Shown here piece after piece: positions 1-50,255 of a stretch of 50,255 nucleotides of DNA; the stretch's first letter is position 1, and each line of letters begins with the position of its first letter. The notes under the pieces were generated by a model. It searched no databases, was not told the origin of the DNA, and saw only the letters and a list, made by a program, of their open reading frames with translations. The translations under genes were made by a program, and so were the position numbers. The stretch is from a virus. Lineage: Duplodnaviria; Caudoviricetes. The DNA is taken from positions 1 to 50,255 of IMG/VR virus record IMGVR_UViG_3300030059_003698; one strand, written 5' to 3'.

Positions 1-1143
1 CTAGGCTTTCCGTTTCCTTCCAAGCAAGCCTTCAATTGAGTGCACCGGTCTTTCACTGTGTCCAGATTGTGTCTGGCGCTGTTTTGCAACCTCTGCCGGT
101 GTGCTACCTGTTGTGCGATTGCCCAGCATGTTAACGGCATCGCGTGCACGGTGTGGGGCCAAGTGGGCGTACTTCTCTGTCATCTTCACCGTGGAGTGCC
201 CCAGCACATCTTTAACGTCCAGTAGCGGCACTCCCTGACTAACCATCCAGCTTGCGCAGGTATGCCGCAAGTCGTGGATCCGGAAATTGGCGATGCGCGC
301 GGCACTGCACGCCGTATTAAAGCCGTTTCGCAGATTGCCCAGTCGCTCACCATCCGCTTTTGCAAACACCCATTCGCTATGAGGGCAGTTGCTAGCTACC
401 CACACCCAGCGGCGTTTTAGTGCCGCGTTCGCCTCATCATTCAGCGGTACCGACCGGCGCTTTGCGCTCTTGTTGTCTTCACCTTCCAAGTGAAGTAGGG
501 CATTATCAAAGTCGACGCGTGACCATGTCATCTTGAGCAATTCATTCATGCGGGCGCCTGTATTGAGGCCCAATAGAATGAAGTCTGCTAACCTCTCACC
601 GCTACGCTGTGTTTTAGCTGCCGCTACCAACCTGTCCGCTTCTGAGTGAGTTAGCCACCGCACGCGTCCTTCTGGCTCCTTGAGCATCCTGCCTCTAACA
701 GGATTGCTCATGGGCCACTCTAAGTGAATGATCGCGTAGTTGATCATTGCGCTTAAGATTGAAAGCTCACGATTAATGGTTGCAGGTTTTACACCGTCTT
801 TCTGTCGCGCTGAAATGAACGCTCGCACGTCATCCCCTCGCATTTCCTCCATTACAAATTCAGCGCCGATATGGTCATAGAGCCTTGCAACGCGACGCTG
901 CATGTCGCCGTAAGAACGCTTGTGTTGGCTGGCACCGAGAAATTCGGCGGCGACCTCAGCAAAGGAATGCTGGGGCGATTTGCCCCAGGCGTTTTGCTGA
1001 TAGAGTTCTGATCGCCATTTTGATTCCAGCGCTTTCGCTTCCCGATAGTCTACCGTCCCAGTAGAACGTCTAATCGGCGTGCCGCCTCCCGGCGGGGTGA
1101 TTTTAGTCCACCAATACGATGAACCCTTACGTTTGTGGGGCAT
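1..1143 (-). CDS. int: Tyrosine recombinase phage integrase
   Basis: Catalytic motifs TGAR, HDLRHT, LGH and KYAH in a 380-aa ORF. Confidence 0.97.
   Translation of the reverse strand: MPHKRKGSSYWWTKITPPGGGTPIRRSTGTVDYREAKALESKWRSELYQQNAWGKSPQHSFAEVAAEFLGASQHKRSYGDMQRRVARLYDHIGAEFVMEEMRGDDVRAFISARQKDGVKPATINRELSILSAMINYAIIHLEWPMSNPVRGRMLKEPEGRVRWLTHSEADRLVAAAKTQRSGERLADFILLGLNTGARMNELLKMTWSRVDFDNALLHLEGEDNKSAKRRSVPLNDEANAALKRRWVWVASNCPHSEWVFAKADGERLGNLRNGFNTACSAARIANFRIHDLRHTCASWMVSQGVPLLDVKDVLGHSTVKMTEKYAHLAPHRARDAVNMLGNRTTGSTPAEVAKQRQTQSGHSERPVHSIEGLLGRKRKA
57..73 (+). promoter_or_regulatory. Putative integrase arm-type binding sites, left arm (inside the int 3' end)
   Basis: TGTGTCCAGATTGTGTC matches TGTGTCTAGATTGTGCC at 48924-48940 near attR. 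Confidence 0.6.
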
Positions 1144-1358
1144 GGTGCTTCTCCTTGTACCACGCCGGGCGCATGGTTAGTTTGCGTCGCGGCGCAGTTG
1201 GCGTCCAGCTTTTGGCGCAGTCGTTCGGCGTGGATCATGCGGCGCTTACCCATCTGCACAACGGGAAGGGTGCCGTCATCCATCCAGCGGTAGACGGTAG
1301 CGACCGATACGCTGAGCGCTTTGGATGCTTCTTTTGGGGTGTAGGTAAGCACGTCCAT
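1050..1358 (-). CDS. xis: Excisionase (HTH_17/MerR-like)
   Basis: MDVLTYTPKEASKALSVSVATVYRWMDDGTLP..GKRRMI; adjacent to and overlapping int; start re-assigned to ATG 1358. Confidence 0.85.
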   Translation of the reverse strand: MDVLTYTPKEASKALSVSVATVYRWMDDGTLPVVQMGKRRMIHAERLRQKLDANCAATQTNHAPGVVQGEAPCPTNVRVHRIGGLKSPRREAARRLDVLLGR

Positions 1359-1359
1359 T

Positions 1360-1872
1360 TCAGTCTCCCGTATGCCGCTGGCCGCCGGGGCCAAAGCCTT
1401 TGCCTGCACGCCATTCCTGTTCCTGGCGTGCGATGCTGTTATCAATCGCCTCCTGACGCTCACGCTTAACCAGGTCCATAACGCCGGGGTGCGCGGCCAC
1501 CTCGCGAAGTTCCTCAAGATCGTTTTCAAGTTCAATGATGATGCGTTGTGCCACGTCGGATAGTTCCCAAAGGTCCGCTGGTGCATGGCCATCCTTACGA
1601 ACACGGCCTAGCCCGTAGCAGTGGCCGCATGGCTTGGCCTTATTACCCTTGATGTGGTCGTGGCCAGTGCCCATGCAGATCGTGCAGTCGTCGGGCTTGA
1701 TGGCCCGCCAGTTCTGGCGCCAGTCAACCTCGGTGGTGATGCTGGCGATGTCTTTATCAAGGTCGTGATAGAGCACCAGCAACTGTCCTTCCAAGGCACC
1801 GCCGCCCATTTGCTGAGCGCTTTCTTTGAATTTACCGCCATTTGAGCGATGGGTGTGGGTTGGCTGGGTCAT
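1360..1872 (-). CDS. Phage protein with DnaJ-type zinc-finger motifs
   Basis: CTICMGTG and CGHCYGLG (CxxCxGxG twice); coupled to neighbours. Confidence 0.75.
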   Translation of the reverse strand: MTQPTHTHRSNGGKFKESAQQMGGGALEGQLLVLYHDLDKDIASITTEVDWRQNWRAIKPDDCTICMGTGHDHIKGNKAKPCGHCYGLGRVRKDGHAPADLWELSDVAQRIIIELENDLEELREVAAHPGVMDLVKRERQEAIDNSIARQEQEWRAGKGFGPGGQRHTGD

Positions 1873-2477
1873 TGAAGGCCCTCGGCTTGTTTGCGCTTAT
1901 CTGCGGCGCGAGCGAGTAGCCAATTAGCCATCTTGTGCATGGCCGGAACAGTGTCTTCTGCCGCCTCTTCCAGGGCCTCCGCCTGCGTTAAGGCATCGCG
2001 GCGGGCGAGGCTGGTGGCTGGTGAATTTTCATAGCAGGACTTCATTTCCTCCCTCATACGCCCGACTGCCATATTGCATAAGGAATCCAGAGCAACTGAC
2101 CGGAACCGCTCAACATGCGCCGCCAGCGCCTGCTCGCGCTCCTCTAGCTCAGCAATGCGCTCAGTCAGCAGGGCATTGGCAGCACGCTCGCTCTCTAGCG
2201 CATCGGGACTGCTCTCGGCATGCAGGCGTTTGGCTTGTTCCAAATTGGAACTACCCACTACCTTTGACGCATCCATGCCTCTGATCGCGGCTTTAGCTTG
2301 CTTTGCGATAATGGCTTCATGCACATCTTTGCGCACATACTCCACGGACTCGCTCGGGTCCATGCCCACACCTGGTGCCGGATCGTCGCACCAGAGATAG
2401 CACCGCTGGCCTTCGCTAGAATCTGGCACTAGGTAGATGGTCTCAACCGCCAGGTGTTTAATGTCATTGGTATTCAT
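1869..2477 (-). CDS. Hypothetical phage early protein (coiled-coil)
   Basis: 202-aa ORF with 4-nt overlaps in the leftward operon. Confidence 0.7.
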   Translation of the reverse strand: MNTNDIKHLAVETIYLVPDSSEGQRCYLWCDDPAPGVGMDPSESVEYVRKDVHEAIIAKQAKAAIRGMDASKVVGSSNLEQAKRLHAESSPDALESERAANALLTERIAELEEREQALAAHVERFRSVALDSLCNMAVGRMREEMKSCYENSPATSLARRDALTQAEALEEAAEDTVPAMHKMANWLLARAADKRKQAEGLQ

Positions 2478-2770
2478 AACGCCATACCCTCCTGAATCGC
2501 TACCCTCGGCTCTGGCCGGTTGCTCACGTCAAAGCACTCGATGTGTGGATCTGGCGCGTGAGCGTTGCAAATCTGCGTAGCAAACACTTGCACCTGGTGA
2601 CGATCGCACCGGCCGTAAGGTGTGCGGCTTGGTTTTTGCTGTAGCGATGACTGCTGTGTAAACGGGCAGTGCTTGTCTTCATCAAAGCCAAGGTGCTGGT
2701 ATTGCTGGCAGCTAACGCAGGCTTTTGGCGAATACATGAACGGTTCTGTGCCTGGGCGTTGGTAGTTCAC
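2474..2770 (-). CDS. Cys-rich hypothetical phage protein
   Basis: ATGA-type overlaps on both sides; CxxC plus further Cys. Confidence 0.7.
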   Translation of the reverse strand: MNYQRPGTEPFMYSPKACVSCQQYQHLGFDEDKHCPFTQQSSLQQKPSRTPYGRCDRHQVQVFATQICNAHAPDPHIECFDVSNRPEPRVAIQEGMAL

Positions 2771-3030
2771 CGGACACCTCCTAGCAGCGGCATGCCGTCT
2801 TCATCCAGCTGCTCACCTGCGGGGAGGAAGTCGGTACCCGGTGCCCGCTTGATGATCTTGAGCCGTTCGTTCTCTGCCCGGGCGGTGTCGACTACCTGTG
2901 CAGACACTTCGCTAACGGCACGCGCCCGCTGGATCTCTTCTTTCAGCGCATCGCCCTTGATGGTCTCATCACCTAGGCGCTCAAGCTGGGCAAACAGGTG
3001 ATTGCGTAGGTCGTCAATTTTGTTCTTCAT
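2767..3030 (-). CDS. Conserved phage protein (KNKIDDLRNHLFAQLERL type)
   Basis: Recognisable N-terminus of a small phage protein that typically follows this HNH gene. Confidence 0.75.
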   Translation of the reverse strand: MKNKIDDLRNHLFAQLERLGDETIKGDALKEEIQRARAVSEVSAQVVDTARAENERLKIIKRAPGTDFLPAGEQLDEDGMPLLGGVR

Positions 3031-3644
3031 GCCTGCTTGCTCCTGCGGTTGATTTTGGCGGTTAGGGCGCCGCGTAACTGGACAATCTGCGCAATCTCCG
3101 GAGGGAGGTGTAGGTAGCTATTTCGACGCATCAGGTCGGCGCGGCTGATGAGTTCCAGGTTTTCGCCCGCGAAATTGCGGTTGTCTTCATCCCTAAACAC
3201 CACGGCATGGCCCTTTGGTACGGGCCGCCCGTTGTGCTTTTCCCATTCGATGTGGCTCACCGCCACCCAGTCGCGTGATGGATTGCCGGTATCGGTTAGC
3301 TTGCGCTGTAGGTAGCCGTCCTTCGTGATGCGCTCGGTGCCGATCGGCTTCCAGTTGGGCGGCATGTGCCCCTTTTTAAAGCGCGTGCGCTCAGTGCCGG
3401 GCGCGCTGTAGTTAGTGCCCTTGTTCCAGGGTGAACTGCCCGCCTTGAAGCAGCCGGGCTTTTCAGCCATGTGCGCTTCCGACTTCTTCCAGCCGTATAA
3501 ACTGGCCTGGTTCTTGATGCTGAACTTGCTGCGACGGAAAATGCGGGCCAAGGTTTTGTTGTCCGTATCCGGATAGATTTTCTCCAGTGAAGCCAAATCC
3601 TCTGGAGACCAGGGCTTGCCTTTATTGGCGAGGTAGTCAGTCAT
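3027..3644 (-). CDS. HNH_3-type endonuclease
   Basis: GTERITKDGY..HIEWEKHNGRPVPKGHAVVFRDEDNRN..ENLELISR motif. Confidence 0.85.
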   Translation of the reverse strand: MTDYLANKGKPWSPEDLASLEKIYPDTDNKTLARIFRRSKFSIKNQASLYGWKKSEAHMAEKPGCFKAGSSPWNKGTNYSAPGTERTRFKKGHMPPNWKPIGTERITKDGYLQRKLTDTGNPSRDWVAVSHIEWEKHNGRPVPKGHAVVFRDEDNRNFAGENLELISRADLMRRNSYLHLPPEIAQIVQLRGALTAKINRRSKQA

Positions 3645-3970
3645 TAGATGGCCTCCGCTATTTCGTCCCGGTGAAGCTGGGCAACGTCCACTACGTTCAT
3701 GCCGACGCGATGAGCAACGTGCAGCTCAAGGTGGGCGCCTTTCGACGCTTGCCAGCCCGGGAGAAGGGCGATGGTGTCGCAGGTCAGCATCTGCTGCAGA
3801 TCCTGCTTTAAATACTCTTCCCAGCTGAGGTCTTCGCTCTCGCTTTGCTTTTCAGCAGGGTTCACCACCTCATAACCCAGCGCCCTTAGCTGGTGAGCGG
3901 TTAAGTGGAAAGCGCCAAAGTTGAGCCCAGGCAGCCCCGTCATGGGGCCGCTGATGTAGAAGCGTTTCAT
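3644..3970 (-). CDS. DUF4406 / nucleoside 2-deoxyribosyltransferase-like protein
   Basis: YISGPMTG..NF.AF..VVNPA..CD.IALLPGWQ.SKGA.LE signature. Confidence 0.85.
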   Translation of the reverse strand: MKRFYISGPMTGLPGLNFGAFHLTAHQLRALGYEVVNPAEKQSESEDLSWEEYLKQDLQQMLTCDTIALLPGWQASKGAHLELHVAHRVGMNVVDVAQLHRDEIAEAI

Positions 3971-5100
3971 GACAGAACCTTCCGCTGGCCACTGCTGTTC
4001 ATTGCTGATACGACGCTCTGGCGCTCCATTTCTTCAATAAGCCGAGCGGACCGGTTGTAGCCCAGCTTTAAATGGCGCTGAATGCCGGATATTAACGCCT
4101 TACCCTCTCGCTTAACGAAAATCACGGCGGCTTCGTACATCGGATCCTGCTCTTGGGTTGCTTCGGGTTGCTCTTGTGCCGCTGGCTCCCGTTGCGTCTC
4201 GCCGCCCAGCCATTCCACCAGCAGTTCGACGCTGGCGCGCAGGCAGCCGGACATGATGACGAAATCGCTTTCCAAACGGGCGAGAGCATCGTCGTCATCT
4301 TCGGCAAAGTCGGCGACCTCTATCACTGAGTCATCAAAGCGAATCGACTTAAGCGCTAGATCGTCATGCAGGATGAACGACAGTTGGCCCTCGATACTGA
4401 GCGCTAACTTGCTGGCTTGGCGCCCGCTTTCGAGTAGCTGCTGCATTTCGTCGCTGTCGAGATCCACCTGGCGTGCGCGTACCACGCCGTCATCGCCTTT
4501 GGCTTTAAGCTCTACGTTGTCGCCTAGCTGGAGATCGGCAGGGCGGCTGGCTGCATCGTCTACCCATGTGGTCATGGCGCGGATGGGCAGCGTTTGCGTG
4601 GATAGCGGTATGACCTTTAGGCTGCCCAGCGTTTCACGCAGCAGGTCGAGTACGTCCTCAGCGCGTGCGCGGCTGCTGGTGTTGACGCCGATCAGCTGGC
4701 GCTCGGTGTCCCACCATAGGTCTATCTTCTGGCTGCGCACGAAAGCGCGAGGAAGTAGCGCCTCGGTGGCCTGCTCTTTGAGTGCCGTTTTCTCTTTGCG
4801 TGTGACCTTGCGGCCCTCGCTGGCTTCGATCTCGGCGACTTGCTCGTCAACTTCTTCTTTCACCACGGAGGCGGGGAGCATGCGCTCTTGGCGTAGGGCG
4901 CTGATTAAGCGATGGCCCTGGATCTCGTGTATCAACTGACCGCCACTCAGGCGACCTGCTGGCGCTGTCCAGCCAATGCGGCGAGCGTCGGCATTGCCCA
5001 GGGGCTTGGCGCGATGCTCGTCAAGAATAACGGCCATTTGCTCGGGGCTTAGCAGCTGCTGCTCGTGGATCCGGTAGAGGTGTAGGTGTTTGAACCACAT
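3967..5100 (-). CDS. rdgC: RdgC recombination-associated protein with C-terminal FtsK gamma (winged-helix) domain
   Basis: MWFKHLHLYR N-terminus and LLPRAF motif; C-terminal DPMYEAAV..SGIQRHLKLGYNRSARLIEEME. Confidence 0.9.
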   Translation of the reverse strand: MWFKHLHLYRIHEQQLLSPEQMAVILDEHRAKPLGNADARRIGWTAPAGRLSGGQLIHEIQGHRLISALRQERMLPASVVKEEVDEQVAEIEASEGRKVTRKEKTALKEQATEALLPRAFVRSQKIDLWWDTERQLIGVNTSSRARAEDVLDLLRETLGSLKVIPLSTQTLPIRAMTTWVDDAASRPADLQLGDNVELKAKGDDGVVRARQVDLDSDEMQQLLESGRQASKLALSIEGQLSFILHDDLALKSIRFDDSVIEVADFAEDDDDALARLESDFVIMSGCLRASVELLVEWLGGETQREPAAQEQPEATQEQDPMYEAAVIFVKREGKALISGIQRHLKLGYNRSARLIEEMERQSVVSAMNSSGQRKVLS

Positions 5101-5181
5101 GTTAGGCGTCCTTTTGCTTGTTCTGGTCAGCGCCCTTAGCTGGCGCTGGCTTAAAGATTCGGTCGAAGGCGGCTTGGTCGA

Positions 5182-5394
5182 TCATGTGCGGCTATCCAGT
5201 TCAGCCAGAGCATCGCCGCAGCTAATGGCCGTGACTTCGCAATCGGGCGCGTGGCTGGGGCTCTCAAATAACGGGAAGGCTTCGACTGCTTGCTTGATGG
5301 CTGAGTCGGGGCTTTCGCTTTTCACGGCAACGATCACGGTTAAGTAGCGCGTGTTTTGCTGGCCGGTGAAGGGATGGAATTCGCTAGGCGTCAT
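5182..5394 (-). CDS. Small hypothetical phage protein
   Basis: Fits the operon with ATGA overlap to the upstream gene. Confidence 0.5.
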   Translation of the reverse strand: MTPSEFHPFTGQQNTRYLTVIVAVKSESPDSAIKQAVEAFPLFESPSHAPDCEVTAISCGDALAELDSRT

Positions 5395-5711
5395 TGTGTG
5401 TACTCCTGCCAAACGGTTTGGGTAACGGGCTTATTGCGCTTCATGACCTGCACTTTTTTCGGGAACATGATGCGCAGGTCTCGCGCCCGCCCTGACCGCT
5501 TCGCGATCTCGATAAACTGCTTGGCGTACTGGGGCGCATCGAACGGCGCACTTAATGGCACCTTTCGCTTGCTCTCCATGATTACGTTGAAGCGCTCCAA
5601 TACCCGCTCCTCGTACTCGCTCACCGACTCCCCCGGCTTGGGGGGGGTAGAGGCACGGGCTAGCTGCAGGGCTTTGCATTCGGTCATGCCGTATACGCGG
5701 AAGGTGCTCAT
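5391..5711 (-). CDS. Hypothetical phage protein
   Basis: 106 aa, 4-nt overlap, GAGG RBS. Confidence 0.7.
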   Translation of the reverse strand: MSTFRVYGMTECKALQLARASTPPKPGESVSEYEERVLERFNVIMESKRKVPLSAPFDAPQYAKQFIEIAKRSGRARDLRIMFPKKVQVMKRNKPVTQTVWQEYTQ

Positions 5712-6763
5712 GCTGCCTCCTCAAGCGGTACCGCCTTGGTCAGGTCGTCTTCAGTGATGTAGCTACCCAGCTCGGCGCGGGTGTATTTGCCTGCGTCGTT
5801 GGCGCTATTGCGATAGCCGCAGAAATTGGGCGCATACCACGCGGAGTGGCCTTTGTGCCAAATCAGGTAAAGGGGTTCGTTTTCGGGGAAAAGGACGTCT
5901 TTCAGCACCTGGGCGCGCTTGAAGTCCATCGCCTTAATGGCCTTGGCTAACTCGCGCTCTAGGCGTTGGCGGCGCTGGCGCTCATTGCGCTTAACGCGCA
6001 GGCAGCCTGGGTTGTGTAGGTAGATCTCTGAGGCTTGGCTGCACATAACGCCATACTTGCCAGTGACCACATACCAGCTCTGGTTAAGGTTGTAATAGGC
6101 GGTGCCGGTAACGACGCGACCTTTGTTATCGAGCGTGTAAACGGGTGCGCCATGGGTGATGGTCTCGCCCTCAGCTGAGCGAGCATTGCATTCCATGTTG
6201 ATGCGAGCGCGCCCGAGCTCCTCTACAAAGTGACCACTGGAACGCATTTCACGACCAACCCACTCAAGAGCAGTGAGCGAACCGGGGCCTGGGCGCCGGG
6301 TATTCGGACTGCTGTCTTTAAAGTCGTACCCAGCAAACACATTGCACAGGTAGTCACGAATACGGTTTCGGGTGCGCTGCATTTCCAAGTGGATCAGATA
6401 AGGCATGCGCTTTTCTTTATCGAACTCGTGGCGACCTTTGCCGTCTTCTCGCGTGATATTGGCTACGTCTTGCCACATCTTAAATTGAACAATGCGCCCG
6501 GTTATTTCTAGCTGGCCCTGTAGATCACCTTTTGTACATGTGCGGTGGTTATGAGCGATGCAGCGGTATTCATCGGCTTCGTCCCACTCGCCAACATGCC
6601 AGCCCAGCCGGTTAAGCTGCTGAATAAAGCGCTTGAATACCTGCTTACGAAAGAGTTTTTCCCATTCGTTCCACTGGGCGGTGCCGGTGCGTTGCGGCTC
6701 TTCCCATATGTTGATGCTGGCATCGCCAAAGGTCACGGTTCCTAAACGGTTAATCTGTGCCAT
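5708..6763 (-). CDS. Conserved hypothetical phage protein (~350 aa)
   Basis: Long ORF; start re-assigned to MAQINRLG after a GAGG RBS; C-terminal YLIWHKGHSAWYAPNFCGY..AGKY motif. Confidence 0.75.
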   Translation of the reverse strand: MAQINRLGTVTFGDASINIWEEPQRTGTAQWNEWEKLFRKQVFKRFIQQLNRLGWHVGEWDEADEYRCIAHNHRTCTKGDLQGQLEITGRIVQFKMWQDVANITREDGKGRHEFDKEKRMPYLIHLEMQRTRNRIRDYLCNVFAGYDFKDSSPNTRRPGPGSLTALEWVGREMRSSGHFVEELGRARINMECNARSAEGETITHGAPVYTLDNKGRVVTGTAYYNLNQSWYVVTGKYGVMCSQASEIYLHNPGCLRVKRNERQRRQRLERELAKAIKAMDFKRAQVLKDVLFPENEPLYLIWHKGHSAWYAPNFCGYRNSANDAGKYTRAELGSYITEDDLTKAVPLEEAA

Positions 6764-6773
6764 CGTCATCACC

Positions 6774-7100
6774 TCAAAACTGAACAAACTGGTTAAACGG
6801 CACGGTCTCCGGCATGGCCAGCCGTGCGGGGGAAACGTCAGTGGGTAGCGCTGGGCCTGCTGGGCGCATGCCTGGGCATTGCTCGGGTACGTTGATGCTG
6901 TCGTCCCAATCGCGGTGGCCCACGCGCTGCTCAAGCGGTACGCCGCGCGCCTTCTCTGCCTCGAATACCGCTACGCCTTCGCAGTAGGCGAGCACATCAC
7001 GCTCTTGGTCTTCGGCTTCGCCCTCGGCGGTCATGCCTAGCGCGGCCACTACAGCAAGCAGGCCCACGACCCAGACGGTGTTATTTCTGCTGATGCTCAT
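6774..7100 (-). CDS. Exported or membrane-anchored hypothetical phage protein
   Basis: N-terminal hydrophobic segment VWVVGLLAVVAALG; AGGAG RBS. Confidence 0.65.
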   Translation of the reverse strand: MSISRNNTVWVVGLLAVVAALGMTAEGEAEDQERDVLAYCEGVAVFEAEKARGVPLEQRVGHRDWDDSINVPEQCPGMRPAGPALPTDVSPARLAMPETVPFNQFVQF

Positions 7101-7393
7101 GCGGCTAGCTCCTGTGCGGCTAATGCGGGATTGGCGTGTAGGTTGATGCGCTGTTCTACGTGAGCGCCCCATAGCACATCGCGCAGTGCGTTACGTGCGG
7201 CTAGCTCAGTGGGTAGCGGGGCGTTCATGCGGACGATGATCTTTGTGCCTTCCTTGCCGATGAAGGCGGGAAGATAGCCACCGCCGATCACCGGCTCGGC
7301 ATAAATCACGGTGCCGTGCAGGGTGTAGCCGTCTTGCATGGCGAACAGGCGCCAGTGATTGATCACGAACTTGAGGCTGATGACGTGGTTCAT
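7097..7393 (-). CDS. Hypothetical phage protein
   Basis: Start MNHVISLKF after GGAGG; ATGA overlap. Confidence 0.65.
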   Translation of the reverse strand: MNHVISLKFVINHWRLFAMQDGYTLHGTVIYAEPVIGGGYLPAFIGKEGTKIIVRMNAPLPTELAARNALRDVLWGAHVEQRINLHANPALAAQELAA

Positions 7394-7722
7394 TGGGCTG
7401 CCTCCGCTGGTGCTGGGCCTGCGCTTTCGTGCAGCAGCTTGGTTAGGTGGTCGTTGATCGCGCACAGCGCATGCATGGCGGTATCGGTGTGCGCGTAAAA
7501 GCAGTTAAAGCTGGTATGGCTTTCATGCTGGGCGTTATGGGCGGCTAGCCATGTTTGGCAAAAGATGCCGTGCTGGTCGGTTTCAAACAGCACCGCGTAT
7601 TGGCGCTGCAGGTTCACTGCCAGCGCCAGTTCTTGGCACTGCAGGAGAGTGCAAGTGAAGGCGCTGGGTAGCTGGTTGGCCGTGAACACTTCGGTGATAG
7701 TTTTGGGGGCATCTAAGCTCAT
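7390..7722 (-). CDS. Hypothetical phage protein
   Basis: Coupled ORF in the leftward operon. Confidence 0.65.
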   Translation of the reverse strand: MSLDAPKTITEVFTANQLPSAFTCTLLQCQELALAVNLQRQYAVLFETDQHGIFCQTWLAAHNAQHESHTSFNCFYAHTDTAMHALCAINDHLTKLLHESAGPAPAEAAQ

Positions 7723-8138
7723 GACGGCACCTCACTGGCGTATTCCCGCAAAAGCTCAAGCACACGCTTGCCGGTCAAGCGCTCGGTGACGGTGGGCGCG
7801 GGCCAGGGCTCATCAATGTTGAAGGTGCAGTCGCCAAAATCGAGGCAGCTCATTAGCACGTAGTCGAAAGCGTGTTCGTAGAATGTTGTGAACTCAGTGC
7901 CTTCCCCTAAGGCGGAATCCCATTCGCCGCCAATGCTGGGTATATGGTTCACGCTGACGCAAGCTTGCTCACATGCGCGCTTCGCTTTAGATGTTTTTGC
8001 AATGCAGCGTGGATAGGAGGCTTCGAATTCGTCATCAATCCAGGTGCGCTTAGCCTCTGCCTGAAAGTCGCGGCGCGGGCTGCCGGCATAGATAGCGAGC
8101 GCTTTCTTGCTGAGTTTTTTGAGAATGCGTGGCTTCAT
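7719..8138 (-). CDS. Hypothetical phage protein (MKPRILKKLSKKA type)
   Basis: AGGAG RBS; coupled ORF. Confidence 0.7.
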   Translation of the reverse strand: MKPRILKKLSKKALAIYAGSPRRDFQAEAKRTWIDDEFEASYPRCIAKTSKAKRACEQACVSVNHIPSIGGEWDSALGEGTEFTTFYEHAFDYVLMSCLDFGDCTFNIDEPWPAPTVTERLTGKRVLELLREYASEVPS

Positions 8139-8161
8139 GCGTAAAGACTCCTGATGCTGGC

Positions 8162-8374
8162 TTATGTCAGCCGGATGAATGAACCGAAGCTCTCAACCAC
8201 ACAGTCACGAGCCTCCATGGAAACCACCGCGCCTTGCTTGGCCGTTCGTACAACGAGCATTACCTGCAGGTCGCCGCCTCTTGCCACGGCCTGATGCGCC
8301 AGCTTGGTCATGCGCGCGCCTTTGAGTTCGTCTGCCATTGCCGCGAGGGCTTGTTCGATAGTGTTAATAGCCAT
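8162..8374 (-). CDS. Small hypothetical phage protein
   Basis: GGAGG RBS; operon position. Confidence 0.6.
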   Translation of the reverse strand: MAINTIEQALAAMADELKGARMTKLAHQAVARGGDLQVMLVVRTAKQGAVVSMEARDCVVESFGSFIRLT

Positions 8375-8377
8375 GGG

Positions 8378-8689
8378 TCACACCTCCCGGCGTAGCTGTG
8401 TATGAGGGCGCTGCATGCGCAGGCGGGCATTGTTGCGGTACTGGTCGTCGCCACTGTCGGTAGCCATGAACAACGAGAGCGCCAGCACCAGCGCAAGACG
8501 AATCCATTCCTGGGTAATGGCCAGGGCAACTAAGTGAGTAGTGTTGCGGGCCTTGACTCGCTCACAGGCCAGAATGATGTGGCGGCGAACGGTGCCTGCT
8601 GAACGGTGCATCATCGCTGCGCACTGCTCGGCGGTATTGCCTTGAGCAAGGAGAGTGACGATCTGTATTTGGCGCTTGGTAAGGTTCAT
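8378..8689 (-). CDS. Stand-alone LuxR/GerE-type HTH regulator, first gene of the PL operon
   Basis: LTKRQIQIVTLLAQG.TAEQCA..MHRSAGTVRRH..ARNTTHLVALA. Confidence 0.85.
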   Translation of the reverse strand: MNLTKRQIQIVTLLAQGNTAEQCAAMMHRSAGTVRRHIILACERVKARNTTHLVALAITQEWIRLALVLALSLFMATDSGDDQYRNNARLRMQRPHTQLRREV

Positions 8690-8719
8690 GGCTGCGCTTC
8701 CTTATGATTCGTTTTATGT

Positions 8720-8748
8720 AATTTATGGCACAAACCATAAAACGTCAA
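8720..8748 (-). promoter_or_regulatory. PL-like sigma70 promoter with embedded operator
   Basis: TTGACG-N17-TAAATT on the minus strand; inverted repeat TTATGG-N6-CCATAA (8723-8740) in the spacer. Confidence 0.75.
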
Positions 8749-8771
8749 GACTGAGCCATGATTTAGGCATG

Positions 8772-8797
8772 AAAAAATGCCGACTCAAAGTCGGCAT
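8772..8797 (-). terminator. Rho-independent terminator ending the LexA-box ORF transcript
   Basis: ATGCCGAC-TTTGA-GTCGGCAT hairpin plus T-run on the minus strand. Confidence 0.75.
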
Positions 8798-8821
8798 ATC
8801 TTTCTTAGGGTGGGTATTGCT

Positions 8822-9001
8822 TTATTTGAGGTTCGTCTTGGAGCCTTCGGCCCATTCGATAAGAGCTAGGTATAGATCGCTGCTGGCCGGGATGGGGGAG
8901 CAAGGAGAATCCTCAACAGCTACAAATTGATAAGAGAGCTCGCTGTTTGGGATATTTGTTTGTGGTATGAGCGCGCTTTGCTGGCGCTGACTGTCATTCA
9001 T
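8822..9001 (-). CDS. Small LexA-controlled protein, candidate antirepressor
   Basis: 59 aa from ATG 9001 (alternative start 9016), directly downstream of a perfect SOS box, with its own terminator. Confidence 0.55.
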   Translation of the reverse strand: MNDSQRQQSALIPQTNIPNSELSYQFVAVEDSPCSPIPASSDLYLALIEWAEGSKTNLK

Positions 9002-9025
9002 TTTTCTTTGCCCCATGACCAATAC

Positions 9026-9041
9026 CTGTATCTTTATACAG
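9026..9041. promoter_or_regulatory. LexA (SOS) box
   Basis: CTGTATCTTTATACAG = CTG-N10-CAG with AT-rich core, overlapping a minus-strand TATACT -10. Confidence 0.85.
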
Positions 9042-9353
9042 TATATTGAAAGTAGTGGTTTGACCACCCCTCAGGGGCACTAGCAGTGTAACTGTCGCAG
9101 TATTTATGTGCTGGTTGAAACAGGACTCAAGCGCTGGCGCTGTTCGGTTCATCGGTTCGCCTCATCTCAGATTGATTCTTCTTCCATTCTCCATGGATTG
9201 CGTGAGTTGCAAGGCCAGTACCGGGTATTGAGCGTTGATAACTTGCCACTTGCATATCGAGCAACCTGTGATAGGGAGAGAATAGGCTAGTTCGGGGTGG
9301 CGAACAGCCCCTCTGATTAGCGTGTTTAGATATACAGTGGTATTTGCTTAGGC

Positions 9354-9380
9354 AATAAAAAAGCCGCCTCTGGGGCGGCT
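9354..9380 (-). terminator. Terminator of the repressor operon
   Basis: AGCCGCC-CCAGA-GGCGGCT followed by TTTTTATT on the minus strand. Confidence 0.75.
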
Positions 9381-9401
9381 GATGCGGCGTTCGATGTAAG
9401 A

Positions 9402-10064
9402 CTATTGCGTAGCAGTTGAGGTGGGCAGACGCTCCAAGATGGATTCTTGGGTTGCCTGGATGCTATTTACTGCTTCACGGAATTCACTGCGCTCGTCAGC
9501 TGCACGCTGAATTTCAACTTGCGTCTCGCCGTAGGACTTGGCATAGCTACCTTGCTCGCTAATCCAGTAGCCAGCTACCGCAATCACAATAGCAAAACCA
9601 GCAAAAACGCCCGCAACAGTAGCCCAAGCTGTTGTGGTGGCATGCCGCCGGCTATTTTCTGACTCTTTTGTTACATCGTTGCGGAGACCTGTTATTTCAT
9701 CATAAAGCCGGTCGGTGATGCGCTCAAAACGGGCATCTGCCTGTTCTTGAAAGCGTTGCATAGATTCCACGCGAGCATCAAGCTTGCTTTCAATGCCAGC
9801 AAGTCGGGCGTCAACATACCTGTCTTGAGTGCTCATAGAGTGTTCACCTGGCTGAGGGTCAGCATCTGTCACACATTTGATTGGTGATACTAAATCAGAT
9901 TCGATTGTAAAGCCCGCGTTCAGATCACCAAGCTTTGAAGTCGATTTTAGGAAAATAGTTCCTAAAGTGAAACCTCTAGGGTCAACCACGTTTGCCCGCG
10001 TGTCGACGCCGGTATCAATCCTGTCATAAAAACTCGACGGCTCATGAGCATTCTTAGTTGCCAT
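9402..10064 (-). CDS. Single-TM coiled-coil protein in the repressor operon (lysogenic cargo)
   Basis: TM segment AWATVAGVFAGFAIVIAVAGYW flanked by coiled coils; start uncertain (10082, 10064 or 9836). Confidence 0.7.
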   Translation of the reverse strand: MATKNAHEPSSFYDRIDTGVDTRANVVDPRGFTLGTIFLKSTSKLGDLNAGFTIESDLVSPIKCVTDADPQPGEHSMSTQDRYVDARLAGIESKLDARVESMQRFQEQADARFERITDRLYDEITGLRNDVTKESENSRRHATTTAWATVAGVFAGFAIVIAVAGYWISEQGSYAKSYGETQVEIQRAADERSEFREAVNSIQATQESILERLPTSTATQ

Positions 10065-10377
10065 TGCGGACTTTCCATTCAAGCAGGGCGTGAAAAGAGA
10101 AATCTGCCATGTACCCGCAAGTGTCGCACCTTGATGTGAGAATTGGTATTGCTATTCGTTCAAAGGGTGGCTCCCCTTCATGAACGGTTTTCCAAGCAAT
10201 TGCAGGTTTATCTGGGATCTCTTTGAAGCTTCGGTGACGGCGGTTAATCGCTTTAAAAGCCACTAGCTCGTCTTGGCAAATGGGACAATTACCTTTGCTA
10301 GGCAAAGTGCTGAAAAAATCCACAACATCCTTGCATGTGACTTCTTCAACCATTTGCCGCCACTCATCACTGTACAT
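10054..10377 (-). CDS. Zinc-ribbon protein in the repressor operon
   Basis: CPIC and CDTCGY; AAGGA RBS. Confidence 0.7.
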   Translation of the reverse strand: MYSDEWRQMVEEVTCKDVVDFFSTLPSKGNCPICQDELVAFKAINRRHRSFKEIPDKPAIAWKTVHEGEPPFERIAIPILTSRCDTCGYMADFSFHALLEWKVRNGN

Positions 10378-10470
10378 AAGTCAATCCTTTACCATGCTGG
10401 GTGTTAGCAAAAAATGGTAGTCAATTTAGCTGAATTAGCTTTCGCATCTTGTTATTGCAGCAAACCATTG

Positions 10471-10509
10471 ATGCAGTAATGCAGTAATGCAGTAATGCAG
10501 TAATGCAGT
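10471..10509. repeat. Octamer tandem repeat (ATGCAGTA) x about 5
   Basis: atgcagta x4 plus atgcagt immediately after the repressor stop codon. Confidence 0.95.
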
Positions 10510-11001
10510 TTACTGGTCGTCGCTACGACCTTCAGCCTCATATATTAGCTTGCCGAGAATGTTGGATTTCGATTGACCTTGTTTCAGCATTTCGAATGCC
10601 GTCATAGCTAGGCGGGCACCTGCCATAGGATCAATACCATCATTGAGTGTGGCTCGTACTAGAGCCTCTTCCACCATCTCAAGCGCCATAACTGTCAGAT
10701 CGGATTCAGCAATTGGTTCGGACTGCTGTGGGTCGTCGGTTTTACATGCCAAGTAGCGAGCGCTCACCCCGTATTTGTTCGCAAGGGCGACCATAACGCT
10801 TGGGGGTACAGGCGTTCGCCCATGCTTCCAGTCGCCAACTGTCTGGGACGACCTGCCGGCATCGGCAGCGATTTTGGTGTTGATACCATGATCCGAGGGA
10901 TGCTGATGCACTTCCTGTGCGCGGGTCTTTATTCTCTCCCACACCCTTTTCCTTGTCTCCATCTCTTCATGAGAAGGACTTTGTGACGGCTGAGCAGTCA
11001 T
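10510..11001 (-). CDS. CI-like XRE-family repressor lacking an S24 autopeptidase domain
   Basis: HTH KIAADAGRSSQTVGDWKHG..P..LANKYGVSARYL; divergent from cro; only 163 aa. Confidence 0.85.
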   Translation of the reverse strand: MTAQPSQSPSHEEMETRKRVWERIKTRAQEVHQHPSDHGINTKIAADAGRSSQTVGDWKHGRTPVPPSVMVALANKYGVSARYLACKTDDPQQSEPIAESDLTVMALEMVEEALVRATLNDGIDPMAGARLAMTAFEMLKQGQSKSNILGKLIYEAEGRSDDQ

Positions 11002-11104
11002 GTGTCAGATGCTCCGATTCTGGCAAATACCAGTAAAAATCAAGTTAACGCCATATCTTAGCCGCCCTGGTCACGTTAGTAATTCATCAAATTTATGGAA
11101 TTTC

Positions 11105-11132
11105 TTGTATCTGGCATGGTTTAAACCATAAT
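11105..11132 (+). promoter_or_regulatory. PR-like promoter with palindromic operator
   Basis: TTGTAT-N16-CATAAT; perfect palindrome ATGGTTTAAACCAT (11116-11129), same ATGG-N6-CCAT core as at PL. Confidence 0.7.
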
Positions 11133-11165
11133 ATAGTCATTATAACCATGATCTAAGAGGTAGGT

Positions 11166-11453
11166 ATGACTGACATTGCTCAACAAACTCTTTCGCAGGC
11201 ACCAGAACCTGCTGTAAGTGTTCCTACTCGGCCTGTAACCCTTAGAGATGTCATTAAAGACTGCGGGGGCGCTTCTGCTGTCGCTGCAGGAATGGGTGTT
11301 GCGGCTCCAAGCGTATACGGATGGATGAGCCAAGGTCACTTACCTCTATCTGAGCTACATGGGAAGACTAATTACAGCGATCAGCTTGCCGCTATGCAGC
11401 GAAGCATGCGGTTGAGTGCGGTTGAGATTCGGCGACTAGGGCTGCGCCTCTAA
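11166..11453 (+). CDS. cro: Cro-like repressor
   Basis: IKDCGGASAVAAGMGVAAPSVYGW..GHLP; divergent from the CI-like gene. Confidence 0.85.
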   Translation: MTDIAQQTLSQAPEPAVSVPTRPVTLRDVIKDCGGASAVAAGMGVAAPSVYGWMSQGHLPLSELHGKTNYSDQLAAMQRSMRLSAVEIRRLGLRL

Positions 11454-11502
11454 TGCATTGCCTCATCTTTACAAATCCAACCAAGGCGCCAGGGGGTGCT
11501 TT

Positions 11503-12318
11503 ATGAGCAAGCAAGCCACTAGCAGCAAAGAAACGTTTAAATCCCTTAGCGCCTTTGCCCAAGAGCAAGCCCACTTAGTGCTGGCGCATTATCTGAAGGA
11601 CGGTGGCCCGGTGACAGGTGCGAACGCTAAGGAGTTGTGCGAGGAGGCCGCCCGCAACATCCGAGCGGCCTTTGCAGAGCTAGAGGGGCGCACTTCGCCT
11701 GATCAAGGCTCTGGTAGTGCTCCAACAGCTGAGGAGCAGGATCGCGCCATGTCCGCCGAGCCCGCTGACATTGAATGGATGCCGCTGGACGCGTGGGTGT
11801 CCGCAGCTACGACCGCCATTGGTGCGCAGCCGCCTTTCAAGCAATGGTCAGCCATATGCAGCACTGACCCTGATGGGCCTGTGTCCATCGTGACGCTATA
11901 TAAAGCCCCGAAGGGTTTCTATGAGGTTCGTTTTAGTGAGATGCCAAGGGGTGAAAACCTTGTGAAGTTACTTGAGGCCTCAGGCCCGGTCGCCTACGAC
12001 CCGTGGCGCAATACCCGTGAGGCTCAATCGCTTTTCGTGGAAGGCGTGGAGACGGCCAGGTTTGGATGCACTGTCGCCAACATGTCCGAGCCTATGCAAG
12101 TCGCTCGTGACTTGGTTTGTGCAGGCCTTTTGCGCCATGACGGTCACCCAATACTGACCGATCACGTGATGCAAGTGCTTGATCGTTGCCGGGTCACTTC
12201 ATCGCTCAAGCGCACCCATTACCCCGCCCGTCTTAGCGGGCAACGTATCGATGGGGCGCTGGCGCTGATTATGGCGGTGGGGCTGGTGCTGGGTGAAGGT
12301 AGCGGGGCTGCGGTATGA
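11503..12318 (+). CDS. Early protein with a diverged terminase-large-subunit nuclease-like C-terminal domain
   Basis: 23/65 ungapped identities to this phage's TerL (AYDPWR..TV.NMS..RH..P.LT) plus a YP..IDG..A..MA.G end. Confidence 0.75.
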   Translation: MSKQATSSKETFKSLSAFAQEQAHLVLAHYLKDGGPVTGANAKELCEEAARNIRAAFAELEGRTSPDQGSGSAPTAEEQDRAMSAEPADIEWMPLDAWVSAATTAIGAQPPFKQWSAICSTDPDGPVSIVTLYKAPKGFYEVRFSEMPRGENLVKLLEASGPVAYDPWRNTREAQSLFVEGVETARFGCTVANMSEPMQVARDLVCAGLLRHDGHPILTDHVMQVLDRCRVTSSLKRTHYPARLSGQRIDGALALIMAVGLVLGEGSGAAV

Positions 12319-12354
12319 ATATCAAACCATCCAAGCCATTCGACCCAGCGGTCA

Positions 12355-12600
12355 TTAGTGCCGCGGAAAGGCGCTTCCTTGAGAATCGCTCTTTTCCAGC
12401 ACATCAATTGCCGCCTGAATCCTCTCTATCAGCTCACGACCTTGAGCTGGTGTCATCGCGAACATTTGAGACTCTTGAGCTTCCTCGTTTTTTTGGAGCG
12501 CGTGACTCAAAAACTGGAACTTCAGAGCAATGATTTCGTGGGTGGGTACTGGCCCGATCTGCCAGCCAGCTACGGGAAATAGAGAAATTTCATTCGTCAT
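12355..12600 (-). CDS. bssS: BssS (YceP)-like biofilm regulator
   Basis: FPVAGWQIGPV..IIALKFQF..QMFAMTPAQGRELIERIQAAIDVLE..RH parallels E. coli BssS as recalled. Confidence 0.75.
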   Translation of the reverse strand: MTNEISLFPVAGWQIGPVPTHEIIALKFQFLSHALQKNEEAQESQMFAMTPAQGRELIERIQAAIDVLEKSDSQGSAFPRH

Positions 12601-12681
12601 TGTTCGACCTGTGATTGAGGTGTGTGAGAGCACTCAATCTAACCCTGGTCGAGTTTCTTTGCGAGTGGCAGGGGGTGCTGG

Positions 12682-13695
12682 ATGAGCATGCTCAACCTCC
12701 TAGACAGGCCAATAGCGTTCAACCGCACCTTCGTTGATCTGGGTATCGGCATCACTGGGGCGCTCATGCTATCGCAGTGCGTTTACTGGTCTACCCGTAC
12801 CAAGGACAGCGAAGGCTGGTTCTACAAGACGCAGGCTGAATGGACTGACGAAACGGGCATGACGCGCCGAGAGCAAGAGACCGCCCGTAAGAAGTTAGTC
12901 AGCAAGGGATACATCGAGGAGGTGCGCCGTGGCGTGCCTTGCAAAACCTATTACCGGCTTGATCGTGAGGCGCTGGAAGCCGCCCTTATTCAGGTTGCAC
13001 AAAAGCGCCATTCCAGTATGGCGGATTCCGCCAATCTAGAATGTACGAAAGCGCCATCCAGTATGGCGGAAAGCGCCAAACAAGATTGCACGGAAGCGCC
13101 TAACAGTGATGGCGGAAAGCGCCAAACTATTACAGAGATTACTACAGAGACTACAGCAGAGAGCACTCAGAAAGGCGCACCGGGGGCAAGCCCCGATGCA
13201 TCGGAGGGCGATTACCTGAGCGCTGACGAACCCCAAGCGGAAACCTCAGGCGATCAAGAGTCGGGAGCTGATCTGCTGGCGCGTATTCCTGCCGATATGC
13301 CGGGTACCCGTGACCCGAAAGCCAAAACGTTTAAACCCTGGGCGAACTACGCCTGTGCTTACCGTGCCCGTTACGGCACTTGGCCGGTCTGGAATCAAAA
13401 GGCTGGCGCGAACATGAGCCAGCTGGTCGACCGTGTGGGGGCTGAGCGTGCCCCCGCCGTGGCCGCGTACTACCTGAAACTCAACAGCCAGTTCTACACC
13501 TCACGCCTGCACCCCGTGGGCCTGCTCCTGCAGGACTGCGAATCCATCGCCACCCAACTCGCCACTGGCCAGCAGGTCACTCAGGCCAAAGCCCGCCAAG
13601 TGGACAGCACCCAAACCAACGCGAGCAACGCGGAGGAGGCTAAGCGCTGGCTAGCCGAACGCCGCCAACAGCAGGAGGCCGCATCATGCCGTTAA
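12682..13695 (+). CDS. Phage replication initiator (lambda O-like)
   Basis: LLDRPIAF..GALMLSQCVYW..WFYKTQAEWTDETG..EQETARKKL N-terminus; internal iterons. Confidence 0.85.
   Translation: MSMLNLLDRPIAFNRTFVDLGIGITGALMLSQCVYWSTRTKDSEGWFYKTQAEWTDETGMTRREQETARKKLVSKGYIEEVRRGVPCKTYYRLDREALEAALIQVAQKRHSSMADSANLECTKAPSSMAESAKQDCTEAPNSDGGKRQTITEITTETTAESTQKGAPGASPDASEGDYLSADEPQAETSGDQESGADLLARIPADMPGTRDPKAKTFKPWANYACAYRARYGTWPVWNQKAGANMSQLVDRVGAERAPAVAAYYLKLNSQFYTSRLHPVGLLLQDCESIATQLATGQQVTQAKARQVDSTQTNASNAEEAKRWLAERRQQQEAASCR
12995..13128 (+). repeat. Replication-origin iterons (six imperfect ~22-bp repeats, core GAAAGCGCCA)
   Basis: e.g. TATGGCGGAAAGCGCCAAAC, GATGGCGGAAAGCGCCAAAC, TATGGCGGATTCCGCCAATC inside the initiator gene. 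Confidence 0.75.
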
Positions 13696-14423
13696 CCCCT
13701 GAACAAATGGATCAGGTCGTTGATCTGGTTTACGCCACCGCGGAAGTGCTGGGTCAGGAGATCCGCCACAAGGCTGCCGGGCTGATCGCCGAAGACCTCA
13801 GCGCTTACCCCTTTGCCGAAATTGCCCGAGCGCTGGCCCGCTGCCGTGCCGAGCTACACGGCAAGCTGACCCTGGCGGCGATCATTGAGCGCCTACCTAG
13901 TGCGAACGCTCATTTGAGCGGTAACGAGGCGTGGGCGTTGGCGCTGAAAAGCACCGACGAGCAGGAGACGGTGGTTTGGACGCCGGAGATTGCCCGCGCC
14001 TTTGCCGCTGCTCAGCCGGTGCTGAGTGGTGACCGTCCGGACAAGATCGGTGCCCGCATGGCGTTCCTGGCTGCGTATGAGCGTGAGCTCTCCACCGCGA
14101 AAGCCGAAGCCCGCCAGCCAGAGTGGCAGGTGTCGCTAGGCCATGACCCGCAGCGCCGCGAGATCGTGCTGAACGATGCCGTGAGTGCTGGCAAGCTGCC
14201 CGCGCCTAAGGTGGCCCACTTACTGCCACCGCCTGATAAGCCGGTGACCGAAAAAGGCAAGCGCCAGCGTAAGCAGGTGGTCAGCAAGCTACGCGAGATC
14301 ATCAACCAGCCCGGTGACCAGAAAGCCCAAGAGCGCCGCGAAGCCCGCGAGCGTGAAGAGGCCCGCCGCCGTGAATTACTCGAACAAGCTGGCGTGCCGC
14401 TGGCTGCGATGGGAGGACGTTAA
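13686..14423 (+). CDS. Putative helicase loader / P-like replication protein
   Basis: Follows the initiator; ALARCRAEL..LTLAAII..EAWA..ARMAFLAAYER motifs. Confidence 0.7.
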   Translation: MPLTPEQMDQVVDLVYATAEVLGQEIRHKAAGLIAEDLSAYPFAEIARALARCRAELHGKLTLAAIIERLPSANAHLSGNEAWALALKSTDEQETVVWTPEIARAFAAAQPVLSGDRPDKIGARMAFLAAYERELSTAKAEARQPEWQVSLGHDPQRREIVLNDAVSAGKLPAPKVAHLLPPPDKPVTEKGKRQRKQVVSKLREIINQPGDQKAQERREAREREEARRRELLEQAGVPLAAMGGR

Positions 14424-14425
14424 TC

Positions 14426-14746
14426 ATGAATACCGCATTCCAACCGAGCGGCAACGAAGTAAAACGGGCTGCATTCAGCGATCACCGCCGTTCAGGCAAG
14501 CTCAGCGCCTCCCGCGGGCTAGTGACTGCCTCGCTGGTGAGCAAGGGCCCCATGACCCGCAACCAGTTGGCAGACGCTACCGGCCTACCGCTGGCCAGCA
14601 TTTGCGGCCGCTGCCGTGAGCTGCTCGATATGGATTACATCGAGGTCGCGGGCATGAGCGCCGATTCCCCAGCGCGCCAGGTGCTGGGGCTGACTGAAAG
14701 CGGTAAGGCGCTGGCCATGGATGCGGCTAAGGGGGTGGCGTCGTGA
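14426..14746 (+). CDS. Winged-helix DNA-binding protein
   Basis: GPMTRNQLADATGLPLASICGRCRELL. Confidence 0.75.
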   Translation: MNTAFQPSGNEVKRAAFSDHRRSGKLSASRGLVTASLVSKGPMTRNQLADATGLPLASICGRCRELLDMDYIEVAGMSADSPARQVLGLTESGKALAMDAAKGVAS

Positions 14747-15153
14747 AGCGATTAACAAAATCCGAGCGTGCAGATCTATTTGGCATGTTCGACGGCTGCT
14801 GTGCTTACTGCGGTGAAGAGCTAGGCCAGCGCTGGCATGCCGATCACGTCAAGGCTGTGCGTAGGCGTCATGAGTTATACCGGGATGGATCATCTGGATA
14901 TAAGACGCGCCTGGTGGGTGCAGATAAGCCCGAAAACCACGCTATTGATAATTTTATGCCCGCTTGCGCGCCCTGCAATCTCTCCAAAGCGACATACACC
15001 CTAGAGCAATGGCGCGATGTGCTGGCTGGCTACGTTGGTGCGCTGGATCGTAATGCGCCCACGTACCGCATGGCTAAGAAGTATGGGTTGATCGTGGAGA
15101 CCGATATTCGCGTGGAATTCCACTTTGAAAAACTTGCTCGGGAGGCTGCGTGA
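14743..15153 (+). CDS. HNH endonuclease
   Basis: CAYCG..WHADHV..NFMPACAPCNLSK. Confidence 0.9.
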   Translation: MKRLTKSERADLFGMFDGCCAYCGEELGQRWHADHVKAVRRRHELYRDGSSGYKTRLVGADKPENHAIDNFMPACAPCNLSKATYTLEQWRDVLAGYVGALDRNAPTYRMAKKYGLIVETDIRVEFHFEKLAREAA

Positions 15154-15506
15154 TGTCGCTTAACCCTATTGATCATCAAAACATCGTGCTGCGCTTGCTG
15201 GGCATGTCATCCAGTAACCCCGCACACCTCACCTCGCTTGCGCATTCCTACCAGATCCCGGTATCCCTGCATGAGATCCGCGTTGCTTGTGATGCGCTGG
15301 TAGAGCAGGAGTTTGTCGAGCGTGCCCCAGGGTTTGCCTATCGGCTGACGGCGTTTGGCACTGTTGAACTGCCTGCTGTGCCGTTGCTTGAGAGTTATTA
15401 CACGATGCCTCGCCACAGCACGGAGCCAAAGGTGGGCGATTCAGTTTGGCGGGGCGCTGACATGGCAGGAAAACAGCTCCCATACGCCGGGTGGGGTGAA
15501 TCATGA
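15150..15506 (+). CDS. Hypothetical phage protein (wHTH-like)
   Basis: Coupled ORF in the nin-like region. Confidence 0.6.
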   Translation: MMSLNPIDHQNIVLRLLGMSSSNPAHLTSLAHSYQIPVSLHEIRVACDALVEQEFVERAPGFAYRLTAFGTVELPAVPLLESYYTMPRHSTEPKVGDSVWRGADMAGKQLPYAGWGES

Positions 15507-15658
15507 CCCGCCAAGCCTACACACAACCCAAATGCCCACAGTGCCACTACCGCAAGGCCGCCAGTGAGTTTCGCGACCCGGCTACGGGCGAAGCATTGCC
15601 CGCATGTAAGCAATGCATGCGTATTGCACAGCGAGGAGGTCAGCGATGGACGGCGTAA
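15503..15658 (+). CDS. 51-aa zinc-ribbon protein (not in the ORF track)
   Basis: MTRQAYTQPKCPQCHYRK...ACKQCMR; ATGA overlap with the previous gene. Confidence 0.65.
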   Translation: MTRQAYTQPKCPQCHYRKAASEFRDPATGEALPACKQCMRIAQRGGQRWTA

Positions 15659-15837
15659 CGTGGTTTTTATTCGGCGTGCTGGTCGGTGTGTTTATGACTA
15701 TTGCCTGTGCGGCTGCCGCTTTTTGCAAGAGCAGCAGCAAGCCAGGTGGCCATGCTCCGCCTTTCCGGACACCGCCGCCACCTTTTGTAGAGAGGGCCAC
15801 TGGTATCAGCGAGCAGGGAGAGCATGACGATGCATGA
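15646..15837 (+). CDS. Small membrane protein
   Basis: GGAGG RBS; hydrophobic WFLFGVLVGVFMTIACAAAAF. Confidence 0.6.
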   Translation: MDGVTWFLFGVLVGVFMTIACAAAAFCKSSSKPGGHAPPFRTPPPPFVERATGISEQGEHDDA

Positions 15838-15969
15838 ACAACGGAAACAGCACTTCGCCAAGGTGAGGCGCCTCCAGATGATTATTTTGGCCGTCATAGT
15901 CATGGCTTCGCCGTTCTACGTCGCTATCTGCATAAAGCTTTGGCAATTGTTTATTGGCTGGGGGTGCTC

Positions 15970-16284
15970 ATGAGTCAGCAAAAAGGGGGATTGCAGGCCC
16001 GGCGAGCCGCGATGCTTTGCCAGAACGTCCGCTTTGGGCTGTACCTCGACCAGCGCCGCCGCCAAGCCAATGCCCTGGAGCATCGTGACCTTCCAGACGG
16101 TACTCACGGCCCCGAGGATTGCGCGGACTGGCTGCGCAAGGCGTGCGGCATCGAAAGCCGTGCCGAGCTAGACCATAACGACGCTGCCCGGGCAATGCTT
16201 GATCGCATCATGGCCGATTACAGCAAGTGGGAGCGCCAGCAAAGAATGATGGATCGCGTGTGCATGGGGGTGGGGAGTGAGTGA
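15970..16284 (+). CDS. Conserved phage protein
   Basis: AAMLCQN.RF..DWLRKACGIESRAELDHN motif. Confidence 0.75.
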   Translation: MSQQKGGLQARRAAMLCQNVRFGLYLDQRRRQANALEHRDLPDGTHGPEDCADWLRKACGIESRAELDHNDAARAMLDRIMADYSKWERQQRMMDRVCMGVGSE

Positions 16285-16753
16285 TAAGCCGGTAGTGCCT
16301 CAAGATTACATATATGGCCTAAAGGTCGTTGACATCGGCGATCTGCGCATAGCGCGTGGACAGACAAAGCGCCCGAGGGGCACATGTAAGCATCTTGATA
16401 TTGTTTATGACGATCAAGAGCGTCGTATCTGGTGCCAGGACTGCGAGCAGGAGGTAGAGGCATACGACGCGTTTAAGGGGCTGGCTGAGTTTCATTATAG
16501 CGCCCAAAACAAGTTAAAACGCCGAGAGGAAGCCGTTAAAGAGGCTGAATCATTCCAAGCCCGTAGCCGTGCCGTTAAAGCACTTGACCAGGTGTGGCGT
16601 AGCAAAAACATGACGCCCGTTTGCCCTTGCTGTGACAAAGGCTTGCTTCCGGAGGACTTCGCCAATGGCGTTCAGTCTCAAATGGATCGAAATCTTGCGC
16701 GGAAAATGCGCCAGCAGCGCTTGAGCGTAAAGAGCAAAGGAGGTGGGGCGTGA
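16277..16753 (+). CDS. Zn-binding hypothetical phage protein
   Basis: CKH..WCQDC and CPCC motifs. Confidence 0.7.
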   Translation: MSDKPVVPQDYIYGLKVVDIGDLRIARGQTKRPRGTCKHLDIVYDDQERRIWCQDCEQEVEAYDAFKGLAEFHYSAQNKLKRREEAVKEAESFQARSRAVKALDQVWRSKNMTPVCPCCDKGLLPEDFANGVQSQMDRNLARKMRQQRLSVKSKGGGA

Positions 16754-16917
16754 GGTGTTCAACGGTTCTTATTTTGGCTGGCGCTATGCATGTCGCTGTC
16801 TCAGTAGCGATGCAAATACGTGGCATGGAAGGTGCTGACCTAAAAAGCACAACAGGCGTGCTGTTGGTCGGCATGGGGTTTATTTGCATGGAAATTTCAA
16901 AGGCGGGCAGAAAATGA
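16750..16917 (+). CDS. 55-aa two-TM protein (not in the ORF track)
   Basis: GTG start after GGAGG; GTGA and ATGA overlaps; two hydrophobic stretches. Confidence 0.5.
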   Translation: MRCSTVLILAGAMHVAVSVAMQIRGMEGADLKSTTGVLLVGMGFICMEISKAGRK

Positions 16918-17273
16918 CTAAACCACTCCTCTATGCCGTGCTGTTAGTGATAGGCGTCGTTGTTCCCACGTGGCTGGCCCCCATCGCCCAAGGTGGGTTG
17001 GCTAACTTAGCGGTATTTGCTGCATGGGCTATCGGCTTGATGATCCTGGCTCTGGCGCTGATCGGTATCTTTCTGGATTCACCGTACGAGCCGCCCGTCA
17101 AGCTACCCAAGATATTGCGGTGGATTTTCGCCATAAGCTGGTGGAGTGCTGTCGCTTGGGCGGCTTACCACGGCATGTATGGCTTGGCAGCGTTGCACAC
17201 CCTGAGCTCCTTGCTTCTTAGCCTCAATAAGTCGCGCAAGGTGCGGCAGCATAAAGGGGGCTCTAATGTTTGA
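16914..17273 (+). CDS. Multi-TM membrane protein
   Basis: About four hydrophobic segments; ATGA overlap. Confidence 0.65.
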   Translation: MTKPLLYAVLLVIGVVVPTWLAPIAQGGLANLAVFAAWAIGLMILALALIGIFLDSPYEPPVKLPKILRWIFAISWWSAVAWAAYHGMYGLAALHTLSSLLLSLNKSRKVRQHKGGSNV

Positions 17274-17700
17274 ATTATCACGCCGTAGGTTTCTGCAGCT
17301 GCTTGGCGCCGCTTTCGCGTCAGGTGTCAGTGTTCCAGCGCTTTCAATTGGGCGGGAGCCATACGTGCACGTGGGGAGTTGCGTTGATTACATCGGCCCG
17401 CGTGGTAAAGACTCGCGTTCATTCATCGGCGGCAAGGCTGTTCGTGCTGTTCATCCCTGGGACGGCACCGGCTTCCCAGTGGATCTACATAACGGCTTTT
17501 TCAGCAGGCATGGCGCGTTAGAGCGTTTCTACGATTTTGAGCTATGCAATTTCAGTGAGGAGGTGCCGCCCAGGTTTTGGCATAGCGAAGAAAATCGCCG
17601 CCTGTATAACAACGTTCACACCTACGTCAGAACCAAGCGCTTTGGCGAATCAATTGAAGAGGCCGTGAAGGCTTTGAATTTATATGGTGCACGCTCATGA
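17266..17700 (+). CDS. Protein with twin-arginine (Tat)-like signal peptide
   Basis: LSRRRFLQLLGAAFASGVSVPALS. Confidence 0.65.
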   Translation: MFELSRRRFLQLLGAAFASGVSVPALSIGREPYVHVGSCVDYIGPRGKDSRSFIGGKAVRAVHPWDGTGFPVDLHNGFFSRHGALERFYDFELCNFSEEVPPRFWHSEENRRLYNNVHTYVRTKRFGESIEEAVKALNLYGARS

Positions 17701-18203
17701 GCCTACCTATTAAAGCGACACGCCGACCCCGCAAATTGAAAGCAGACGGCACGCCCCGCGCCCGACCAGTGGATTGGGAGGGCCAAGAGCAGGCGGTGCT
17801 AATCCGCTGGCTGCTGGGCGAGAAGAAGCGCGGGGAGTTGGTAGGTCAGCTATACGACGCCATCTACCATGTTCCCAATGGTGGCCAACGCAGCAAGAGC
17901 ACCGGCGCGGCGATGAAGCGGCAGGGCGTTAAGTCAGGCGTGAGTGACCTAGTGATTATGGATGCCCGCGGGGGGTGGCACGGGCTTTACATGGAATTCA
18001 AGGCATCGCCCCCGCATACCGCGGCCCTTGCCGATAGCCAGCATGATTGGCTGGCGCTGGCCGAGGAACGCGGCTATTGCGCGGTGTTGGCCGTAGGGCT
18101 TGAAGAAGCCAAGCATGTGCTCGAGGAGTATGCGCGAATGGGGCCTTCTTATAGCCACTACACAAAAGCACCTCTTGGCGGCACCGAGTGGAGAAAGGGC
18201 TAA
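17697..18203 (+). CDS. VRR-NUC domain nuclease
   Basis: HVPNGG.R..GVKSGVSDL..LYMEFKA..Q..W. Confidence 0.9.
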   Translation: MSLPIKATRRPRKLKADGTPRARPVDWEGQEQAVLIRWLLGEKKRGELVGQLYDAIYHVPNGGQRSKSTGAAMKRQGVKSGVSDLVIMDARGGWHGLYMEFKASPPHTAALADSQHDWLALAEERGYCAVLAVGLEEAKHVLEEYARMGPSYSHYTKAPLGGTEWRKG

Positions 18204-18865
18204 TGGGCATGGCATTGATGAAAGAAGAGGCTGAATCTATGGCGCGTGACTATCAGCGTATGGGCATTCGTGAACTGAGAGAGCATGCGCGCAGTACCCA
18301 CCCAGAGCATGATCCGGAAGCGGCGCGGGCGTTTGTAGATCGTATAATTGATATGGAGGCAGAGCGCCTTACATGGCACTGGCACGAGAACCAGGGCTAT
18401 CAGCCGTTTAGCTCTGCCGCGAAGGCGGGCGAGCAGCCGGGCGGAGGATCGGCTGCCGCAGAGCCCTTAGCTATTGCCTATGAGCGAGGCATGCGGGTAC
18501 ATGCGGGTCACGAGTTCGCAAGGGAGTGGCTGGAAGCGGCTCGATTACGCCCACGCGCTAGGCTGGCGGTGTTGATCCGCGCCGCTAAGCTCTACCCGAT
18601 GGCGGCACAGCAGCAAGCGCTATGGGCCAAGAGCTATGATTTCATTGCCCAGCACTTGCCTATTTATTCGCGCATGCTGCAAATGGGGTCGCTTTCGACC
18701 ATGACTGAGATCAAGCAGGTTGAGGTGGTTCGGGTCACTGAGAAAGAAACGTACCGGCGTTCGCGCAATGAGCATAAGAGCGTGCCGATCTTCAAGAACG
18801 GGCAGGCGGTGAAGGATGCCGCTAAGCAGGCGAGGGTACAGCTATTGCTTCTGGCGCAGGTCTGA
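18203..18865 (+). CDS. Putative late antiterminator (Q-like, assigned by position)
   Basis: Last early gene, directly before a pR'-like promoter, a terminator and the lysis genes. Confidence 0.55.
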   Translation: MGMALMKEEAESMARDYQRMGIRELREHARSTHPEHDPEAARAFVDRIIDMEAERLTWHWHENQGYQPFSSAAKAGEQPGGGSAAAEPLAIAYERGMRVHAGHEFAREWLEAARLRPRARLAVLIRAAKLYPMAAQQQALWAKSYDFIAQHLPIYSRMLQMGSLSTMTEIKQVEVVRVTEKETYRRSRNEHKSVPIFKNGQAVKDAAKQARVQLLLLAQV

Positions 18866-18876
18866 AACACCAGATG

Positions 18877-18905
18877 TTGTATTAACTCCACGACTGATCT
18901 ACTAT
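18877..18905 (+). promoter_or_regulatory. Late promoter, pR'-like
   Basis: TTGTAT-N17-TACTAT. Confidence 0.7.
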
Positions 18906-18950
18906 GTTTCTAGGCTGGCGCTCAATGACGCTAGCCGCCACACACACCAT

Positions 18951-18981
18951 AAAGCCCTGCCGGTCACCCGGCGGGGCTTTT
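18951..18981 (+). terminator. tR'-like terminator
   Basis: AAAGCCCTGCCGG-TCAC-CCGGCGGGGCTTTT. Confidence 0.8.
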
Positions 18982-18989
18982 GCGTTTCT

Positions 18990-19065
18990 AGCGGTCGAGA
19001 CAGCCGGTTAAGTCGCTGGGCTCATAACCCGGAGATACGTGGTTCGATTCCACGGGCCGCTACCA
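18990..19065 (+). tRNA. tRNA with CAT anticodon, initiator(fMet)-like, with non-canonical positions
   Basis: Acceptor AGCGGTC/GGCCGCT, anticodon arm CTGGG-CTCATAA-CCCGG, T arm CGTGG-TTCGATT-CCACG, encoded CCA. Confidence 0.85.
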
Positions 19066-19134
19066 TTTCTCTTGCGTTGCCACCTGGCGCGCCTTGCCCC
19101 TTCGTGTTGGGGCCTTTCTATTCCTGAGGTCGTC

Positions 19135-19665
19135 ATGTCTGCTCACTCGCCTGCCCATTGGTACGACGAGGCGGAACTGCTGCGCCTTGAGCCAGCGCCG
19201 CCTAAGGGTACGCGAGCGGGCAACGTGGCCGCGTTCCTCGACATGCTGGCATATGCAGAGGGCACACCTCGATATGGTAACCAAGACGGCTATAACGTAA
19301 TTGTCGGCGGCGGCACCTTTGAGAGCTACCACGATCACCCCCGGCAGTTGGTCTGGTTGCCTGCTTATAAGATCAAATCCAGCGCTGCTGGGCGCTATCA
19401 GTTCCTGACTCGCACCTGGGATGATCTCGCTAAACGATTCCATCTGCCTGACTTCTCTCCCGCTAGTCAGGATCTAGGCGCCATTCACCTGATCCGCCAA
19501 TGCCAAGCGCTCTCGCTGATTCATGATGGCCGAATTCGTGAAGCCATTCATGCATGTCGGCGTATCTGGGCGAGCCTGCCAGGTGCTGGCTATGGTCAGC
19601 GTGAATTAGCTACTGATGAGCTGCTGGGCGTGTACGAAACTGTCGGCGGCATTTCCATCGATTAA
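19135..19665 (+). CDS. Endolysin, lambda R-like lysozyme/transglycosylase
   Basis: AAFLDMLAYAEGT..YNVIVGG..HP..SSAAGRYQFL..DFSPASQD..WASLPGAGYGQRE. Confidence 0.93.
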   Translation: MSAHSPAHWYDEAELLRLEPAPPKGTRAGNVAAFLDMLAYAEGTPRYGNQDGYNVIVGGGTFESYHDHPRQLVWLPAYKIKSSAAGRYQFLTRTWDDLAKRFHLPDFSPASQDLGAIHLIRQCQALSLIHDGRIREAIHACRRIWASLPGAGYGQRELATDELLGVYETVGGISID

Positions 19666-19693
19666 CTGACGAGGCCCGCCCGAGAGGTGCGCC

Positions 19694-20056
19694 ATGAACA
19701 AACGATCTAAAGAGAAACGCACCATGCCACATCGTGATCCAAACAATTGGCAGTGGCTGCTCGATTATCTGTCTATCGCTATTGCCTCCATCCTGACGTT
19801 TGCGATGGCCTTCATTCGTGGTGTTCACGAGGGAGGCAGCCTCAAGAAATCGCTGCTAGGTGCAGTCATGTGCACGTTATTGGCTACGCCGCTGTTCCCA
19901 GTGTTCCTGTGGATTGCTGAGTCGCAGGGGTGGCCGCCCATTAGCGCCTTCCCCCCGTGCGTATTCCTTGCGTTCCTGGGCACCGATTGGATACGTGCCA
20001 AAGCAGACGACCTTTATGAGGTTTTCATTAACTTCGTTAAGAAGTGGCTCAAATGA
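19694..20056 (+). CDS. Lambda-family (class I) holin, possible dual start (19694/19724)
   Basis: Three TM segments, FLGTDWIR motif, MPHRDPNNW start. Confidence 0.85.
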   Translation: MNKRSKEKRTMPHRDPNNWQWLLDYLSIAIASILTFAMAFIRGVHEGGSLKKSLLGAVMCTLLATPLFPVFLWIAESQGWPPISAFPPCVFLAFLGTDWIRAKADDLYEVFINFVKKWLK

Positions 20057-20469
20057 TTGCCTCGCTTCAGGCGAAAGCCATTGGCCTGGTGGTAGGTGGC
20101 TTGGCACTGCTGAGCGCATTCCTCTATTGGCAGCACATCACCTCTCAGCGAGACGCCTACCACGCTGAAGCCGAGCGCCAGCGAAGCCGTGCCGAGATAT
20201 TGCAAGAGCACCAGCAGTGGCAGCGCCAGCAGATCGAGACGTTGAGCAATGCCATGGTTGAGCGTGATCGTAAGTTAAGCGCTATCGCTGAAGACATAAG
20301 CGCCAGCACAGCCGCGCTTGATCAACTGGGAGAACAGAATGCTGAGATCCGCGCGTGGCTTGATAGGGATCTGCCTGTTGGCATTGGTGACTGGGTGCGC
20401 GAGCTCCAACGTCCAGCCGATGGAGATGCAGTGCAACGGCCCGACAGTACCCGAATACCTCACCAGTGA
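20053..20469 (+). CDS. Rz-like inner-membrane spanin
   Basis: N-terminal TM plus coiled coil; C-terminal WLDRDLP. Confidence 0.8.
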   Translation: MIASLQAKAIGLVVGGLALLSAFLYWQHITSQRDAYHAEAERQRSRAEILQEHQQWQRQQIETLSNAMVERDRKLSAIAEDISASTAALDQLGEQNAEIRAWLDRDLPVGIGDWVRELQRPADGDAVQRPDSTRIPHQ

Positions 20470-20611
20470 GCTACCCGCTCCAGCGCTAATTCTTCAAAGC
20501 CATAAAGGCTTGCTGTTGTTGCTCGCTGAGTATGAAGCGATGCGCCGCCGGTTCAATGCAGACCGAGCAGTGGTGGTCGAGATACTAACTAACGATGCAG
20601 GGGATGAGTGA
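20339..20611 (+). CDS. Rz1-like outer-membrane spanin lipoprotein
   Basis: Lipobox LVTGC; overlaps Rz in another frame; Pro-rich. Confidence 0.75.
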   Translation: MLRSARGLIGICLLALVTGCASSNVQPMEMQCNGPTVPEYLTSELPAPALILQSHKGLLLLLAEYEAMRRRFNADRAVVVEILTNDAGDE

Positions 20612-20707
20612 TGCCACTACCCAACAACCGCGCCTTCTGGCTGTTAGCTGCCGCTGTTGCGCAGGTCGCCCGGTTCTTCCGTTGGCTTAAGAAACTCCTG
20701 TCAGCAA

Positions 20708-21073
20708 ATGCCTAGCTCGCCACCACGCCCATGCCGTGCACCAATGTGTGCAGGCAAAACCACGCACAAGCACGGCTACTGCGATAAGCACGCCGACCAA
20801 GCAGTCACCTGGAAGAAGTCACCCACAGCTAAGCAGGATCGCGGCGGCAGGCCATGGCGTCGCAAGCGCCAGCGCATACTGCAGCGTGATAAAGGCCTGT
20901 GCCAGCCGTGTCTGCACCTAGGTATTTACACCCCAGCCGTTGAGGTTGACCACATCGTCAATATCGCCTCAGGCGGCACCGACAGCGACGACAATTTGCA
21001 GGCGATATGCGACCCGTGCCACAAGGCCAAGACGCAGGCAGAGGCGCGCCGGGGGCGTGGCGAAGACGCCTGA
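20708..21073 (+). CDS. Packaging-associated HNH endonuclease (HK97 gp74-like)
   Basis: LCQPC..EVDHIV..GGTD..NLQAICDPCHKAKT, upstream of terS. Confidence 0.9.
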   Translation: MPSSPPRPCRAPMCAGKTTHKHGYCDKHADQAVTWKKSPTAKQDRGGRPWRRKRQRILQRDKGLCQPCLHLGIYTPAVEVDHIVNIASGGTDSDDNLQAICDPCHKAKTQAEARRGRGEDA

Positions 21074-21165
21074 GGGGGAGGGGGGGGGCAAATCCCTACA
21101 GCCCTGCGTCAGCGGACACCGACGCCACCATTAGATTTTTATACCCGCGAAATTGAAAAATCAGG
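21074..21165. other. Probable cos region
   Basis: G-run then intergenic sequence between the HNH gene and terS, the usual position in HK97-like cos phages; cut site not determinable. Confidence 0.45.
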
Positions 21166-21185
21166 TCGGCGCGAGGAATTAGCAA

Positions 21186-21656
21186 ATGACAAGAGGTCGC
21201 AAACCTAAACCGAGCCACCTGAAAGCGGTGCAAGGCAACGCCGGAAAGCGTGGTGTGAACCACGATGAACCCGAAGGTGAAGAGCTCACCGAAGTGCCGC
21301 TTCCGCCGGATTGGCTTGATCCGATCGGCATTCAAATGTGGGAGAAAATTGGCCCTTGGCTAGTGAGCTCCAAGATCCTCACCGGATCTGACCTTGCCAA
21401 CTTGGAAGCCTACTGCGCTGCTTATGCGCGGTGGCGAAAGGCTGAAGCCGACATCGCCAAGAACGGCATCACGGTGCAGGGCATGAACTCCGAAGTGAAG
21501 AACCCCGCCTGCACCGTGGCGAATGAATCCCTCAAGCAGCTTGTGACGTTTGGCAGCGCCTTAGGCTTGGATCCTTCTAGCCGGTCGCGTCTCGCCATAC
21601 CTGGCGCGAAAGATGCCGGTAACCCATTCAAAGACCTCATAGGCAAAAAGCGATGA
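21186..21656 (+). CDS. terS: Terminase small subunit, P27 family
   Basis: GRKPKP..GNAGKR..PPDWL..KNPA..LGLDPSSRSRL. Confidence 0.93.
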   Translation: MTRGRKPKPSHLKAVQGNAGKRGVNHDEPEGEELTEVPLPPDWLDPIGIQMWEKIGPWLVSSKILTGSDLANLEAYCAAYARWRKAEADIAKNGITVQGMNSEVKNPACTVANESLKQLVTFGSALGLDPSSRSRLAIPGAKDAGNPFKDLIGKKR

Positions 21657-21662
21657 AGCTCC

Positions 21663-23378
21663 ATGGCCAGCTACCCGAACGTCAACGCCGCGAACAAGTA
21701 CGCTCGGGACGTAGTGGCCAAAAAGATTCCCGCGTGCAAGGAGGTACGGCAGGCCTGCCAACGCCACCTGGACGATCTCAAGGCGCAGAAGTCCCGATCA
21801 TATCCGTACCGGTTCGATAAGGAAGAAGCCGAACGGTGTTGTGACTTCATTCAACTACTGCCACACACCAAGGGCCGATGGGCGCGTGAGAAGCGGCTCA
21901 TCACGCTTGAGCCCTGGCAACTGTTTATCGTTGCTTGCATTTTTGGTTGGCTCAAAAAGAAAACCGGACTACGCCGCTTTTCAGAGGCATACATTGAAGT
22001 AGAGCGTAAGAACGGCAAATCAGTGTTGGCAGCTGCGATTGCCAACCTGCTGTTTTGCGCCGATGGCGAGTACGGCGCAGAAGTCTACTGTGGCGCGACC
22101 ACAGAGAAACAAGCCTGGGAAGTGTTTCGGCCTGCACGCTTGATGCTGAAGAAGTCGCCCGCGCTGGTCAGTGCGGCCGGCATCGAGATCATGGCCAAGA
22201 ACATCTCGATACCAGAGGACGGTTCGCGGTTAGAGCCATTGATTGGTGATCCAGGTGACGGCTCCTCGCCAAGCGGCTCGATAGTCGATGAGTTCCACGA
22301 ACACGATAAGCCCAACCTGTACGACACCATGGCTACCGGCATGGGGTCACGCGATCAGGGGCTAATGTTCATCATTACCACCGCGGGCTTCAACCTGGCC
22401 GGGCCTTGTTACGACAAGCGCCGTCAGGCGCAGCAAATGCTTGATAAATCGCTGCCGAATGATGAGCTGTTCGCCGTTATTTATACCATTGATGCTGGCG
22501 ACGATTGGAAAGACCCCGCGATACTGCGCAAGGCTAACCCCAACTTCGGTATATCGGTGGGGGAAGAGTTCTTACTCAAGGCCCAACGCGACGCAGTTCG
22601 CTACCCCAGCCGACAAAACAGCTTCCTCACTAAGCACCTGAATGTCTGGGTGAGTGCGCGCACTGCGTGGCTCAACATGGCCAGCTGGCACGCGCTGGGT
22701 GATGAGTCGTTAAAGATAGAAGACTTCATCGGCCAGGCCTGCTGGTTAGGCGTGGATCTCGCCAGTAAGACCGACATCGCAAGCATCGCGCTGCTGTTCC
22801 GTGACGAAGTGCCCGACAAGAAAGGGCGCATGAAAACCCGCTGGACGGTGTTCGTTCGTAACTACCTGCCGGAAGGCGCGGTGGAACGGGCCAGCAACAA
22901 CAAGGCCGCTTATGAAACCTGGGTGAATAGCGGTGACCTGATTATCACCGATGGTGAAGAGCTCGACTTCGATGTGATCCGCGATGACATCAAAGACCTG
23001 GCGGGCTTATTCGAGATCACAGAAATTGCCTACGACCCCTGGCGTGCTACCCAGCTTGCCCACCAGTTAATGGCAGACGGCGCGAGCATCGTCGAGTACC
23101 GCAACACTGTTCAAAACATGAGCCCCGCCATGCGGGAAATGGAAGCCGCTATCACAGGCGGGCGCTTCCGGCATGCCAAGGATCCGGTGCTTACCTGGAT
23201 GGCCAGCAACGTGGTCGCCAAGGCAGACGCCAAAGACAACATCTACCCACGCAAAGAAAAGCCCGACAACAAGATCGACGGCATCATCGCCATCTTGATG
23301 GCGCTCGGTCGCGCCGTGCTCACCGAAAACGACGAGCCGGAAGAATCCATTCATGACACCTCGGACGTTACATGCTGA
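21663..23378 (+). CDS. terL: Terminase large subunit
   Basis: LEPWQ, Walker A RKNGKS, Walker B IVDEFHEH, ITTAG; nuclease motifs GVDLA, YDPW, KIDG. Confidence 0.97.
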   Translation: MASYPNVNAANKYARDVVAKKIPACKEVRQACQRHLDDLKAQKSRSYPYRFDKEEAERCCDFIQLLPHTKGRWAREKRLITLEPWQLFIVACIFGWLKKKTGLRRFSEAYIEVERKNGKSVLAAAIANLLFCADGEYGAEVYCGATTEKQAWEVFRPARLMLKKSPALVSAAGIEIMAKNISIPEDGSRLEPLIGDPGDGSSPSGSIVDEFHEHDKPNLYDTMATGMGSRDQGLMFIITTAGFNLAGPCYDKRRQAQQMLDKSLPNDELFAVIYTIDAGDDWKDPAILRKANPNFGISVGEEFLLKAQRDAVRYPSRQNSFLTKHLNVWVSARTAWLNMASWHALGDESLKIEDFIGQACWLGVDLASKTDIASIALLFRDEVPDKKGRMKTRWTVFVRNYLPEGAVERASNNKAAYETWVNSGDLIITDGEELDFDVIRDDIKDLAGLFEITEIAYDPWRATQLAHQLMADGASIVEYRNTVQNMSPAMREMEAAITGGRFRHAKDPVLTWMASNVVAKADAKDNIYPRKEKPDNKIDGIIAILMALGRAVLTENDEPEESIHDTSDVTC

Positions 23379-23569
23379 TCAATCTCATCACCTTCACCGT
23401 CGGCCTGCTGGGTGTCGGGTTAATGGCCTTTGGCGCGGGGCTCATTCTGCCCGCCGCGGGCTATATCGTCGCGGGCAGCTTCTGCCTGTTCTGGTCGTGG
23501 CTGGCTTCCAAAGCAGCGGCCCAGGCAAACCAACCGCCACCGGTCACCAAAAACGAAGAGGATAGCTAA
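23372..23569 (+). CDS. Small two-TM protein between terL and portal
   Basis: Hydrophobic 65 aa, typical of HK97-like head modules. Confidence 0.7.
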   Translation: MLINLITFTVGLLGVGLMAFGAGLILPAAGYIVAGSFCLFWSWLASKAAAQANQPPPVTKNEEDS

Positions 23570-24846
23570 TGTTCTGGCCCAGCCTCTTCAACTCACGCGC
23601 CACCGGCAGCCCGCAGAAAAGCCAGGATTGGACAGGTAATTGGGTGAGCTCCAACACCAGCCGCCAAAGCGCCGCCGGTACCATGGTGAATACTGAAACC
23701 GCCCTGGGTGTCAGCGCATTACGCGGCTGCGTCACGTTGCTAGCTGAGTCGCTGGCGCAGTTGCCCTGTGAGCTCTACCGCCGCGACGATAAAGGCGGGC
23801 GCGAGCGTGCGACCGATCACCCTCTTTATGACGTGATCCACAGCCAGCCCAACCGAAAAGACACCACGTTCGAGTATTACGAACAAGGCATGGGCCACCT
23901 GGCGCTGGAAGGAAACGAGTTCTCACTGATTGAGCGCGATGGCGCTGGCTACCCAATAGAACTAATCCCCATCCACCCTAAAAAGGTAGGGGTGCTCAAA
24001 GGCCAGGATGGGCTGCCTTACTACCAGATGCTGGATTACAAAAACCAGATACTGCCGATGCGCTCAGTGCATCACGTTAAGGCGTTCTCACTTGATGGCT
24101 ATGTTGGCATATCGCCCATCGCTACCAACGCGGACACCATTGGCTTAGCCATGGCTACGGATCGTCACGCTTCCGCGGTATTTCAGCGTGGCGCGACAAT
24201 GGCGGGGGTGATCGAGCGCCCGCGTGAATCGCCAGCGATTAAAGACCAAGCAAATGTCGACCGAGTTTTAGATAAGTTTACCGAGCGGCATGGCGGCGGC
24301 CTTCGCAACATCTTCTCAGTGGCAATGCTCCAGGAGGGCATGCAGTACAAGCAGCTAGCGATGGACAACGAAAAAGCGCAGCTGCTGGAGTCACGCAATT
24401 TCGGCGTCGTGGAAGTTTGCCGCCTGTATCGCGTCGCGCCCAACATGATCCAGCACCTGGACAAAGCCACGTTCAACAACATTGAGCACCTTGGGCTGCA
24501 GTTCGTCATCTACACATTGATGCCATGGATCAAGCGCAAAGAGGCCGCGATGATGCGCGACCTGCTCATCCCCAGCGAGCGCAAAAACCTTTACATCGAA
24601 TTCAACGTATCCGGCCTGCTGCGCGGTGACCAGAAGTCACGCTATGAAGCCTATGCCATTGCCCGCCAGTGGGGCTGGCTCAGCGTTAACGACATTCGCC
24701 GCTTGGAAAACATGCCGCCTATCAAGGGAGGCGATCGCTACCTGAGCCCCATGAACATGGTGGATTCACAGCAGATGCAGAACTCGCTGAATGCCACGCC
24801 CCAACAAATGCAAGAGATCGAGGGAATACTCGCATGCACGCAATGA
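23569..24846 (+). CDS. HK97-family portal protein
   Basis: HPLY..PN, GISPI, ATFNNIEH, LLRGD..RY, N.IRRLENMPPI.GGD. Confidence 0.96.
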   Translation: MFWPSLFNSRATGSPQKSQDWTGNWVSSNTSRQSAAGTMVNTETALGVSALRGCVTLLAESLAQLPCELYRRDDKGGRERATDHPLYDVIHSQPNRKDTTFEYYEQGMGHLALEGNEFSLIERDGAGYPIELIPIHPKKVGVLKGQDGLPYYQMLDYKNQILPMRSVHHVKAFSLDGYVGISPIATNADTIGLAMATDRHASAVFQRGATMAGVIERPRESPAIKDQANVDRVLDKFTERHGGGLRNIFSVAMLQEGMQYKQLAMDNEKAQLLESRNFGVVEVCRLYRVAPNMIQHLDKATFNNIEHLGLQFVIYTLMPWIKRKEAAMMRDLLIPSERKNLYIEFNVSGLLRGDQKSRYEAYAIARQWGWLSVNDIRRLENMPPIKGGDRYLSPMNMVDSQQMQNSLNATPQQMQEIEGILACTQ

Positions 24847-25772
24847 TCAACTACCCGCACATCGCGTCCATGGTGTTTAACACACCGCTGTACGCTACCC
24901 CAACGCTCGTGCAAGCCGTGCGCAACGTGTTGGAGCCTCGCTTGCTAGGGCGCGCTAACGACCTACCGCAAAGCCTGGGTATGGATTCCGGCCACGGTGA
25001 AGATCGCGAAATGCAGAACCTGCAGGTGTCGGGTCGCATCGCCGTCATTCCCGTGCACGGGGTGTTGGTGGCGCGGCGTGGCCACATCACTGCCGCCTGT
25101 GAAGAGCTGCTTTCCTACGAGCGTTTGCGCAGCCAAATCAACGCCGCGCTGAAGCATGAAATGGTTGAAGAGATCGTGCTCGATTTCCACACCGGTGGTG
25201 GCCACGCAATGGGCTGTAAAGAGCTCGCCGATTTTATCCGTGCCAGTACGGCCATCAAGCCCATCACGGCGTTGGTTAACTTCGCTGCCTACTCAGCGGG
25301 CTACTACTTGGCGTCGGCCTGTTCTCGCATTGTCGCCAGCCCCACCGCGGGCGTGGGCTCCATCGGCGTGATTATCGAGACCTACGAAGTCAGCCGCTGG
25401 GAAGAAGAGATCGGTATTAAGTACAACACCTACTATCGCGGCGACCACAAGAACAACGCCTCCCCTCATGAGCCGATCACCGACCAAGCCGTGCAGGAGA
25501 TTAACGGAATGTTGGATGTCGCCTATAGCGAATTCACAGAAGCCGTGGCCAGCTTCCGCGGGCTGGATGTGTCCGCCATCGTTGATACCCAGGCACGGCT
25601 GTTCCGGCCAAAAGAAGCGCTTGCCCTCAAACTCATCGATGAGATCGCCCCCGCACAAGACGCCATTGACACCATCGCGCAGCGCTACACCAGCAACACA
25701 AGCACCACCCCACGAAATAACCGAAGCATTCGCGCCCAGGCGCGGGCGCTTGACACCAGTTGTCAGCTCTAG
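24843..25772 (+). CDS. S49-family prohead protease
   Basis: IAVIPVHG.L, D..TGGG, AYSAGYYLASA, VGSIGV. Confidence 0.92.
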   Translation: MINYPHIASMVFNTPLYATPTLVQAVRNVLEPRLLGRANDLPQSLGMDSGHGEDREMQNLQVSGRIAVIPVHGVLVARRGHITAACEELLSYERLRSQINAALKHEMVEEIVLDFHTGGGHAMGCKELADFIRASTAIKPITALVNFAAYSAGYYLASACSRIVASPTAGVGSIGVIIETYEVSRWEEEIGIKYNTYYRGDHKNNASPHEPITDQAVQEINGMLDVAYSEFTEAVASFRGLDVSAIVDTQARLFRPKEALALKLIDEIAPAQDAIDTIAQRYTSNTSTTPRNNRSIRAQARALDTSCQL

Positions 25773-25841
25773 CCACGCGGCGGAGCGACATCACGGCGGC
25801 CATGAGCCGCCTTTTTTGTGCCTAAAAGAAGAGGAAGTACC

Positions 25842-27140
25842 ATGCCTAATATCGAAGAACTCCGCCGCAAGCGTGCCGAGATTAACGCGCAAGTGCAGGC
25901 GCTGGCCGCTGTTGAAATGGAAGCGGGTGAGCTGAACGAAGAGCAGCTGGCTGAATTTGAAAAGCTGGCCACCGAGTTTGATGAAATCAGCGCCAAGCTT
26001 TCCCGCGCTGAAAACATCGAACGCATGAATGCCGCTTCCGCCGAAACAGTACCCGCCTTTGGTGGTGGTCAATCGGCCGCGGTGCATATCAAGCCAGAGC
26101 TTAAGCAGTATACCGGTGCCAAGGTGGCGCGTATGGCCATGGCTGTGGCAGCGGGTAAGGGCGATATGCAGCTCGCCGCCAAGTTCGCTAGCGGTGAAAT
26201 CGGCGATGCCGAAGTAGCGATGGCAATCGAAACCAGCGCAGGCTCCGGCGGCTCACTGGTGCCAGAGAACTTGCATACTGAAGTGATTGAATTGCTTCGC
26301 CCCAAAACCATCGTGCGTAGCCTGGGCGCCCGCTCCATGCCGTTGCCTAACGGCAACTTGAGCATTCCGCGCATGGCATCGGGTGCAAGCTCCAGCTACG
26401 TGGGCGAGGGCGCGGAGGTGCTAGCGAGCGAGGCCAACACTGACGATGTAAAGCTGAACGCCAAAACCATGATCACACTGGTGCCAATGAGCAACCAGTT
26501 GATTGGGCGTGCAGGGTTTCAGGTAGAGCAGATCTTCCTTAACGACATGCTGGCCAGTATGGCGGTGCGGGAAGATAAAGGTTTCCTACGTGATGATGGG
26601 ACCAACAACACCCCCACCGGCTTCCGCGCCACGTGTGTGGCAGAAGGGCGCGTTGTGCCGTGGTCAGGCACGGCAGATCTGGCGACCATTGACGACTACC
26701 TAGACAGCATGATGCTCAAGCTAATGGAGAGCGATAGCTTGTTGATTGAGCCGGGCTGGGGCCTGTCGCCGCGCACCTTTATGAAACTATTCGGTATGCG
26801 TGATGGCAACGGCAATAAGGTCTACCCCGAAATGGCACAAGGCCAGCTGAAGGGCTACCCCATCCGCCACACCACCACCATCCCAGTGAACCTGGATACC
26901 TCGGGTGATCTGAACAACAACGAAACCGAGATCTACTTCGCAGACTTTAACGATGTGATCATCGGTGACAGTGATGTGATGACCATCGACTTCAGCCGTG
27001 AAGCCACCTACAAAAATGGTAGCGGTGAATTGGTGTCCGCCTTTACTCACAACCAGTCGATTTTGCGTGTAGTGAAGGAACACGATATTGCCTTCCGTCA
27101 CCCAGAGGGCTTGGTGCTGGGTACCGAAGTCACCTGGTAA
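25842..27140 (+). CDS. HK97-fold major capsid protein with N-terminal delta domain
   Basis: Coiled-coil N-terminus; GGSLVPE, YVGEG, P.GF, RDGNG, FADF motifs. Confidence 0.95.
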   Translation: MPNIEELRRKRAEINAQVQALAAVEMEAGELNEEQLAEFEKLATEFDEISAKLSRAENIERMNAASAETVPAFGGGQSAAVHIKPELKQYTGAKVARMAMAVAAGKGDMQLAAKFASGEIGDAEVAMAIETSAGSGGSLVPENLHTEVIELLRPKTIVRSLGARSMPLPNGNLSIPRMASGASSSYVGEGAEVLASEANTDDVKLNAKTMITLVPMSNQLIGRAGFQVEQIFLNDMLASMAVREDKGFLRDDGTNNTPTGFRATCVAEGRVVPWSGTADLATIDDYLDSMMLKLMESDSLLIEPGWGLSPRTFMKLFGMRDGNGNKVYPEMAQGQLKGYPIRHTTTIPVNLDTSGDLNNNETEIYFADFNDVIIGDSDVMTIDFSREATYKNGSGELVSAFTHNQSILRVVKEHDIAFRHPEGLVLGTEVTW

Positions 27141-27230
27141 AGCTCCTTGTTGTATAGCAGCTGAGCAATAGCCGAAGGCCTACCGCGTGCGGGCCTTCGT
27201 TATTCCCCCTTTTCATGACAGGAGCCTCTG

Positions 27231-27464
27231 ATGGCCGCCACCAAACAACCCGCTGAAAAGCTACACACCATGGTGTTTCTCAAGCCCTACGGCCGTTACT
27301 CCCGTAACGACCGCGCAGGCTTCCCCCAAGAGAAAGCCGAGCAGCTGGAAAAGCGCAAGATCGCTATTCCTGCCGGTAAATTCAAAGCCGCAGAAGCCGA
27401 TAAAGTCAAAGCCGCCGGCACAACCACCCCCGCCAAAGGCACCGAAGGCGCCGACAAGGTTTAA
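27231..27464 (+). CDS. Small head-associated protein
   Basis: AGGAG RBS; position after the capsid gene. Confidence 0.7.
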   Translation: MAATKQPAEKLHTMVFLKPYGRYSRNDRAGFPQEKAEQLEKRKIAIPAGKFKAAEADKVKAAGTTTPAKGTEGADKV

Positions 27465-27490
27465 GCCTTGCGGCGGTTGACGCTATTGCA

Positions 27491-27510
27491 ACGCCGCCAC
27501 TGGGCGGCGT
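27491..27510 (+). repeat. GC-rich hairpin, identical copy at 30855-30874
   Basis: ACGCCGCC-ACTG-GGCGGCGT twice. Confidence 0.85.
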
Positions 27511-27557
27511 TGTTGTTTCTGGCTATTGAGATGTTTATGACTATTGAGAGCCCCTGA

Positions 27558-28118
27558 ATGATCACGCTAACCCGCGCCAAACTGCACCTTCGGCTAGCTA
27601 TTAGCGAAGAAGAAGCAACGGCCTACACCGATGAAGATGTGATTATTCAAGGGCTGATTGATGGCGCATACGATCATGCCGAGCATTACACCCAGCGAAC
27701 GTTTGTGGCGCGCTCCAAAACACTAGTGCTCGACGGTTTCCCCGCGAGGAGTGATGCCATTGAGCTGCCGTGGGCGCCGGTGACTGCCATTGAATCGCTA
27801 GACTACATCGACCCCGAAGGCATCGAGCAATCACTCGTCGCCGAAACACTACGGCTTGATACCCGACCCATTTACCCGCTGCTGGCGCCACAGTGGGGGA
27901 GCCGGTGGCCTCGCACAACCGATGAGCCGGAGTGCATAACCATTACCGCCACCGCTGGTGCAGTGGAGCCAGCGCCCGGCGTTGAAATTGCCATCCTGCT
28001 ACTGATTGCTCACTGGTACGAAAATCGTGAAAGCGTCGCAATAGGCACCATCACCAGCGAAGTACCCATGGGCGTCGATATGCTGCTGGCGCCTCACCGA
28101 ATTCATGCCGTGGGGTAA
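27558..28118 (+). CDS. Head-tail connector (HK97 gp6-like)
   Basis: TLTRAKLHLR..AILLLIAHWYENRE..PMGVDMLLAPHR. Confidence 0.92.
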   Translation: MITLTRAKLHLRLAISEEEATAYTDEDVIIQGLIDGAYDHAEHYTQRTFVARSKTLVLDGFPARSDAIELPWAPVTAIESLDYIDPEGIEQSLVAETLRLDTRPIYPLLAPQWGSRWPRTTDEPECITITATAGAVEPAPGVEIAILLLIAHWYENRESVAIGTITSEVPMGVDMLLAPHRIHAVG

Positions 28119-28121
28119 TCC

Positions 28122-28457
28122 ATGCGAATAGGGAAAAAGCGCGAGCAGGTCACCCTCGAATGGTGGGAGAAGGGCGAACGCACCGACTCGGGCGCGACAC
28201 CGGAAGGGTGGCAGGCAGGCAGCAATGTGTGGGCAGAGGTCGAACAGCTACGCGGCCGCACGCTCTTCGCCGCGCAAGAGGCCAACGCCGAAACCACCGC
28301 CCGCTTCCGCATGCGGTACCGGGCGGACATTGCCGCCGCCACCGGCAAAACCCTACGCCTTCGCCATGGCGGGATGACCTACCAACTGGAAGGGCGCCCG
28401 ATCGACCTGGGTGGCCGCCGTACAGAACTGGAGCTGATGTGCCATGAGTGGGTTTGA
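28122..28457 (+). CDS. Head closure / head-tail adaptor (SPP1 gp16-like)
   Basis: MRIGK.R..VWAEV..GR..FAAQ..RFRMRYR. Confidence 0.9.
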   Translation: MRIGKKREQVTLEWWEKGERTDSGATPEGWQAGSNVWAEVEQLRGRTLFAAQEANAETTARFRMRYRADIAAATGKTLRLRHGGMTYQLEGRPIDLGGRRTELELMCHEWV

Positions 28458-28896
28458 TTGGCAGGTTCAGGGTGTCCACCTGCAGGAAATGCAGCGTGAG
28501 CTAAAGGCACTGGAAGACAACATTAAAGAACGCGCCATAAGGGCGGGTTTGGTGTCAGTCGTTGCCCCTGTAAAGCGCACCGCCAAAGGCGATGCCCCGA
28601 CGGATAGCGGCGATATGGCTCGCGCCGTAGGCCATCGCAACATTAACAAACGCCAGCGTGGCCGCTTAGGCTTCAAGCCTGGCGAGGTGGGCATACTCGT
28701 AGGCACCAACCGCAAGATCAACGGGCGCTGGCAGGGCCGCAAAGGCATGTGGCAAGAGCACGGCACCGAGCGCATGGGGGCAAATCCATTCCTGTGGCCC
28801 GCCATGCAGCAACATCAAAGCGGTGTGCCCGGGCGCTTTTACCAAGGCCTCGCCAAATACCTGGATCGCCAGCGCACCAAAGGGGCCATTGTATGA
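28444..28896 (+). CDS. HK97 gp10-family neck protein
   Basis: APTDSG.M..EHGTERMGANPFLWPA. Confidence 0.9.
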   Translation: MSGFDWQVQGVHLQEMQRELKALEDNIKERAIRAGLVSVVAPVKRTAKGDAPTDSGDMARAVGHRNINKRQRGRLGFKPGEVGILVGTNRKINGRWQGRKGMWQEHGTERMGANPFLWPAMQQHQSGVPGRFYQGLAKYLDRQRTKGAIV

Positions 28897-29621
28897 TCGA
28901 TAGCATCATTACCGCACTCAGCGGCGCAGGCATTACCGCAGCACCCAGCAGCGAAGCCGACCCCAGCCGCGCCGATACCGTGCCCGGCTTGGTTGCGCTA
29001 GTAGACCCCGTTGTCAGCAGCGCCCTATGGCCGCTCAACCTACCGGCGGATGCCCCCGGCACCAACGGCGTTTACAACTTGGCAGGCCAAAGCGGTATCG
29101 AGGTAGACGGCTACCGTCTGGGCCGCGTGGACACCTACGTACTCAGCCTGCGGTCACCCGAGTTCGACCCGCTACGCACCATGAGCACCCAGCTGATTGA
29201 ACGGGTCGCCGCCCAAAGTGGCATTGAAGGGTGGGAGATCACCGATGCCGCCACCGATTACGAATACGACCAGCGGCAATACCGCGCTCACTTTGAGCTG
29301 CAGGCCACCAGCCTCGCTATGTCAGCGCCCGCGCTACCCGCCGCGTTCGTGCATCCCGCGCAGGCCGACGCCACGCCCAACGCACTGGGCACCATGAACG
29401 TGCGCCAAACCGTCACCGAGCATATCGCCGTGGTGCTGGTCGCCGATCAGGCAGAAATAGACACTCAGCGCCGCGCCATTACGGCGGCCCTGCTGGGGCT
29501 AGAGAACCCAACGGACGCCGTCGCCCCCCTGGAATACGCAGGTGGGCAGCGCGTTGCTGTCTCCGGCAGCCACGTCTATTGGCGTGAGCTCTACCGCTAC
29601 GATCGCCTCATTCGTAGCTAA
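28893..29621 (+). CDS. Putative tail terminator
   Basis: Position before the tail tube gene; start re-assigned to ATG 28893. Confidence 0.65.
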   Translation: MIDSIITALSGAGITAAPSSEADPSRADTVPGLVALVDPVVSSALWPLNLPADAPGTNGVYNLAGQSGIEVDGYRLGRVDTYVLSLRSPEFDPLRTMSTQLIERVAAQSGIEGWEITDAATDYEYDQRQYRAHFELQATSLAMSAPALPAAFVHPAQADATPNALGTMNVRQTVTEHIAVVLVADQAEIDTQRRAITAALLGLENPTDAVAPLEYAGGQRVAVSGSHVYWRELYRYDRLIRS

Positions 29622-29681
29622 CCAATCACCACCCCACAAACCCCGCCACGGCGGGTTTTTTTACGCCTGGAGGAAACCCCC

Positions 29682-29873
29682 ATGCCCAGCAAAGGTGGCC
29701 GCTACGTCATTCGTAACGGCTCGCGCGAGCTAGTGCACCGCACCAAGCCCACGCCCACAACGTACGCGAAAGCGCCCGACCCAACACCCGCCGCCACCCC
29801 GGTGAAAACCGAAACGGCAGCCCCCAAGCCCGCCAAAGCAGCGGCCAAGCAAGAGGTAAAAGGCAATGAGTGA
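29682..29873 (+). CDS. Small tail-region protein
   Basis: GGAGG RBS; GGRYVIR motif. Confidence 0.65.
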   Translation: MPSKGGRYVIRNGSRELVHRTKPTPTTYAKAPDPTPAATPVKTETAAPKPAKAAAKQEVKGNE

Positions 29874-30825
29874 TCCAAAGCTATGGCGCCGTTTGATCGT
29901 CGCGGTGGTGATTGAAGAGCAGTACGGCGTAACCCCTGCAGACCTAACCACGGCCACGCTGATCGAAGTCGTCACGCGTGAGGCAGCCGGTTTCTACGAA
30001 GGCGACACGGTAGAGCGTGAGCGCGTACGCCAAGGGTTTGGTGCCTTCGAGGAAACCAACACCGCACCGCGCACCTCGCGCCAGATCCGCGTGCCGTATT
30101 CAGGTTCCGGCACGAAAGGCACGCCGCCATCATTCAGCTCATTGCTGCGCTGCTGCGCCATGAGCGAAACCATTGATGAAGCAACCGTGGGCGAAGAGAA
30201 AGTCATCTATGAGCCGGTTTCCGACGGCATGGAATCGGTCTCGCTGCTGTGGTGGTCAGACGGCGAGCTGCAAGTAATGCCCGGCGTGCGCGGCACCTGG
30301 ACGCGCTCCAGTGACGTGAAAGCCTTCCCCTACATTCAGTTTGATGTGATGGGGCTATATCAGCGACCCACCACCGAGCCAGCGATTACCGCCGTGCTGG
30401 CGGCACAAGCCAAAGAAGTGCCGGTCAACAAGATGAACAGCTCGTTTGAAATGGACGCCTTTTTGGCCCGTATGCAGACCTGTTCGTTTGATGTGGGCAA
30501 TACCGTGGTACACCGGCACCTGGTTAACTACGAAGGGATCCACATCACCGACCGCCGCGCCACTGGCCAGCTCACCATCGAAGCGCCACGTATCGACGAG
30601 TACAACATCTTCCCGAAGATCGAATCGCACGAGTTCATCGAGCTATCGGCAGTCTCGTTCATCCACGGCACCGAAGCGGGCAACATCGTCGAAATGGTCT
30701 TCCCGCGCGCGCAGCTATCAGCACCGCAAGAAAGCGACACCGACGGTATCGCACACTATCAAATGAACATGCGCTTACTGCCCAACGGCAACGATGACGG
30801 CGATTTTCAGTTGATCTTCCGCTAA
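29866..30825 (+). CDS. Major tail tube protein
   Basis: EEQYG.TP, SGTKGTPP..LLRCCAM, ITDR, HGTEAGNIV; precedes the chaperones. Confidence 0.85.
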   Translation: MSDPKLWRRLIVAVVIEEQYGVTPADLTTATLIEVVTREAAGFYEGDTVERERVRQGFGAFEETNTAPRTSRQIRVPYSGSGTKGTPPSFSSLLRCCAMSETIDEATVGEEKVIYEPVSDGMESVSLLWWSDGELQVMPGVRGTWTRSSDVKAFPYIQFDVMGLYQRPTTEPAITAVLAAQAKEVPVNKMNSSFEMDAFLARMQTCSFDVGNTVVHRHLVNYEGIHITDRRATGQLTIEAPRIDEYNIFPKIESHEFIELSAVSFIHGTEAGNIVEMVFPRAQLSAPQESDTDGIAHYQMNMRLLPNGNDDGDFQLIFR

Positions 30826-30904
30826 CCGCATAACCCGCAACCGCTAACCACACCACGCCGCCACTGGGCGGCGTGCTTGTTTACGCCAATCAAAGGAATA
30901 CCCC

Positions 30905-31246
30905 ATGTCACTCGTACTGAAAAAAATCCCCACCACCACCGTAGATGTGCCCGTTCAAGTGCCCGGTGACAAGAAGCCCGCCACCCTCCAAGCCGAATGG
31001 ATCCTGCACAAATGGGACAAATACCGCGAAGTGGTAGACGCCTCAAAAACGCCCGATTTTAAAGATGAAGACCTGCTGGAAGATCTGAAAGGGCTGAGCG
31101 GCATCAAGGACGAAGAGGGCAACGACCTGCTGTTTAATAAAGCCCTGGTCGAAGAACTGATGCAAGAAACCTACATTCGCCGCCCGTTAATTCTCAGCTG
31201 GTTCGCCGCCCAAGAAGGGCGCAACCAGGCCGCAGCAAAAAACTAA
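30905..31246 (+). CDS. Tail assembly chaperone G
   Basis: Ends ..AAKN at a slippery site. Confidence 0.85.
   Translation: MSLVLKKIPTTTVDVPVQVPGDKKPATLQAEWILHKWDKYREVVDASKTPDFKDEDLLEDLKGLSGIKDEEGNDLLFNKALVEELMQETYIRRPLILSWFAAQEGRNQAAAKN
31237..31243 (+). promoter_or_regulatory. -1 programmed ribosomal frameshift site (A AAA AAC)
   Basis: The -1 frame is open from 31243 and in frame with the 31357-31686 ORF. Confidence 0.85.
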
Positions 31247-31686
31247 GCGGCGCTGGCCAGTATTGGGCGGGCGGTAGATCAAGGGTTAAAGATCAAACCG
31301 AGGAAGATGCCAAAGCCTGGAGGATTGAGCACAAAGCCCGCCCTAAAGAGCCTGATGTGTTTGAGGTCTGGGAAGAGCACTGGCCAGCGCTAGAAATTTT
31401 CCTCGCCATGCGCACCCAGTGGCGGGTTATCGCAGGCATGAGCGGCGCGCAGCATCAAGGCATCGATTACACCGCCCTGTACGGTCACCCCAAGTTCGCC
31501 CGCCTGGATTATGACGAGCAAGACAAACTGCTAGCGCAGATCCAGCACATCGAAGTAGGCGCCCTGGCGGCGATGAATGATAATTCACTAGACGATAGCG
31601 AAGACCAGCACCGCATCGCTTGCGCAATTGCAGCACGACACGAACAGCAGGTTGACGCGCTGCTGGCGTTATCAGTTGCGAATTAG
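31243..31686 (+). CDS. Tail assembly chaperone T part of the G-T fusion (DUF1799-like)
   Basis: FEVWEEHWPALEIFLAMRTQWR..GIDY..E.GAL. Confidence 0.85.
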   Translation, partial: LSGAGQYWAGGRSRVKDQTEEDAKAWRIEHKARPKEPDVFEVWEEHWPALEIFLAMRTQWRVIAGMSGAQHQGIDYTALYGHPKFARLDYDEQDKLLAQIQHIEVGALAAMNDNSLDDSEDQHRIACAIAARHEQQVDALLALSVAN

Positions 31687-31687
31687 C

Positions 31688-31716
31688 TTGCCGTTATAAC
31701 GTAGCGCCGCTAATCT
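31688..31716 (+). promoter_or_regulatory. Moron promoter for the TA module
   Basis: TTGCCG-N17-TAATCT. Confidence 0.55.
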
Positions 31717-31882
31717 ACAGTCTTGGAAAGTGTGAAGTGTTTAGCCAAGCGTTGTATTGATCGTCAAACTATCGGTTGAATAATTCCAGCGTGGCGAGTA
31801 CGCTTAACGAATCATCTGAATGTCCTTGGCGAACTCGTCAGGGTTTTTTATTGTCAGATGGATAAGAAATTTGGAGGTCACC

Positions 31883-32050
31883 ATGTCTGCACTGTTGAAG
31901 CAAGAACGCCTTATTATTCCTGCGCGGAAGGAAGGTGAGCGTGTGAAAGCGCGCCCGTGCCTTGGTGATCATCAGGCTCAGTTCGAAAAAGCTGGAAAAA
32001 TGTCCATGGAGCGTTACGAAAACGCTTATCGTGAACTGGCCAAGGTTTAA
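31883..32050 (+). CDS. Putative antitoxin for the Doc-like toxin
   Basis: 55 aa after GGAGG; C-terminal ERYENAYRELAK resembles the tails of Doc-associated antidotes. Confidence 0.7.
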   Translation: MSALLKQERLIIPARKEGERVKARPCLGDHQAQFEKAGKMSMERYENAYRELAKV

Positions 32051-32055
32051 ATTAA

Positions 32056-32490
32056 ATGAGCGAATGTGGCTCAGATAATGACGGCATTCGCTACATCGTC
32101 GTGCCAGAGCTTGTACAAATTAACCAAGAAATGCTAAGGCTCACCCCAGGTGAGCCTTTTGGTATCCGCGATCAGGGCGGGCTAGAAAGTGCTCAGCAAA
32201 AACCTTGCATGCACAGGTGGTACAGCCAAACTGAGGACTTACCCACCTTGGCGAGCGTTCTGGGTATGGGGATTGTTCAGAACCATCCATTCTTGAATGC
32301 AAACAAGCGCACCGCTGCAGATGCTGTATCTCGATTTTTATTGTTGAATGGTTATGAGCTGACTATGCCAGAGAGGGATATAATCCTGCTTTGGGAAGGT
32401 GCCGCCACGCATGCCTACAATGAAGAAGACATAGCAAGGCTGCTTGCTTACTGGCTGCGAGAATTTGATTCATCAAGCTTGAATGACTAA
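32056..32490 (+). CDS. doc: Doc/Fic-family toxin
   Basis: GIRDQGGLESA..NHPFLNANKRTA..FLLLNG. Confidence 0.92.
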   Translation: MSECGSDNDGIRYIVVPELVQINQEMLRLTPGEPFGIRDQGGLESAQQKPCMHRWYSQTEDLPTLASVLGMGIVQNHPFLNANKRTAADAVSRFLLLNGYELTMPERDIILLWEGAATHAYNEEDIARLLAYWLREFDSSSLND

Positions 32491-32512
32491 CCCCGCCATC
32501 GCGGGGTTTTTT
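32490..32512 (+). terminator. Terminator after doc
   Basis: ACCCCGC-CATC-GCGGGGT plus T-run. Confidence 0.8.
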
Positions 32513-32593
32513 GTGGGCGTTCGTTTGAGAGCTGTAATTCCTAATCTAAGTGCGGTACGTTCCTTGCTGGGGTGACTCAACGGGGGATTTGCC

Positions 32594-32839
32594 GTGTCTG
32601 AATATTGTAGGGATTGCTCGATACGCTACTTGGGTCCTGAAACGGCCAAGTACGCGGGCGGCCTATGCAAGCGCGGCGAAACCACCACTATGCTTTGCGA
32701 AGGCTGCGGCGACATAGTTGAAGTTGATCATGAAGGTAGGCGGGTAGGATTAAATCGCAGTATCGAAGCGGCGCGCAAGAAGCCTACTCGCAGCTTATGG
32801 CAGCGCTTACTAAGCGCGTTTGAAAGCAGGGGATTATAA
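32594..32839 (+). CDS. Small Cys-rich moron protein
   Basis: CRDC and LCEGCG..VDHEGR. Confidence 0.6.
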   Translation: MSEYCRDCSIRYLGPETAKYAGGLCKRGETTTMLCEGCGDIVEVDHEGRRVGLNRSIEAARKKPTRSLWQRLLSAFESRGL

Positions 32840-33424
32840 ATGCGGCAACAACATGTACCAGATCGGGATCGGTGGATAGGTTGGGTTGGCTTTGCCTGGG
32901 TGCTAGCTGCTGTGGCATGCGTTGCAGGACTATATTTAATTATCAAGTTCGGCTTTATAGAAGTGCCATCATCAAATAGATACGTTACGCGCACAGAGCC
33001 TAATGTGATGGTGTGGGCTGTGACCATAGGTCAAGCTGTTGGCTCAATCATGTTGGCCGTAATATTCCATATGTTGCACAGTATCTACCAGAATTCATGC
33101 GACCAACTCAAATCGACTACATATGTAGAGGCCAAGGAAGAAAACATTGTAGTTTCTGAACAGCGGTCAGGGGAAAACGGGGTGCGTTTGACTAACGTCT
33201 CGCCTCAGTCGCCGTTAGTAAAAGTGCTTTATGCCGGTTGCCTAGTAACTAGATTCAACGACGAAACGGTAGGAAGTGTGAATGACTTAGCCGCGCGAAT
33301 AGTTAAGGGGCCGAACAAGTTTGAGTTTCAATCGCCCGCGGGCGAGAGTGCCACAAAATGGATTCATCTTAAGCCTGATCAGCCTCTTCTTGTTCAGGGA
33401 GAGTTAGCTAAGATACCGGGTTAA
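32840..33424 (+). CDS. Two-TM membrane protein with PDZ-like C-terminal domain (moron)
   Basis: Two hydrophobic helices; GVRLTNVSPQSPL..LYAGCLVTRFNDETVGSVNDL; lower GC. Confidence 0.65.
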   Translation: MRQQHVPDRDRWIGWVGFAWVLAAVACVAGLYLIIKFGFIEVPSSNRYVTRTEPNVMVWAVTIGQAVGSIMLAVIFHMLHSIYQNSCDQLKSTTYVEAKEENIVVSEQRSGENGVRLTNVSPQSPLVKVLYAGCLVTRFNDETVGSVNDLAARIVKGPNKFEFQSPAGESATKWIHLKPDQPLLVQGELAKIPG

Positions 33425-33474
33425 GTGACAATCTATTTATGAAGTATGCATAGCTGTATTTCAGTATTTAATCA

Positions 33475-33497
33475 GCCCGCCCAGCGCGGGCTTTTTT
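33475..33497 (+). terminator. Moron terminator
   Basis: GCCCGC-CCAGC-GCGGGC plus T-run. Confidence 0.75.
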
Positions 33498-33524
33498 GTG
33501 CCCGCAATTTGAGGTGTGCCACCC

Positions 33525-36500
33525 ATGGCTCAGCAATACAAAACCGGCTTGATCATTACCGGCGATGCAAGCGGCGGTATTCGGGCCATCAAGGCCACGG
33601 ATGATGAGCTTGGTAAGCTAAACAAGGGTTTTGATAAAGGGTCTCGCCAATCTAAAAAGTTTGGCAATGATGCCGAGCGGGCTGGCCGCCAGCTTACGGA
33701 AATTGACAGAGGCGCTGGCGTAGCCACCAGGGGGATTGAAACCCTTCGCCGTGCCGCCGCGCCCATTGCCGGCGTGATCGCGGGCATGTTCGCCGCTAAC
33801 ACCATCCAAAACCAAATAGATTGGGGTGACCAATTACAGAAAACCAACCTACGGATTGGGGCTAGCACTGAATCGCTCAGCCAGTACAACTATGTTGCCA
33901 AGCTTTCCGGCGTTGAATTTGGTCAGCTGACAACTGCTTGGCAGCGCCAAACCCGCCGCATTGCTGAAGCAGCGGCAGGCACTGGCGTTGCGTCAAAAGC
34001 ACTAGATCAGCTCGGACTGAGTGCCAAAGAACTAAATCAGTTAGCCCCAGAAGAGCAGTTCGAGCGCATTGCTACCGCCATGCAGAACGTGGAAAGCAGC
34101 AGCGAGCGTGTAGCGCTGGCGCAAAAGCTGTGGGATAGCGAAGGCGTTAAGCTGGTTCAGATCGTTAACCAGGGCACCGATGCCATCGCGTCCATGCGGG
34201 CGGAAGCGGACGCACTAGGCTTAACGATCACCCAAGACACCGCTAACGCGATGGCCACCTATAACGACGAGGTGGATAAGCTTAAGTTTGCGGCGCAAGG
34301 GTTAAGCCAAACACTGGCGTCTGAGCTGGTGCCGTCGATGACGGCAGGCATGCAAGCGACAAGCGCCTTTATTCAAGATGTAGGCGGTGCTGAAGCCATT
34401 CTGAATACCGCTAAAGATGCGGCCCTGCTGCTAGCCGCCATCATGGCAGGGCGTTATGCCGCCGCATTCGCTATAGGCACTAAAAGAATTGCGGCCAACA
34501 TAGCCGCCACCATCGCCCAGACTCGAGCCGATGCAGCGGCGACAACCGCCGCCCGTGTAAAGGCAGCTGAAACGCTGCGCGTGGCTCAGGCAGACCAAGC
34601 AGCAGCATCAAGAGCGCTTGCCAACGGCCATGCTATTGCCGCTGCCACGGGCAATACCACGCTGCGCACTAAAGCCATTACGCAAATGGCAGCAGCGAAC
34701 CAGCGCGCGATCGCTGCTGAAGCCGGCCACACGGCGGCAATAGGAGCGAATACGGCCGCCATGCAGCGTCACACTGTGTCTGCGTATGCCATGGCAGCCG
34801 CCACACGTGCGGGATCAGCAGCACTCGCCTTAGTGGGCGGGCCCGCTGGGGCGGCCATGATCGCCGGCGCCGCTGCTTACTATTTCCGGGATTCCTTGGG
34901 CTTTGCCTCTGCTGCCGCTCGCGAGACGAGAGAGGAAATAGACCAGCTCGTTGAGAGCATGGACAACTACACAGAAGCGCAATACCGCAACAACCGCGTT
35001 TCTATCGTGCAGGACTTAGCCGAAGCGCGTGTCGAAGCCGAAAAGTTAGAGCGTCAGATCGCCGCCCTGCAAGAGCAAAGCCAGCAAGAAAGTATTATTT
35101 ACCAAGGTCGCCCCGGGGCAGCATCCGGTCAGCTATCGGAACTGATGGGAGAGTTGCAGGAGCAAAGACGTATTGTCGCAGCCAACGAACGTGGCTTGCG
35201 TGAGTACGATCAGACCTGGCAAGACGTTTTGCAATCGCAAGTATCGGGCGTCAGCATCTTCCGTACGCTTGATCAATGGCTCGATGAAATTGGCCGAAGT
35301 GCCGACAGCGCGGGCAACTCGGTAAACAGCGGCGCGCCGAGCAACGAAACGATAACCGCATGGGAGAAATACAACGAGAAGCTACGCGATAGCTTAGCCG
35401 CCAGCCGCGACCCATCGGCGGTGGGCGCTGCCAATCGAGAGCTGGATACAATGGGTGTAATTGATCCCGTTCGTCGAGCGATTACCGTTGGCCTAGCGCT
35501 ACAGGAAGATCAAGGAAAACGCCAAAAAGAGCTTCAAAGAGAGGCGGCGGATGCTGCAAAGCAAGCTGCCAGCGAGGCCGAGCGCGCCTACCAACAGCAA
35601 GCCCGTGCCGCTGAGCAATCGGCTAAACAGCAGGCTGATGCGCTGCTGAGCATTCAGCAGGAAATGGACCCGCTCTTAGTTGAGCATGATAAATACATCG
35701 AGCGTATCGGCGTATTAGACCAAGCCCTGTCTGATGGCACGCTGGCCCCAGAGGCTTATGGTGACGCCTTTCGCTGGGTAGCGGAGCAGTTCACCCGCGC
35801 CCGCACTGGTGCCGACGATTACGAAAAGCAAACCGAATCACTAATAAACACCTACGACAGCCACAACCAAAAAGCCCATCAGCTGCGTGATGCGTTAGAG
35901 CAAATTAACCAGCGTTGGCGGGATGATCCAGCAAACGGCGACCAGTACGCCCGCATGGTCGCTGGCGTGCGTGATGAAATGGCAGAGCTAGCCCTTGAAT
36001 CTGACCCCATGGCGCAAGAAATGGCGCGGGCATGGGAAGAAGCCGCCAACCGCATCGATGAGACTTTCGCGGATGCGTTCACCGGTGCATTTGATTCCTT
36101 CGATGATTTTGGCGACCAGCTGCTCGACAGCTTCAAGCGCCTGCTAGGTGAGCTGGCGTATCAAGCCACTCTCAAGCCGATTGTTGTGAATTTTACCGGC
36201 CAGATGCAAGGCATGTTGGGCATGGGCGGCGGGGGCAGCATCCCCGGCTTAGGCAGCGGCGCGGGCGGCTTTGACGTTAGCTCTATTGGCTCACTGGGCA
36301 AAACCGTTAGCGGGTGGTTTGGTGGTGGTGCTGCAGCGGCAGGAGGCGCTACCGCTGGGTACACCGGCGCGCTTGGCGCGGCTACCTCAACCGGCTACGG
36401 CGGTGCGCTTGGCAGTGCCGTGTCTGGTGCGGCTAACCCTGGCATGTTTGCGTCGATGGGTGGCCTAAGCGGTATCGCGGGCGGCTTGGGCGCGGGCTAT

Positions 36501-39500
36501 GCCGGTATGCAGTTGGGCAGCCAGTTAGCGCCTGATGCCAAGTACGGTGATGTGGCGGGCGGCTTAGGTGCCGTTGGTGGCTTTATGCTGGACGGCCCGC
36601 TTGGGTCGGCTATCGGCGGGGCTATTGGTGCCAGCATTTCCAAAGGCTTGTTTGGCGGCAACTGGGAAACCAAAGACGGCGGCCTGCAACTGGGTGTTTC
36701 CGCTGGCGACATTACCGGCAATCAGTACGAACGCCAGCGTAAGAGCGGCGGGCTGTTTAGTGGTTCTAGCTACCGCACCAAAACCAGTGACCTCGATAGC
36801 GAGTTTGAAGCGGCGCTGTCGCAAACCTACCAAGCTCAAGAGCTGGCACTGCGTGCGTCACTCGACACGCTTGGCCAGCAATCCAGCGCGCTTAACAGCT
36901 TTAGCGCTGGTTTAGAGCAAATCAGCACCAAGGGTAAGTCTGACGAAGAAGTAGAACAGGCCGTTCAAGACTGGCTCCAAGGGGTCGTCAATAAAGCGGC
37001 GCAAAGCGTGGTGGATCCTGCCGAGTACGCGCTGGCGGGCGAAACCACGGTGGAAACCCTGAACCGTTTGGCCACGGCGCTAACCGGCGTTAATCCCCTG
37101 CTAGATGTAATGCACGGCTTTATGTATGACGCTTCGCTCGCGGGCGGTGATATGGCTGCGCAACTAGCGTCTATGTCCGGCGGGATGGAGCAATTCACAC
37201 AGCGAGCCAACTACTACTGGGAGAATATCGCCACTGAGACCGAGCGCCACGATGCGGCCATGCGTCAAGCGGCTAACGCCATGGGCGCGTTTACCGCCCG
37301 CACCGGTGAGATCATCACGACGACCGACCAGCTACGCACGCTTGTCGATGGCATCGACCTCAGCAGCGAAGCGGGCCGCGAGCTATACGCAGCGGCCATG
37401 CAATTGGCCCCGGCGCTGGTGGAAGTTGAGAACGGCTTGGAGCGCGTAAAAGACCGCTTCGCGGATCTGCTCAGTGAGGCGGAAAGCGCCCTAGGCAGTG
37501 CCGAGCAACAAGCGCGCAGTGCATGGCAAGCGTTTAGCAATCAGTCGTTTGGGCAGCAAATAACGCTGCTGGAAAGTGTGGGTGACAGCCAAGCCGCCTT
37601 GGCGCTGCAGCGTGAGCGTGAACTGCAAGGCATCGATCCCCTGCTACATGAAACCCAGCGGTTTATCTGGGCGATGGAAGATGAAGCCGCCGCGAAGCAG
37701 AACGCCACCCAGGCCGCACAAAACTACCGCCGCGAGATTGAGCGCGTACGTAATGAGCTGAGCAACACGCTGGGCAATATCAGCGGCTGGATCGACCAGC
37801 GTAACGCCACATCGCAGACGCCAGGCCTAAACCTCGAAGCGGCTGGCGAGCAGTTCGCCCGCCAGTTAGTGCTAGCAGAATCCGGTGATCGGAACGCTCT
37901 GCAATCTATCACTCAGTACGCCGATTCTTACCTGGCTGCTGGTGAGGCGATGTTCGCTAGCGGTGGTGCGTTCCAATCGATTCAGAACGACGTTCTTAGC
38001 GCGCTTCAGGGTCTCCCCGATCAAATCAGCGCTGAGCAATTCCTCGCTGATGAGATAAAAATTGCACTACGCGAGCAGACGCAGGGTATCAGTACCCGTC
38101 TTGGCGATGTGCTGCGCGGCGACAACCCCAGCAGCATTGCGGGTAACCTGGCGGGCTATTTTGAAACGTTGGCGGGCGGCATTGACGGCGTACTAACGCC
38201 GGAACAGCTCGCTATCGTGATGAGCGGCAAAGCGACCGACGCCGAGCTGGCCGCGATTATGCGCGCCGTGGATCTAAACGGCGACGGCGTGATGAATGGT
38301 CTTGAAAGCGTCATTATCGCGGGCATGCCCACCGATTCGATTTTGGGCACCGTGCTACGCAACAAAATGAACGAGCTGGATAAAAATCAGCTCACTAGTG
38401 CCCAGGTGCGAAACGCGCTCTCCCCGATTGCCACCGATGCTGAGATCAGCCGACTAATCCGCGAGGTAGACGTCAACGGCGACGGCATTATCAGCAAGCA
38501 AGAGCTGACGAATGCCCGCGTCGGCGGTCTGGCTAGCGGTATCGCTAAGAGCCTAAACCCCGCGTTTAACAGACTGGATAGGAATCTCGATAATCTAATT
38601 GACTACGGCGAGTTCAGCAACGCGTTTGCCGGTATGGCTAGCGATGATGAACTGCGCCGCATTTTCAACAAATTGGATGCTGACGGCAGCGGCACTATTA
38701 GCCGCTTGGAAGCGCTCAACCAATCAAACGAGGGCACCGAAGACAACACCAAAACGCTGGAAGAGCGTGCGCGGGATCAGCTCAGCTCGCTGAACGGGCT
38801 AGTGGGTGAGATGGCGCGCACTACTGACCAGTTTGTGGGGCTGAATTCCACAATGGTCAGCTTGCAGGATTCGATCAATGCGCTAGGCGTTGCGCAGAAA
38901 GAGGTTGCGCGGATTGAGCGCGAGCGTGCAGCGGCGGAAAAAGCTGAGCGGGAGAGAATTGAGCGAGAGCGTGAGGAGGGTGTGCGGCTAGAAAATCTCT
39001 CGGCGCTGGGCGATAAAATCAATGCCGTATACGGGGATATGAGTTCCGCAGAATACGGCATCGCTAGAGCGGCAGGAGGTCTAAGCAGCGCGCAGGAAAC
39101 CAACATTCAGGATCGGCTGCTTGAGTTCACCGGAGAGGACGAGAGACTCAGTCACAGCGAGATGATGGGTTTCATCAATGGCGTTGTAGAGGCCGAAAAC
39201 TGGAGCGGTTCCAGGGAGGCGTACGGTAAACGCATTGCGCAGCAGCTCCGCAGGGCCTCCCGCATAGATGAATACGAGGAGCAGGCCGCGTCACTCCGGG
39301 GTGATGACTACAGCAATGGCATGAATGCAGAGTCCACGGCCAGAGATTTTGACGTGACCTCGGATATGTCACGCGCTGAAAGTTATCTCTACCGATACCC
39401 TGATGTTGCTCAAAACTGGAGCGGATCAGCAGAAGAGCATTATCGAAAAATAGGGCAATACGAGGGGCGCCATTTTGCAAACGGCGGCTATACCGGCCCC

Positions 39501-39881
39501 GGTGGCAAATACGAGTTAGCGGGACACGTCCACGCGGGTGAGGTTGTGTGGAGCCAAGACGACATCGCCCGTTTCGGTGGCGTAGGCGCTGTTGAGTCTC
39601 TGCGTACGGGCTCGCGACAGCTCCCCCTGCCTGATATGCCCCTGCCGCAGTTCCCTGCGCTGAGCAATAACGACGTGCTGCAAGTGTTGCAGGACGTTAA
39701 ACGCGAGCTGGTCGAATCCCGCAAGGAAAACAAGCGCTTGCAGGAAGAAAACAACCGGCACGCCGAGGCATCTGTTGCCGTCCAGCAGGCAGGCTTTAAC
39801 GGGCAAATCAGCGAGGCCAAGAAAAGCAACCAATCGCTTGACGATATGAGCGCAGCGGCGCGGCTGGAGGCGTCACGATGA
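33525..39881 (+). CDS. Tape measure protein (~2118 aa) with EF-hand loops
   Basis: Ala-rich helical protein after the chaperones; C-terminal FANGGYTGPGGKYE.AG.VHAGE. Confidence 0.93.
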   Translation: MAQQYKTGLIITGDASGGIRAIKATDDELGKLNKGFDKGSRQSKKFGNDAERAGRQLTEIDRGAGVATRGIETLRRAAAPIAGVIAGMFAANTIQNQIDWGDQLQKTNLRIGASTESLSQYNYVAKLSGVEFGQLTTAWQRQTRRIAEAAAGTGVASKALDQLGLSAKELNQLAPEEQFERIATAMQNVESSSERVALAQKLWDSEGVKLVQIVNQGTDAIASMRAEADALGLTITQDTANAMATYNDEVDKLKFAAQGLSQTLASELVPSMTAGMQATSAFIQDVGGAEAILNTAKDAALLLAAIMAGRYAAAFAIGTKRIAANIAATIAQTRADAAATTAARVKAAETLRVAQADQAAASRALANGHAIAAATGNTTLRTKAITQMAAANQRAIAAEAGHTAAIGANTAAMQRHTVSAYAMAAATRAGSAALALVGGPAGAAMIAGAAAYYFRDSLGFASAAARETREEIDQLVESMDNYTEAQYRNNRVSIVQDLAEARVEAEKLERQIAALQEQSQQESIIYQGRPGAASGQLSELMGELQEQRRIVAANERGLREYDQTWQDVLQSQVSGVSIFRTLDQWLDEIGRSADSAGNSVNSGAPSNETITAWEKYNEKLRDSLAASRDPSAVGAANRELDTMGVIDPVRRAITVGLALQEDQGKRQKELQREAADAAKQAASEAERAYQQQARAAEQSAKQQADALLSIQQEMDPLLVEHDKYIERIGVLDQALSDGTLAPEAYGDAFRWVAEQFTRARTGADDYEKQTESLINTYDSHNQKAHQLRDALEQINQRWRDDPANGDQYARMVAGVRDEMAELALESDPMAQEMARAWEEAANRIDETFADAFTGAFDSFDDFGDQLLDSFKRLLGELAYQATLKPIVVNFTGQMQGMLGMGGGGSIPGLGSGAGGFDVSSIGSLGKTVSGWFGGGAAAAGGATAGYTGALGAATSTGYGGALGSAVSGAANPGMFASMGGLSGIAGGLGAGYAGMQLGSQLAPDAKYGDVAGGLGAVGGFMLDGPLGSAIGGAIGASISKGLFGGNWETKDGGLQLGVSAGDITGNQYERQRKSGGLFSGSSYRTKTSDLDSEFEAALSQTYQAQELALRASLDTLGQQSSALNSFSAGLEQISTKGKSDEEVEQAVQDWLQGVVNKAAQSVVDPAEYALAGETTVETLNRLATALTGVNPLLDVMHGFMYDASLAGGDMAAQLASMSGGMEQFTQRANYYWENIATETERHDAAMRQAANAMGAFTARTGEIITTTDQLRTLVDGIDLSSEAGRELYAAAMQLAPALVEVENGLERVKDRFADLLSEAESALGSAEQQARSAWQAFSNQSFGQQITLLESVGDSQAALALQRERELQGIDPLLHETQRFIWAMEDEAAAKQNATQAAQNYRREIERVRNELSNTLGNISGWIDQRNATSQTPGLNLEAAGEQFARQLVLAESGDRNALQSITQYADSYLAAGEAMFASGGAFQSIQNDVLSALQGLPDQISAEQFLADEIKIALREQTQGISTRLGDVLRGDNPSSIAGNLAGYFETLAGGIDGVLTPEQLAIVMSGKATDAELAAIMRAVDLNGDGVMNGLESVIIAGMPTDSILGTVLRNKMNELDKNQLTSAQVRNALSPIATDAEISRLIREVDVNGDGIISKQELTNARVGGLASGIAKSLNPAFNRLDRNLDNLIDYGEFSNAFAGMASDDELRRIFNKLDADGSGTISRLEALNQSNEGTEDNTKTLEERARDQLSSLNGLVGEMARTTDQFVGLNSTMVSLQDSINALGVAQKEVARIERERAAAEKAERERIEREREEGVRLENLSALGDKINAVYGDMSSAEYGIARAAGGLSSAQETNIQDRLLEFTGEDERLSHSEMMGFINGVVEAENWSGSREAYGKRIAQQLRRASRIDEYEEQAASLRGDDYSNGMNAESTARDFDVTSDMSRAESYLYRYPDVAQNWSGSAEEHYRKIGQYEGRHFANGGYTGPGGKYELAGHVHAGEVVWSQDDIARFGGVGAVESLRTGSRQLPLPDMPLPQFPALSNNDVLQVLQDVKRELVESRKENKRLQEENNRHAEASVAVQQAGFNGQISEAKKSNQSLDDMSAAARLEASR

Positions 39882-41353
39882 GCTACTGGCTGTTAACAGT
39901 GGAAGCGCTGGATAGCACCGGCGCGGCTAAAGCGCTGCGCTTTAGTACGCCGGGGTATATGGACCCTAACCCGGTTGGGTGGCTGCCGCGCATCAAGCAG
40001 CCGGGGCTTTATCGGTCAGGGCTGTTTGCTGGCGAGCTGATCAATGGGGATCGCAGCGGTTACGGCGAAACCACATTGATCAATAACGATGGCGCGCTTG
40101 ATTGGCTGGTGGACTACGCCACGGATGGCCGTAGCGCGGTTCTTCAATACGCTGATGACGGCATATTAACCACGGTGCTGGAAGGCACGGTGGGCCGTGT
40201 GTCGTTTCGGGGCGGGCTGGTATCCATCAAACTGCGCGACCCGGTGGAAACGCTACAGCAGCCCCACCCGGTAACGCGCTATGCAGGCACTAACGTGCTA
40301 CCGGAAGGCCTTGAAGGTACCGACGATGACATAGGCGGCAACGTAAAACCCCGTGTATATGGGCAGGTACGCAACGCTCAGCCTGTGGCCGTCAATACCT
40401 CAAAGCTCATCTATCAGGTGAGTGACCAGGACTGCACCGTAACCGCCGTGTACGACAACGGCATAGCGCTCACATTTGACGGTGACTATGCCTCACTTGC
40501 AGAGCTACAGGGTACGGCGCCCCCGGCGGGCAACTGGAGTGAATGGGAGCCGCCACGCGGTAAATGGCGGCGCTATCTGGGGTATATCCGGTTGGGGGAT
40601 AGCCCCGCTGGGCAGCTAACGTGCGACGCCGACGCCCCGCTGGTCGATGCCGGTGATGTGGTAGAGCAGATAGCCAGCGAGGCAGGCGTAAGCGTAAGTG
40701 CTACCGGCGGGCTTAACCGCCGTGGCGCGGTGCGGTTATGGGTTACGGATGAAACCAACACCGCCGATTTGCTGGACCGCCTCATCGCCTCCTGCGCCGG
40801 GTTCTATCGCCTAACGAGCAAGCTGGCGCTGGTGGCGGGGCTGCTGATACCCCCTGACTCGCCTGCGCTAACCCTGCGTGACCACCACATCATCACGATC
40901 GACCGCGAAGCCGTCGGCGCGGGCCGTAACGGGCTGCCCGTTGGCCGCGTGACGTGGCAGGCCGACCGCATCGAAACCGTGCAAACGGATTTAGCGGGAG
41001 CCGTGGGCGAAAGCCGCCGCGCCCGGCTGGCCAGCCAGTACCGTGACGCGGCAGCGGTGTCCGATGCAACGCGTGAACGGCACCCGCTTTCGGATGCCGT
41101 CACGGTGGCCAGTGATCTAGCGAGCCGCAGCCATGCGGATACGACGGCGCAGGAGGTGCTGGCACTGCTGTCGCCGCGCCGGGATCGATTGAGTATCACG
41201 GCGCGCGTAGCGGACGCGGGCGGGCTGACCATTGGCCAGACCATCCGCGTTGTCACGCCCCGGCTGGGCTACAGCGCCGGGCGAAACCTGTTGATTGTGG
41301 GGCGTGAAGTGGACGCGTCAAAAAACCGTATATCACTCAGCCTATGGGGTTAA
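39878..41353 (+). CDS. Minor tail / tail-tip protein
   Basis: Follows TMP; GNVKPRVYGQVRNA.P..VYDNG motif. Confidence 0.75.
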   Translation: MSYWLLTVEALDSTGAAKALRFSTPGYMDPNPVGWLPRIKQPGLYRSGLFAGELINGDRSGYGETTLINNDGALDWLVDYATDGRSAVLQYADDGILTTVLEGTVGRVSFRGGLVSIKLRDPVETLQQPHPVTRYAGTNVLPEGLEGTDDDIGGNVKPRVYGQVRNAQPVAVNTSKLIYQVSDQDCTVTAVYDNGIALTFDGDYASLAELQGTAPPAGNWSEWEPPRGKWRRYLGYIRLGDSPAGQLTCDADAPLVDAGDVVEQIASEAGVSVSATGGLNRRGAVRLWVTDETNTADLLDRLIASCAGFYRLTSKLALVAGLLIPPDSPALTLRDHHIITIDREAVGAGRNGLPVGRVTWQADRIETVQTDLAGAVGESRRARLASQYRDAAAVSDATRERHPLSDAVTVASDLASRSHADTTAQEVLALLSPRRDRLSITARVADAGGLTIGQTIRVVTPRLGYSAGRNLLIVGREVDASKNRISLSLWG

Positions 41354-41356
41354 CGA

Positions 41357-42229
41357 ATGCTTGAAGATGGAAAAGTGATCCTGTGTTGGCCCAATCATGC
41401 CAACACGGCCACGATCAGCGGCGGCGCGTGGGAACCGGAGCTGCCCGCTCGTCAATTGTTGGACCCCACGTTTGCCGAACAGGCGCGCTCCATCGACGCA
41501 AACCCGGCGAATACCCAGACGCTGCTAACGCTGGCCCGGTTCCTGCCGGTGGGCGTGGTGGCCATCGCGGCCCACAACCTCACGGCAGTAGCTAACTGGC
41601 GCGTAACTGTCTACTTCGATGCGGCGGCGACAGACATGGCGTGGCAAAGCGATTGGCTACGCGTGTGGCCTGCTGTGTACGCCACCAGTGAACTGGAGTG
41701 GGAGTACGACAATTTTTGGGGCGGTGAATTTGACGATGATGACCGCGCCTCATTTACCCCACTCGCCACTCTGTTCTTGCCCAACGTTCAAATCGCCCGC
41801 GCTGTGCGCATCGAGATCGACGACAGCGGCAACCCAGCGGGCTTTATCAGCGCGGGGCGCGTGTTTGTCTCAAATGTGTGGCAACCCACCTACAACATGA
41901 GCTATGGCGTGCAGTGGGGCTATGACATCGACACCGAGTTTGAGACAGCGGGTGATGCCAACCGCACCGAGTACGCCGACCCGGCGACGCCCAAGCGCAC
42001 CGTCTCGTTTGCGTTAGAGCATTTGGATAGAGAAGAAGGCTTTCGCCGCGCCCTGGCGGCGCAACGACAAATCGGCTTGCACGGTGAAATCCTGTACGCC
42101 GAAGGCGGCCGGGCCACGCCTGAGAGCTTTGCCACCACGATATTAGCCCGACAGGTGCAGGTTAACCCGCTATCCCACCCTTACTTCGGCACTTACGCCA
42201 ATTCCATGGCCCTACGGGAGATTTTATAA
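41357..42229 (+). CDS. Minor tail protein
   Basis: RIEIDD..NPAGFISAGR..WQPTYNMSYG; tail module position. Confidence 0.75.
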   Translation: MLEDGKVILCWPNHANTATISGGAWEPELPARQLLDPTFAEQARSIDANPANTQTLLTLARFLPVGVVAIAAHNLTAVANWRVTVYFDAAATDMAWQSDWLRVWPAVYATSELEWEYDNFWGGEFDDDDRASFTPLATLFLPNVQIARAVRIEIDDSGNPAGFISAGRVFVSNVWQPTYNMSYGVQWGYDIDTEFETAGDANRTEYADPATPKRTVSFALEHLDREEGFRRALAAQRQIGLHGEILYAEGGRATPESFATTILARQVQVNPLSHPYFGTYANSMALREIL

Positions 42230-43735
42230 ATGGCTGATTCAGTCCGTTTTCCAGCGAACATTGGCGGCTCAGGCCGCACGTATACCAGCGATGCCAACCC
42301 TGACACCGGCGTGTTTAACGGTGGCCACCGCATTAATTTTTTCCCAATGCTATCGGATACGGTGGCGGCGGCGGGCTATGTGAGCCAGTACGCCCAAGCC
42401 ATTGATGGTGCTAAAGAGAATGCAGACCGTGCCGAGGATGCCAAGGGGTATGTGGAAGCGGTGGCCGATGCGTATGGGATAAAGATAGTTGAGGCGTACC
42501 GCGCCAGGGCTACTTTCGGCCTTGATTTTATTTTAAATCGCTACTGGATTGACGATGGAACCCGCGTTGAAACATCTGACCTGAGCGATATGTTTGCCGT
42601 TGCTCGCGCTGCATCGGTGCTCGTCGAAGGCCCAAACGGGTTGTTTCGAGACGTTCCCGCGAATACGATCGCGAGAGAATGGCGCAACGGCGTTGCTGTC
42701 GGCGCGCTAAACCAGCAATCAGGCACGAATCTTTTATTATTTAGCGCAGATTATACCCAGGGCGCTTTTTCGGAAGGGGTGTCGGTAGAGCCCAACAGCA
42801 GTGAGAGTCCGGACGGGACTCTAACCGCAGATAAAATTATTCCATCGGTTAGTGATGAGCGCTCATATATTAGCAAGAACAGTATCGATGTAATTGAAGG
42901 GGATGTTTATACCCAGACGTTTTTTGTTAAATATGCAGGTTTTGAATTTTTGCAAATCACGGGGTCGGTATCGTTCTCATCGGTGCGCGCCAACATATCG
43001 TTGATAACTGGCACCGTGACAGATTCCAATCTACCGTCTGACCAGAAAATATCGGTCAGGCAGCGTGGTAATGGTTTTTTTGAGATTGAGTTTACAACCA
43101 GAGCAACAGCAACAGGAGGGGGGCGGATACTGGCTGCAATTGTTCCCGGCCCCGTATCGGGACGGCTAGAGAATATCACCGGTGATGGAGTGTCCGGTGT
43201 TTATATGTGGGTATCTCAGCTAGAGAAGTCACGCTTTGGCTCATCTCCTATTATTACTCAAGACGCGCCTATAACAATGCCCAGTGATGCACTGTCTAGA
43301 ACGCTAGGCAGGGAGTATTCCCAACAGGGCGGCACGTTGATTGTCTTTTTAAAAAATATTCATATTAGCGATACAACGCAATGTATTGCGGTATTTGGGA
43401 ATAGCACCACTGACCGCATAGGGGTTTATATCAGTCCGGAGGGGGCGTTATTTACACGTATTAGAGAAAGTGATGACCCATACGACACACCAACATTTGT
43501 TGTGAGCGAGGGGGATTCGGCAAAAATTGCGTTATCGTTTAGTGATGGAGGTATTAGTCATTTTTCAGTCAACGGCGCATCAAAAAGTAATGTAGGCACT
43601 AAGTTGCCAGCGGTATCTACATTCAGTGCCGGGGCATCCTATGATGGTGGTCTGCCGTGTGCCGCTAATATTACGACGGTCATGTACGTCCCTATCCCGC
43701 TAACGCTATCAGAGATTGATGAGGTGACAGCATAA
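42230..43735 (+). CDS. Tail fibre / receptor-binding protein with beta-rich, lectin-like C-terminal region
   Basis: GC-rich anchor N-terminus, then AT-richer GTNLLLFS..SPDGT.TAD..QLE..SSPI.T region. Confidence 0.7.
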   Translation: MADSVRFPANIGGSGRTYTSDANPDTGVFNGGHRINFFPMLSDTVAAAGYVSQYAQAIDGAKENADRAEDAKGYVEAVADAYGIKIVEAYRARATFGLDFILNRYWIDDGTRVETSDLSDMFAVARAASVLVEGPNGLFRDVPANTIAREWRNGVAVGALNQQSGTNLLLFSADYTQGAFSEGVSVEPNSSESPDGTLTADKIIPSVSDERSYISKNSIDVIEGDVYTQTFFVKYAGFEFLQITGSVSFSSVRANISLITGTVTDSNLPSDQKISVRQRGNGFFEIEFTTRATATGGGRILAAIVPGPVSGRLENITGDGVSGVYMWVSQLEKSRFGSSPIITQDAPITMPSDALSRTLGREYSQQGGTLIVFLKNIHISDTTQCIAVFGNSTTDRIGVYISPEGALFTRIRESDDPYDTPTFVVSEGDSAKIALSFSDGGISHFSVNGASKSNVGTKLPAVSTFSAGASYDGGLPCAANITTVMYVPIPLTLSEIDEVTA

Positions 43736-44349
43736 TGATTGATGCAATCGTATATTTGTCTAGTGTCACGCAGCTTCCTGTTTCACTTACGTGCGAAGAC
43801 GGTAAGCCAGCGATTGGCGCCCCACAGGCAGGTAATTCTGCAGGCGAGCGCCTGCACTACGTTCGCATGACGTCAGAACAGCTAAACGAGTGGCGGCCGC
43901 ATGTCACCGTGCTAGCGGAAGCGCCCTACACCGGCACTGGCACCGCTGACCACATTTATCAGCAGATCCAAAACGATGCCGAGAAGCTCGCACTCTACGA
44001 ATCGGTTTACGACACAAGCCCGCGAATAGTCGACGATGGTGAAGGCGGCACGATGGAGTTCACGCCCCCGTTTAAGTTCGGCATGCTCGCAGAGTCAGCC
44101 CTGCGGGTACCCCGCGATATTACAGCTCGCCAGGCACGGTTAGTGCTGGTGAAGCACGGGTTATTCGAGCAGGTTGATGACGCGATTGCATCCATTGATG
44201 ACGATGAGCAGCGGCAAATTGCCGGGATCGAATGGGAGTACGCGACCCGTATAGAGCGTGAGGCGCCGTGGGTTAACGCGCTCTATGAGAATCTGGGGCT
44301 GACGAAAGAAGGCGTCGATCACCTGTTTATCGAAGCGTCCGAACTATGA
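43735..44349 (+). CDS. Tail fibre-associated / assembly protein
   Basis: C-terminal VP..ITARQARLVL..IEWEYA..R..P..LGLT..VD.LF.EA domain. Confidence 0.75.
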   Translation: MIDAIVYLSSVTQLPVSLTCEDGKPAIGAPQAGNSAGERLHYVRMTSEQLNEWRPHVTVLAEAPYTGTGTADHIYQQIQNDAEKLALYESVYDTSPRIVDDGEGGTMEFTPPFKFGMLAESALRVPRDITARQARLVLVKHGLFEQVDDAIASIDDDEQRQIAGIEWEYATRIEREAPWVNALYENLGLTKEGVDHLFIEASEL

Positions 44350-44939
44350 GCTATCAAACCCACGTAGGCCTACGCATAAGCACCCAGGCGGGTGCCGTGC
44401 CCACAGCGGAGCAGATTGGCGAGGGAGAGCTGGCGTTCAACCTCGCTGACCGCCGTATCTTCGCCCGCTTTGGTGACACGGTAGACGACATTACCGACCA
44501 CTACACCCGGGCCGAAGCTGACCAGGTGACGCAGGATCTAAGCGACCGCCTGGATGACCTGGCCATCGGTGATATTGACGGCCTTTTTACAGCGCTGGCC
44601 AGCAAGGTCAACAAAGAGGAAGGTAAGGGCCTATCGAGTAACGACTACACCGACAGTGCCCGCAACACGCTCGCCGCCACCGACCAGCTAGCCCGGGACT
44701 TGAGCACCCGGCTGGATGAGTTGGGCATCGGTGATATTGATGGCCTTTTTACCGCGCTGGCCAGCAAGGTCAACAAAGAGGAGGGCAAAGGCCTTTCAAG
44801 TAACGACTACACCGACAGCGACCAAGCCAAGGTGGCCGCCGTAGGCACCATGGCCAACCGCGCCGTTTATATCTCAAGCGAGCCACCCGACGACGCCGTA
44901 GGCAATGATGGCGATATATGGCTACAGCACTGGAGCTAA
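44346..44939 (+). CDS. Fibre-like protein with internal repeat
   Basis: GAVP..GEGELAFNLADRRIF N-terminus; KVNKEEGKGLSSNDYT twice; GNDGDIWLQ end. Confidence 0.75.
   Translation: MSYQTHVGLRISTQAGAVPTAEQIGEGELAFNLADRRIFARFGDTVDDITDHYTRAEADQVTQDLSDRLDDLAIGDIDGLFTALASKVNKEEGKGLSSNDYTDSARNTLAATDQLARDLSTRLDELGIGDIDGLFTALASKVNKEEGKGLSSNDYTDSDQAKVAAVGTMANRAVYISSEPPDDAVGNDGDIWLQHWS
44564..44818 (+). repeat. Intragenic direct repeat, 162-bp period
   Basis: 44564-44656 and 44726-44818 near-identical, differences synonymous. Confidence 0.9.
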
Positions 44940-44942
44940 CCC

Positions 44943-45137
44943 ATGCACCTACGCATTGACGAGCAATGGCACTATGCCGAAGAGTGCGTGCGCGTCGATG
45001 GCCGGTGGCGTGCCGCCTCCCGCTGGGAGCGTATCAACGGCGAATGGGTGTTAACCCGTGACGCCCGGACATGGGCACTGCAGGGACTTGAATGGGAGGA
45101 TGATCATTTTTGGGAGGGGATACCCGGGAGTCAGTAG
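44943..45137 (+). CDS. Small Trp-rich tail-associated protein
   Basis: GGAG RBS; RIDEQW / RVDGRW / RINGEW repeats. Confidence 0.65.
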   Translation: MHLRIDEQWHYAEECVRVDGRWRAASRWERINGEWVLTRDARTWALQGLEWEDDHFWEGIPGSQ

Positions 45138-45139
45138 CG

Positions 45140-45160
45140 ACCGCCTTGAGCGGTTTTTTT
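45140..45160 (+). terminator. Late operon terminator
   Basis: ACCGC-CTTGA-GCGGT plus T-run. Confidence 0.75.
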
Positions 45161-45253
45161 GTGCTCAGATTAAACTTAAGTATAAGTATAGGCCTATATG
45201 GTCTAGCCAAAAGTCGCATATTGCCTCAATGACAACTAGGGTGAGAAGTGTCA

Positions 45254-45358
45254 GTGGCAGGAAGGCCTCTGTGAGAAACGGAAGTCACGCTCAGGATGAG
45301 CGGCACAAGCCAGGAAGGCACAAGATAATGAAGCGCCCCATTGCTGGGGCGCTTTTTT
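45254..45358 (+). ncRNA. CsrB/RsmY/RsmZ-like CsrA(RsmA)-sequestering sRNA (5' end approximate)
   Basis: Four A(N)GGA motifs (CAGGAAG, ACGGAAG, CAGGATG, CAGGAAG), each in a short hairpin loop, then a strong terminator AAGCGCCCC-ATTGCT-GGGGCGCTT plus T-run. Confidence 0.7.
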
Positions 45359-45438
45359 GTTAGGCGAAATTTTAAAAAATGTCTAAATTAATATGGGGCC
45401 TGCTTTAGTAGTTGGTCCAATCTCTAGCCTAGCCCTTT

Positions 45439-45462
45439 GGCCATCTTTTGATGGCCTTTTTT
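45439..45462 (+). terminator. Rho-independent terminator
   Basis: GGCCATC-TTTT-GATGGCC plus T-run. Confidence 0.7.
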
Positions 45463-45469
45463 GTGAGTG

Positions 45470-45487
45470 TGTAAGATATTGCTTACA
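45470..45487. promoter_or_regulatory. GacA/UvrY-box-like palindrome
   Basis: TGTAAG-ATATTG-CTTACA matches TGTAAG-N6-CTTACA exactly. Confidence 0.6.
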
Positions 45488-45635
45488 AGAAATATAGCGA
45501 TTGTCTTACACGCCTGACGCCATGATGGTGCTATGTTGGCTGGCGGGGGAGTCTAGTATCACTTTTGCCAAGGACGGCGCACTACCCTCCATCCTTTTAC
45601 TGGTACTCCTTCTTAAATTCCCTTCTCTTATTTGA

Positions 45636-46910
45636 TCAACTCGTAGCCGTAGGAAGCTCGTCCCATCGAGTGGTGTATCTCGGTGTCCGATGCTCGCAGC
45701 GAAGCTCCCAAGCGTTCTGTTTGCGAGGCATACCGAGGCGCACCGTCCCTTTGCCGTGCTCCCTGTTTAGTTTATCCAACGTAGCCATCAGTCGCTCATT
45801 TCTTTCTCGCTTCTCATAGCTCTGTGTCTCACCCAGCAATCCAAGCTGTTCGTTGTCGTGATCGCATAAGTCCATCAACATCACGCCGCACTTTTGATAC
45901 ATGATGCCTGGTTTGAATATCTGCTCAAGCCCTGCTGCAGCTGCGCGTACCAAGTCGCGGCTGTCGCACGTAGCGTAGGGCAGGGGCACTACAACGCTTT
46001 TGCTGTAACTCGGCAGGTCTGTCCGGAACCTGTTCGTGCGCACGAAAACCATTATCGCTTGGGCGAGTCCTTTCTGCTTACGCAACTTCTCCCCAGCGCG
46101 GGCGGTGTGTGTCCGTACAGCTTCCTGCAGGTCGGTTTTGTTCTGGGTAAGTCGCCCAAATGATCGGCTCACCATGATCTGCTTTTTCGGCTGGGTCATG
46201 TCATCAAGCGGGATACAGTCGACGCCGCGCAGCTCATAAACCAGGCGCTCCATTAGCACGCTGAAGTGCTTGCGCAGATGTTTAGGCGACGCCTCGCGCA
46301 ACTGCCAGGCTGTCTCAATACCCAATGTGTGAAGCCGTACCGCGCTACGCCCAGCAACGCCCCAGATTTCCTTGACCGGCAATTGCTGCAAAAACTCCCG
46401 GGTATCGTCACTGTCGGGTTCCATGATGGCCACGCCATCAAAGCCGCTTTCTTTTTTTGCCCGGTGGTTAGCAATCTTTGCGAGCGTTTTGGAAGTACTG
46501 AGCCCAACACTGACCGGTATGCCGGTATCGCGTTTAACCTGGCGCCGCATTACTTGGCAGCGATCAGTTAGCGTCTCAGTCTCAAACCCTTCAAACGAAA
46601 GAAATGACTCGTCGATGCTGTAAACATCAACGTGTGGTGTGTGCTGACTCAGAACGTCAGTAACGCGGCGGCTCATATCGCCGTAGAGAGCGTAATTACT
46701 CGATAGCAGTGTGCACTGGCGGCGAATATGTGGGTCGATCTGATGCGCAGGCATACCCATGGCCACGCCCAGCTGTTTGATTTCTGCCGATCGCGCTACC
46801 ACACAGCCATCGTTGTTCGACATTACGCCAACCGGCTTTCCTTCGAGCCGGGGCTGAAAGACGCGCTCGCAACTGACGTAGAAGTTATTGCAGTCGACAA
46901 GAGCGATCAT
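45636..46910 (-). CDS. umuC: Y-family DNA polymerase V subunit UmuC
   Basis: IALVDCNNFYVSCERVF.P, SNNDGC, SSNYALY, YSIDE, SRSFG, PRYTTRWDEL. Confidence 0.96.
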   Translation of the reverse strand: MIALVDCNNFYVSCERVFQPRLEGKPVGVMSNNDGCVVARSAEIKQLGVAMGMPAHQIDPHIRRQCTLLSSNYALYGDMSRRVTDVLSQHTPHVDVYSIDESFLSFEGFETETLTDRCQVMRRQVKRDTGIPVSVGLSTSKTLAKIANHRAKKESGFDGVAIMEPDSDDTREFLQQLPVKEIWGVAGRSAVRLHTLGIETAWQLREASPKHLRKHFSVLMERLVYELRGVDCIPLDDMTQPKKQIMVSRSFGRLTQNKTDLQEAVRTHTARAGEKLRKQKGLAQAIMVFVRTNRFRTDLPSYSKSVVVPLPYATCDSRDLVRAAAAGLEQIFKPGIMYQKCGVMLMDLCDHDNEQLGLLGETQSYEKRERNERLMATLDKLNREHGKGTVRLGMPRKQNAWELRCEHRTPRYTTRWDELPTATS

Positions 46911-47356
46911 ACGGCGAAGCCCGGCGCGAGCGAGTGAATGTTGTGGGTGACGACGCCCCACACTTCGCAATCGTGGCCCGTTAGCGCAATGGGTTTAAAG
47001 CTGGGGTTGGATGCGAACAGATAGGGCCGGTTGCCGATCTTGCCAAGTTTCTTGCACGTCAGCTCGCCATCAACGCTCATGATCACTATATGGCCGGGCT
47101 TGGGCTCAAGCGAGCGATCAACCACTAACAGATCATTGTCATAAATGCCATCACCTTCCATCGACGTGCCCTTGGCGCGCAAGAAATACGTGGCGCTAGG
47201 GTGCTGTACTAGATGGGCAACCAGATCAAGCTCAGCCTCCAGATAGTCATCAGCAGGTGAGGGGAAACCAGTACGAACAAAGCCACCGATAAGGGGGATG
47301 TTTACGGCAGGACCAGAGCTGTCAGCGCGGCCCAATACCGTCAGGTGCATGCTCAT
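46907..47356 (-). CDS. umuD: UmuD (S24 peptidase)
   Basis: GFPSPADDY, GTSM, LVVDRS, ELTCKKL, WGVV. Confidence 0.95.
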   Translation of the reverse strand: MSMHLTVLGRADSSGPAVNIPLIGGFVRTGFPSPADDYLEAELDLVAHLVQHPSATYFLRAKGTSMEGDGIYDNDLLVVDRSLEPKPGHIVIMSVDGELTCKKLGKIGNRPYLFASNPSFKPIALTGHDCEVWGVVTHNIHSLAPGFAV

Positions 47357-47586
47357 GACATCGATTCCTCAGGGTTCCAGCGCACTCGAAAAAGTTCACC
47401 ATCGTCATCAAGGGAGATCATTGTGACGTTCTCGACAGTCCCAAGCTCGCTCAGCATGCGCTCCCAATCCTCTGCCGAGTCTTCGGGCTGGCGCTGGATC
47501 TCGGCACAGTGCTCGGACTGAGCGCGCGGGCTGTTGATTTTGCGCTGCACGCGACCGACCAGGGCTTGATAGGTTTTCTCTGACAT
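47353..47586 (-). CDS. Small SOS-operon protein (DUF1654-like)
   Basis: YQALVGRVQRKINSPRAQ..DWERML..VRW; AGGAGG RBS; first gene after the SOS box. Confidence 0.75.
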   Translation of the reverse strand: MSEKTYQALVGRVQRKINSPRAQSEHCAEIQRQPEDSAEDWERMLSELGTVENVTMISLDDDGELFRVRWNPEESMS

Positions 47587-47604
47587 AAGCGCCTCCTTAT
47601 TTAA

Positions 47605-47620
47605 CTGTTAAAATATACAG
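47605..47620. promoter_or_regulatory. LexA (SOS) box of the umuDC operon
   Basis: CTGTTAAAATATACAG (CTG-N10-CAG). Confidence 0.9.
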
Positions 47621-47824
47621 TAGTAGGTGCGGAGTATAGTCAGGGGAGGCTACAAAAATCTAGGGGGACTGGTCGCAATTTGGTCGCAGACTGTGTGCGA
47701 CCAATGCAACGTGTGTAAACATAGTAAAGCGATAAGAGGCTGATTTATCGGCGAAGCCTTGTGCAAGCGCGGCCCACCAGAATTGCAGAAGCGGATTCAA
47801 AATCCGCCGTGGCATTCAGGCCAA

Positions 47825-48322
47825 CTATAGGATGAAAATTTCATCATGGATTTTCCGTAGACCCTCAGCTTTTTGTTCAAAGAAGTTAGAGTATTGGCTT
47901 CCTATGGCGGTATTCTTATTACCGAGAGCTCCAGTTAAAAGCGTGGCATTTGATTCACCGTCGATCTTCTCCAGGCTCCAATCTTCAAGCTGTTTCCCTA
48001 CGGTAGGCGAAAGAGAGCGTATCACCGAGCAATGACGACGTATCTGCTTATCCAAAAGTCTCAATTGCTCACCTCTTTCTTGAGTCTGCATTTCATAGGC
48101 TAGAGCCCTGAACTCAGCAAAATCGGCCAACAATAAATGATACCTCTGAATTAGCACTTCTTTTTTTTGGAGTGCCAGTCGGCTTTTCTCACTTTCCCTT
48201 TGAGTATTTATGGCGCGCTTTGCTGAGTTGGCAGACCTCCAAGCAGCTACCGCAGCTAAAGAGGTTGCTATTGCAGCAATTACAGCAGCGTAATCGGCAA
48301 TGCTCAAGCTTGGCTCAGCCAT
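47825..48322 (-). CDS. Membrane-anchored cargo protein
   Basis: N-terminal TM AAVIAAIATSLAAVAAW then a helical domain; AGGAG RBS; low GC. Confidence 0.7.
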   Translation of the reverse strand: MAEPSLSIADYAAVIAAIATSLAAVAAWRSANSAKRAINTQRESEKSRLALQKKEVLIQRYHLLLADFAEFRALAYEMQTQERGEQLRLLDKQIRRHCSVIRSLSPTVGKQLEDWSLEKIDGESNATLLTGALGNKNTAIGSQYSNFFEQKAEGLRKIHDEIFIL

Positions 48323-48514
48323 AAAAATTGACTCCTGTTGGGTCGCACGTTGCTATTAGTGACTGGTTGCGGTTTGGTTGCTGACTGGCTGCAACCAATA
48401 TAAAGAATGTAAGCATAAGACGGCAGTAGCCTGGGGGTCTAGCCAGGAGGCCGCATGGCAGGCGCGACCGTGTTGGGTAATGCTTTGCACTCATAATCCC
48501 ATGCTTATTCATTG

Positions 48515-48913
48515 TTACCATTGGCGTAGCCGGGTAGTGTGGAGAAACTTACCGACAAGCTGATCGGCGTGCTGCTTTAAATTCGGGGGTATAGTATAAC
48601 GGCCCATTCCATTGGGAATGCATTGCTTCTTCAGGGCTTCGAGTTCCGCGATTGTGTGATCTAGGATCTGAGATTCATTTTTGCTTACATAGGCGCGGTA
48701 CTTGTTGACCATTTCAGATGAAGGTAGCTTGGGCAGCAAAGCGCCGTTGCTTTTTCTCCAACTGCTATCGACTAGTATCCAGATTGGTTCTCGAACTTTG
48801 TTGCGGCTTTTGCGAGTCTCACGACCCAAAGCAGAATAATGGCCTACTAGACCACCCAAGGTTAAAGAAACTAAGCTAATTGCAATTTGACTCAGCATAT
48901 ATGGCTCCAGCAA
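48515..48913 (-). CDS. Membrane-anchored cargo protein (likely start ATG 48898)
   Basis: TM IAISLVSLTLGGLVGHY; low GC. Confidence 0.65.
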   Translation of the reverse strand: MLEPYMLSQIAISLVSLTLGGLVGHYSALGRETRKSRNKVREPIWILVDSSWRKSNGALLPKLPSSEMVNKYRAYVSKNESQILDHTIAELEALKKQCIPNGMGRYTIPPNLKQHADQLVGKFLHTTRLRQW

Positions 48914-48923
48914 GAAAATCCTA

Positions 48924-48966
48924 TGTGTCTAGATTGTGCCAGAGGCCTGCGCATTAATGTGTCTAG
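48924..48966 (+). promoter_or_regulatory. Putative integrase arm-type sites, right arm
   Basis: TGTGTCTAG at 48924 and 48958, TGTGCCAG at 48935; match to 57-73. Confidence 0.6.
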
Positions 48967-49066
48967 CTGCCTAATATTGAGAATATCGGTAATTCGGTAC
49001 ACACTGCGCCCAGCGTGTTAGTTTTTTAAATTCAGTGGGTTAGGGCGGTTGGTTCCCTAAAGAGTA

Positions 49067-49128
49067 GGTCTTGAAAACCGGCATAGGTTAATAGCCTATC
49101 CAGGGTTCGAATCCCTGTCCCTCCGCCA
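49067..49128 (+). tRNA. 3' fragment of tRNA-Ser(TGA) = attR core duplication (not a full tRNA)
   Basis: GGTCTTGAAAACCGG, long variable arm, GGTTCGAATCCC, CTCCGCCA; the 5' acceptor and D arms are missing. Confidence 0.88.
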
Positions 49129-49138
49129 CCTCGATACT

Positions 49139-49167
49139 AAAGCCCCTGATTCGTCAGGGGTTTTTTC
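49139..49167 (+). terminator. Original tRNA terminator
   Basis: CCCCTGA-TTCG-TCAGGGG plus T-run. Confidence 0.8.
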
Positions 49168-49875
49168 GTTTCTAGACTTTCTTTTTCCTTCCACAGAAAA
49201 CCCTCGGCGATGAAGGACAGTAGGTTTGCGCGTATCGGTGACGTCGTTTGAGCACGGCCACAGCAGACTCGCTGAGCGGTATCGTTATCGTTCGACGTTT
49301 TCCCGCTTTGCTGTCCTCTGGCTCTAAGGTAATCAGCGCATTTTTCCAATTTACACGGCACCACTACAGTTTTAACAGCTCGCCCTTGCATGCGCCTGGT
49401 TGGGCCAACTCTATAAAGTTGTCCCTGCGCTCGCCTTCGCGGATCGTTTGGCTTTCCCAATCAGTTTGCCTATCACCTTGTCGGCACCAAAGAAGTCATA
49501 GAGCTTGCCGGTACGCATCTTAATAACGGCCAATGACCGCTTATCCAGATTACCCTGCAGGTACTCGGCGACAGCTTCGGTCTGGGGTTTCGTCTCAATA
49601 GTACTGGCGGTAAACCTGAGCCTTACATTTCCTATCTGATACTTCCGCAGCTTGCTTGTCGATCATCTGAGTAGAGCGTCTAATTGGCTCAACGCCTCAC
49701 ACCGGGCAAGGGGATTTGCTCTGACTGGGTAAGCAGTTTCAGGATACACGTGTCGCTTGATCTGATATTAGCAAGTGGATGGATCAATCGCGTCAAAGCG
49801 TATAGATGAATCCTGACTACAAACGTCGTTAGCTTGAACGATTGCCACAGTGTTCAACCGGATTGCCGAAGTGCA

Positions 49876-49910
49876 GGGAAGGGAAGGGAAGGGAAGGGAA
49901 GGGAAGGGAA
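49876..49910. repeat. (GGGAA)7 microsatellite
   Basis: Seven perfect GGGAA units. Confidence 0.95.
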
Positions 49911-50255
49911 GTGTCAGTGATATGTCGAATTTTTCTCAATAACCGAGTGATCAGTTATGCTTGTAAAGACAAAAAGTTTGATTGATGTTATTAAGAACAG
50001 TGGTATAGATGCGCTTTAAAAGAGCCATTATCATCTTCCCAGATCACCAAGATACTTTTGAAGAAATATTTTCTGGTTCAGAAGATTTTATTAAGCGCAT
50101 GTAGAAAAGCTTCTTAATTAAAAACAATTTTTTAGATGAGGCTAAATATGCAATATATGGTTATAATTTTGAATCTTCTGTCCAGGAAGGGTGGTTGGAG
50201 ACATGATGCTAATGAGCAGCTAGCGAAAGACATAGAAAATAAGGTTGTTCAATAA

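What the first reader, a model, noticed from the sequence alone, without database searches (positions are those of the whole stretch)
11503..12318. Early gene encoding a diverged, probably inactive copy of the terminase nuclease domain (candidate decoy or packaging inhibitor)
Seen: the gene right after cro (the CII slot) aligns to this phage's own TerL C-terminal domain. PVAYDPWRNTREAQSL..TVANMSEPM..GLLRHDGHPILT vs EIAYDPWRATQLAHQL..TVQNMSPAM..GRFRHAKDPVLT gives 23/65 ungapped identities; WMPLDAW matches WLNMASW and YPARLSGQRIDGALALIMAVG matches YPRKEKPDNKIDGIIAILMALG. It has no ATPase domain, the first catalytic Asp strand (WLGVDLA) is replaced by WSAICST, and it carries an unrelated ~65-aa N-terminal helical domain. 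The ORF is intact with an RBS, so it does not look like a decayed fragment. Established: Avs (STAND) defence receptors recognise the large terminase. Inference: an early-expressed terminase mimic that titrates such sensors, or a dominant-negative regulator of packaging.
Basis: partly seen in the sequence, partly recalled or inferred. Interest (0 to 1): 0.85.

Follow-up and report, generated by a model that had tools for sequence, protein, structure and literature searches.

The report
Free-standing altered terminase-nuclease copy, early operon
A Vreelandella (Halomonas-group) prophage carries, right after its cro gene, a conserved but fast-evolving free-standing copy of the DNA-cutting half of the phage packaging enzyme, with one key catalytic residue swapped for cysteine; its function is untested.

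Summary
Window 11503-12318 (+) encodes a 271-aa protein. Residues about 88-267 are a TerL nuclease (RNase H-like) domain: BLASTP to the phage's own TerL E 3e-14, profile-profile E 5e-29, confident AF2 model whose best solved match is HK97 TerL. There is no ATPase domain. The first catalytic Asp (57 of 57 TerLs) is Cys or Ser in 12 of 12 family members. The other two Asp are kept in 12 of 12 and 11 of 12.

It is not a decayed fragment. It belongs to a small family (3 of 342 Halomonadaceae species genomes, plus marine metagenomes). It always sits between cro and the replication genes, with swappable N-terminal extensions. dN/dS is 0.19-0.34, against 0.03-0.05 for TerL.

It is not a recent copy of this phage's TerL. 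The TerLs of two carrier phages are 98.9% identical, while their paralog cores are 69% identical.

"Probably not a terminase-type nuclease" is supported. "Avs decoy" and "packaging inhibitor" remain untested. Published data on terminase look-alikes show that they trigger Avs2 rather than block it.

This scan has noted dead terminase-nuclease copies before on other DNA (P1-like phage-plasmids, a cyanophage). Those notes were not checked here.

The parts
11503..12318 (+). Gene for the 271-aa free-standing TerL-nuclease-like protein (P0001), stop codon included
11491..11496 (+). Shine-Dalgarno-like AGGGGG, 6 nt before the ATG
   Evidence: Read directly from the sequence
11503..11754 (+). N-terminal module (aa 1-84): three short helices (8-13, 17-33, 42-60), a disordered linker and helix 76-84. 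Not terminase-related. It occurs elsewhere as a free small protein, and also fused behind a Cro domain.
   Evidence: pLDDT 58-80. P0014 80 aa at 70% identity, P0021 71 aa, P0011. P0044 is a P22_Cro domain plus this module.
11755..12318 (+). TerL-nuclease (RNase H-like) core, aa 85-271. It is about 46 residues shorter than the own TerL between strand 1 and the AYDPW strand.
11857..11859 (+). Codon TGC for Cys119, at the column of the first catalytic Asp (own TerL D365, taken by order to be HK97 D302)
   Evidence: The column is D in 57 of 57 TerLs and is C in 11 and S in 1 of the 12 family members. HK97 residue names come from PMC9410871 (passage read). The D302 equivalence is by order of the three Asp, not by a direct alignment to 6z6d.
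11998..12000 (+). Codon GAC for Asp166 (AYDPW), the second catalytic Asp (HK97 D388), retained
   Evidence: 12 of 12 family members
12250..12252 (+). Codon GAT for Asp250 (RIDG), the third catalytic Asp (HK97 D471), retained
   Evidence: 11 of 12 family members (N in P0015)
11166..11453 (+). Cro-like gene immediately upstream (context)
   Evidence: weak YdaS and P22_Cro hits, below the Pfam cut-offs
10510..11001 (-). CI-like HTH repressor gene, divergent from cro (context)
12355..12633 (-). BssS-family gene on the opposite strand, directly downstream. It is an optional, movable cassette (context).
   Evidence: PF13991, E 5e-20
12682..13695 (+). O-like replication initiator gene (context)
21663..23378 (+). 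The phage's working large terminase (571 aa, ATPase plus nuclease). It follows an HNH endonuclease gene (20657-21073) and TerS (21186-21656), and precedes the portal gene (23569-24846).

Best explanation
The gene encodes a real, selection-maintained, free-standing paralogue of the nuclease (RNase H-like) domain of HK97-type large terminases. It travels as a movable cassette in the variable slot between cro and the replication genes of HK97-like prophages of Halomonadaceae. In this phage the cassette is fused to an unrelated small helical module.

From its position and orientation it is inferred to be transcribed with the early right operon. This is not shown.

The first metal-binding Asp of the terminase active site is replaced by a conserved Cys. 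The protein is therefore unlikely to cut DNA the way a terminase does, and most likely works by binding through a terminase-like surface.

TerL and portal are almost invariant among the carrier phages, while this protein changes fast under purifying selection. Its partner is therefore more likely something variable outside the packaging machine (a host factor such as a terminase-sensing defence protein, or a competing element) than the phage's own portal, TerS or TerL.

Shown: fold, altered active site, family, synteny, selection, mosaic mobility. Inferred: early expression, non-cutting, binding mode, kind of partner.
For: Fold and homology.

Active site: the three columns that are Asp in 57 of 57 full-length TerLs read C/S (0 of 12 Asp), D (12 of 12) and D (11 of 12) in the family. 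hhalign confirms this. Two of these columns map onto HK97 D388 and D471 through. PMC9410871 names D302, D388 and D471 as the catalytic centre.

Family:
- 9 relatives in the 5.8-billion-protein search, one of them sharing only the N module.
- 5 representatives covering the whole core among 232 hits in the 1.84-billion-protein library.
- 3 of 342 Halomonadaceae species genomes.
- 4 further metagenome loci at 45-51% identity, two of which (L030 and L033) appear to be the same element, plus an identical copy on a 57-kb marine scaffold.

Synteny (CI/Cro, then the paralog, then replication genes): seen in the window, L003, L004, L005 and L030.

Selection: the core has dN/dS 0.19-0.34 in 6 of 6 pairs, Fisher p from 5e-15 to 0.007. 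The TerL nuclease domain has 0.03-0.05 in the same phages.

Decoupling from the packaging genes:
- Window against the V. titanicae prophage: TerL 98.9% aa identity (dN 0.005), paralog core 69% (dN 0.19).
- Portal 94.8% identical over 305 aa.

Mobility:
- The N-terminal extensions differ among clades.
- 75-98-bp direct repeats flank the cassette in L003, L004 and L005.
- The BssS module lies downstream of the paralog here and upstream of it in L003.
Against: - No expression data were found. No promoter was detected by the consensus scan on the + strand, so co-transcription with cro is only positional inference.
- The replacement Cys is conserved in 11 of 12 members. Asp166, Asp250, His212 and a basic residue at the HK97 K463 column (R in 9, H in 2, K in 1) are also kept. 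The pocket may therefore still bind a metal or even catalyse something.
- dN/dS of 0.2-0.3 together with high dN also fits weak constraint on a passenger gene.
- Core pI ranges from 5.3 to 9.7 among members, so no conserved charged surface points to DNA or to one partner.
- The alignment of the N-terminal half depends on the method. One MAFFT run misplaced strand 1.
- No binding partner was identified by any search.
Confidence: 0.4

Rival explanations
1. Packaging regulator or interference factor. The free nuclease-like domain occupies a site that TerL's nuclease domain uses (the portal clip, a neighbouring TerL subunit, the HNH helper or cos DNA). It thereby delays, tunes or blocks packaging, either of this phage or of related superinfecting phages.
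For: [quoted passage not shown] The phage has the HK97-type module of HNH, TerS, TerL and portal. The C-terminal half keeps TerL-conserved motifs: AYDPW, NMS..P.M, H212, RIDG..A..MA. TerLs of this type are common in the host family, in about 35 of 342 genomes, so a cross-acting inhibitor would have targets.
Against: TerL (98.9%) and portal (94.8%) are nearly invariant between two carrier phages whose paralog cores are 69% identical. That is not expected for an interface with them. An early-expressed blocker of the phage's own packaging would be self-harming. The paralog lacks about 46 residues that the own TerL has between strand 1 and AYDPW. PMC9410871 proposes that an extra element in the HK97 nuclease domain may be a platform for the HNH partner. 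Whether the missing stretch is that element was not established. The early HNH gene of this phage is absent from the other carrier loci. The V. lutescens remnant keeps the gene although no terminase (PF20441, PF03354 or PF03237) was found in that genome.
Confidence: 0.2
2. Remodelled enzyme. The pocket formed by Cys119, Asp166, Asp250, His212 and possibly His239 binds a different metal (for example Zn or Fe). The protein is then an active nuclease or other hydrolase serving early functions such as replication, recombination or host nucleic-acid attack.
For: The residue replacing the first Asp is not random. It is Cys in 11 of 12 members that share only 30-50% identity. Two catalytic Asp, the conserved His and a basic residue at the HK97 K463 column are retained. 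The most conserved stretches of the family are those around the active site. The gene sits directly upstream of the replication genes. RuvC and Ydc2 resolvases appear as weaker fold matches (E 9e-3).
Against: In the 57 TerLs examined that Asp never varies, and PMC9410871 places its HK97 counterpart in the catalytic centre. The second conserved Asp of the strand-1 loop (D371, 98% of TerLs) is also lost, to G, A or E. The most divergent member also has Asn at the third Asp.
Confidence: 0.2
3. Antagonist or decoy of terminase-sensing immunity. An early-made nuclease-face mimic engages Avs3-like, Avs2-like or other sensors without completing the interface needed for their oligomerisation.
For: Passages of PMC13601566 say that SeAvs3 extensively binds the terminase nuclease domain in its native conformation and recognises active-site residues. 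They also say that KpAvs2 can be activated by some nuclease domains. The model's fold matches PhiV-1 terminase in the Avs3 complex 8dgc (E 2e-4). Fast evolution under purifying selection, decoupled from TerL, fits an arms-race partner. Loss of cutting activity would make early expression safe (inference).
Against: In the same paper, isolated nuclease domains gave little or no EcAvs2 toxicity. The known terminase look-alikes (vs.8, Ksap1, Ksap2) activate Avs2 and are discussed as triggers, not inhibitors. A mimic that binds would be expected to trigger a sensor earlier unless shown otherwise. The active-site Asp that Avs3 is said to read is the residue changed here. Whether Halomonadaceae hosts carry such sensors was not tested. 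Four literature searches found no described terminase-derived decoy.
Confidence: 0.12
4. Weakly constrained passenger. A terminase fragment captured long ago is carried along by recombination in a mosaic hotspot, with little or no function.
For: Narrow distribution, 3 of 342 species genomes. High dN. Variable N- and C-terminal ends. Location in a slot with optional cassettes and flanking repeats.
Against: Frames are intact in all loci examined. dN/dS is significantly below 1 in 6 of 6 pairs, including the closest pair (dS 0.14, p 0.007). 25 columns are invariant and 32 more nearly invariant across members down to 30% identity. The AF2 model is a confident compact fold.
Confidence: 0.08

Closest known systems
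Nuclease domain of the HK97 large terminase gp2 (PDB 6Z6D; Pfam PF20441 with PF03354, the HK97-type TerL)
   Same: It is the best solved match by sequence (profile E 5e-6) and by fold (Foldseek E 1e-10, 215 columns). Both have an RNase H-like core with the auxiliary beta-hairpin. The counterparts of D388 and D471 are kept, and the K463 column holds a basic residue (residue names from PMC9410871).
   Different: There is no ATPase domain. The column taken to be D302 is Cys. The core is about 46 residues shorter between strand 1 and the second Asp. The gene is encoded in the early region, not between TerS and portal. It evolves about 35 times faster in dN.
Compact terminase nuclease domains of Thermus phages G20c and P74-26 (PDB 5M1F, 5M1K, 5TGE)
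   Same: Similar size and fold. TM-score normalised to the target is 0.56-0.62.
   Different: Those are excised domains of full TerLs. The depositors' titles report bound Mg, Co or Ca. Sequence identity is 12-14%.
C-terminal 'vestigial nuclease' domain of the phi29 packaging ATPase gp16
   Same: It is a precedent for a terminase nuclease fold that has lost cutting activity and is kept for another role. The introduction of PMC9410871 describes it as an inactive vestigial nuclease domain.
   Different: It is still fused to the ATPase and part of the motor. It was not compared with this protein by any search here. The resemblance is conceptual.
T4 vs.8, a free-standing paralogue of the terminase ATPase domain
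   Same: It is a stand-alone copy of one half of TerL, restricted to a phage lineage and of unknown function. It is the one documented case where such a copy meets a terminase sensor (PMC13601566).
   Different: It is the other half of TerL, with Walker motifs kept. It activates EcAvs2 rather than blocking it.
Dead terminase-nuclease copies noted earlier by this scan (P1-like phage-plasmids of Citrobacter, Pseudomonas and Vibrio; a cyanophage)
   Same: They are free-standing, selection-maintained nuclease-domain copies with lost catalytic residues and unknown partners (AI notes listed, not checked here).
   Different: They derive from PacB-type or T4-type terminases, sit in other genomic positions, and are reported to have lost all three catalytic residues in at least one case. 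Here two of three are kept and the gene sits in the cro-to-replication slot of an HK97-like prophage.

Membership tests
TerL nuclease domain (Pfam PF20441; RNase H-like terminase nuclease fold) | Sequence match above the curated Pfam cut-off | tested here: met
   32 bits against a cut-off of 24, but only model positions 184-281 of 286. Relatives score 18.9-38 bits. hhalign against a TerL profile covers the whole domain at E 5e-29.
TerL nuclease domain (Pfam PF20441; RNase H-like terminase nuclease fold) | RNase H-like fold with the terminase-specific beta-hairpin | tested here: met
   AF2 pLDDT is about 90 or more over most 10-residue blocks from residue 91 to 260. The model has strands 113-119, 127-134, 140-147, 163-165, 184-186 and a hairpin at 226-231 and 237-242. 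The top PDB and BFVD matches are terminases.
TerL nuclease domain (Pfam PF20441; RNase H-like terminase nuclease fold) | Three catalytic Asp (HK97 D302, D388, D471) | tested here: not met
   The first is Cys119 (Asp in 0 of 12 family members, against 57 of 57 TerLs). The second and third are kept in 12 of 12 and 11 of 12 (PMC9410871).
Functional large terminase (TerL) | N-terminal packaging ATPase domain with Walker motifs | tested here: not met
   No PF03354 or other ATPase match. Residues 1-84 are a short helical module.
Functional large terminase (TerL) | Gene lies in the packaging module beside TerS and portal | tested here: not met
   It lies between cro and the replication genes, about 10 kb upstream of HNH-TerS-TerL-portal. 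The layout is the same in V. titanicae.
Split terminase ('terminase TerL endonuclease subunit', the name NCBI gives P0006 and P0010) | A matching separate ATPase-only TerL gene that the nuclease subunit would complete | tested here: not met
   The carrier phages have a complete 571-aa TerL with both domains. No NCBIfam model matches the paralog.
Anti-defence decoy or inhibitor of terminase sensors (Avs1-3, Upx) | Binds the sensor and prevents its activation by TerL | not testable with these tools
   No sensor sequence was at hand. Only literature passages were read. No PADLOC match, which says nothing about anti-defence.
Lambda CII-type lysogeny regulator (same genomic slot) | Small HTH transcription activator | tested here: not met
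   No HTH or CII family match in Pfam or PHROGs. The fold is RNase H-like.

The most novel reading that the evidence does not exclude
The protein is an early-made antagonist of terminase-sensing immune receptors. It presents the nuclease face of TerL, made harmless by the Asp-to-Cys change and lacking the ATPase half. It would occupy Avs3-like or Avs2-like sensors without allowing the oligomerisation that TerL triggers. That would be the first phage counter-defence built from a piece of the sensed protein itself.
Probability: 0.12. Interest if true: 0.85.

Novelty: new variant of a known kind. Interest (0 to 1): 0.5.

Why it matters
Large terminase is the most conserved enzyme of tailed phages and a main target of bacterial pattern-recognition immunity. 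Free-standing copies of its halves keep turning up (T4 vs.8 in print; several AI notes of this scan), and none has an established function.

This case is clean. It is a compact, confidently folded nuclease-domain copy under purifying selection. Its evolution is decoupled from TerL and portal. It has a conserved Asp-to-Cys swap in the active site. It sits in a defined early-operon slot of inducible prophages of culturable, non-pathogenic marine bacteria.

That makes three ideas directly testable: a binder, a remodelled enzyme, or an immune antagonist.

RefSeq's name for its relatives ("terminase TerL endonuclease subunit") also misleads, because these phages have a complete TerL.

Tried and rejected
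1. Complex prediction of the paralog core (85-271, alignment A5) with the phage portal (alignment A6). The verdict was 'no answer' (score 0.00, mark 0.32). The controls were not run. This counts neither for nor against binding.

2. Expression. No RNA holder was listed. The laid runs were short DNA contigs that show strain variants only.

3. Partner idea: the early HNH endonuclease (14743-15153). It has no counterpart in L003, L004, L005, L030, L031 or L032, so the idea was dropped.

4. Idea that the N module is related to the 80-aa coiled-coil gene upstream in V. titanicae, or to the N-terminus of P0015. BLASTP found nothing.

5. 'Recent duplicate of the own TerL' was rejected.
- The own TerL is 24th of 57 TerLs by BLASTP bits (58.9 against a best of 66.2).
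- It is 2nd of 57 by the family HMM (84.0 against 85.4).
- In a quick IQ-TREE the family (SH-aLRT 99, stem 1.17) groups with two compact TerLs (P0147 and P0154, support 95), apart from the own TerL.
- The careful tree search did not finish. The tree is unrooted and the family is a long branch.

6. MAFFT runs disagree on the N-terminal half. One search agrees with hhalign, one search does not. I rely on hhalign and the predicted strand. One search paired E141 with TerL D435, which hhalign does not reproduce, so I dropped it.

7. Searches that found nothing useful.
- NCBIfam and PADLOC gave no match for the paralog.
- GenBank phages: 128 records matched, none covering 80% of the query. All 25 listed hits lie in terminase genes.
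- Viral-contig scans with P0013 and P0015 found nothing. With the family alignment, the scan found only a 34% match to residues 151-265, which was not examined further.

The pdb_via library was absent. Model coordinates are not exposed, so the geometry of the Cys/His/Asp pocket could not be measured. Paper supplements were not opened. The supplementary figures of PMC9410871 (position of the extra element) and of PMC13601566 (nuclease-domain constructs) may bear on the claims.

9. Not in print as far as searched. Searches found no paper describing a free-standing terminase nuclease-domain paralogue or a terminase-derived decoy. Kala et al. 2014 on HNH helpers and Gao et al. 2022 on Avs are recalled, not read here.
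Full report
WHAT IS THERE

The window is a 50,255-bp provirus record. The ORF at 11503-12318 (+) gives 271 residues. Its ATG is preceded by AGGGGG six bases upstream. A longer TTG-started frame from 11458 exists, but close homologues start with the same MSKQAT.

The gene follows a Cro-like gene (11166-11453) by 49 bases. The Cro-like gene is divergent from a CI-like HTH gene (10510-11001, minus strand). Downstream lie a BssS-family gene on the other strand (12355-12633) and an O-like replication initiator (12682-13695). About 10 kb further on lies an HK97-type packaging module: HNH endonuclease, TerS, a 571-aa TerL with both Pfam domains, portal, protease and major capsid protein.

CHECK OF THE OBSERVATION

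BLASTP of the protein against the phage's own TerL gives 35/111 identities, E 3e-14. Pfam TerL_nuclease is passed (32 bits, cut-off 24), but only over the last third of the model.

hhalign of the 12-member family against 28 TerLs aligns 176 columns (residues 88-267 to TerL 332-558) at probability 99.8%, E 5e-29. It pairs WMPLDAW with WLNMASW, WSAICST with WLGVDLA, and YPAR with YPRK.

An AF2 model built on an 81-sequence alignment has mean pLDDT 87, and about 90 or more over most 10-residue blocks from residue 91 to 260. It shows the strand-helix order of an RNase H fold plus a beta-hairpin. Its best solved matches are HK97 TerL (6z6d, E 1e-10), the G20c and P74-26 terminase nucleases, and PhiV-1 terminase from the Avs3 complex. 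The viral library returns terminases. The only solved relative by sequence is 6z6d. Residues 1-84 are three short helices, a disordered linker and one more helix, with no family match.

THE ACTIVE SITE

In 57 full-length TerLs, three columns are always Asp (own TerL D365, D458, D539). A fourth (D371) is Asp in 98%. The alignment to 6z6d maps D458 and D539 onto HK97 D388 and D471. Fung et al. name D302, D388 and D471 as the catalytic centre, with K463 reaching into it (PMC9410871, passages read). By order, D365 is D302.

In the 12 family members the columns read as follows:
- First column: Cys in 11, Ser in 1, never Asp.
- D371 column: Gly, Ala or Glu.
- Second Asp: kept in 12 of 12.
- Third Asp: kept in 11 of 12.
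- K463 column: Arg in 9, His in 2, Lys in 1.

So the canonical two-metal site is broken at its first ligand. The replacement is itself conserved, and the rest of the pocket is kept. "Not a terminase-type nuclease" is well supported. "Inert" is not shown.

The core is about 46 residues shorter than the own TerL between strand 1 and the AYDPW strand. HK97-type TerLs carry an extra element in the nuclease domain that Fung et al. suggest may serve the HNH partner. I could not establish whether the missing stretch is that element. In a quick tree the family groups with two TerLs that are also compact there, so the short form may be ancestral rather than a deletion.

A FAMILY, NOT A FRAGMENT

- The 5.8-billion-protein search found nine relatives. 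Three are at 86-91% identity. V. titanicae is at 65%. Four are at 50-53%, including V. lionensis. One shares only the N module.
- The exhaustive representative library found 232 hits. Only five cover the whole core, including two distant ones (P0013 and P0015, 38-39%). The rest match only residues about 162-265 and are TerLs or pieces of them.
- In 342 Halomonadaceae species genomes, three carry the paralog, while about 35 carry a TerL that the profile's C-terminal part matches.
- Marine metagenomes add an identical copy on a 57-kb scaffold and four loci at 45-51% identity, two of which (L030 and L033) appear to be the same element.
- No GenBank phage isolate has it.
- In every locus with context the gene lies between a divergent CI/Cro pair and the replication genes. 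These loci are the window, V. titanicae L003, V. lionensis L004, V. lutescens L005 and marine L030.

SELECTION AND TEMPO

Nei-Gojobori dN/dS of the core is 0.19-0.34 in six of six pairs. Each is below 1 by Fisher's test (p from 5e-15 to 0.007), including the closest pair (dS 0.14). The nuclease domain of TerL in the same phages gives 0.03-0.05.

The window phage and the V. titanicae prophage have TerLs that are 98.9% identical (dN 0.005) and portals 94.8% identical over 305 residues. Their paralog cores are 69% identical (dN 0.19).

The paralog is therefore old, maintained and fast, and its changes are not tracking TerL or portal. The own TerL is not its closest TerL by BLAST (24th of 57). It is 2nd of 57 by the family HMM, with small differences in score. 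In the quick tree the family is one long-stemmed clade apart from the own TerL (unrooted, careful search unfinished).

MOSAIC MOBILITY

- The N-terminal extension differs by clade. It is the helical module here and in three close relatives, an unrelated 120-residue stretch in V. titanicae, about 35 residues in V. lionensis and V. lutescens, and other sequences in P0013 and P0015.
- The window's N module occurs alone (P0014, P0021), joined to an unrelated tail (P0011), and fused behind a P22_Cro domain (P0044). It is a post-cro module that has been joined to the cassette.
- In L003, L004 and L005 the cassette is bracketed by 75-98-bp direct repeats. Translations suggest that these repeats encode the hydrophobic C-terminal tail of the flanking ORFs and end in a ribosome site and an ATGA junction. 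The window's gene ends in a similar junction.
- The BssS module is downstream of the paralog here and upstream of it in V. titanicae. It is skipped in a short contig of a close relative.
- V. lutescens keeps the gene intact in an approximately 11-kb remnant that runs from the early genes to the lysis genes. No terminase or portal was found nearby, and no PF20441, PF03354 or PF03237 terminase was found in the whole assembly. Its neighbours there are also largely intact, so this is weak evidence.

WHAT IT MOST LIKELY DOES

I commit to a non-cutting, terminase-shaped binding protein made with the early right operon (confidence 0.4). Early expression is a positional inference. The consensus scan found no + strand promoter, and only one + strand terminator-like site, which lies upstream inside the repressor gene.

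Its partner is more likely variable and outside the packaging machine, for two reasons. TerL and portal barely change where the paralog changes a lot. An early blocker of one's own packaging would also be costly.

The rivals are:
- A packaging regulator or interference factor (0.2). It is favoured by the HK97 motor architecture, where nuclease domains sit under the portal clip (passages of 10.1101/2023.02.24.529869).
- A remodelled enzyme using the Cys/Asp/Asp/His pocket (0.2).
- A weakly constrained passenger (0.08).

On the decoy, passages of Evans et al. 2026 (PMC13601566) cut both ways. SeAvs3 binds the native nuclease domain extensively and reads active-site residues, and KpAvs2 can be set off by some nuclease domains. 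But EcAvs2 and Upx need only the ATPase domain, and the known terminase look-alikes (vs.8, Ksap1/2) are activators. PMC11564622 (passages) likewise places the predicted KpAvs2 contact on the ATPase domain.

COMPARISON AND NOVELTY

By fold and sequence this is a member of the TerL nuclease domain superfamily. It fails the tests for a working terminase:
- no ATPase domain;
- first catalytic Asp absent;
- wrong genomic module.

It also fails the test for a split terminase, because the phage has a complete TerL. The RefSeq name of its relatives is therefore misleading.

Conceptual precedents are the vestigial nuclease domain of phi29 gp16 (mentioned in PMC9410871) and free-standing ATPase-half copies such as T4 vs.8. 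This scan has flagged dead nuclease-domain copies in P1-like phage-plasmids and a cyanophage (AI notes, unchecked).

I found no paper describing such a protein. I rate it a new variant of a known kind, of moderate interest. It is real, tidy and testable, but its function is open.

Noticed in passing
window 12293-12670 (BssS gene 12355-12633, minus strand): The BssS-family cassette is optional and movable. A 336-nt contig of a close relative joins 12292 to 12671 with 48 other letters in between. In V. titanicae the same module (about 80% nt identity) lies upstream of the paralog instead of downstream. Three marine loci (L030, L031, L032) keep only its C-terminal half.
   Followed up: partly
L003 9213-9299 and 10864-10950; L004 3610-3707 and 4774-4871; L005 9821-9895 and 10846-10920: Direct repeats of 75-98 bp (77-85% identical) bracket the paralog cassette. 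Translations of flanking ORFs suggest that they encode the hydrophobic C-terminal tail of those ORFs and end in GGAGG...ATGA junctions. They look like recombination linkers for cassette exchange. The window has no such repeat pair.
   Followed up: partly
window 12038-12064 (aa 179-188 of the paralog): A cluster of seven changes, all at first or second codon positions, separates the window from a close relative seen in two runs of one sample (X2 and X3). The window reads FVEGVETARFG where the relative P0003 reads FEAGVEVVEFR and the family consensus reads AGVEVVEFR. This is a local hypervariable or recombined patch.
   Followed up: no
L005 about 8200-19600 (V. lutescens, G003:C2): A prophage remnant of about 11 kb. 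It has a truncated S24-only repressor fragment, early genes, an intact paralog, replication genes and a lysis cassette. There are no packaging, head or tail genes within 17 kb downstream or 11 kb upstream. No PF20441, PF03354 or PF03237 terminase was found in the assembly.
   Followed up: partly
window 14743-15153 and 20657-21073: There are two HNH endonuclease genes. One is in the early operon (phrog_2118) and is absent from the related prophages examined. The other is in the HK97-type position just before TerS and is conserved in V. titanicae (75% aa identity).
   Followed up: partly
window 9402-10082 (minus strand): The 226-aa protein behind the repressor gives a weak PADLOC match to LeoBC (E 1.5e-4, 19 bits).
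   Followed up: no
P0044 (164 aa, from the representative library): A P22_Cro domain (E 3.5e-13) fused to the same helical module that forms the N-terminus of the window's protein. This suggests that the module normally works next to, or with, Cro.
   Followed up: no
L004 4397-4870 and residues 1-110 of P0006 (V. titanicae): The N-terminal extension of the V. titanicae paralog resembles a separate 157-aa ORF that lies just downstream of the paralog in V. lionensis. This is another sign of shuffling around the cassette. Whether these stretches are truly coding was not checked.
   Followed up: no

What the first reader, a model, noticed from the sequence alone, without database searches (positions are those of the whole stretch)
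45181..45358. Prophage-encoded CsrB/RsmY-like sRNA: a possible phage sponge for the host global regulator CsrA/RsmA
Seen: in the gap after the late terminator, about 100 nt hold four consecutive hairpins, each presenting a GGA in the loop: GGC-AGGAAG-GCC (45256), GTGA-GAAACGGAAG-TCAC (45271), CGCTC-AGGAT-GAGCG (45288) and GCC-AGGAA-GGC (45309), then a 9-bp GC-rich terminator. About 60-75 bp upstream is TATAAG-N6-CCTATA (45181-45198), three mismatches from the GacA box. Established: looped CAGGA(U/A)G repeats plus a terminator plus an upstream TGTAAG-N6-CTTACA define CsrB/RsmX/Y/Z sRNAs that titrate CsrA/RsmA. Inference: a non-coding lysogenic-conversion moron that shifts host motility, biofilm or carbon regulation, invisible to ORF annotation.
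Basis: partly seen in the sequence, partly recalled or inferred. Interest (0 to 1): 0.88.

Follow-up and report, generated by a model that had tools for sequence, protein, structure and literature searches.

The report
Prophage-carried CsrA-decoy-like small RNA gene
A temperate phage of a Halomonas-type bacterium carries an intact copy of a small RNA that its hosts also encode, built like the decoy RNAs that soak up the global regulator CsrA, so the phage may retune host gene regulation, though neither the transcript nor binding has been seen.

Summary
Window 45248-45358 (+) is not a chance cluster. It belongs to a conserved, structured, terminator-ended sRNA family of about 110 nt, found in a narrow group of Halomonadaceae (21 sequences). 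All four GGA triplets are nearly invariant, and 11 of 22 stem pairs show compensatory changes. No Rfam family recognises it.

This copy is phage cargo. It lies between the tail-fibre operon and a tRNA-Ser 3' fragment (attR, 49067-49128). Three related prophages or proviruses carry it in the same place, one of them integrated at a different tRNA. Hosts also hold chromosomal copies in housekeeping contexts, plus one csrA gene each.

The GacA part of the reading fails. None of 13 loci has a GacA box (2 mismatches or fewer) upstream. The perfect GacA box at 45470-45487 lies downstream and belongs to a second, decayed sRNA unit. Tandem "sRNA, GacA box, second GGA-rich sRNA" also occurs in chromosomes.

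Expression and CsrA binding are untested.

The scan has noted similar phage-borne decoy candidates on other DNA (e1-5767145, e1-6115776, e1-6081099).

The parts
1..1143 (-). Tyrosine integrase, complete 380-aa ORF. It marks the left end of the prophage.
   Evidence: ORF listed without an open-end flag. Pfam Phage_integrase, E = 2.2e-34.
45139..45160 (+). Intrinsic terminator of the late (tail-fibre) operon.
   Evidence: Terminator scan. Conserved in the related prophage loci.
45183..45199 (.). Conserved upstream element TAAG-y-ATA-N3-CTATAT. In the window it contains the 12-nt palindrome TATAGGCCTATA.
   Evidence: Invariant columns T46 A47 A48 G49, A51 T52 A53 and C57-T62 in the 5-sequence upstream alignment A2. 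3 mismatches to the GacA consensus. The binding protein is unknown.
45213..45242 (+). Inferred weak sigma-70-type promoter: -35-like GTCGCA/TCGCAT and -10 TAGGGT at 45237-45242.
   Evidence: Inference from conserved blocks in A2. The consensus promoter scan found no promoter here.
45248..45358 (+). The sRNA itself (about 111 nt), with GGA triplets at 45260, 45280, 45294 and 45313.
   Evidence: Covariance model R1: 111.1 bits, E = 3.8e-22, full length. Alignments A1 and A3. Pair counts.
45330..45355 (+). Rho-independent terminator of the sRNA.
   Evidence: 11 pairs, 7 G-C, followed by a T-run. 98.8% of cells paired across 21 sequences.
45360..45468 (+). Spacer specific to this window, ending in a second terminator (45439-45456).
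   Evidence: Terminator scan. Fold z = -1.97. Absent from the G279 and L160 relatives.
45470..45487 (.). Perfect GacA/UvrY-type box, downstream of the sRNA.
   Evidence: 0 mismatches, the only such site in the window. Boxes stand in the same position after family members in other loci.
45488..45635 (+). Decayed second sRNA unit (B'). It keeps the promoter-proximal half-site and one GCC-AAGGAC-GGC hairpin, and has no significant fold.
   Evidence: Compared by eye with the intact box-driven sRNAs in L113, L147 and L149. Fold z = -0.69.
45636..47356 (-). umuC (45636-46970) and umuD (46907-47356), carried as cargo next to the sRNA.
   Evidence: Pfam IMS, IMS_C and DUF4113; Peptidase_S24.
47670..47809 (+). 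Fossil attachment-site arm plus the start of a tRNA-Leu(CAA) fragment.
   Evidence: About 85% identical over 140 nt to the arm that precedes the tRNA-Leu 3' fragment ending the G272:C24 prophage.
49067..49128 (+). 3' 62 nt of tRNA-Ser(UGA): the attR repeat and right end of the integrated element.
   Evidence: 58 of 62 identical to the intact tRNA-Ser of L145 from the anticodon stem to CCA, with the 5' half missing. It is the only copy in the window. In run X1, 49067-49175 is a 109-nt unitig at depth 44.6 against about 27 for its flanks, and a second entry comes from the tRNA-Ser 5' half.

Best explanation
Window 45248-45358 (+) is a real, independently terminated sRNA gene of about 110 nt. It belongs to a family confined to a subgroup of Halomonadaceae. 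This copy is cargo of a siphovirus-type prophage integrated at tRNA-Ser. It sits in the accessory slot between the tail-fibre operon and the attachment site, beside umuDC.

The RNA displays three to four (A/C)NGGA sites about 14-20 nt apart, in loops or other unpaired stretches. By analogy with RsmX/Y/Z, RsmV/W and CsrB/C, the most likely mechanism is that it binds dimers of the host's single CsrA protein and lowers free CsrA. In a lysogen it would add to the host's own chromosomal copies.

Its transcription is probably not wired to GacA in the classical way. It appears to use a weak sigma-70-type promoter behind a conserved palindromic element whose binding protein is unknown. Read-through of the late terminator during lytic growth could also produce it.

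Shown: the gene family, its structure, GGA conservation, its location in the prophage, and csrA in hosts. Inferred: the transcript ends, CsrA binding, and any phenotype.
For: 1. Family and structure.
- 15 hand-curated homologues are 76% identical per column on average. G33 G34 A35, G47 G48 A49 and G66 G67 A68 are invariant, and G13 G14 nearly so.
- GGA columns are 99% conserved, against 81% for the other 70 body columns.
- On 21 sequences, 95.7% of cells are paired, against 39-49% when partners are slid. 11 of 22 pairs have compensatory changes, and 0 of 500 shuffles reach the covariation score (this alignment is fitted to the model). On the MAFFT alignment the figures are 96.6% paired and 2 compensatory pairs.
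- GGA triplets have a mean P(unpaired) of 0.86, against 0.41 for other body bases, over 15 sequences.
- 1-nt indels in A1 rule out a shared reading frame.

2. It is not a dispersed repeat. There are at most 3 copies per genome.

3. It is phage cargo.
- Terminase, portal, head, tape measure and tail proteins are present, and an integrase sits at 1-1143.
- The tRNA-Ser 3' fragment at 49067-49128 points away from the phage, so the intact tRNA must lie to the left of the window.
- In G272:C24 the order is tail genes, sRNA, att arm, tRNA-Leu(CAA) 3' fragment, then host ExoD/AraC genes.
- In G279:C13 (and provirus L158) and provirus L160, the sRNA follows tail genes and precedes umuC.
- The phage copies resemble each other (80-98%) more than they resemble the chromosomal group (64-73%).

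4. The target exists. One csrA gene was found in each of 4 of 4 host genomes tested, and none in the phage.

5. Precedent. Four looped GGA sites suffice for RsmA sequestration by RsmV, which is GacA-independent (10.1101/315341, passages read).
Against: - No transcript evidence: no RNA run holds the locus.
- No binding data.
- No Rfam Csr/Rsm model reaches its threshold.
- In this copy GGA #2 is predicted to be paired (P unpaired = 0.04), and the four-hairpin fold is 11 kcal/mol above the MFE.
- The stem of hairpin 2 is not in a conserved register across the family (reading of A1).
- The consensus scan finds no promoter.
- The neighbouring B' unit has decayed, so the accessory region is not uniformly maintained.
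- One family member (G251, L164) has lost most of its GGAs.
- Most compensatory changes come from a model-fitted alignment.
- Four sites are few compared with CsrB.
Confidence: 0.58

Rival explanations
1. The sRNA is real and CsrA-type, but it is a neutral passenger. A block of host DNA (sRNA, second sRNA, umuDC) was picked up by the phage lineage and gives the lysogen no regulatory effect worth selecting.
For: - Hosts already have 1-2 chromosomal copies.
- The tandem 'sRNA, GacA box, second sRNA' layout and the 'box-driven sRNA next to umuC' layout both exist in chromosomes with no phage genes within 6 kb. This suggests capture from a host.
- The second unit has decayed in the phage copies.
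Against: - The first sRNA is kept intact, with all GGAs, in all 4 phage-linked loci, although their tail proteins have diverged to 39-44% identity and their integration sites differ.
- One phage (G272:C24) kept the sRNA but not umuDC.
Confidence: 0.2
2. It is a structured sRNA with another mode of action, such as base-pairing with mRNAs (with or without Hfq) or binding another protein. On this reading the GGA triplets are conserved for that reason and not for CsrA.
For: - There are only 3-4 GGA sites.
- The 5' UGUC and the linker ACAAG are also conserved.
- The U-rich terminator tail is of the kind that Hfq binds (general knowledge).
- There is no Rfam Csr/Rsm match.
Against: - The most conserved, mostly unpaired positions are exactly the GGAs, and the stems around them covary.
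- CAGGAUG in the loop of hairpin 3 fits the CANGGAYG-type consensus quoted in 10.1101/315341.
- The gene sits in tandem with GacA-box-driven GGA-rich sRNAs and shares a 5' end motif with them.
Confidence: 0.12
3. One reading: transcription is GacA-dependent through the degenerate box at 45181-45198, making this a classical Gac-Rsm sRNA.
For: - The left half (TAAG) is invariant in the 5 group-1 promoters.
- The element lies at about -69 to -52 from the inferred start, near where GacA boxes sit.
- A perfect box lies 111 nt downstream.
Against: - 0 of 13 loci have a box with 2 or fewer mismatches within 500 nt upstream.
- The same genomes keep perfect boxes elsewhere: 16 in 4 genomes, against 0 for the backward control.
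- The right half is consistently CTATAT, not CTTACA.
- The element lies about 6 nt closer to the -10 than the box does in L113 (my count).
- Chromosomal copies have a different promoter, TTGTGC-N17-TAGTAT, with no box.
Confidence: 0.12
4. It is not a gene. The alternatives are a chance run of hairpins, a REP-like dispersed repeat, or simply part of the attachment-site region.
For: - GGA density alone is only in the top 1% or so.
- Earlier scan notes found GGA hairpins that turned out to be mobile repeats (e1-4894085, e1-3330389).
Against: - It is conserved over its full length in 21 loci, with covariation and its own terminator.
- There are 1-3 copies per genome.
- It is found in unrelated chromosomal contexts.
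- It is separate from both att fragments.
Confidence: 0.03

Closest known systems
RsmX / RsmY / RsmZ of Pseudomonas (Rfam RF02144, RF00195, RF00166; clan CL00106)
   Same: - Size of about 110-125 nt.
- Several (A/C)NGGA sites in loops or unpaired stretches.
- Strong Rho-independent terminator.
- Multiple sibling genes per genome.
- Found in a gammaproteobacterium with GacS/GacA and one CsrA.
   Different: - No significant match to any of these models. The best is 14.8 bits to RsmY (cut-off 57) for a chromosomal sibling, and nothing for the window copy beyond a terminator-only CsrC hit.
- No GacA box upstream.
- Only four GGA sites.
RsmV and RsmW of Pseudomonas aeruginosa (GacA-independent RsmA/RsmF decoys)
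   Same: - Few GGA sites (four looped ones are functional in RsmV).
- No positive control by GacA.
- They act beside the main Gac-driven decoys (10.1101/315341, passages read).
   Different: - No sequence relation was tested or expected.
- RsmV and RsmW are chromosomal and species-restricted. This one also rides on prophages.
- GacA-independence is inferred here only from the missing box.
csrA/rsm protein genes on phages and plasmids (Sobrero and Valverde 2020, PMC7366521)
   Same: Mobile elements carry a component of the Csr/Rsm circuit, presumably to retune the host.
   Different: - Those are the protein. Here it is the antagonist RNA.
- This phage has no csrA.
- The passages I read in that paper list the Halomonas sRNAs as 'Unknown' and mention no phage-borne decoy RNA.
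Prophage-encoded regulatory sRNAs of enterobacteria (e.g. svsR, PMC12803456, seen as search listing and abstract only; DicF and others recalled)
   Same: A non-coding gene in a prophage accessory region, likely expressed in the lysogen.
   Different: Those act by base-pairing. This one has the anatomy of a protein decoy and has chromosomal siblings in the host.

Membership tests
Rfam Csr/Rsm clan CL00106 (CsrB, CsrC, RsmX, RsmY, RsmZ) | Score at or above the family's gathering threshold | tested here: not met
   - No hit in the whole window at gathering scores.
- At E up to 10, the only hit is CsrC model positions 207-244 (the terminator): 15.8 bits against a cut-off of 61.
- The chromosomal sibling L155 scores 14.8 bits to RsmY against 57, E = 0.47.
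Csr/Rsm-type decoy sRNA (functional class) | Several GGA motifs, conserved and presented unpaired or in hairpin loops | tested here: met
   - Four GGAs are invariant or nearly so.
- GGA columns are 99% conserved against 81% elsewhere.
- Mean P(unpaired) is 0.86 against 0.41.
- In the window copy, three of the four are unpaired.
Csr/Rsm-type decoy sRNA (functional class) | Stand-alone non-coding transcript ending in a Rho-independent terminator | tested here: met
   - The terminator is found and conserved, with 98.8% of cells paired.
- 1-nt indels rule out coding.
- Neighbours differ between loci.
- The transcript itself has not been observed.
Csr/Rsm-type decoy sRNA (functional class) | GacA/UvrY box TGTAAG-N6-CTTACA upstream of the promoter | tested here: not met
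   - 0 of 13 loci have a box with 2 or fewer mismatches within 500 nt upstream.
- The window has only the 3-mismatch site at -67.
- The perfect box is downstream.
Csr/Rsm-type decoy sRNA (functional class) | Binds and titrates CsrA/RsmA | not testable with these tools
   The complex predictor takes no RNA. A csrA gene is present in 4 of 4 host genomes.
Csr/Rsm-type decoy sRNA (functional class) | Expressed as an RNA of about 100 nt | not testable with these tools
   No RNA holder is listed for the locus.
Halomonadaceae sRNA family defined here (model R1) | Full-length match to the covariance model, with all four helices | tested here: met
   111.1 bits over model positions 1-110. The window sequence was part of the seed alignment, so this match is partly by construction. 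Independent members not in the seed were found at 33-117 bits (L156, L162, L163, L164, L165, L166, L168).
Prophage accessory gene (moron) | Lies inside the integrated element, outside the core operons, with its own terminator, and is kept in related phages | tested here: met
   - It lies between the late terminator and attR.
- It is kept in 3 further phage-linked loci at 2 integration sites.

The most novel reading that the evidence does not exclude
Temperate phages of Halomonadaceae carry, and selectively keep, a GacA-uncoupled decoy RNA for the host's global regulator CsrA. It would be switched by the conserved palindrome upstream or by late-operon read-through. The phage, rather than the host's Gac signal, would then decide when CsrA is released, in the lysogen or at the lytic burst. 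This would be a virus-borne protein-sponge RNA aimed at a global post-transcriptional regulator. With the similar candidates this scan has noted in other phages, it would be part of a recurrent viral strategy.
Probability: 0.3. Interest if true: 0.8.

Novelty: new variant of a known kind. Interest (0 to 1): 0.6.

Why it matters
- CsrA/RsmA controls motility, biofilm and exopolysaccharide, carbon storage and secondary metabolism across Gammaproteobacteria. Its activity is set by decoy RNAs.
- Phage- and plasmid-borne csrA protein genes are documented (PMC7366521). My five literature searches turned up no phage-borne decoy RNA.
- The Csr sRNAs of Halomonas are listed as unknown or uncharacterised (PMC7366521 and PMC12889724, passages read).
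- This locus therefore offers two things. First, candidate Csr sRNAs for the Halomonadaceae, including a tandem layout of a box-less sRNA followed by a GacA-box sRNA. Second, a cultivable, non-pathogenic system for testing whether a prophage rewires a global post-transcriptional regulator with a non-coding gene that ORF-based annotation misses.

Tried and rejected
- **Exact-pattern scans for the window's own hairpin spelling.** They found nothing in viral contigs or genome contigs. Looser motifs found L158, L159 and L160 plus one false hit inside a coding region, L161.
- **BLAST of the locus against other collections.** No match among cultured-phage records or plasmids.
- **The four closest umuC-bearing genomes (G001-G004).** They hold no homologue of the sRNA, so the host clade is narrower than 'Halomonas'.
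- **attB hypothesis.** I considered that the sRNA might be the displaced 3' end of a host gene used as attB. I rejected this because the att fragments are tRNA-Ser and tRNA-Leu pieces elsewhere, and the sRNA is complete with its promoter region.
- **GacA box acting on the minus strand.** I considered that the box at 45470 might drive a minus-strand RNA. That strand has no GGA-rich product.
- **Single-sequence MFE control for 'GGA in hairpin loops'.** It did not single out the locus. The one window with 4 looped GGAs was 45061, in the last late ORF. I therefore rely on comparative evidence.
- **Drawing error.** A first hand-drawn four-hairpin string was misdrawn (+3.6 kcal/mol) and was redone.
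- **RNA evidence.** No RNA holder is listed for the locus. The DNA contigs I laid gave boundary information only.
- **CM search of 151 sampled genomes.** It scored only 25 candidates per genome, so the counts are lower bounds.
- **G279:C13.** There the intact tRNA-Ser next to umuDC has the opposite orientation to the window's fragment. I could not place that prophage's right boundary. A simple 'aberrant excision' origin of the cargo is not supported.
- **Supplements.** The supplementary tables of PMC7366521 (phage csrA lists) could bear on prior art and were not seen.

Full report
**1. The observation.**
- The four GGA-bearing inverted repeats begin at 45256, 45271, 45288 and 45309, with GGA at 45260, 45280, 45294 and 45313.
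- The terminator is at 45330-45355 (11 pairs, 7 G-C), and the late-operon terminator at 45139-45155.
- TATAAG-N6-CCTATA is at 45181-45198, three mismatches from the GacA consensus.
- The segment folds better than shuffles (z = -4.41).

Two caveats come from my own controls.
- GGA density is only in the top 1% or so: 105 of 10,036 windows hold 4 or more GGA.
In the ensemble, GGA #1, #3 and #4 are unpaired, but #2 is paired (P unpaired = 0.04).

**2. Setting.**
The window is an IMG/VR provirus record, and its 'genome' is this contig alone.
- It encodes terminase, portal, major head, tape measure and tail proteins, and a complete integrase at 1-1143.
- After the tail-fibre genes come, in order: the sRNA; a spacer with a second terminator; a perfect GacA box (45470-45487); a poorly structured remnant; and umuC/umuD on the minus strand.
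- The UmuC protein places the host in Halomonas/Vreelandella. It is 79-85% identical to four named genomes.

**3. It is a gene family.**
BLAST of 45140-45640 against 342 Halomonadaceae genomes found homologues of the sRNA body in 9 genomes (13 loci at E of 1e-5 or lower), plus a decayed one.

Fifteen sequences align with 76% mean column identity. Three of the GGA triplets are invariant and the fourth nearly so.
- GGA columns are 99% conserved, against 81% for the other body columns.
- RNAalifold and my four-helix structure give 96.6% paired cells, against 32-50% in slid controls.

A covariance model recovered the window copy at 111 bits. It also found further, more distant members that keep the 'GGA in a loop' plan with different stems.
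- On 21 sequences, 11 of 22 pairs show compensatory change and 95.7% of cells pair. This alignment is model-fitted, so it leans toward the structure.
- Helices 1, 3, 4 and the terminator are supported. Hairpin 2 has no conserved register, so GGA #2 sits in a variable context.
- Copy number is 1-3 per genome, so this is not a dispersed repeat.
- The family is narrow: 5 of 151 sampled genomes gave a CM hit, with heavy filtering.

**4. It is phage cargo here.**
ARAGORN's 'tRNA-Leu' at 49034-49128 is in fact the 3' 62 nt of tRNA-Ser(UGA), 58 of 62 identical to the intact gene in L145 and lacking the 5' half.
- It is the only copy in the window.
- It points rightward, so the intact gene, and hence the other end of the inserted DNA, must lie left of the window, next to the integrase.
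- In run X1, a possible source of this DNA, 49067-49175 is a two-copy unitig. It is entered both from the phage side and from the tRNA-Ser 5' half.

Independent support comes from G272:C24. There the order is tape-measure and tail homologues, then the sRNA, then an att arm, then a tRNA-Leu(CAA) 3' fragment, then host ExoD/AraC/cyclodeaminase genes.
- The window keeps an 85%-identical fossil of that arm at 47670-47809.

Two more phage-linked loci have the order tail genes, sRNA, umuC: G279:C13, which is nearly identical to provirus L158, and provirus L160.
- The phage copies are 80-98% alike and only 64-73% like the main chromosomal group.
- Tail proteins of L160 and the window are only 39-44% identical.

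**5. Hosts have their own copies.**
Chromosomal members sit by Mn-catalase, MutY, AsmA and a tRNA Thr-Gln-Phe cluster, or by NlpA, GAF and tRNA-Val. They have a better sigma-70-like promoter. G279 and G272 each carry both a phage-linked and a chromosomal copy. Each of four host genomes has one csrA, and the phage has none.

**6. The GacA question.**
Perfect GacA boxes are real signals in these bacteria. Four genomes hold 16 of them, against 0 for the backward control. They precede GGA-rich sRNAs that Rfam also misses.

Yet none of 13 loci of this family has a box with 2 or fewer mismatches within 500 nt upstream. Instead a box lies downstream:
- perfect in 5 of 13 loci (window +111, L147 +15, L152, L153 and L155 at +181 to +194);
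- one mismatch in L157.

In those chromosomal loci the box drives a second GGA-rich sRNA on the same strand. So the native layout is a tandem pair: a box-less sRNA, then a GacA-box sRNA. The two share a 5' motif (CTAGGGTGA..GTGT) and are probably paralogues.

In the phage copies the second unit has decayed, while the first is intact.

Its right half is consistently unlike a GacA box. What binds it is unknown.

**7. Mechanism.**
The best-supported reading is a CsrA decoy. It has three to four conserved, accessible (A/C)NGGA sites 14-20 nt apart on a stable, terminator-ended RNA, in a host with CsrA, next to Gac-driven GGA-rich siblings. RsmV shows that four looped GGAs suffice and that such decoys can be GacA-independent (10.1101/315341, passages read).

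These steps are inferred: the start site near 45248, the promoter, CsrA binding, dosage effects in the lysogen, and possible production by late-operon read-through.

**8. Comparison and novelty.**
It works like RsmX/Y/Z and RsmV/W, but it fails the membership test for every Rfam Csr/Rsm family and lacks the GacA box. Literature:
- Halomonas Csr sRNAs are 'Unknown' in a table passage of PMC7366521 and 'Uncharacterized' in a table passage of PMC12889724.
- Phage-borne csrA protein genes are described (PMC7366521).
- Five full-text searches gave no phage-borne decoy RNA. One possibly relevant 2026 preprint could not be opened.

Earlier notes of this scan report similar, equally untested, phage-borne candidates on other DNA.

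I class it as a new variant of a known kind. The gene, its family and its phage linkage are well supported. The function is still an inference.

Noticed in passing
window 45470-45635: A perfect GacA box is followed by a decayed sRNA unit (one GCC-AAGGAC-GGC hairpin, fold z = -0.69) that converges on the umuC stop. Intact box-driven GGA-rich sRNAs occupy the same place next to umuC in Halomonas sp. H2, H. casei and V. neptunia (L002-L004).
   Followed up: partly
L147 (G333), L149 (G330), L152, L153, L155, L157: Chromosomal tandem layout: this sRNA family, then a GacA box, then a second GGA-rich sRNA with 4-5 GGAs. There are at least two different downstream sRNA types, and no Rfam match in the one region scanned (L155; types by eye). 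These are candidates for the unknown Gac-Rsm sRNAs of the Halomonadaceae.
   Followed up: partly
L105 (IMGVR_UViG_2885257956_000001) 8120-8316, minus strand: Another viral contig carries the very same 18-nt GacA box as the window. It is followed by an unrelated sRNA-like sequence with 8 GGAs that ends in a GGA-loop terminator, next to a small ORF. This may be a second, independent case of a phage-borne Rsm-like RNA.
   Followed up: partly
L108, L116, L118 (G001, G002): Perfect GacA boxes, often doubled, lie about 100-130 nt upstream of what look like protein-coding starts with a strong AGGAG site. This suggests direct GacA control of some protein genes. The proteins were not identified.
   Followed up: no
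window 49034-49128: ARAGORN calls a 95-nt tRNA-Leu(tag) here. It is really a tRNA-Ser(UGA) 3' fragment (attR) fused to unrelated sequence, and Rfam does not call it.
   Followed up: yes
window 47670-47809: A fossil att arm with TGGTCGCA repeats and the first part of a tRNA-Leu(CAA) fragment. It is homologous to the functional-looking att end of the G272:C24 prophage, which implies a swap of the integration module in this phage's history.
   Followed up: partly
window 45061-45143: The 3' end of the last late ORF (44943-45137) is very GGA-rich. It was the only 83-nt window whose MFE puts 4 GGAs in hairpin loops in my control. It is probably coding-driven, but it lies just before the late terminator and the sRNA.
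   Followed up: no
window 49868-49907: A short tandem GGAAG/GGGAA repeat (10-nt period, 3 or more copies) in the host flank. Assemblies of run X1 break there.
   Followed up: no
L164 (G251:C43): A family member that keeps the terminator and hairpin 3 but has lost the other GGA sites. It is apparently a decaying copy.
   Followed up: no
L145 (G279:C13) 12423-14154: In the closest relative, umuDC is followed by an endonuclease I gene and an intact tRNA-Ser in the opposite orientation to the window's fragment. That prophage's boundary and the origin of the cargo block remain unclear.
   Followed up: partly
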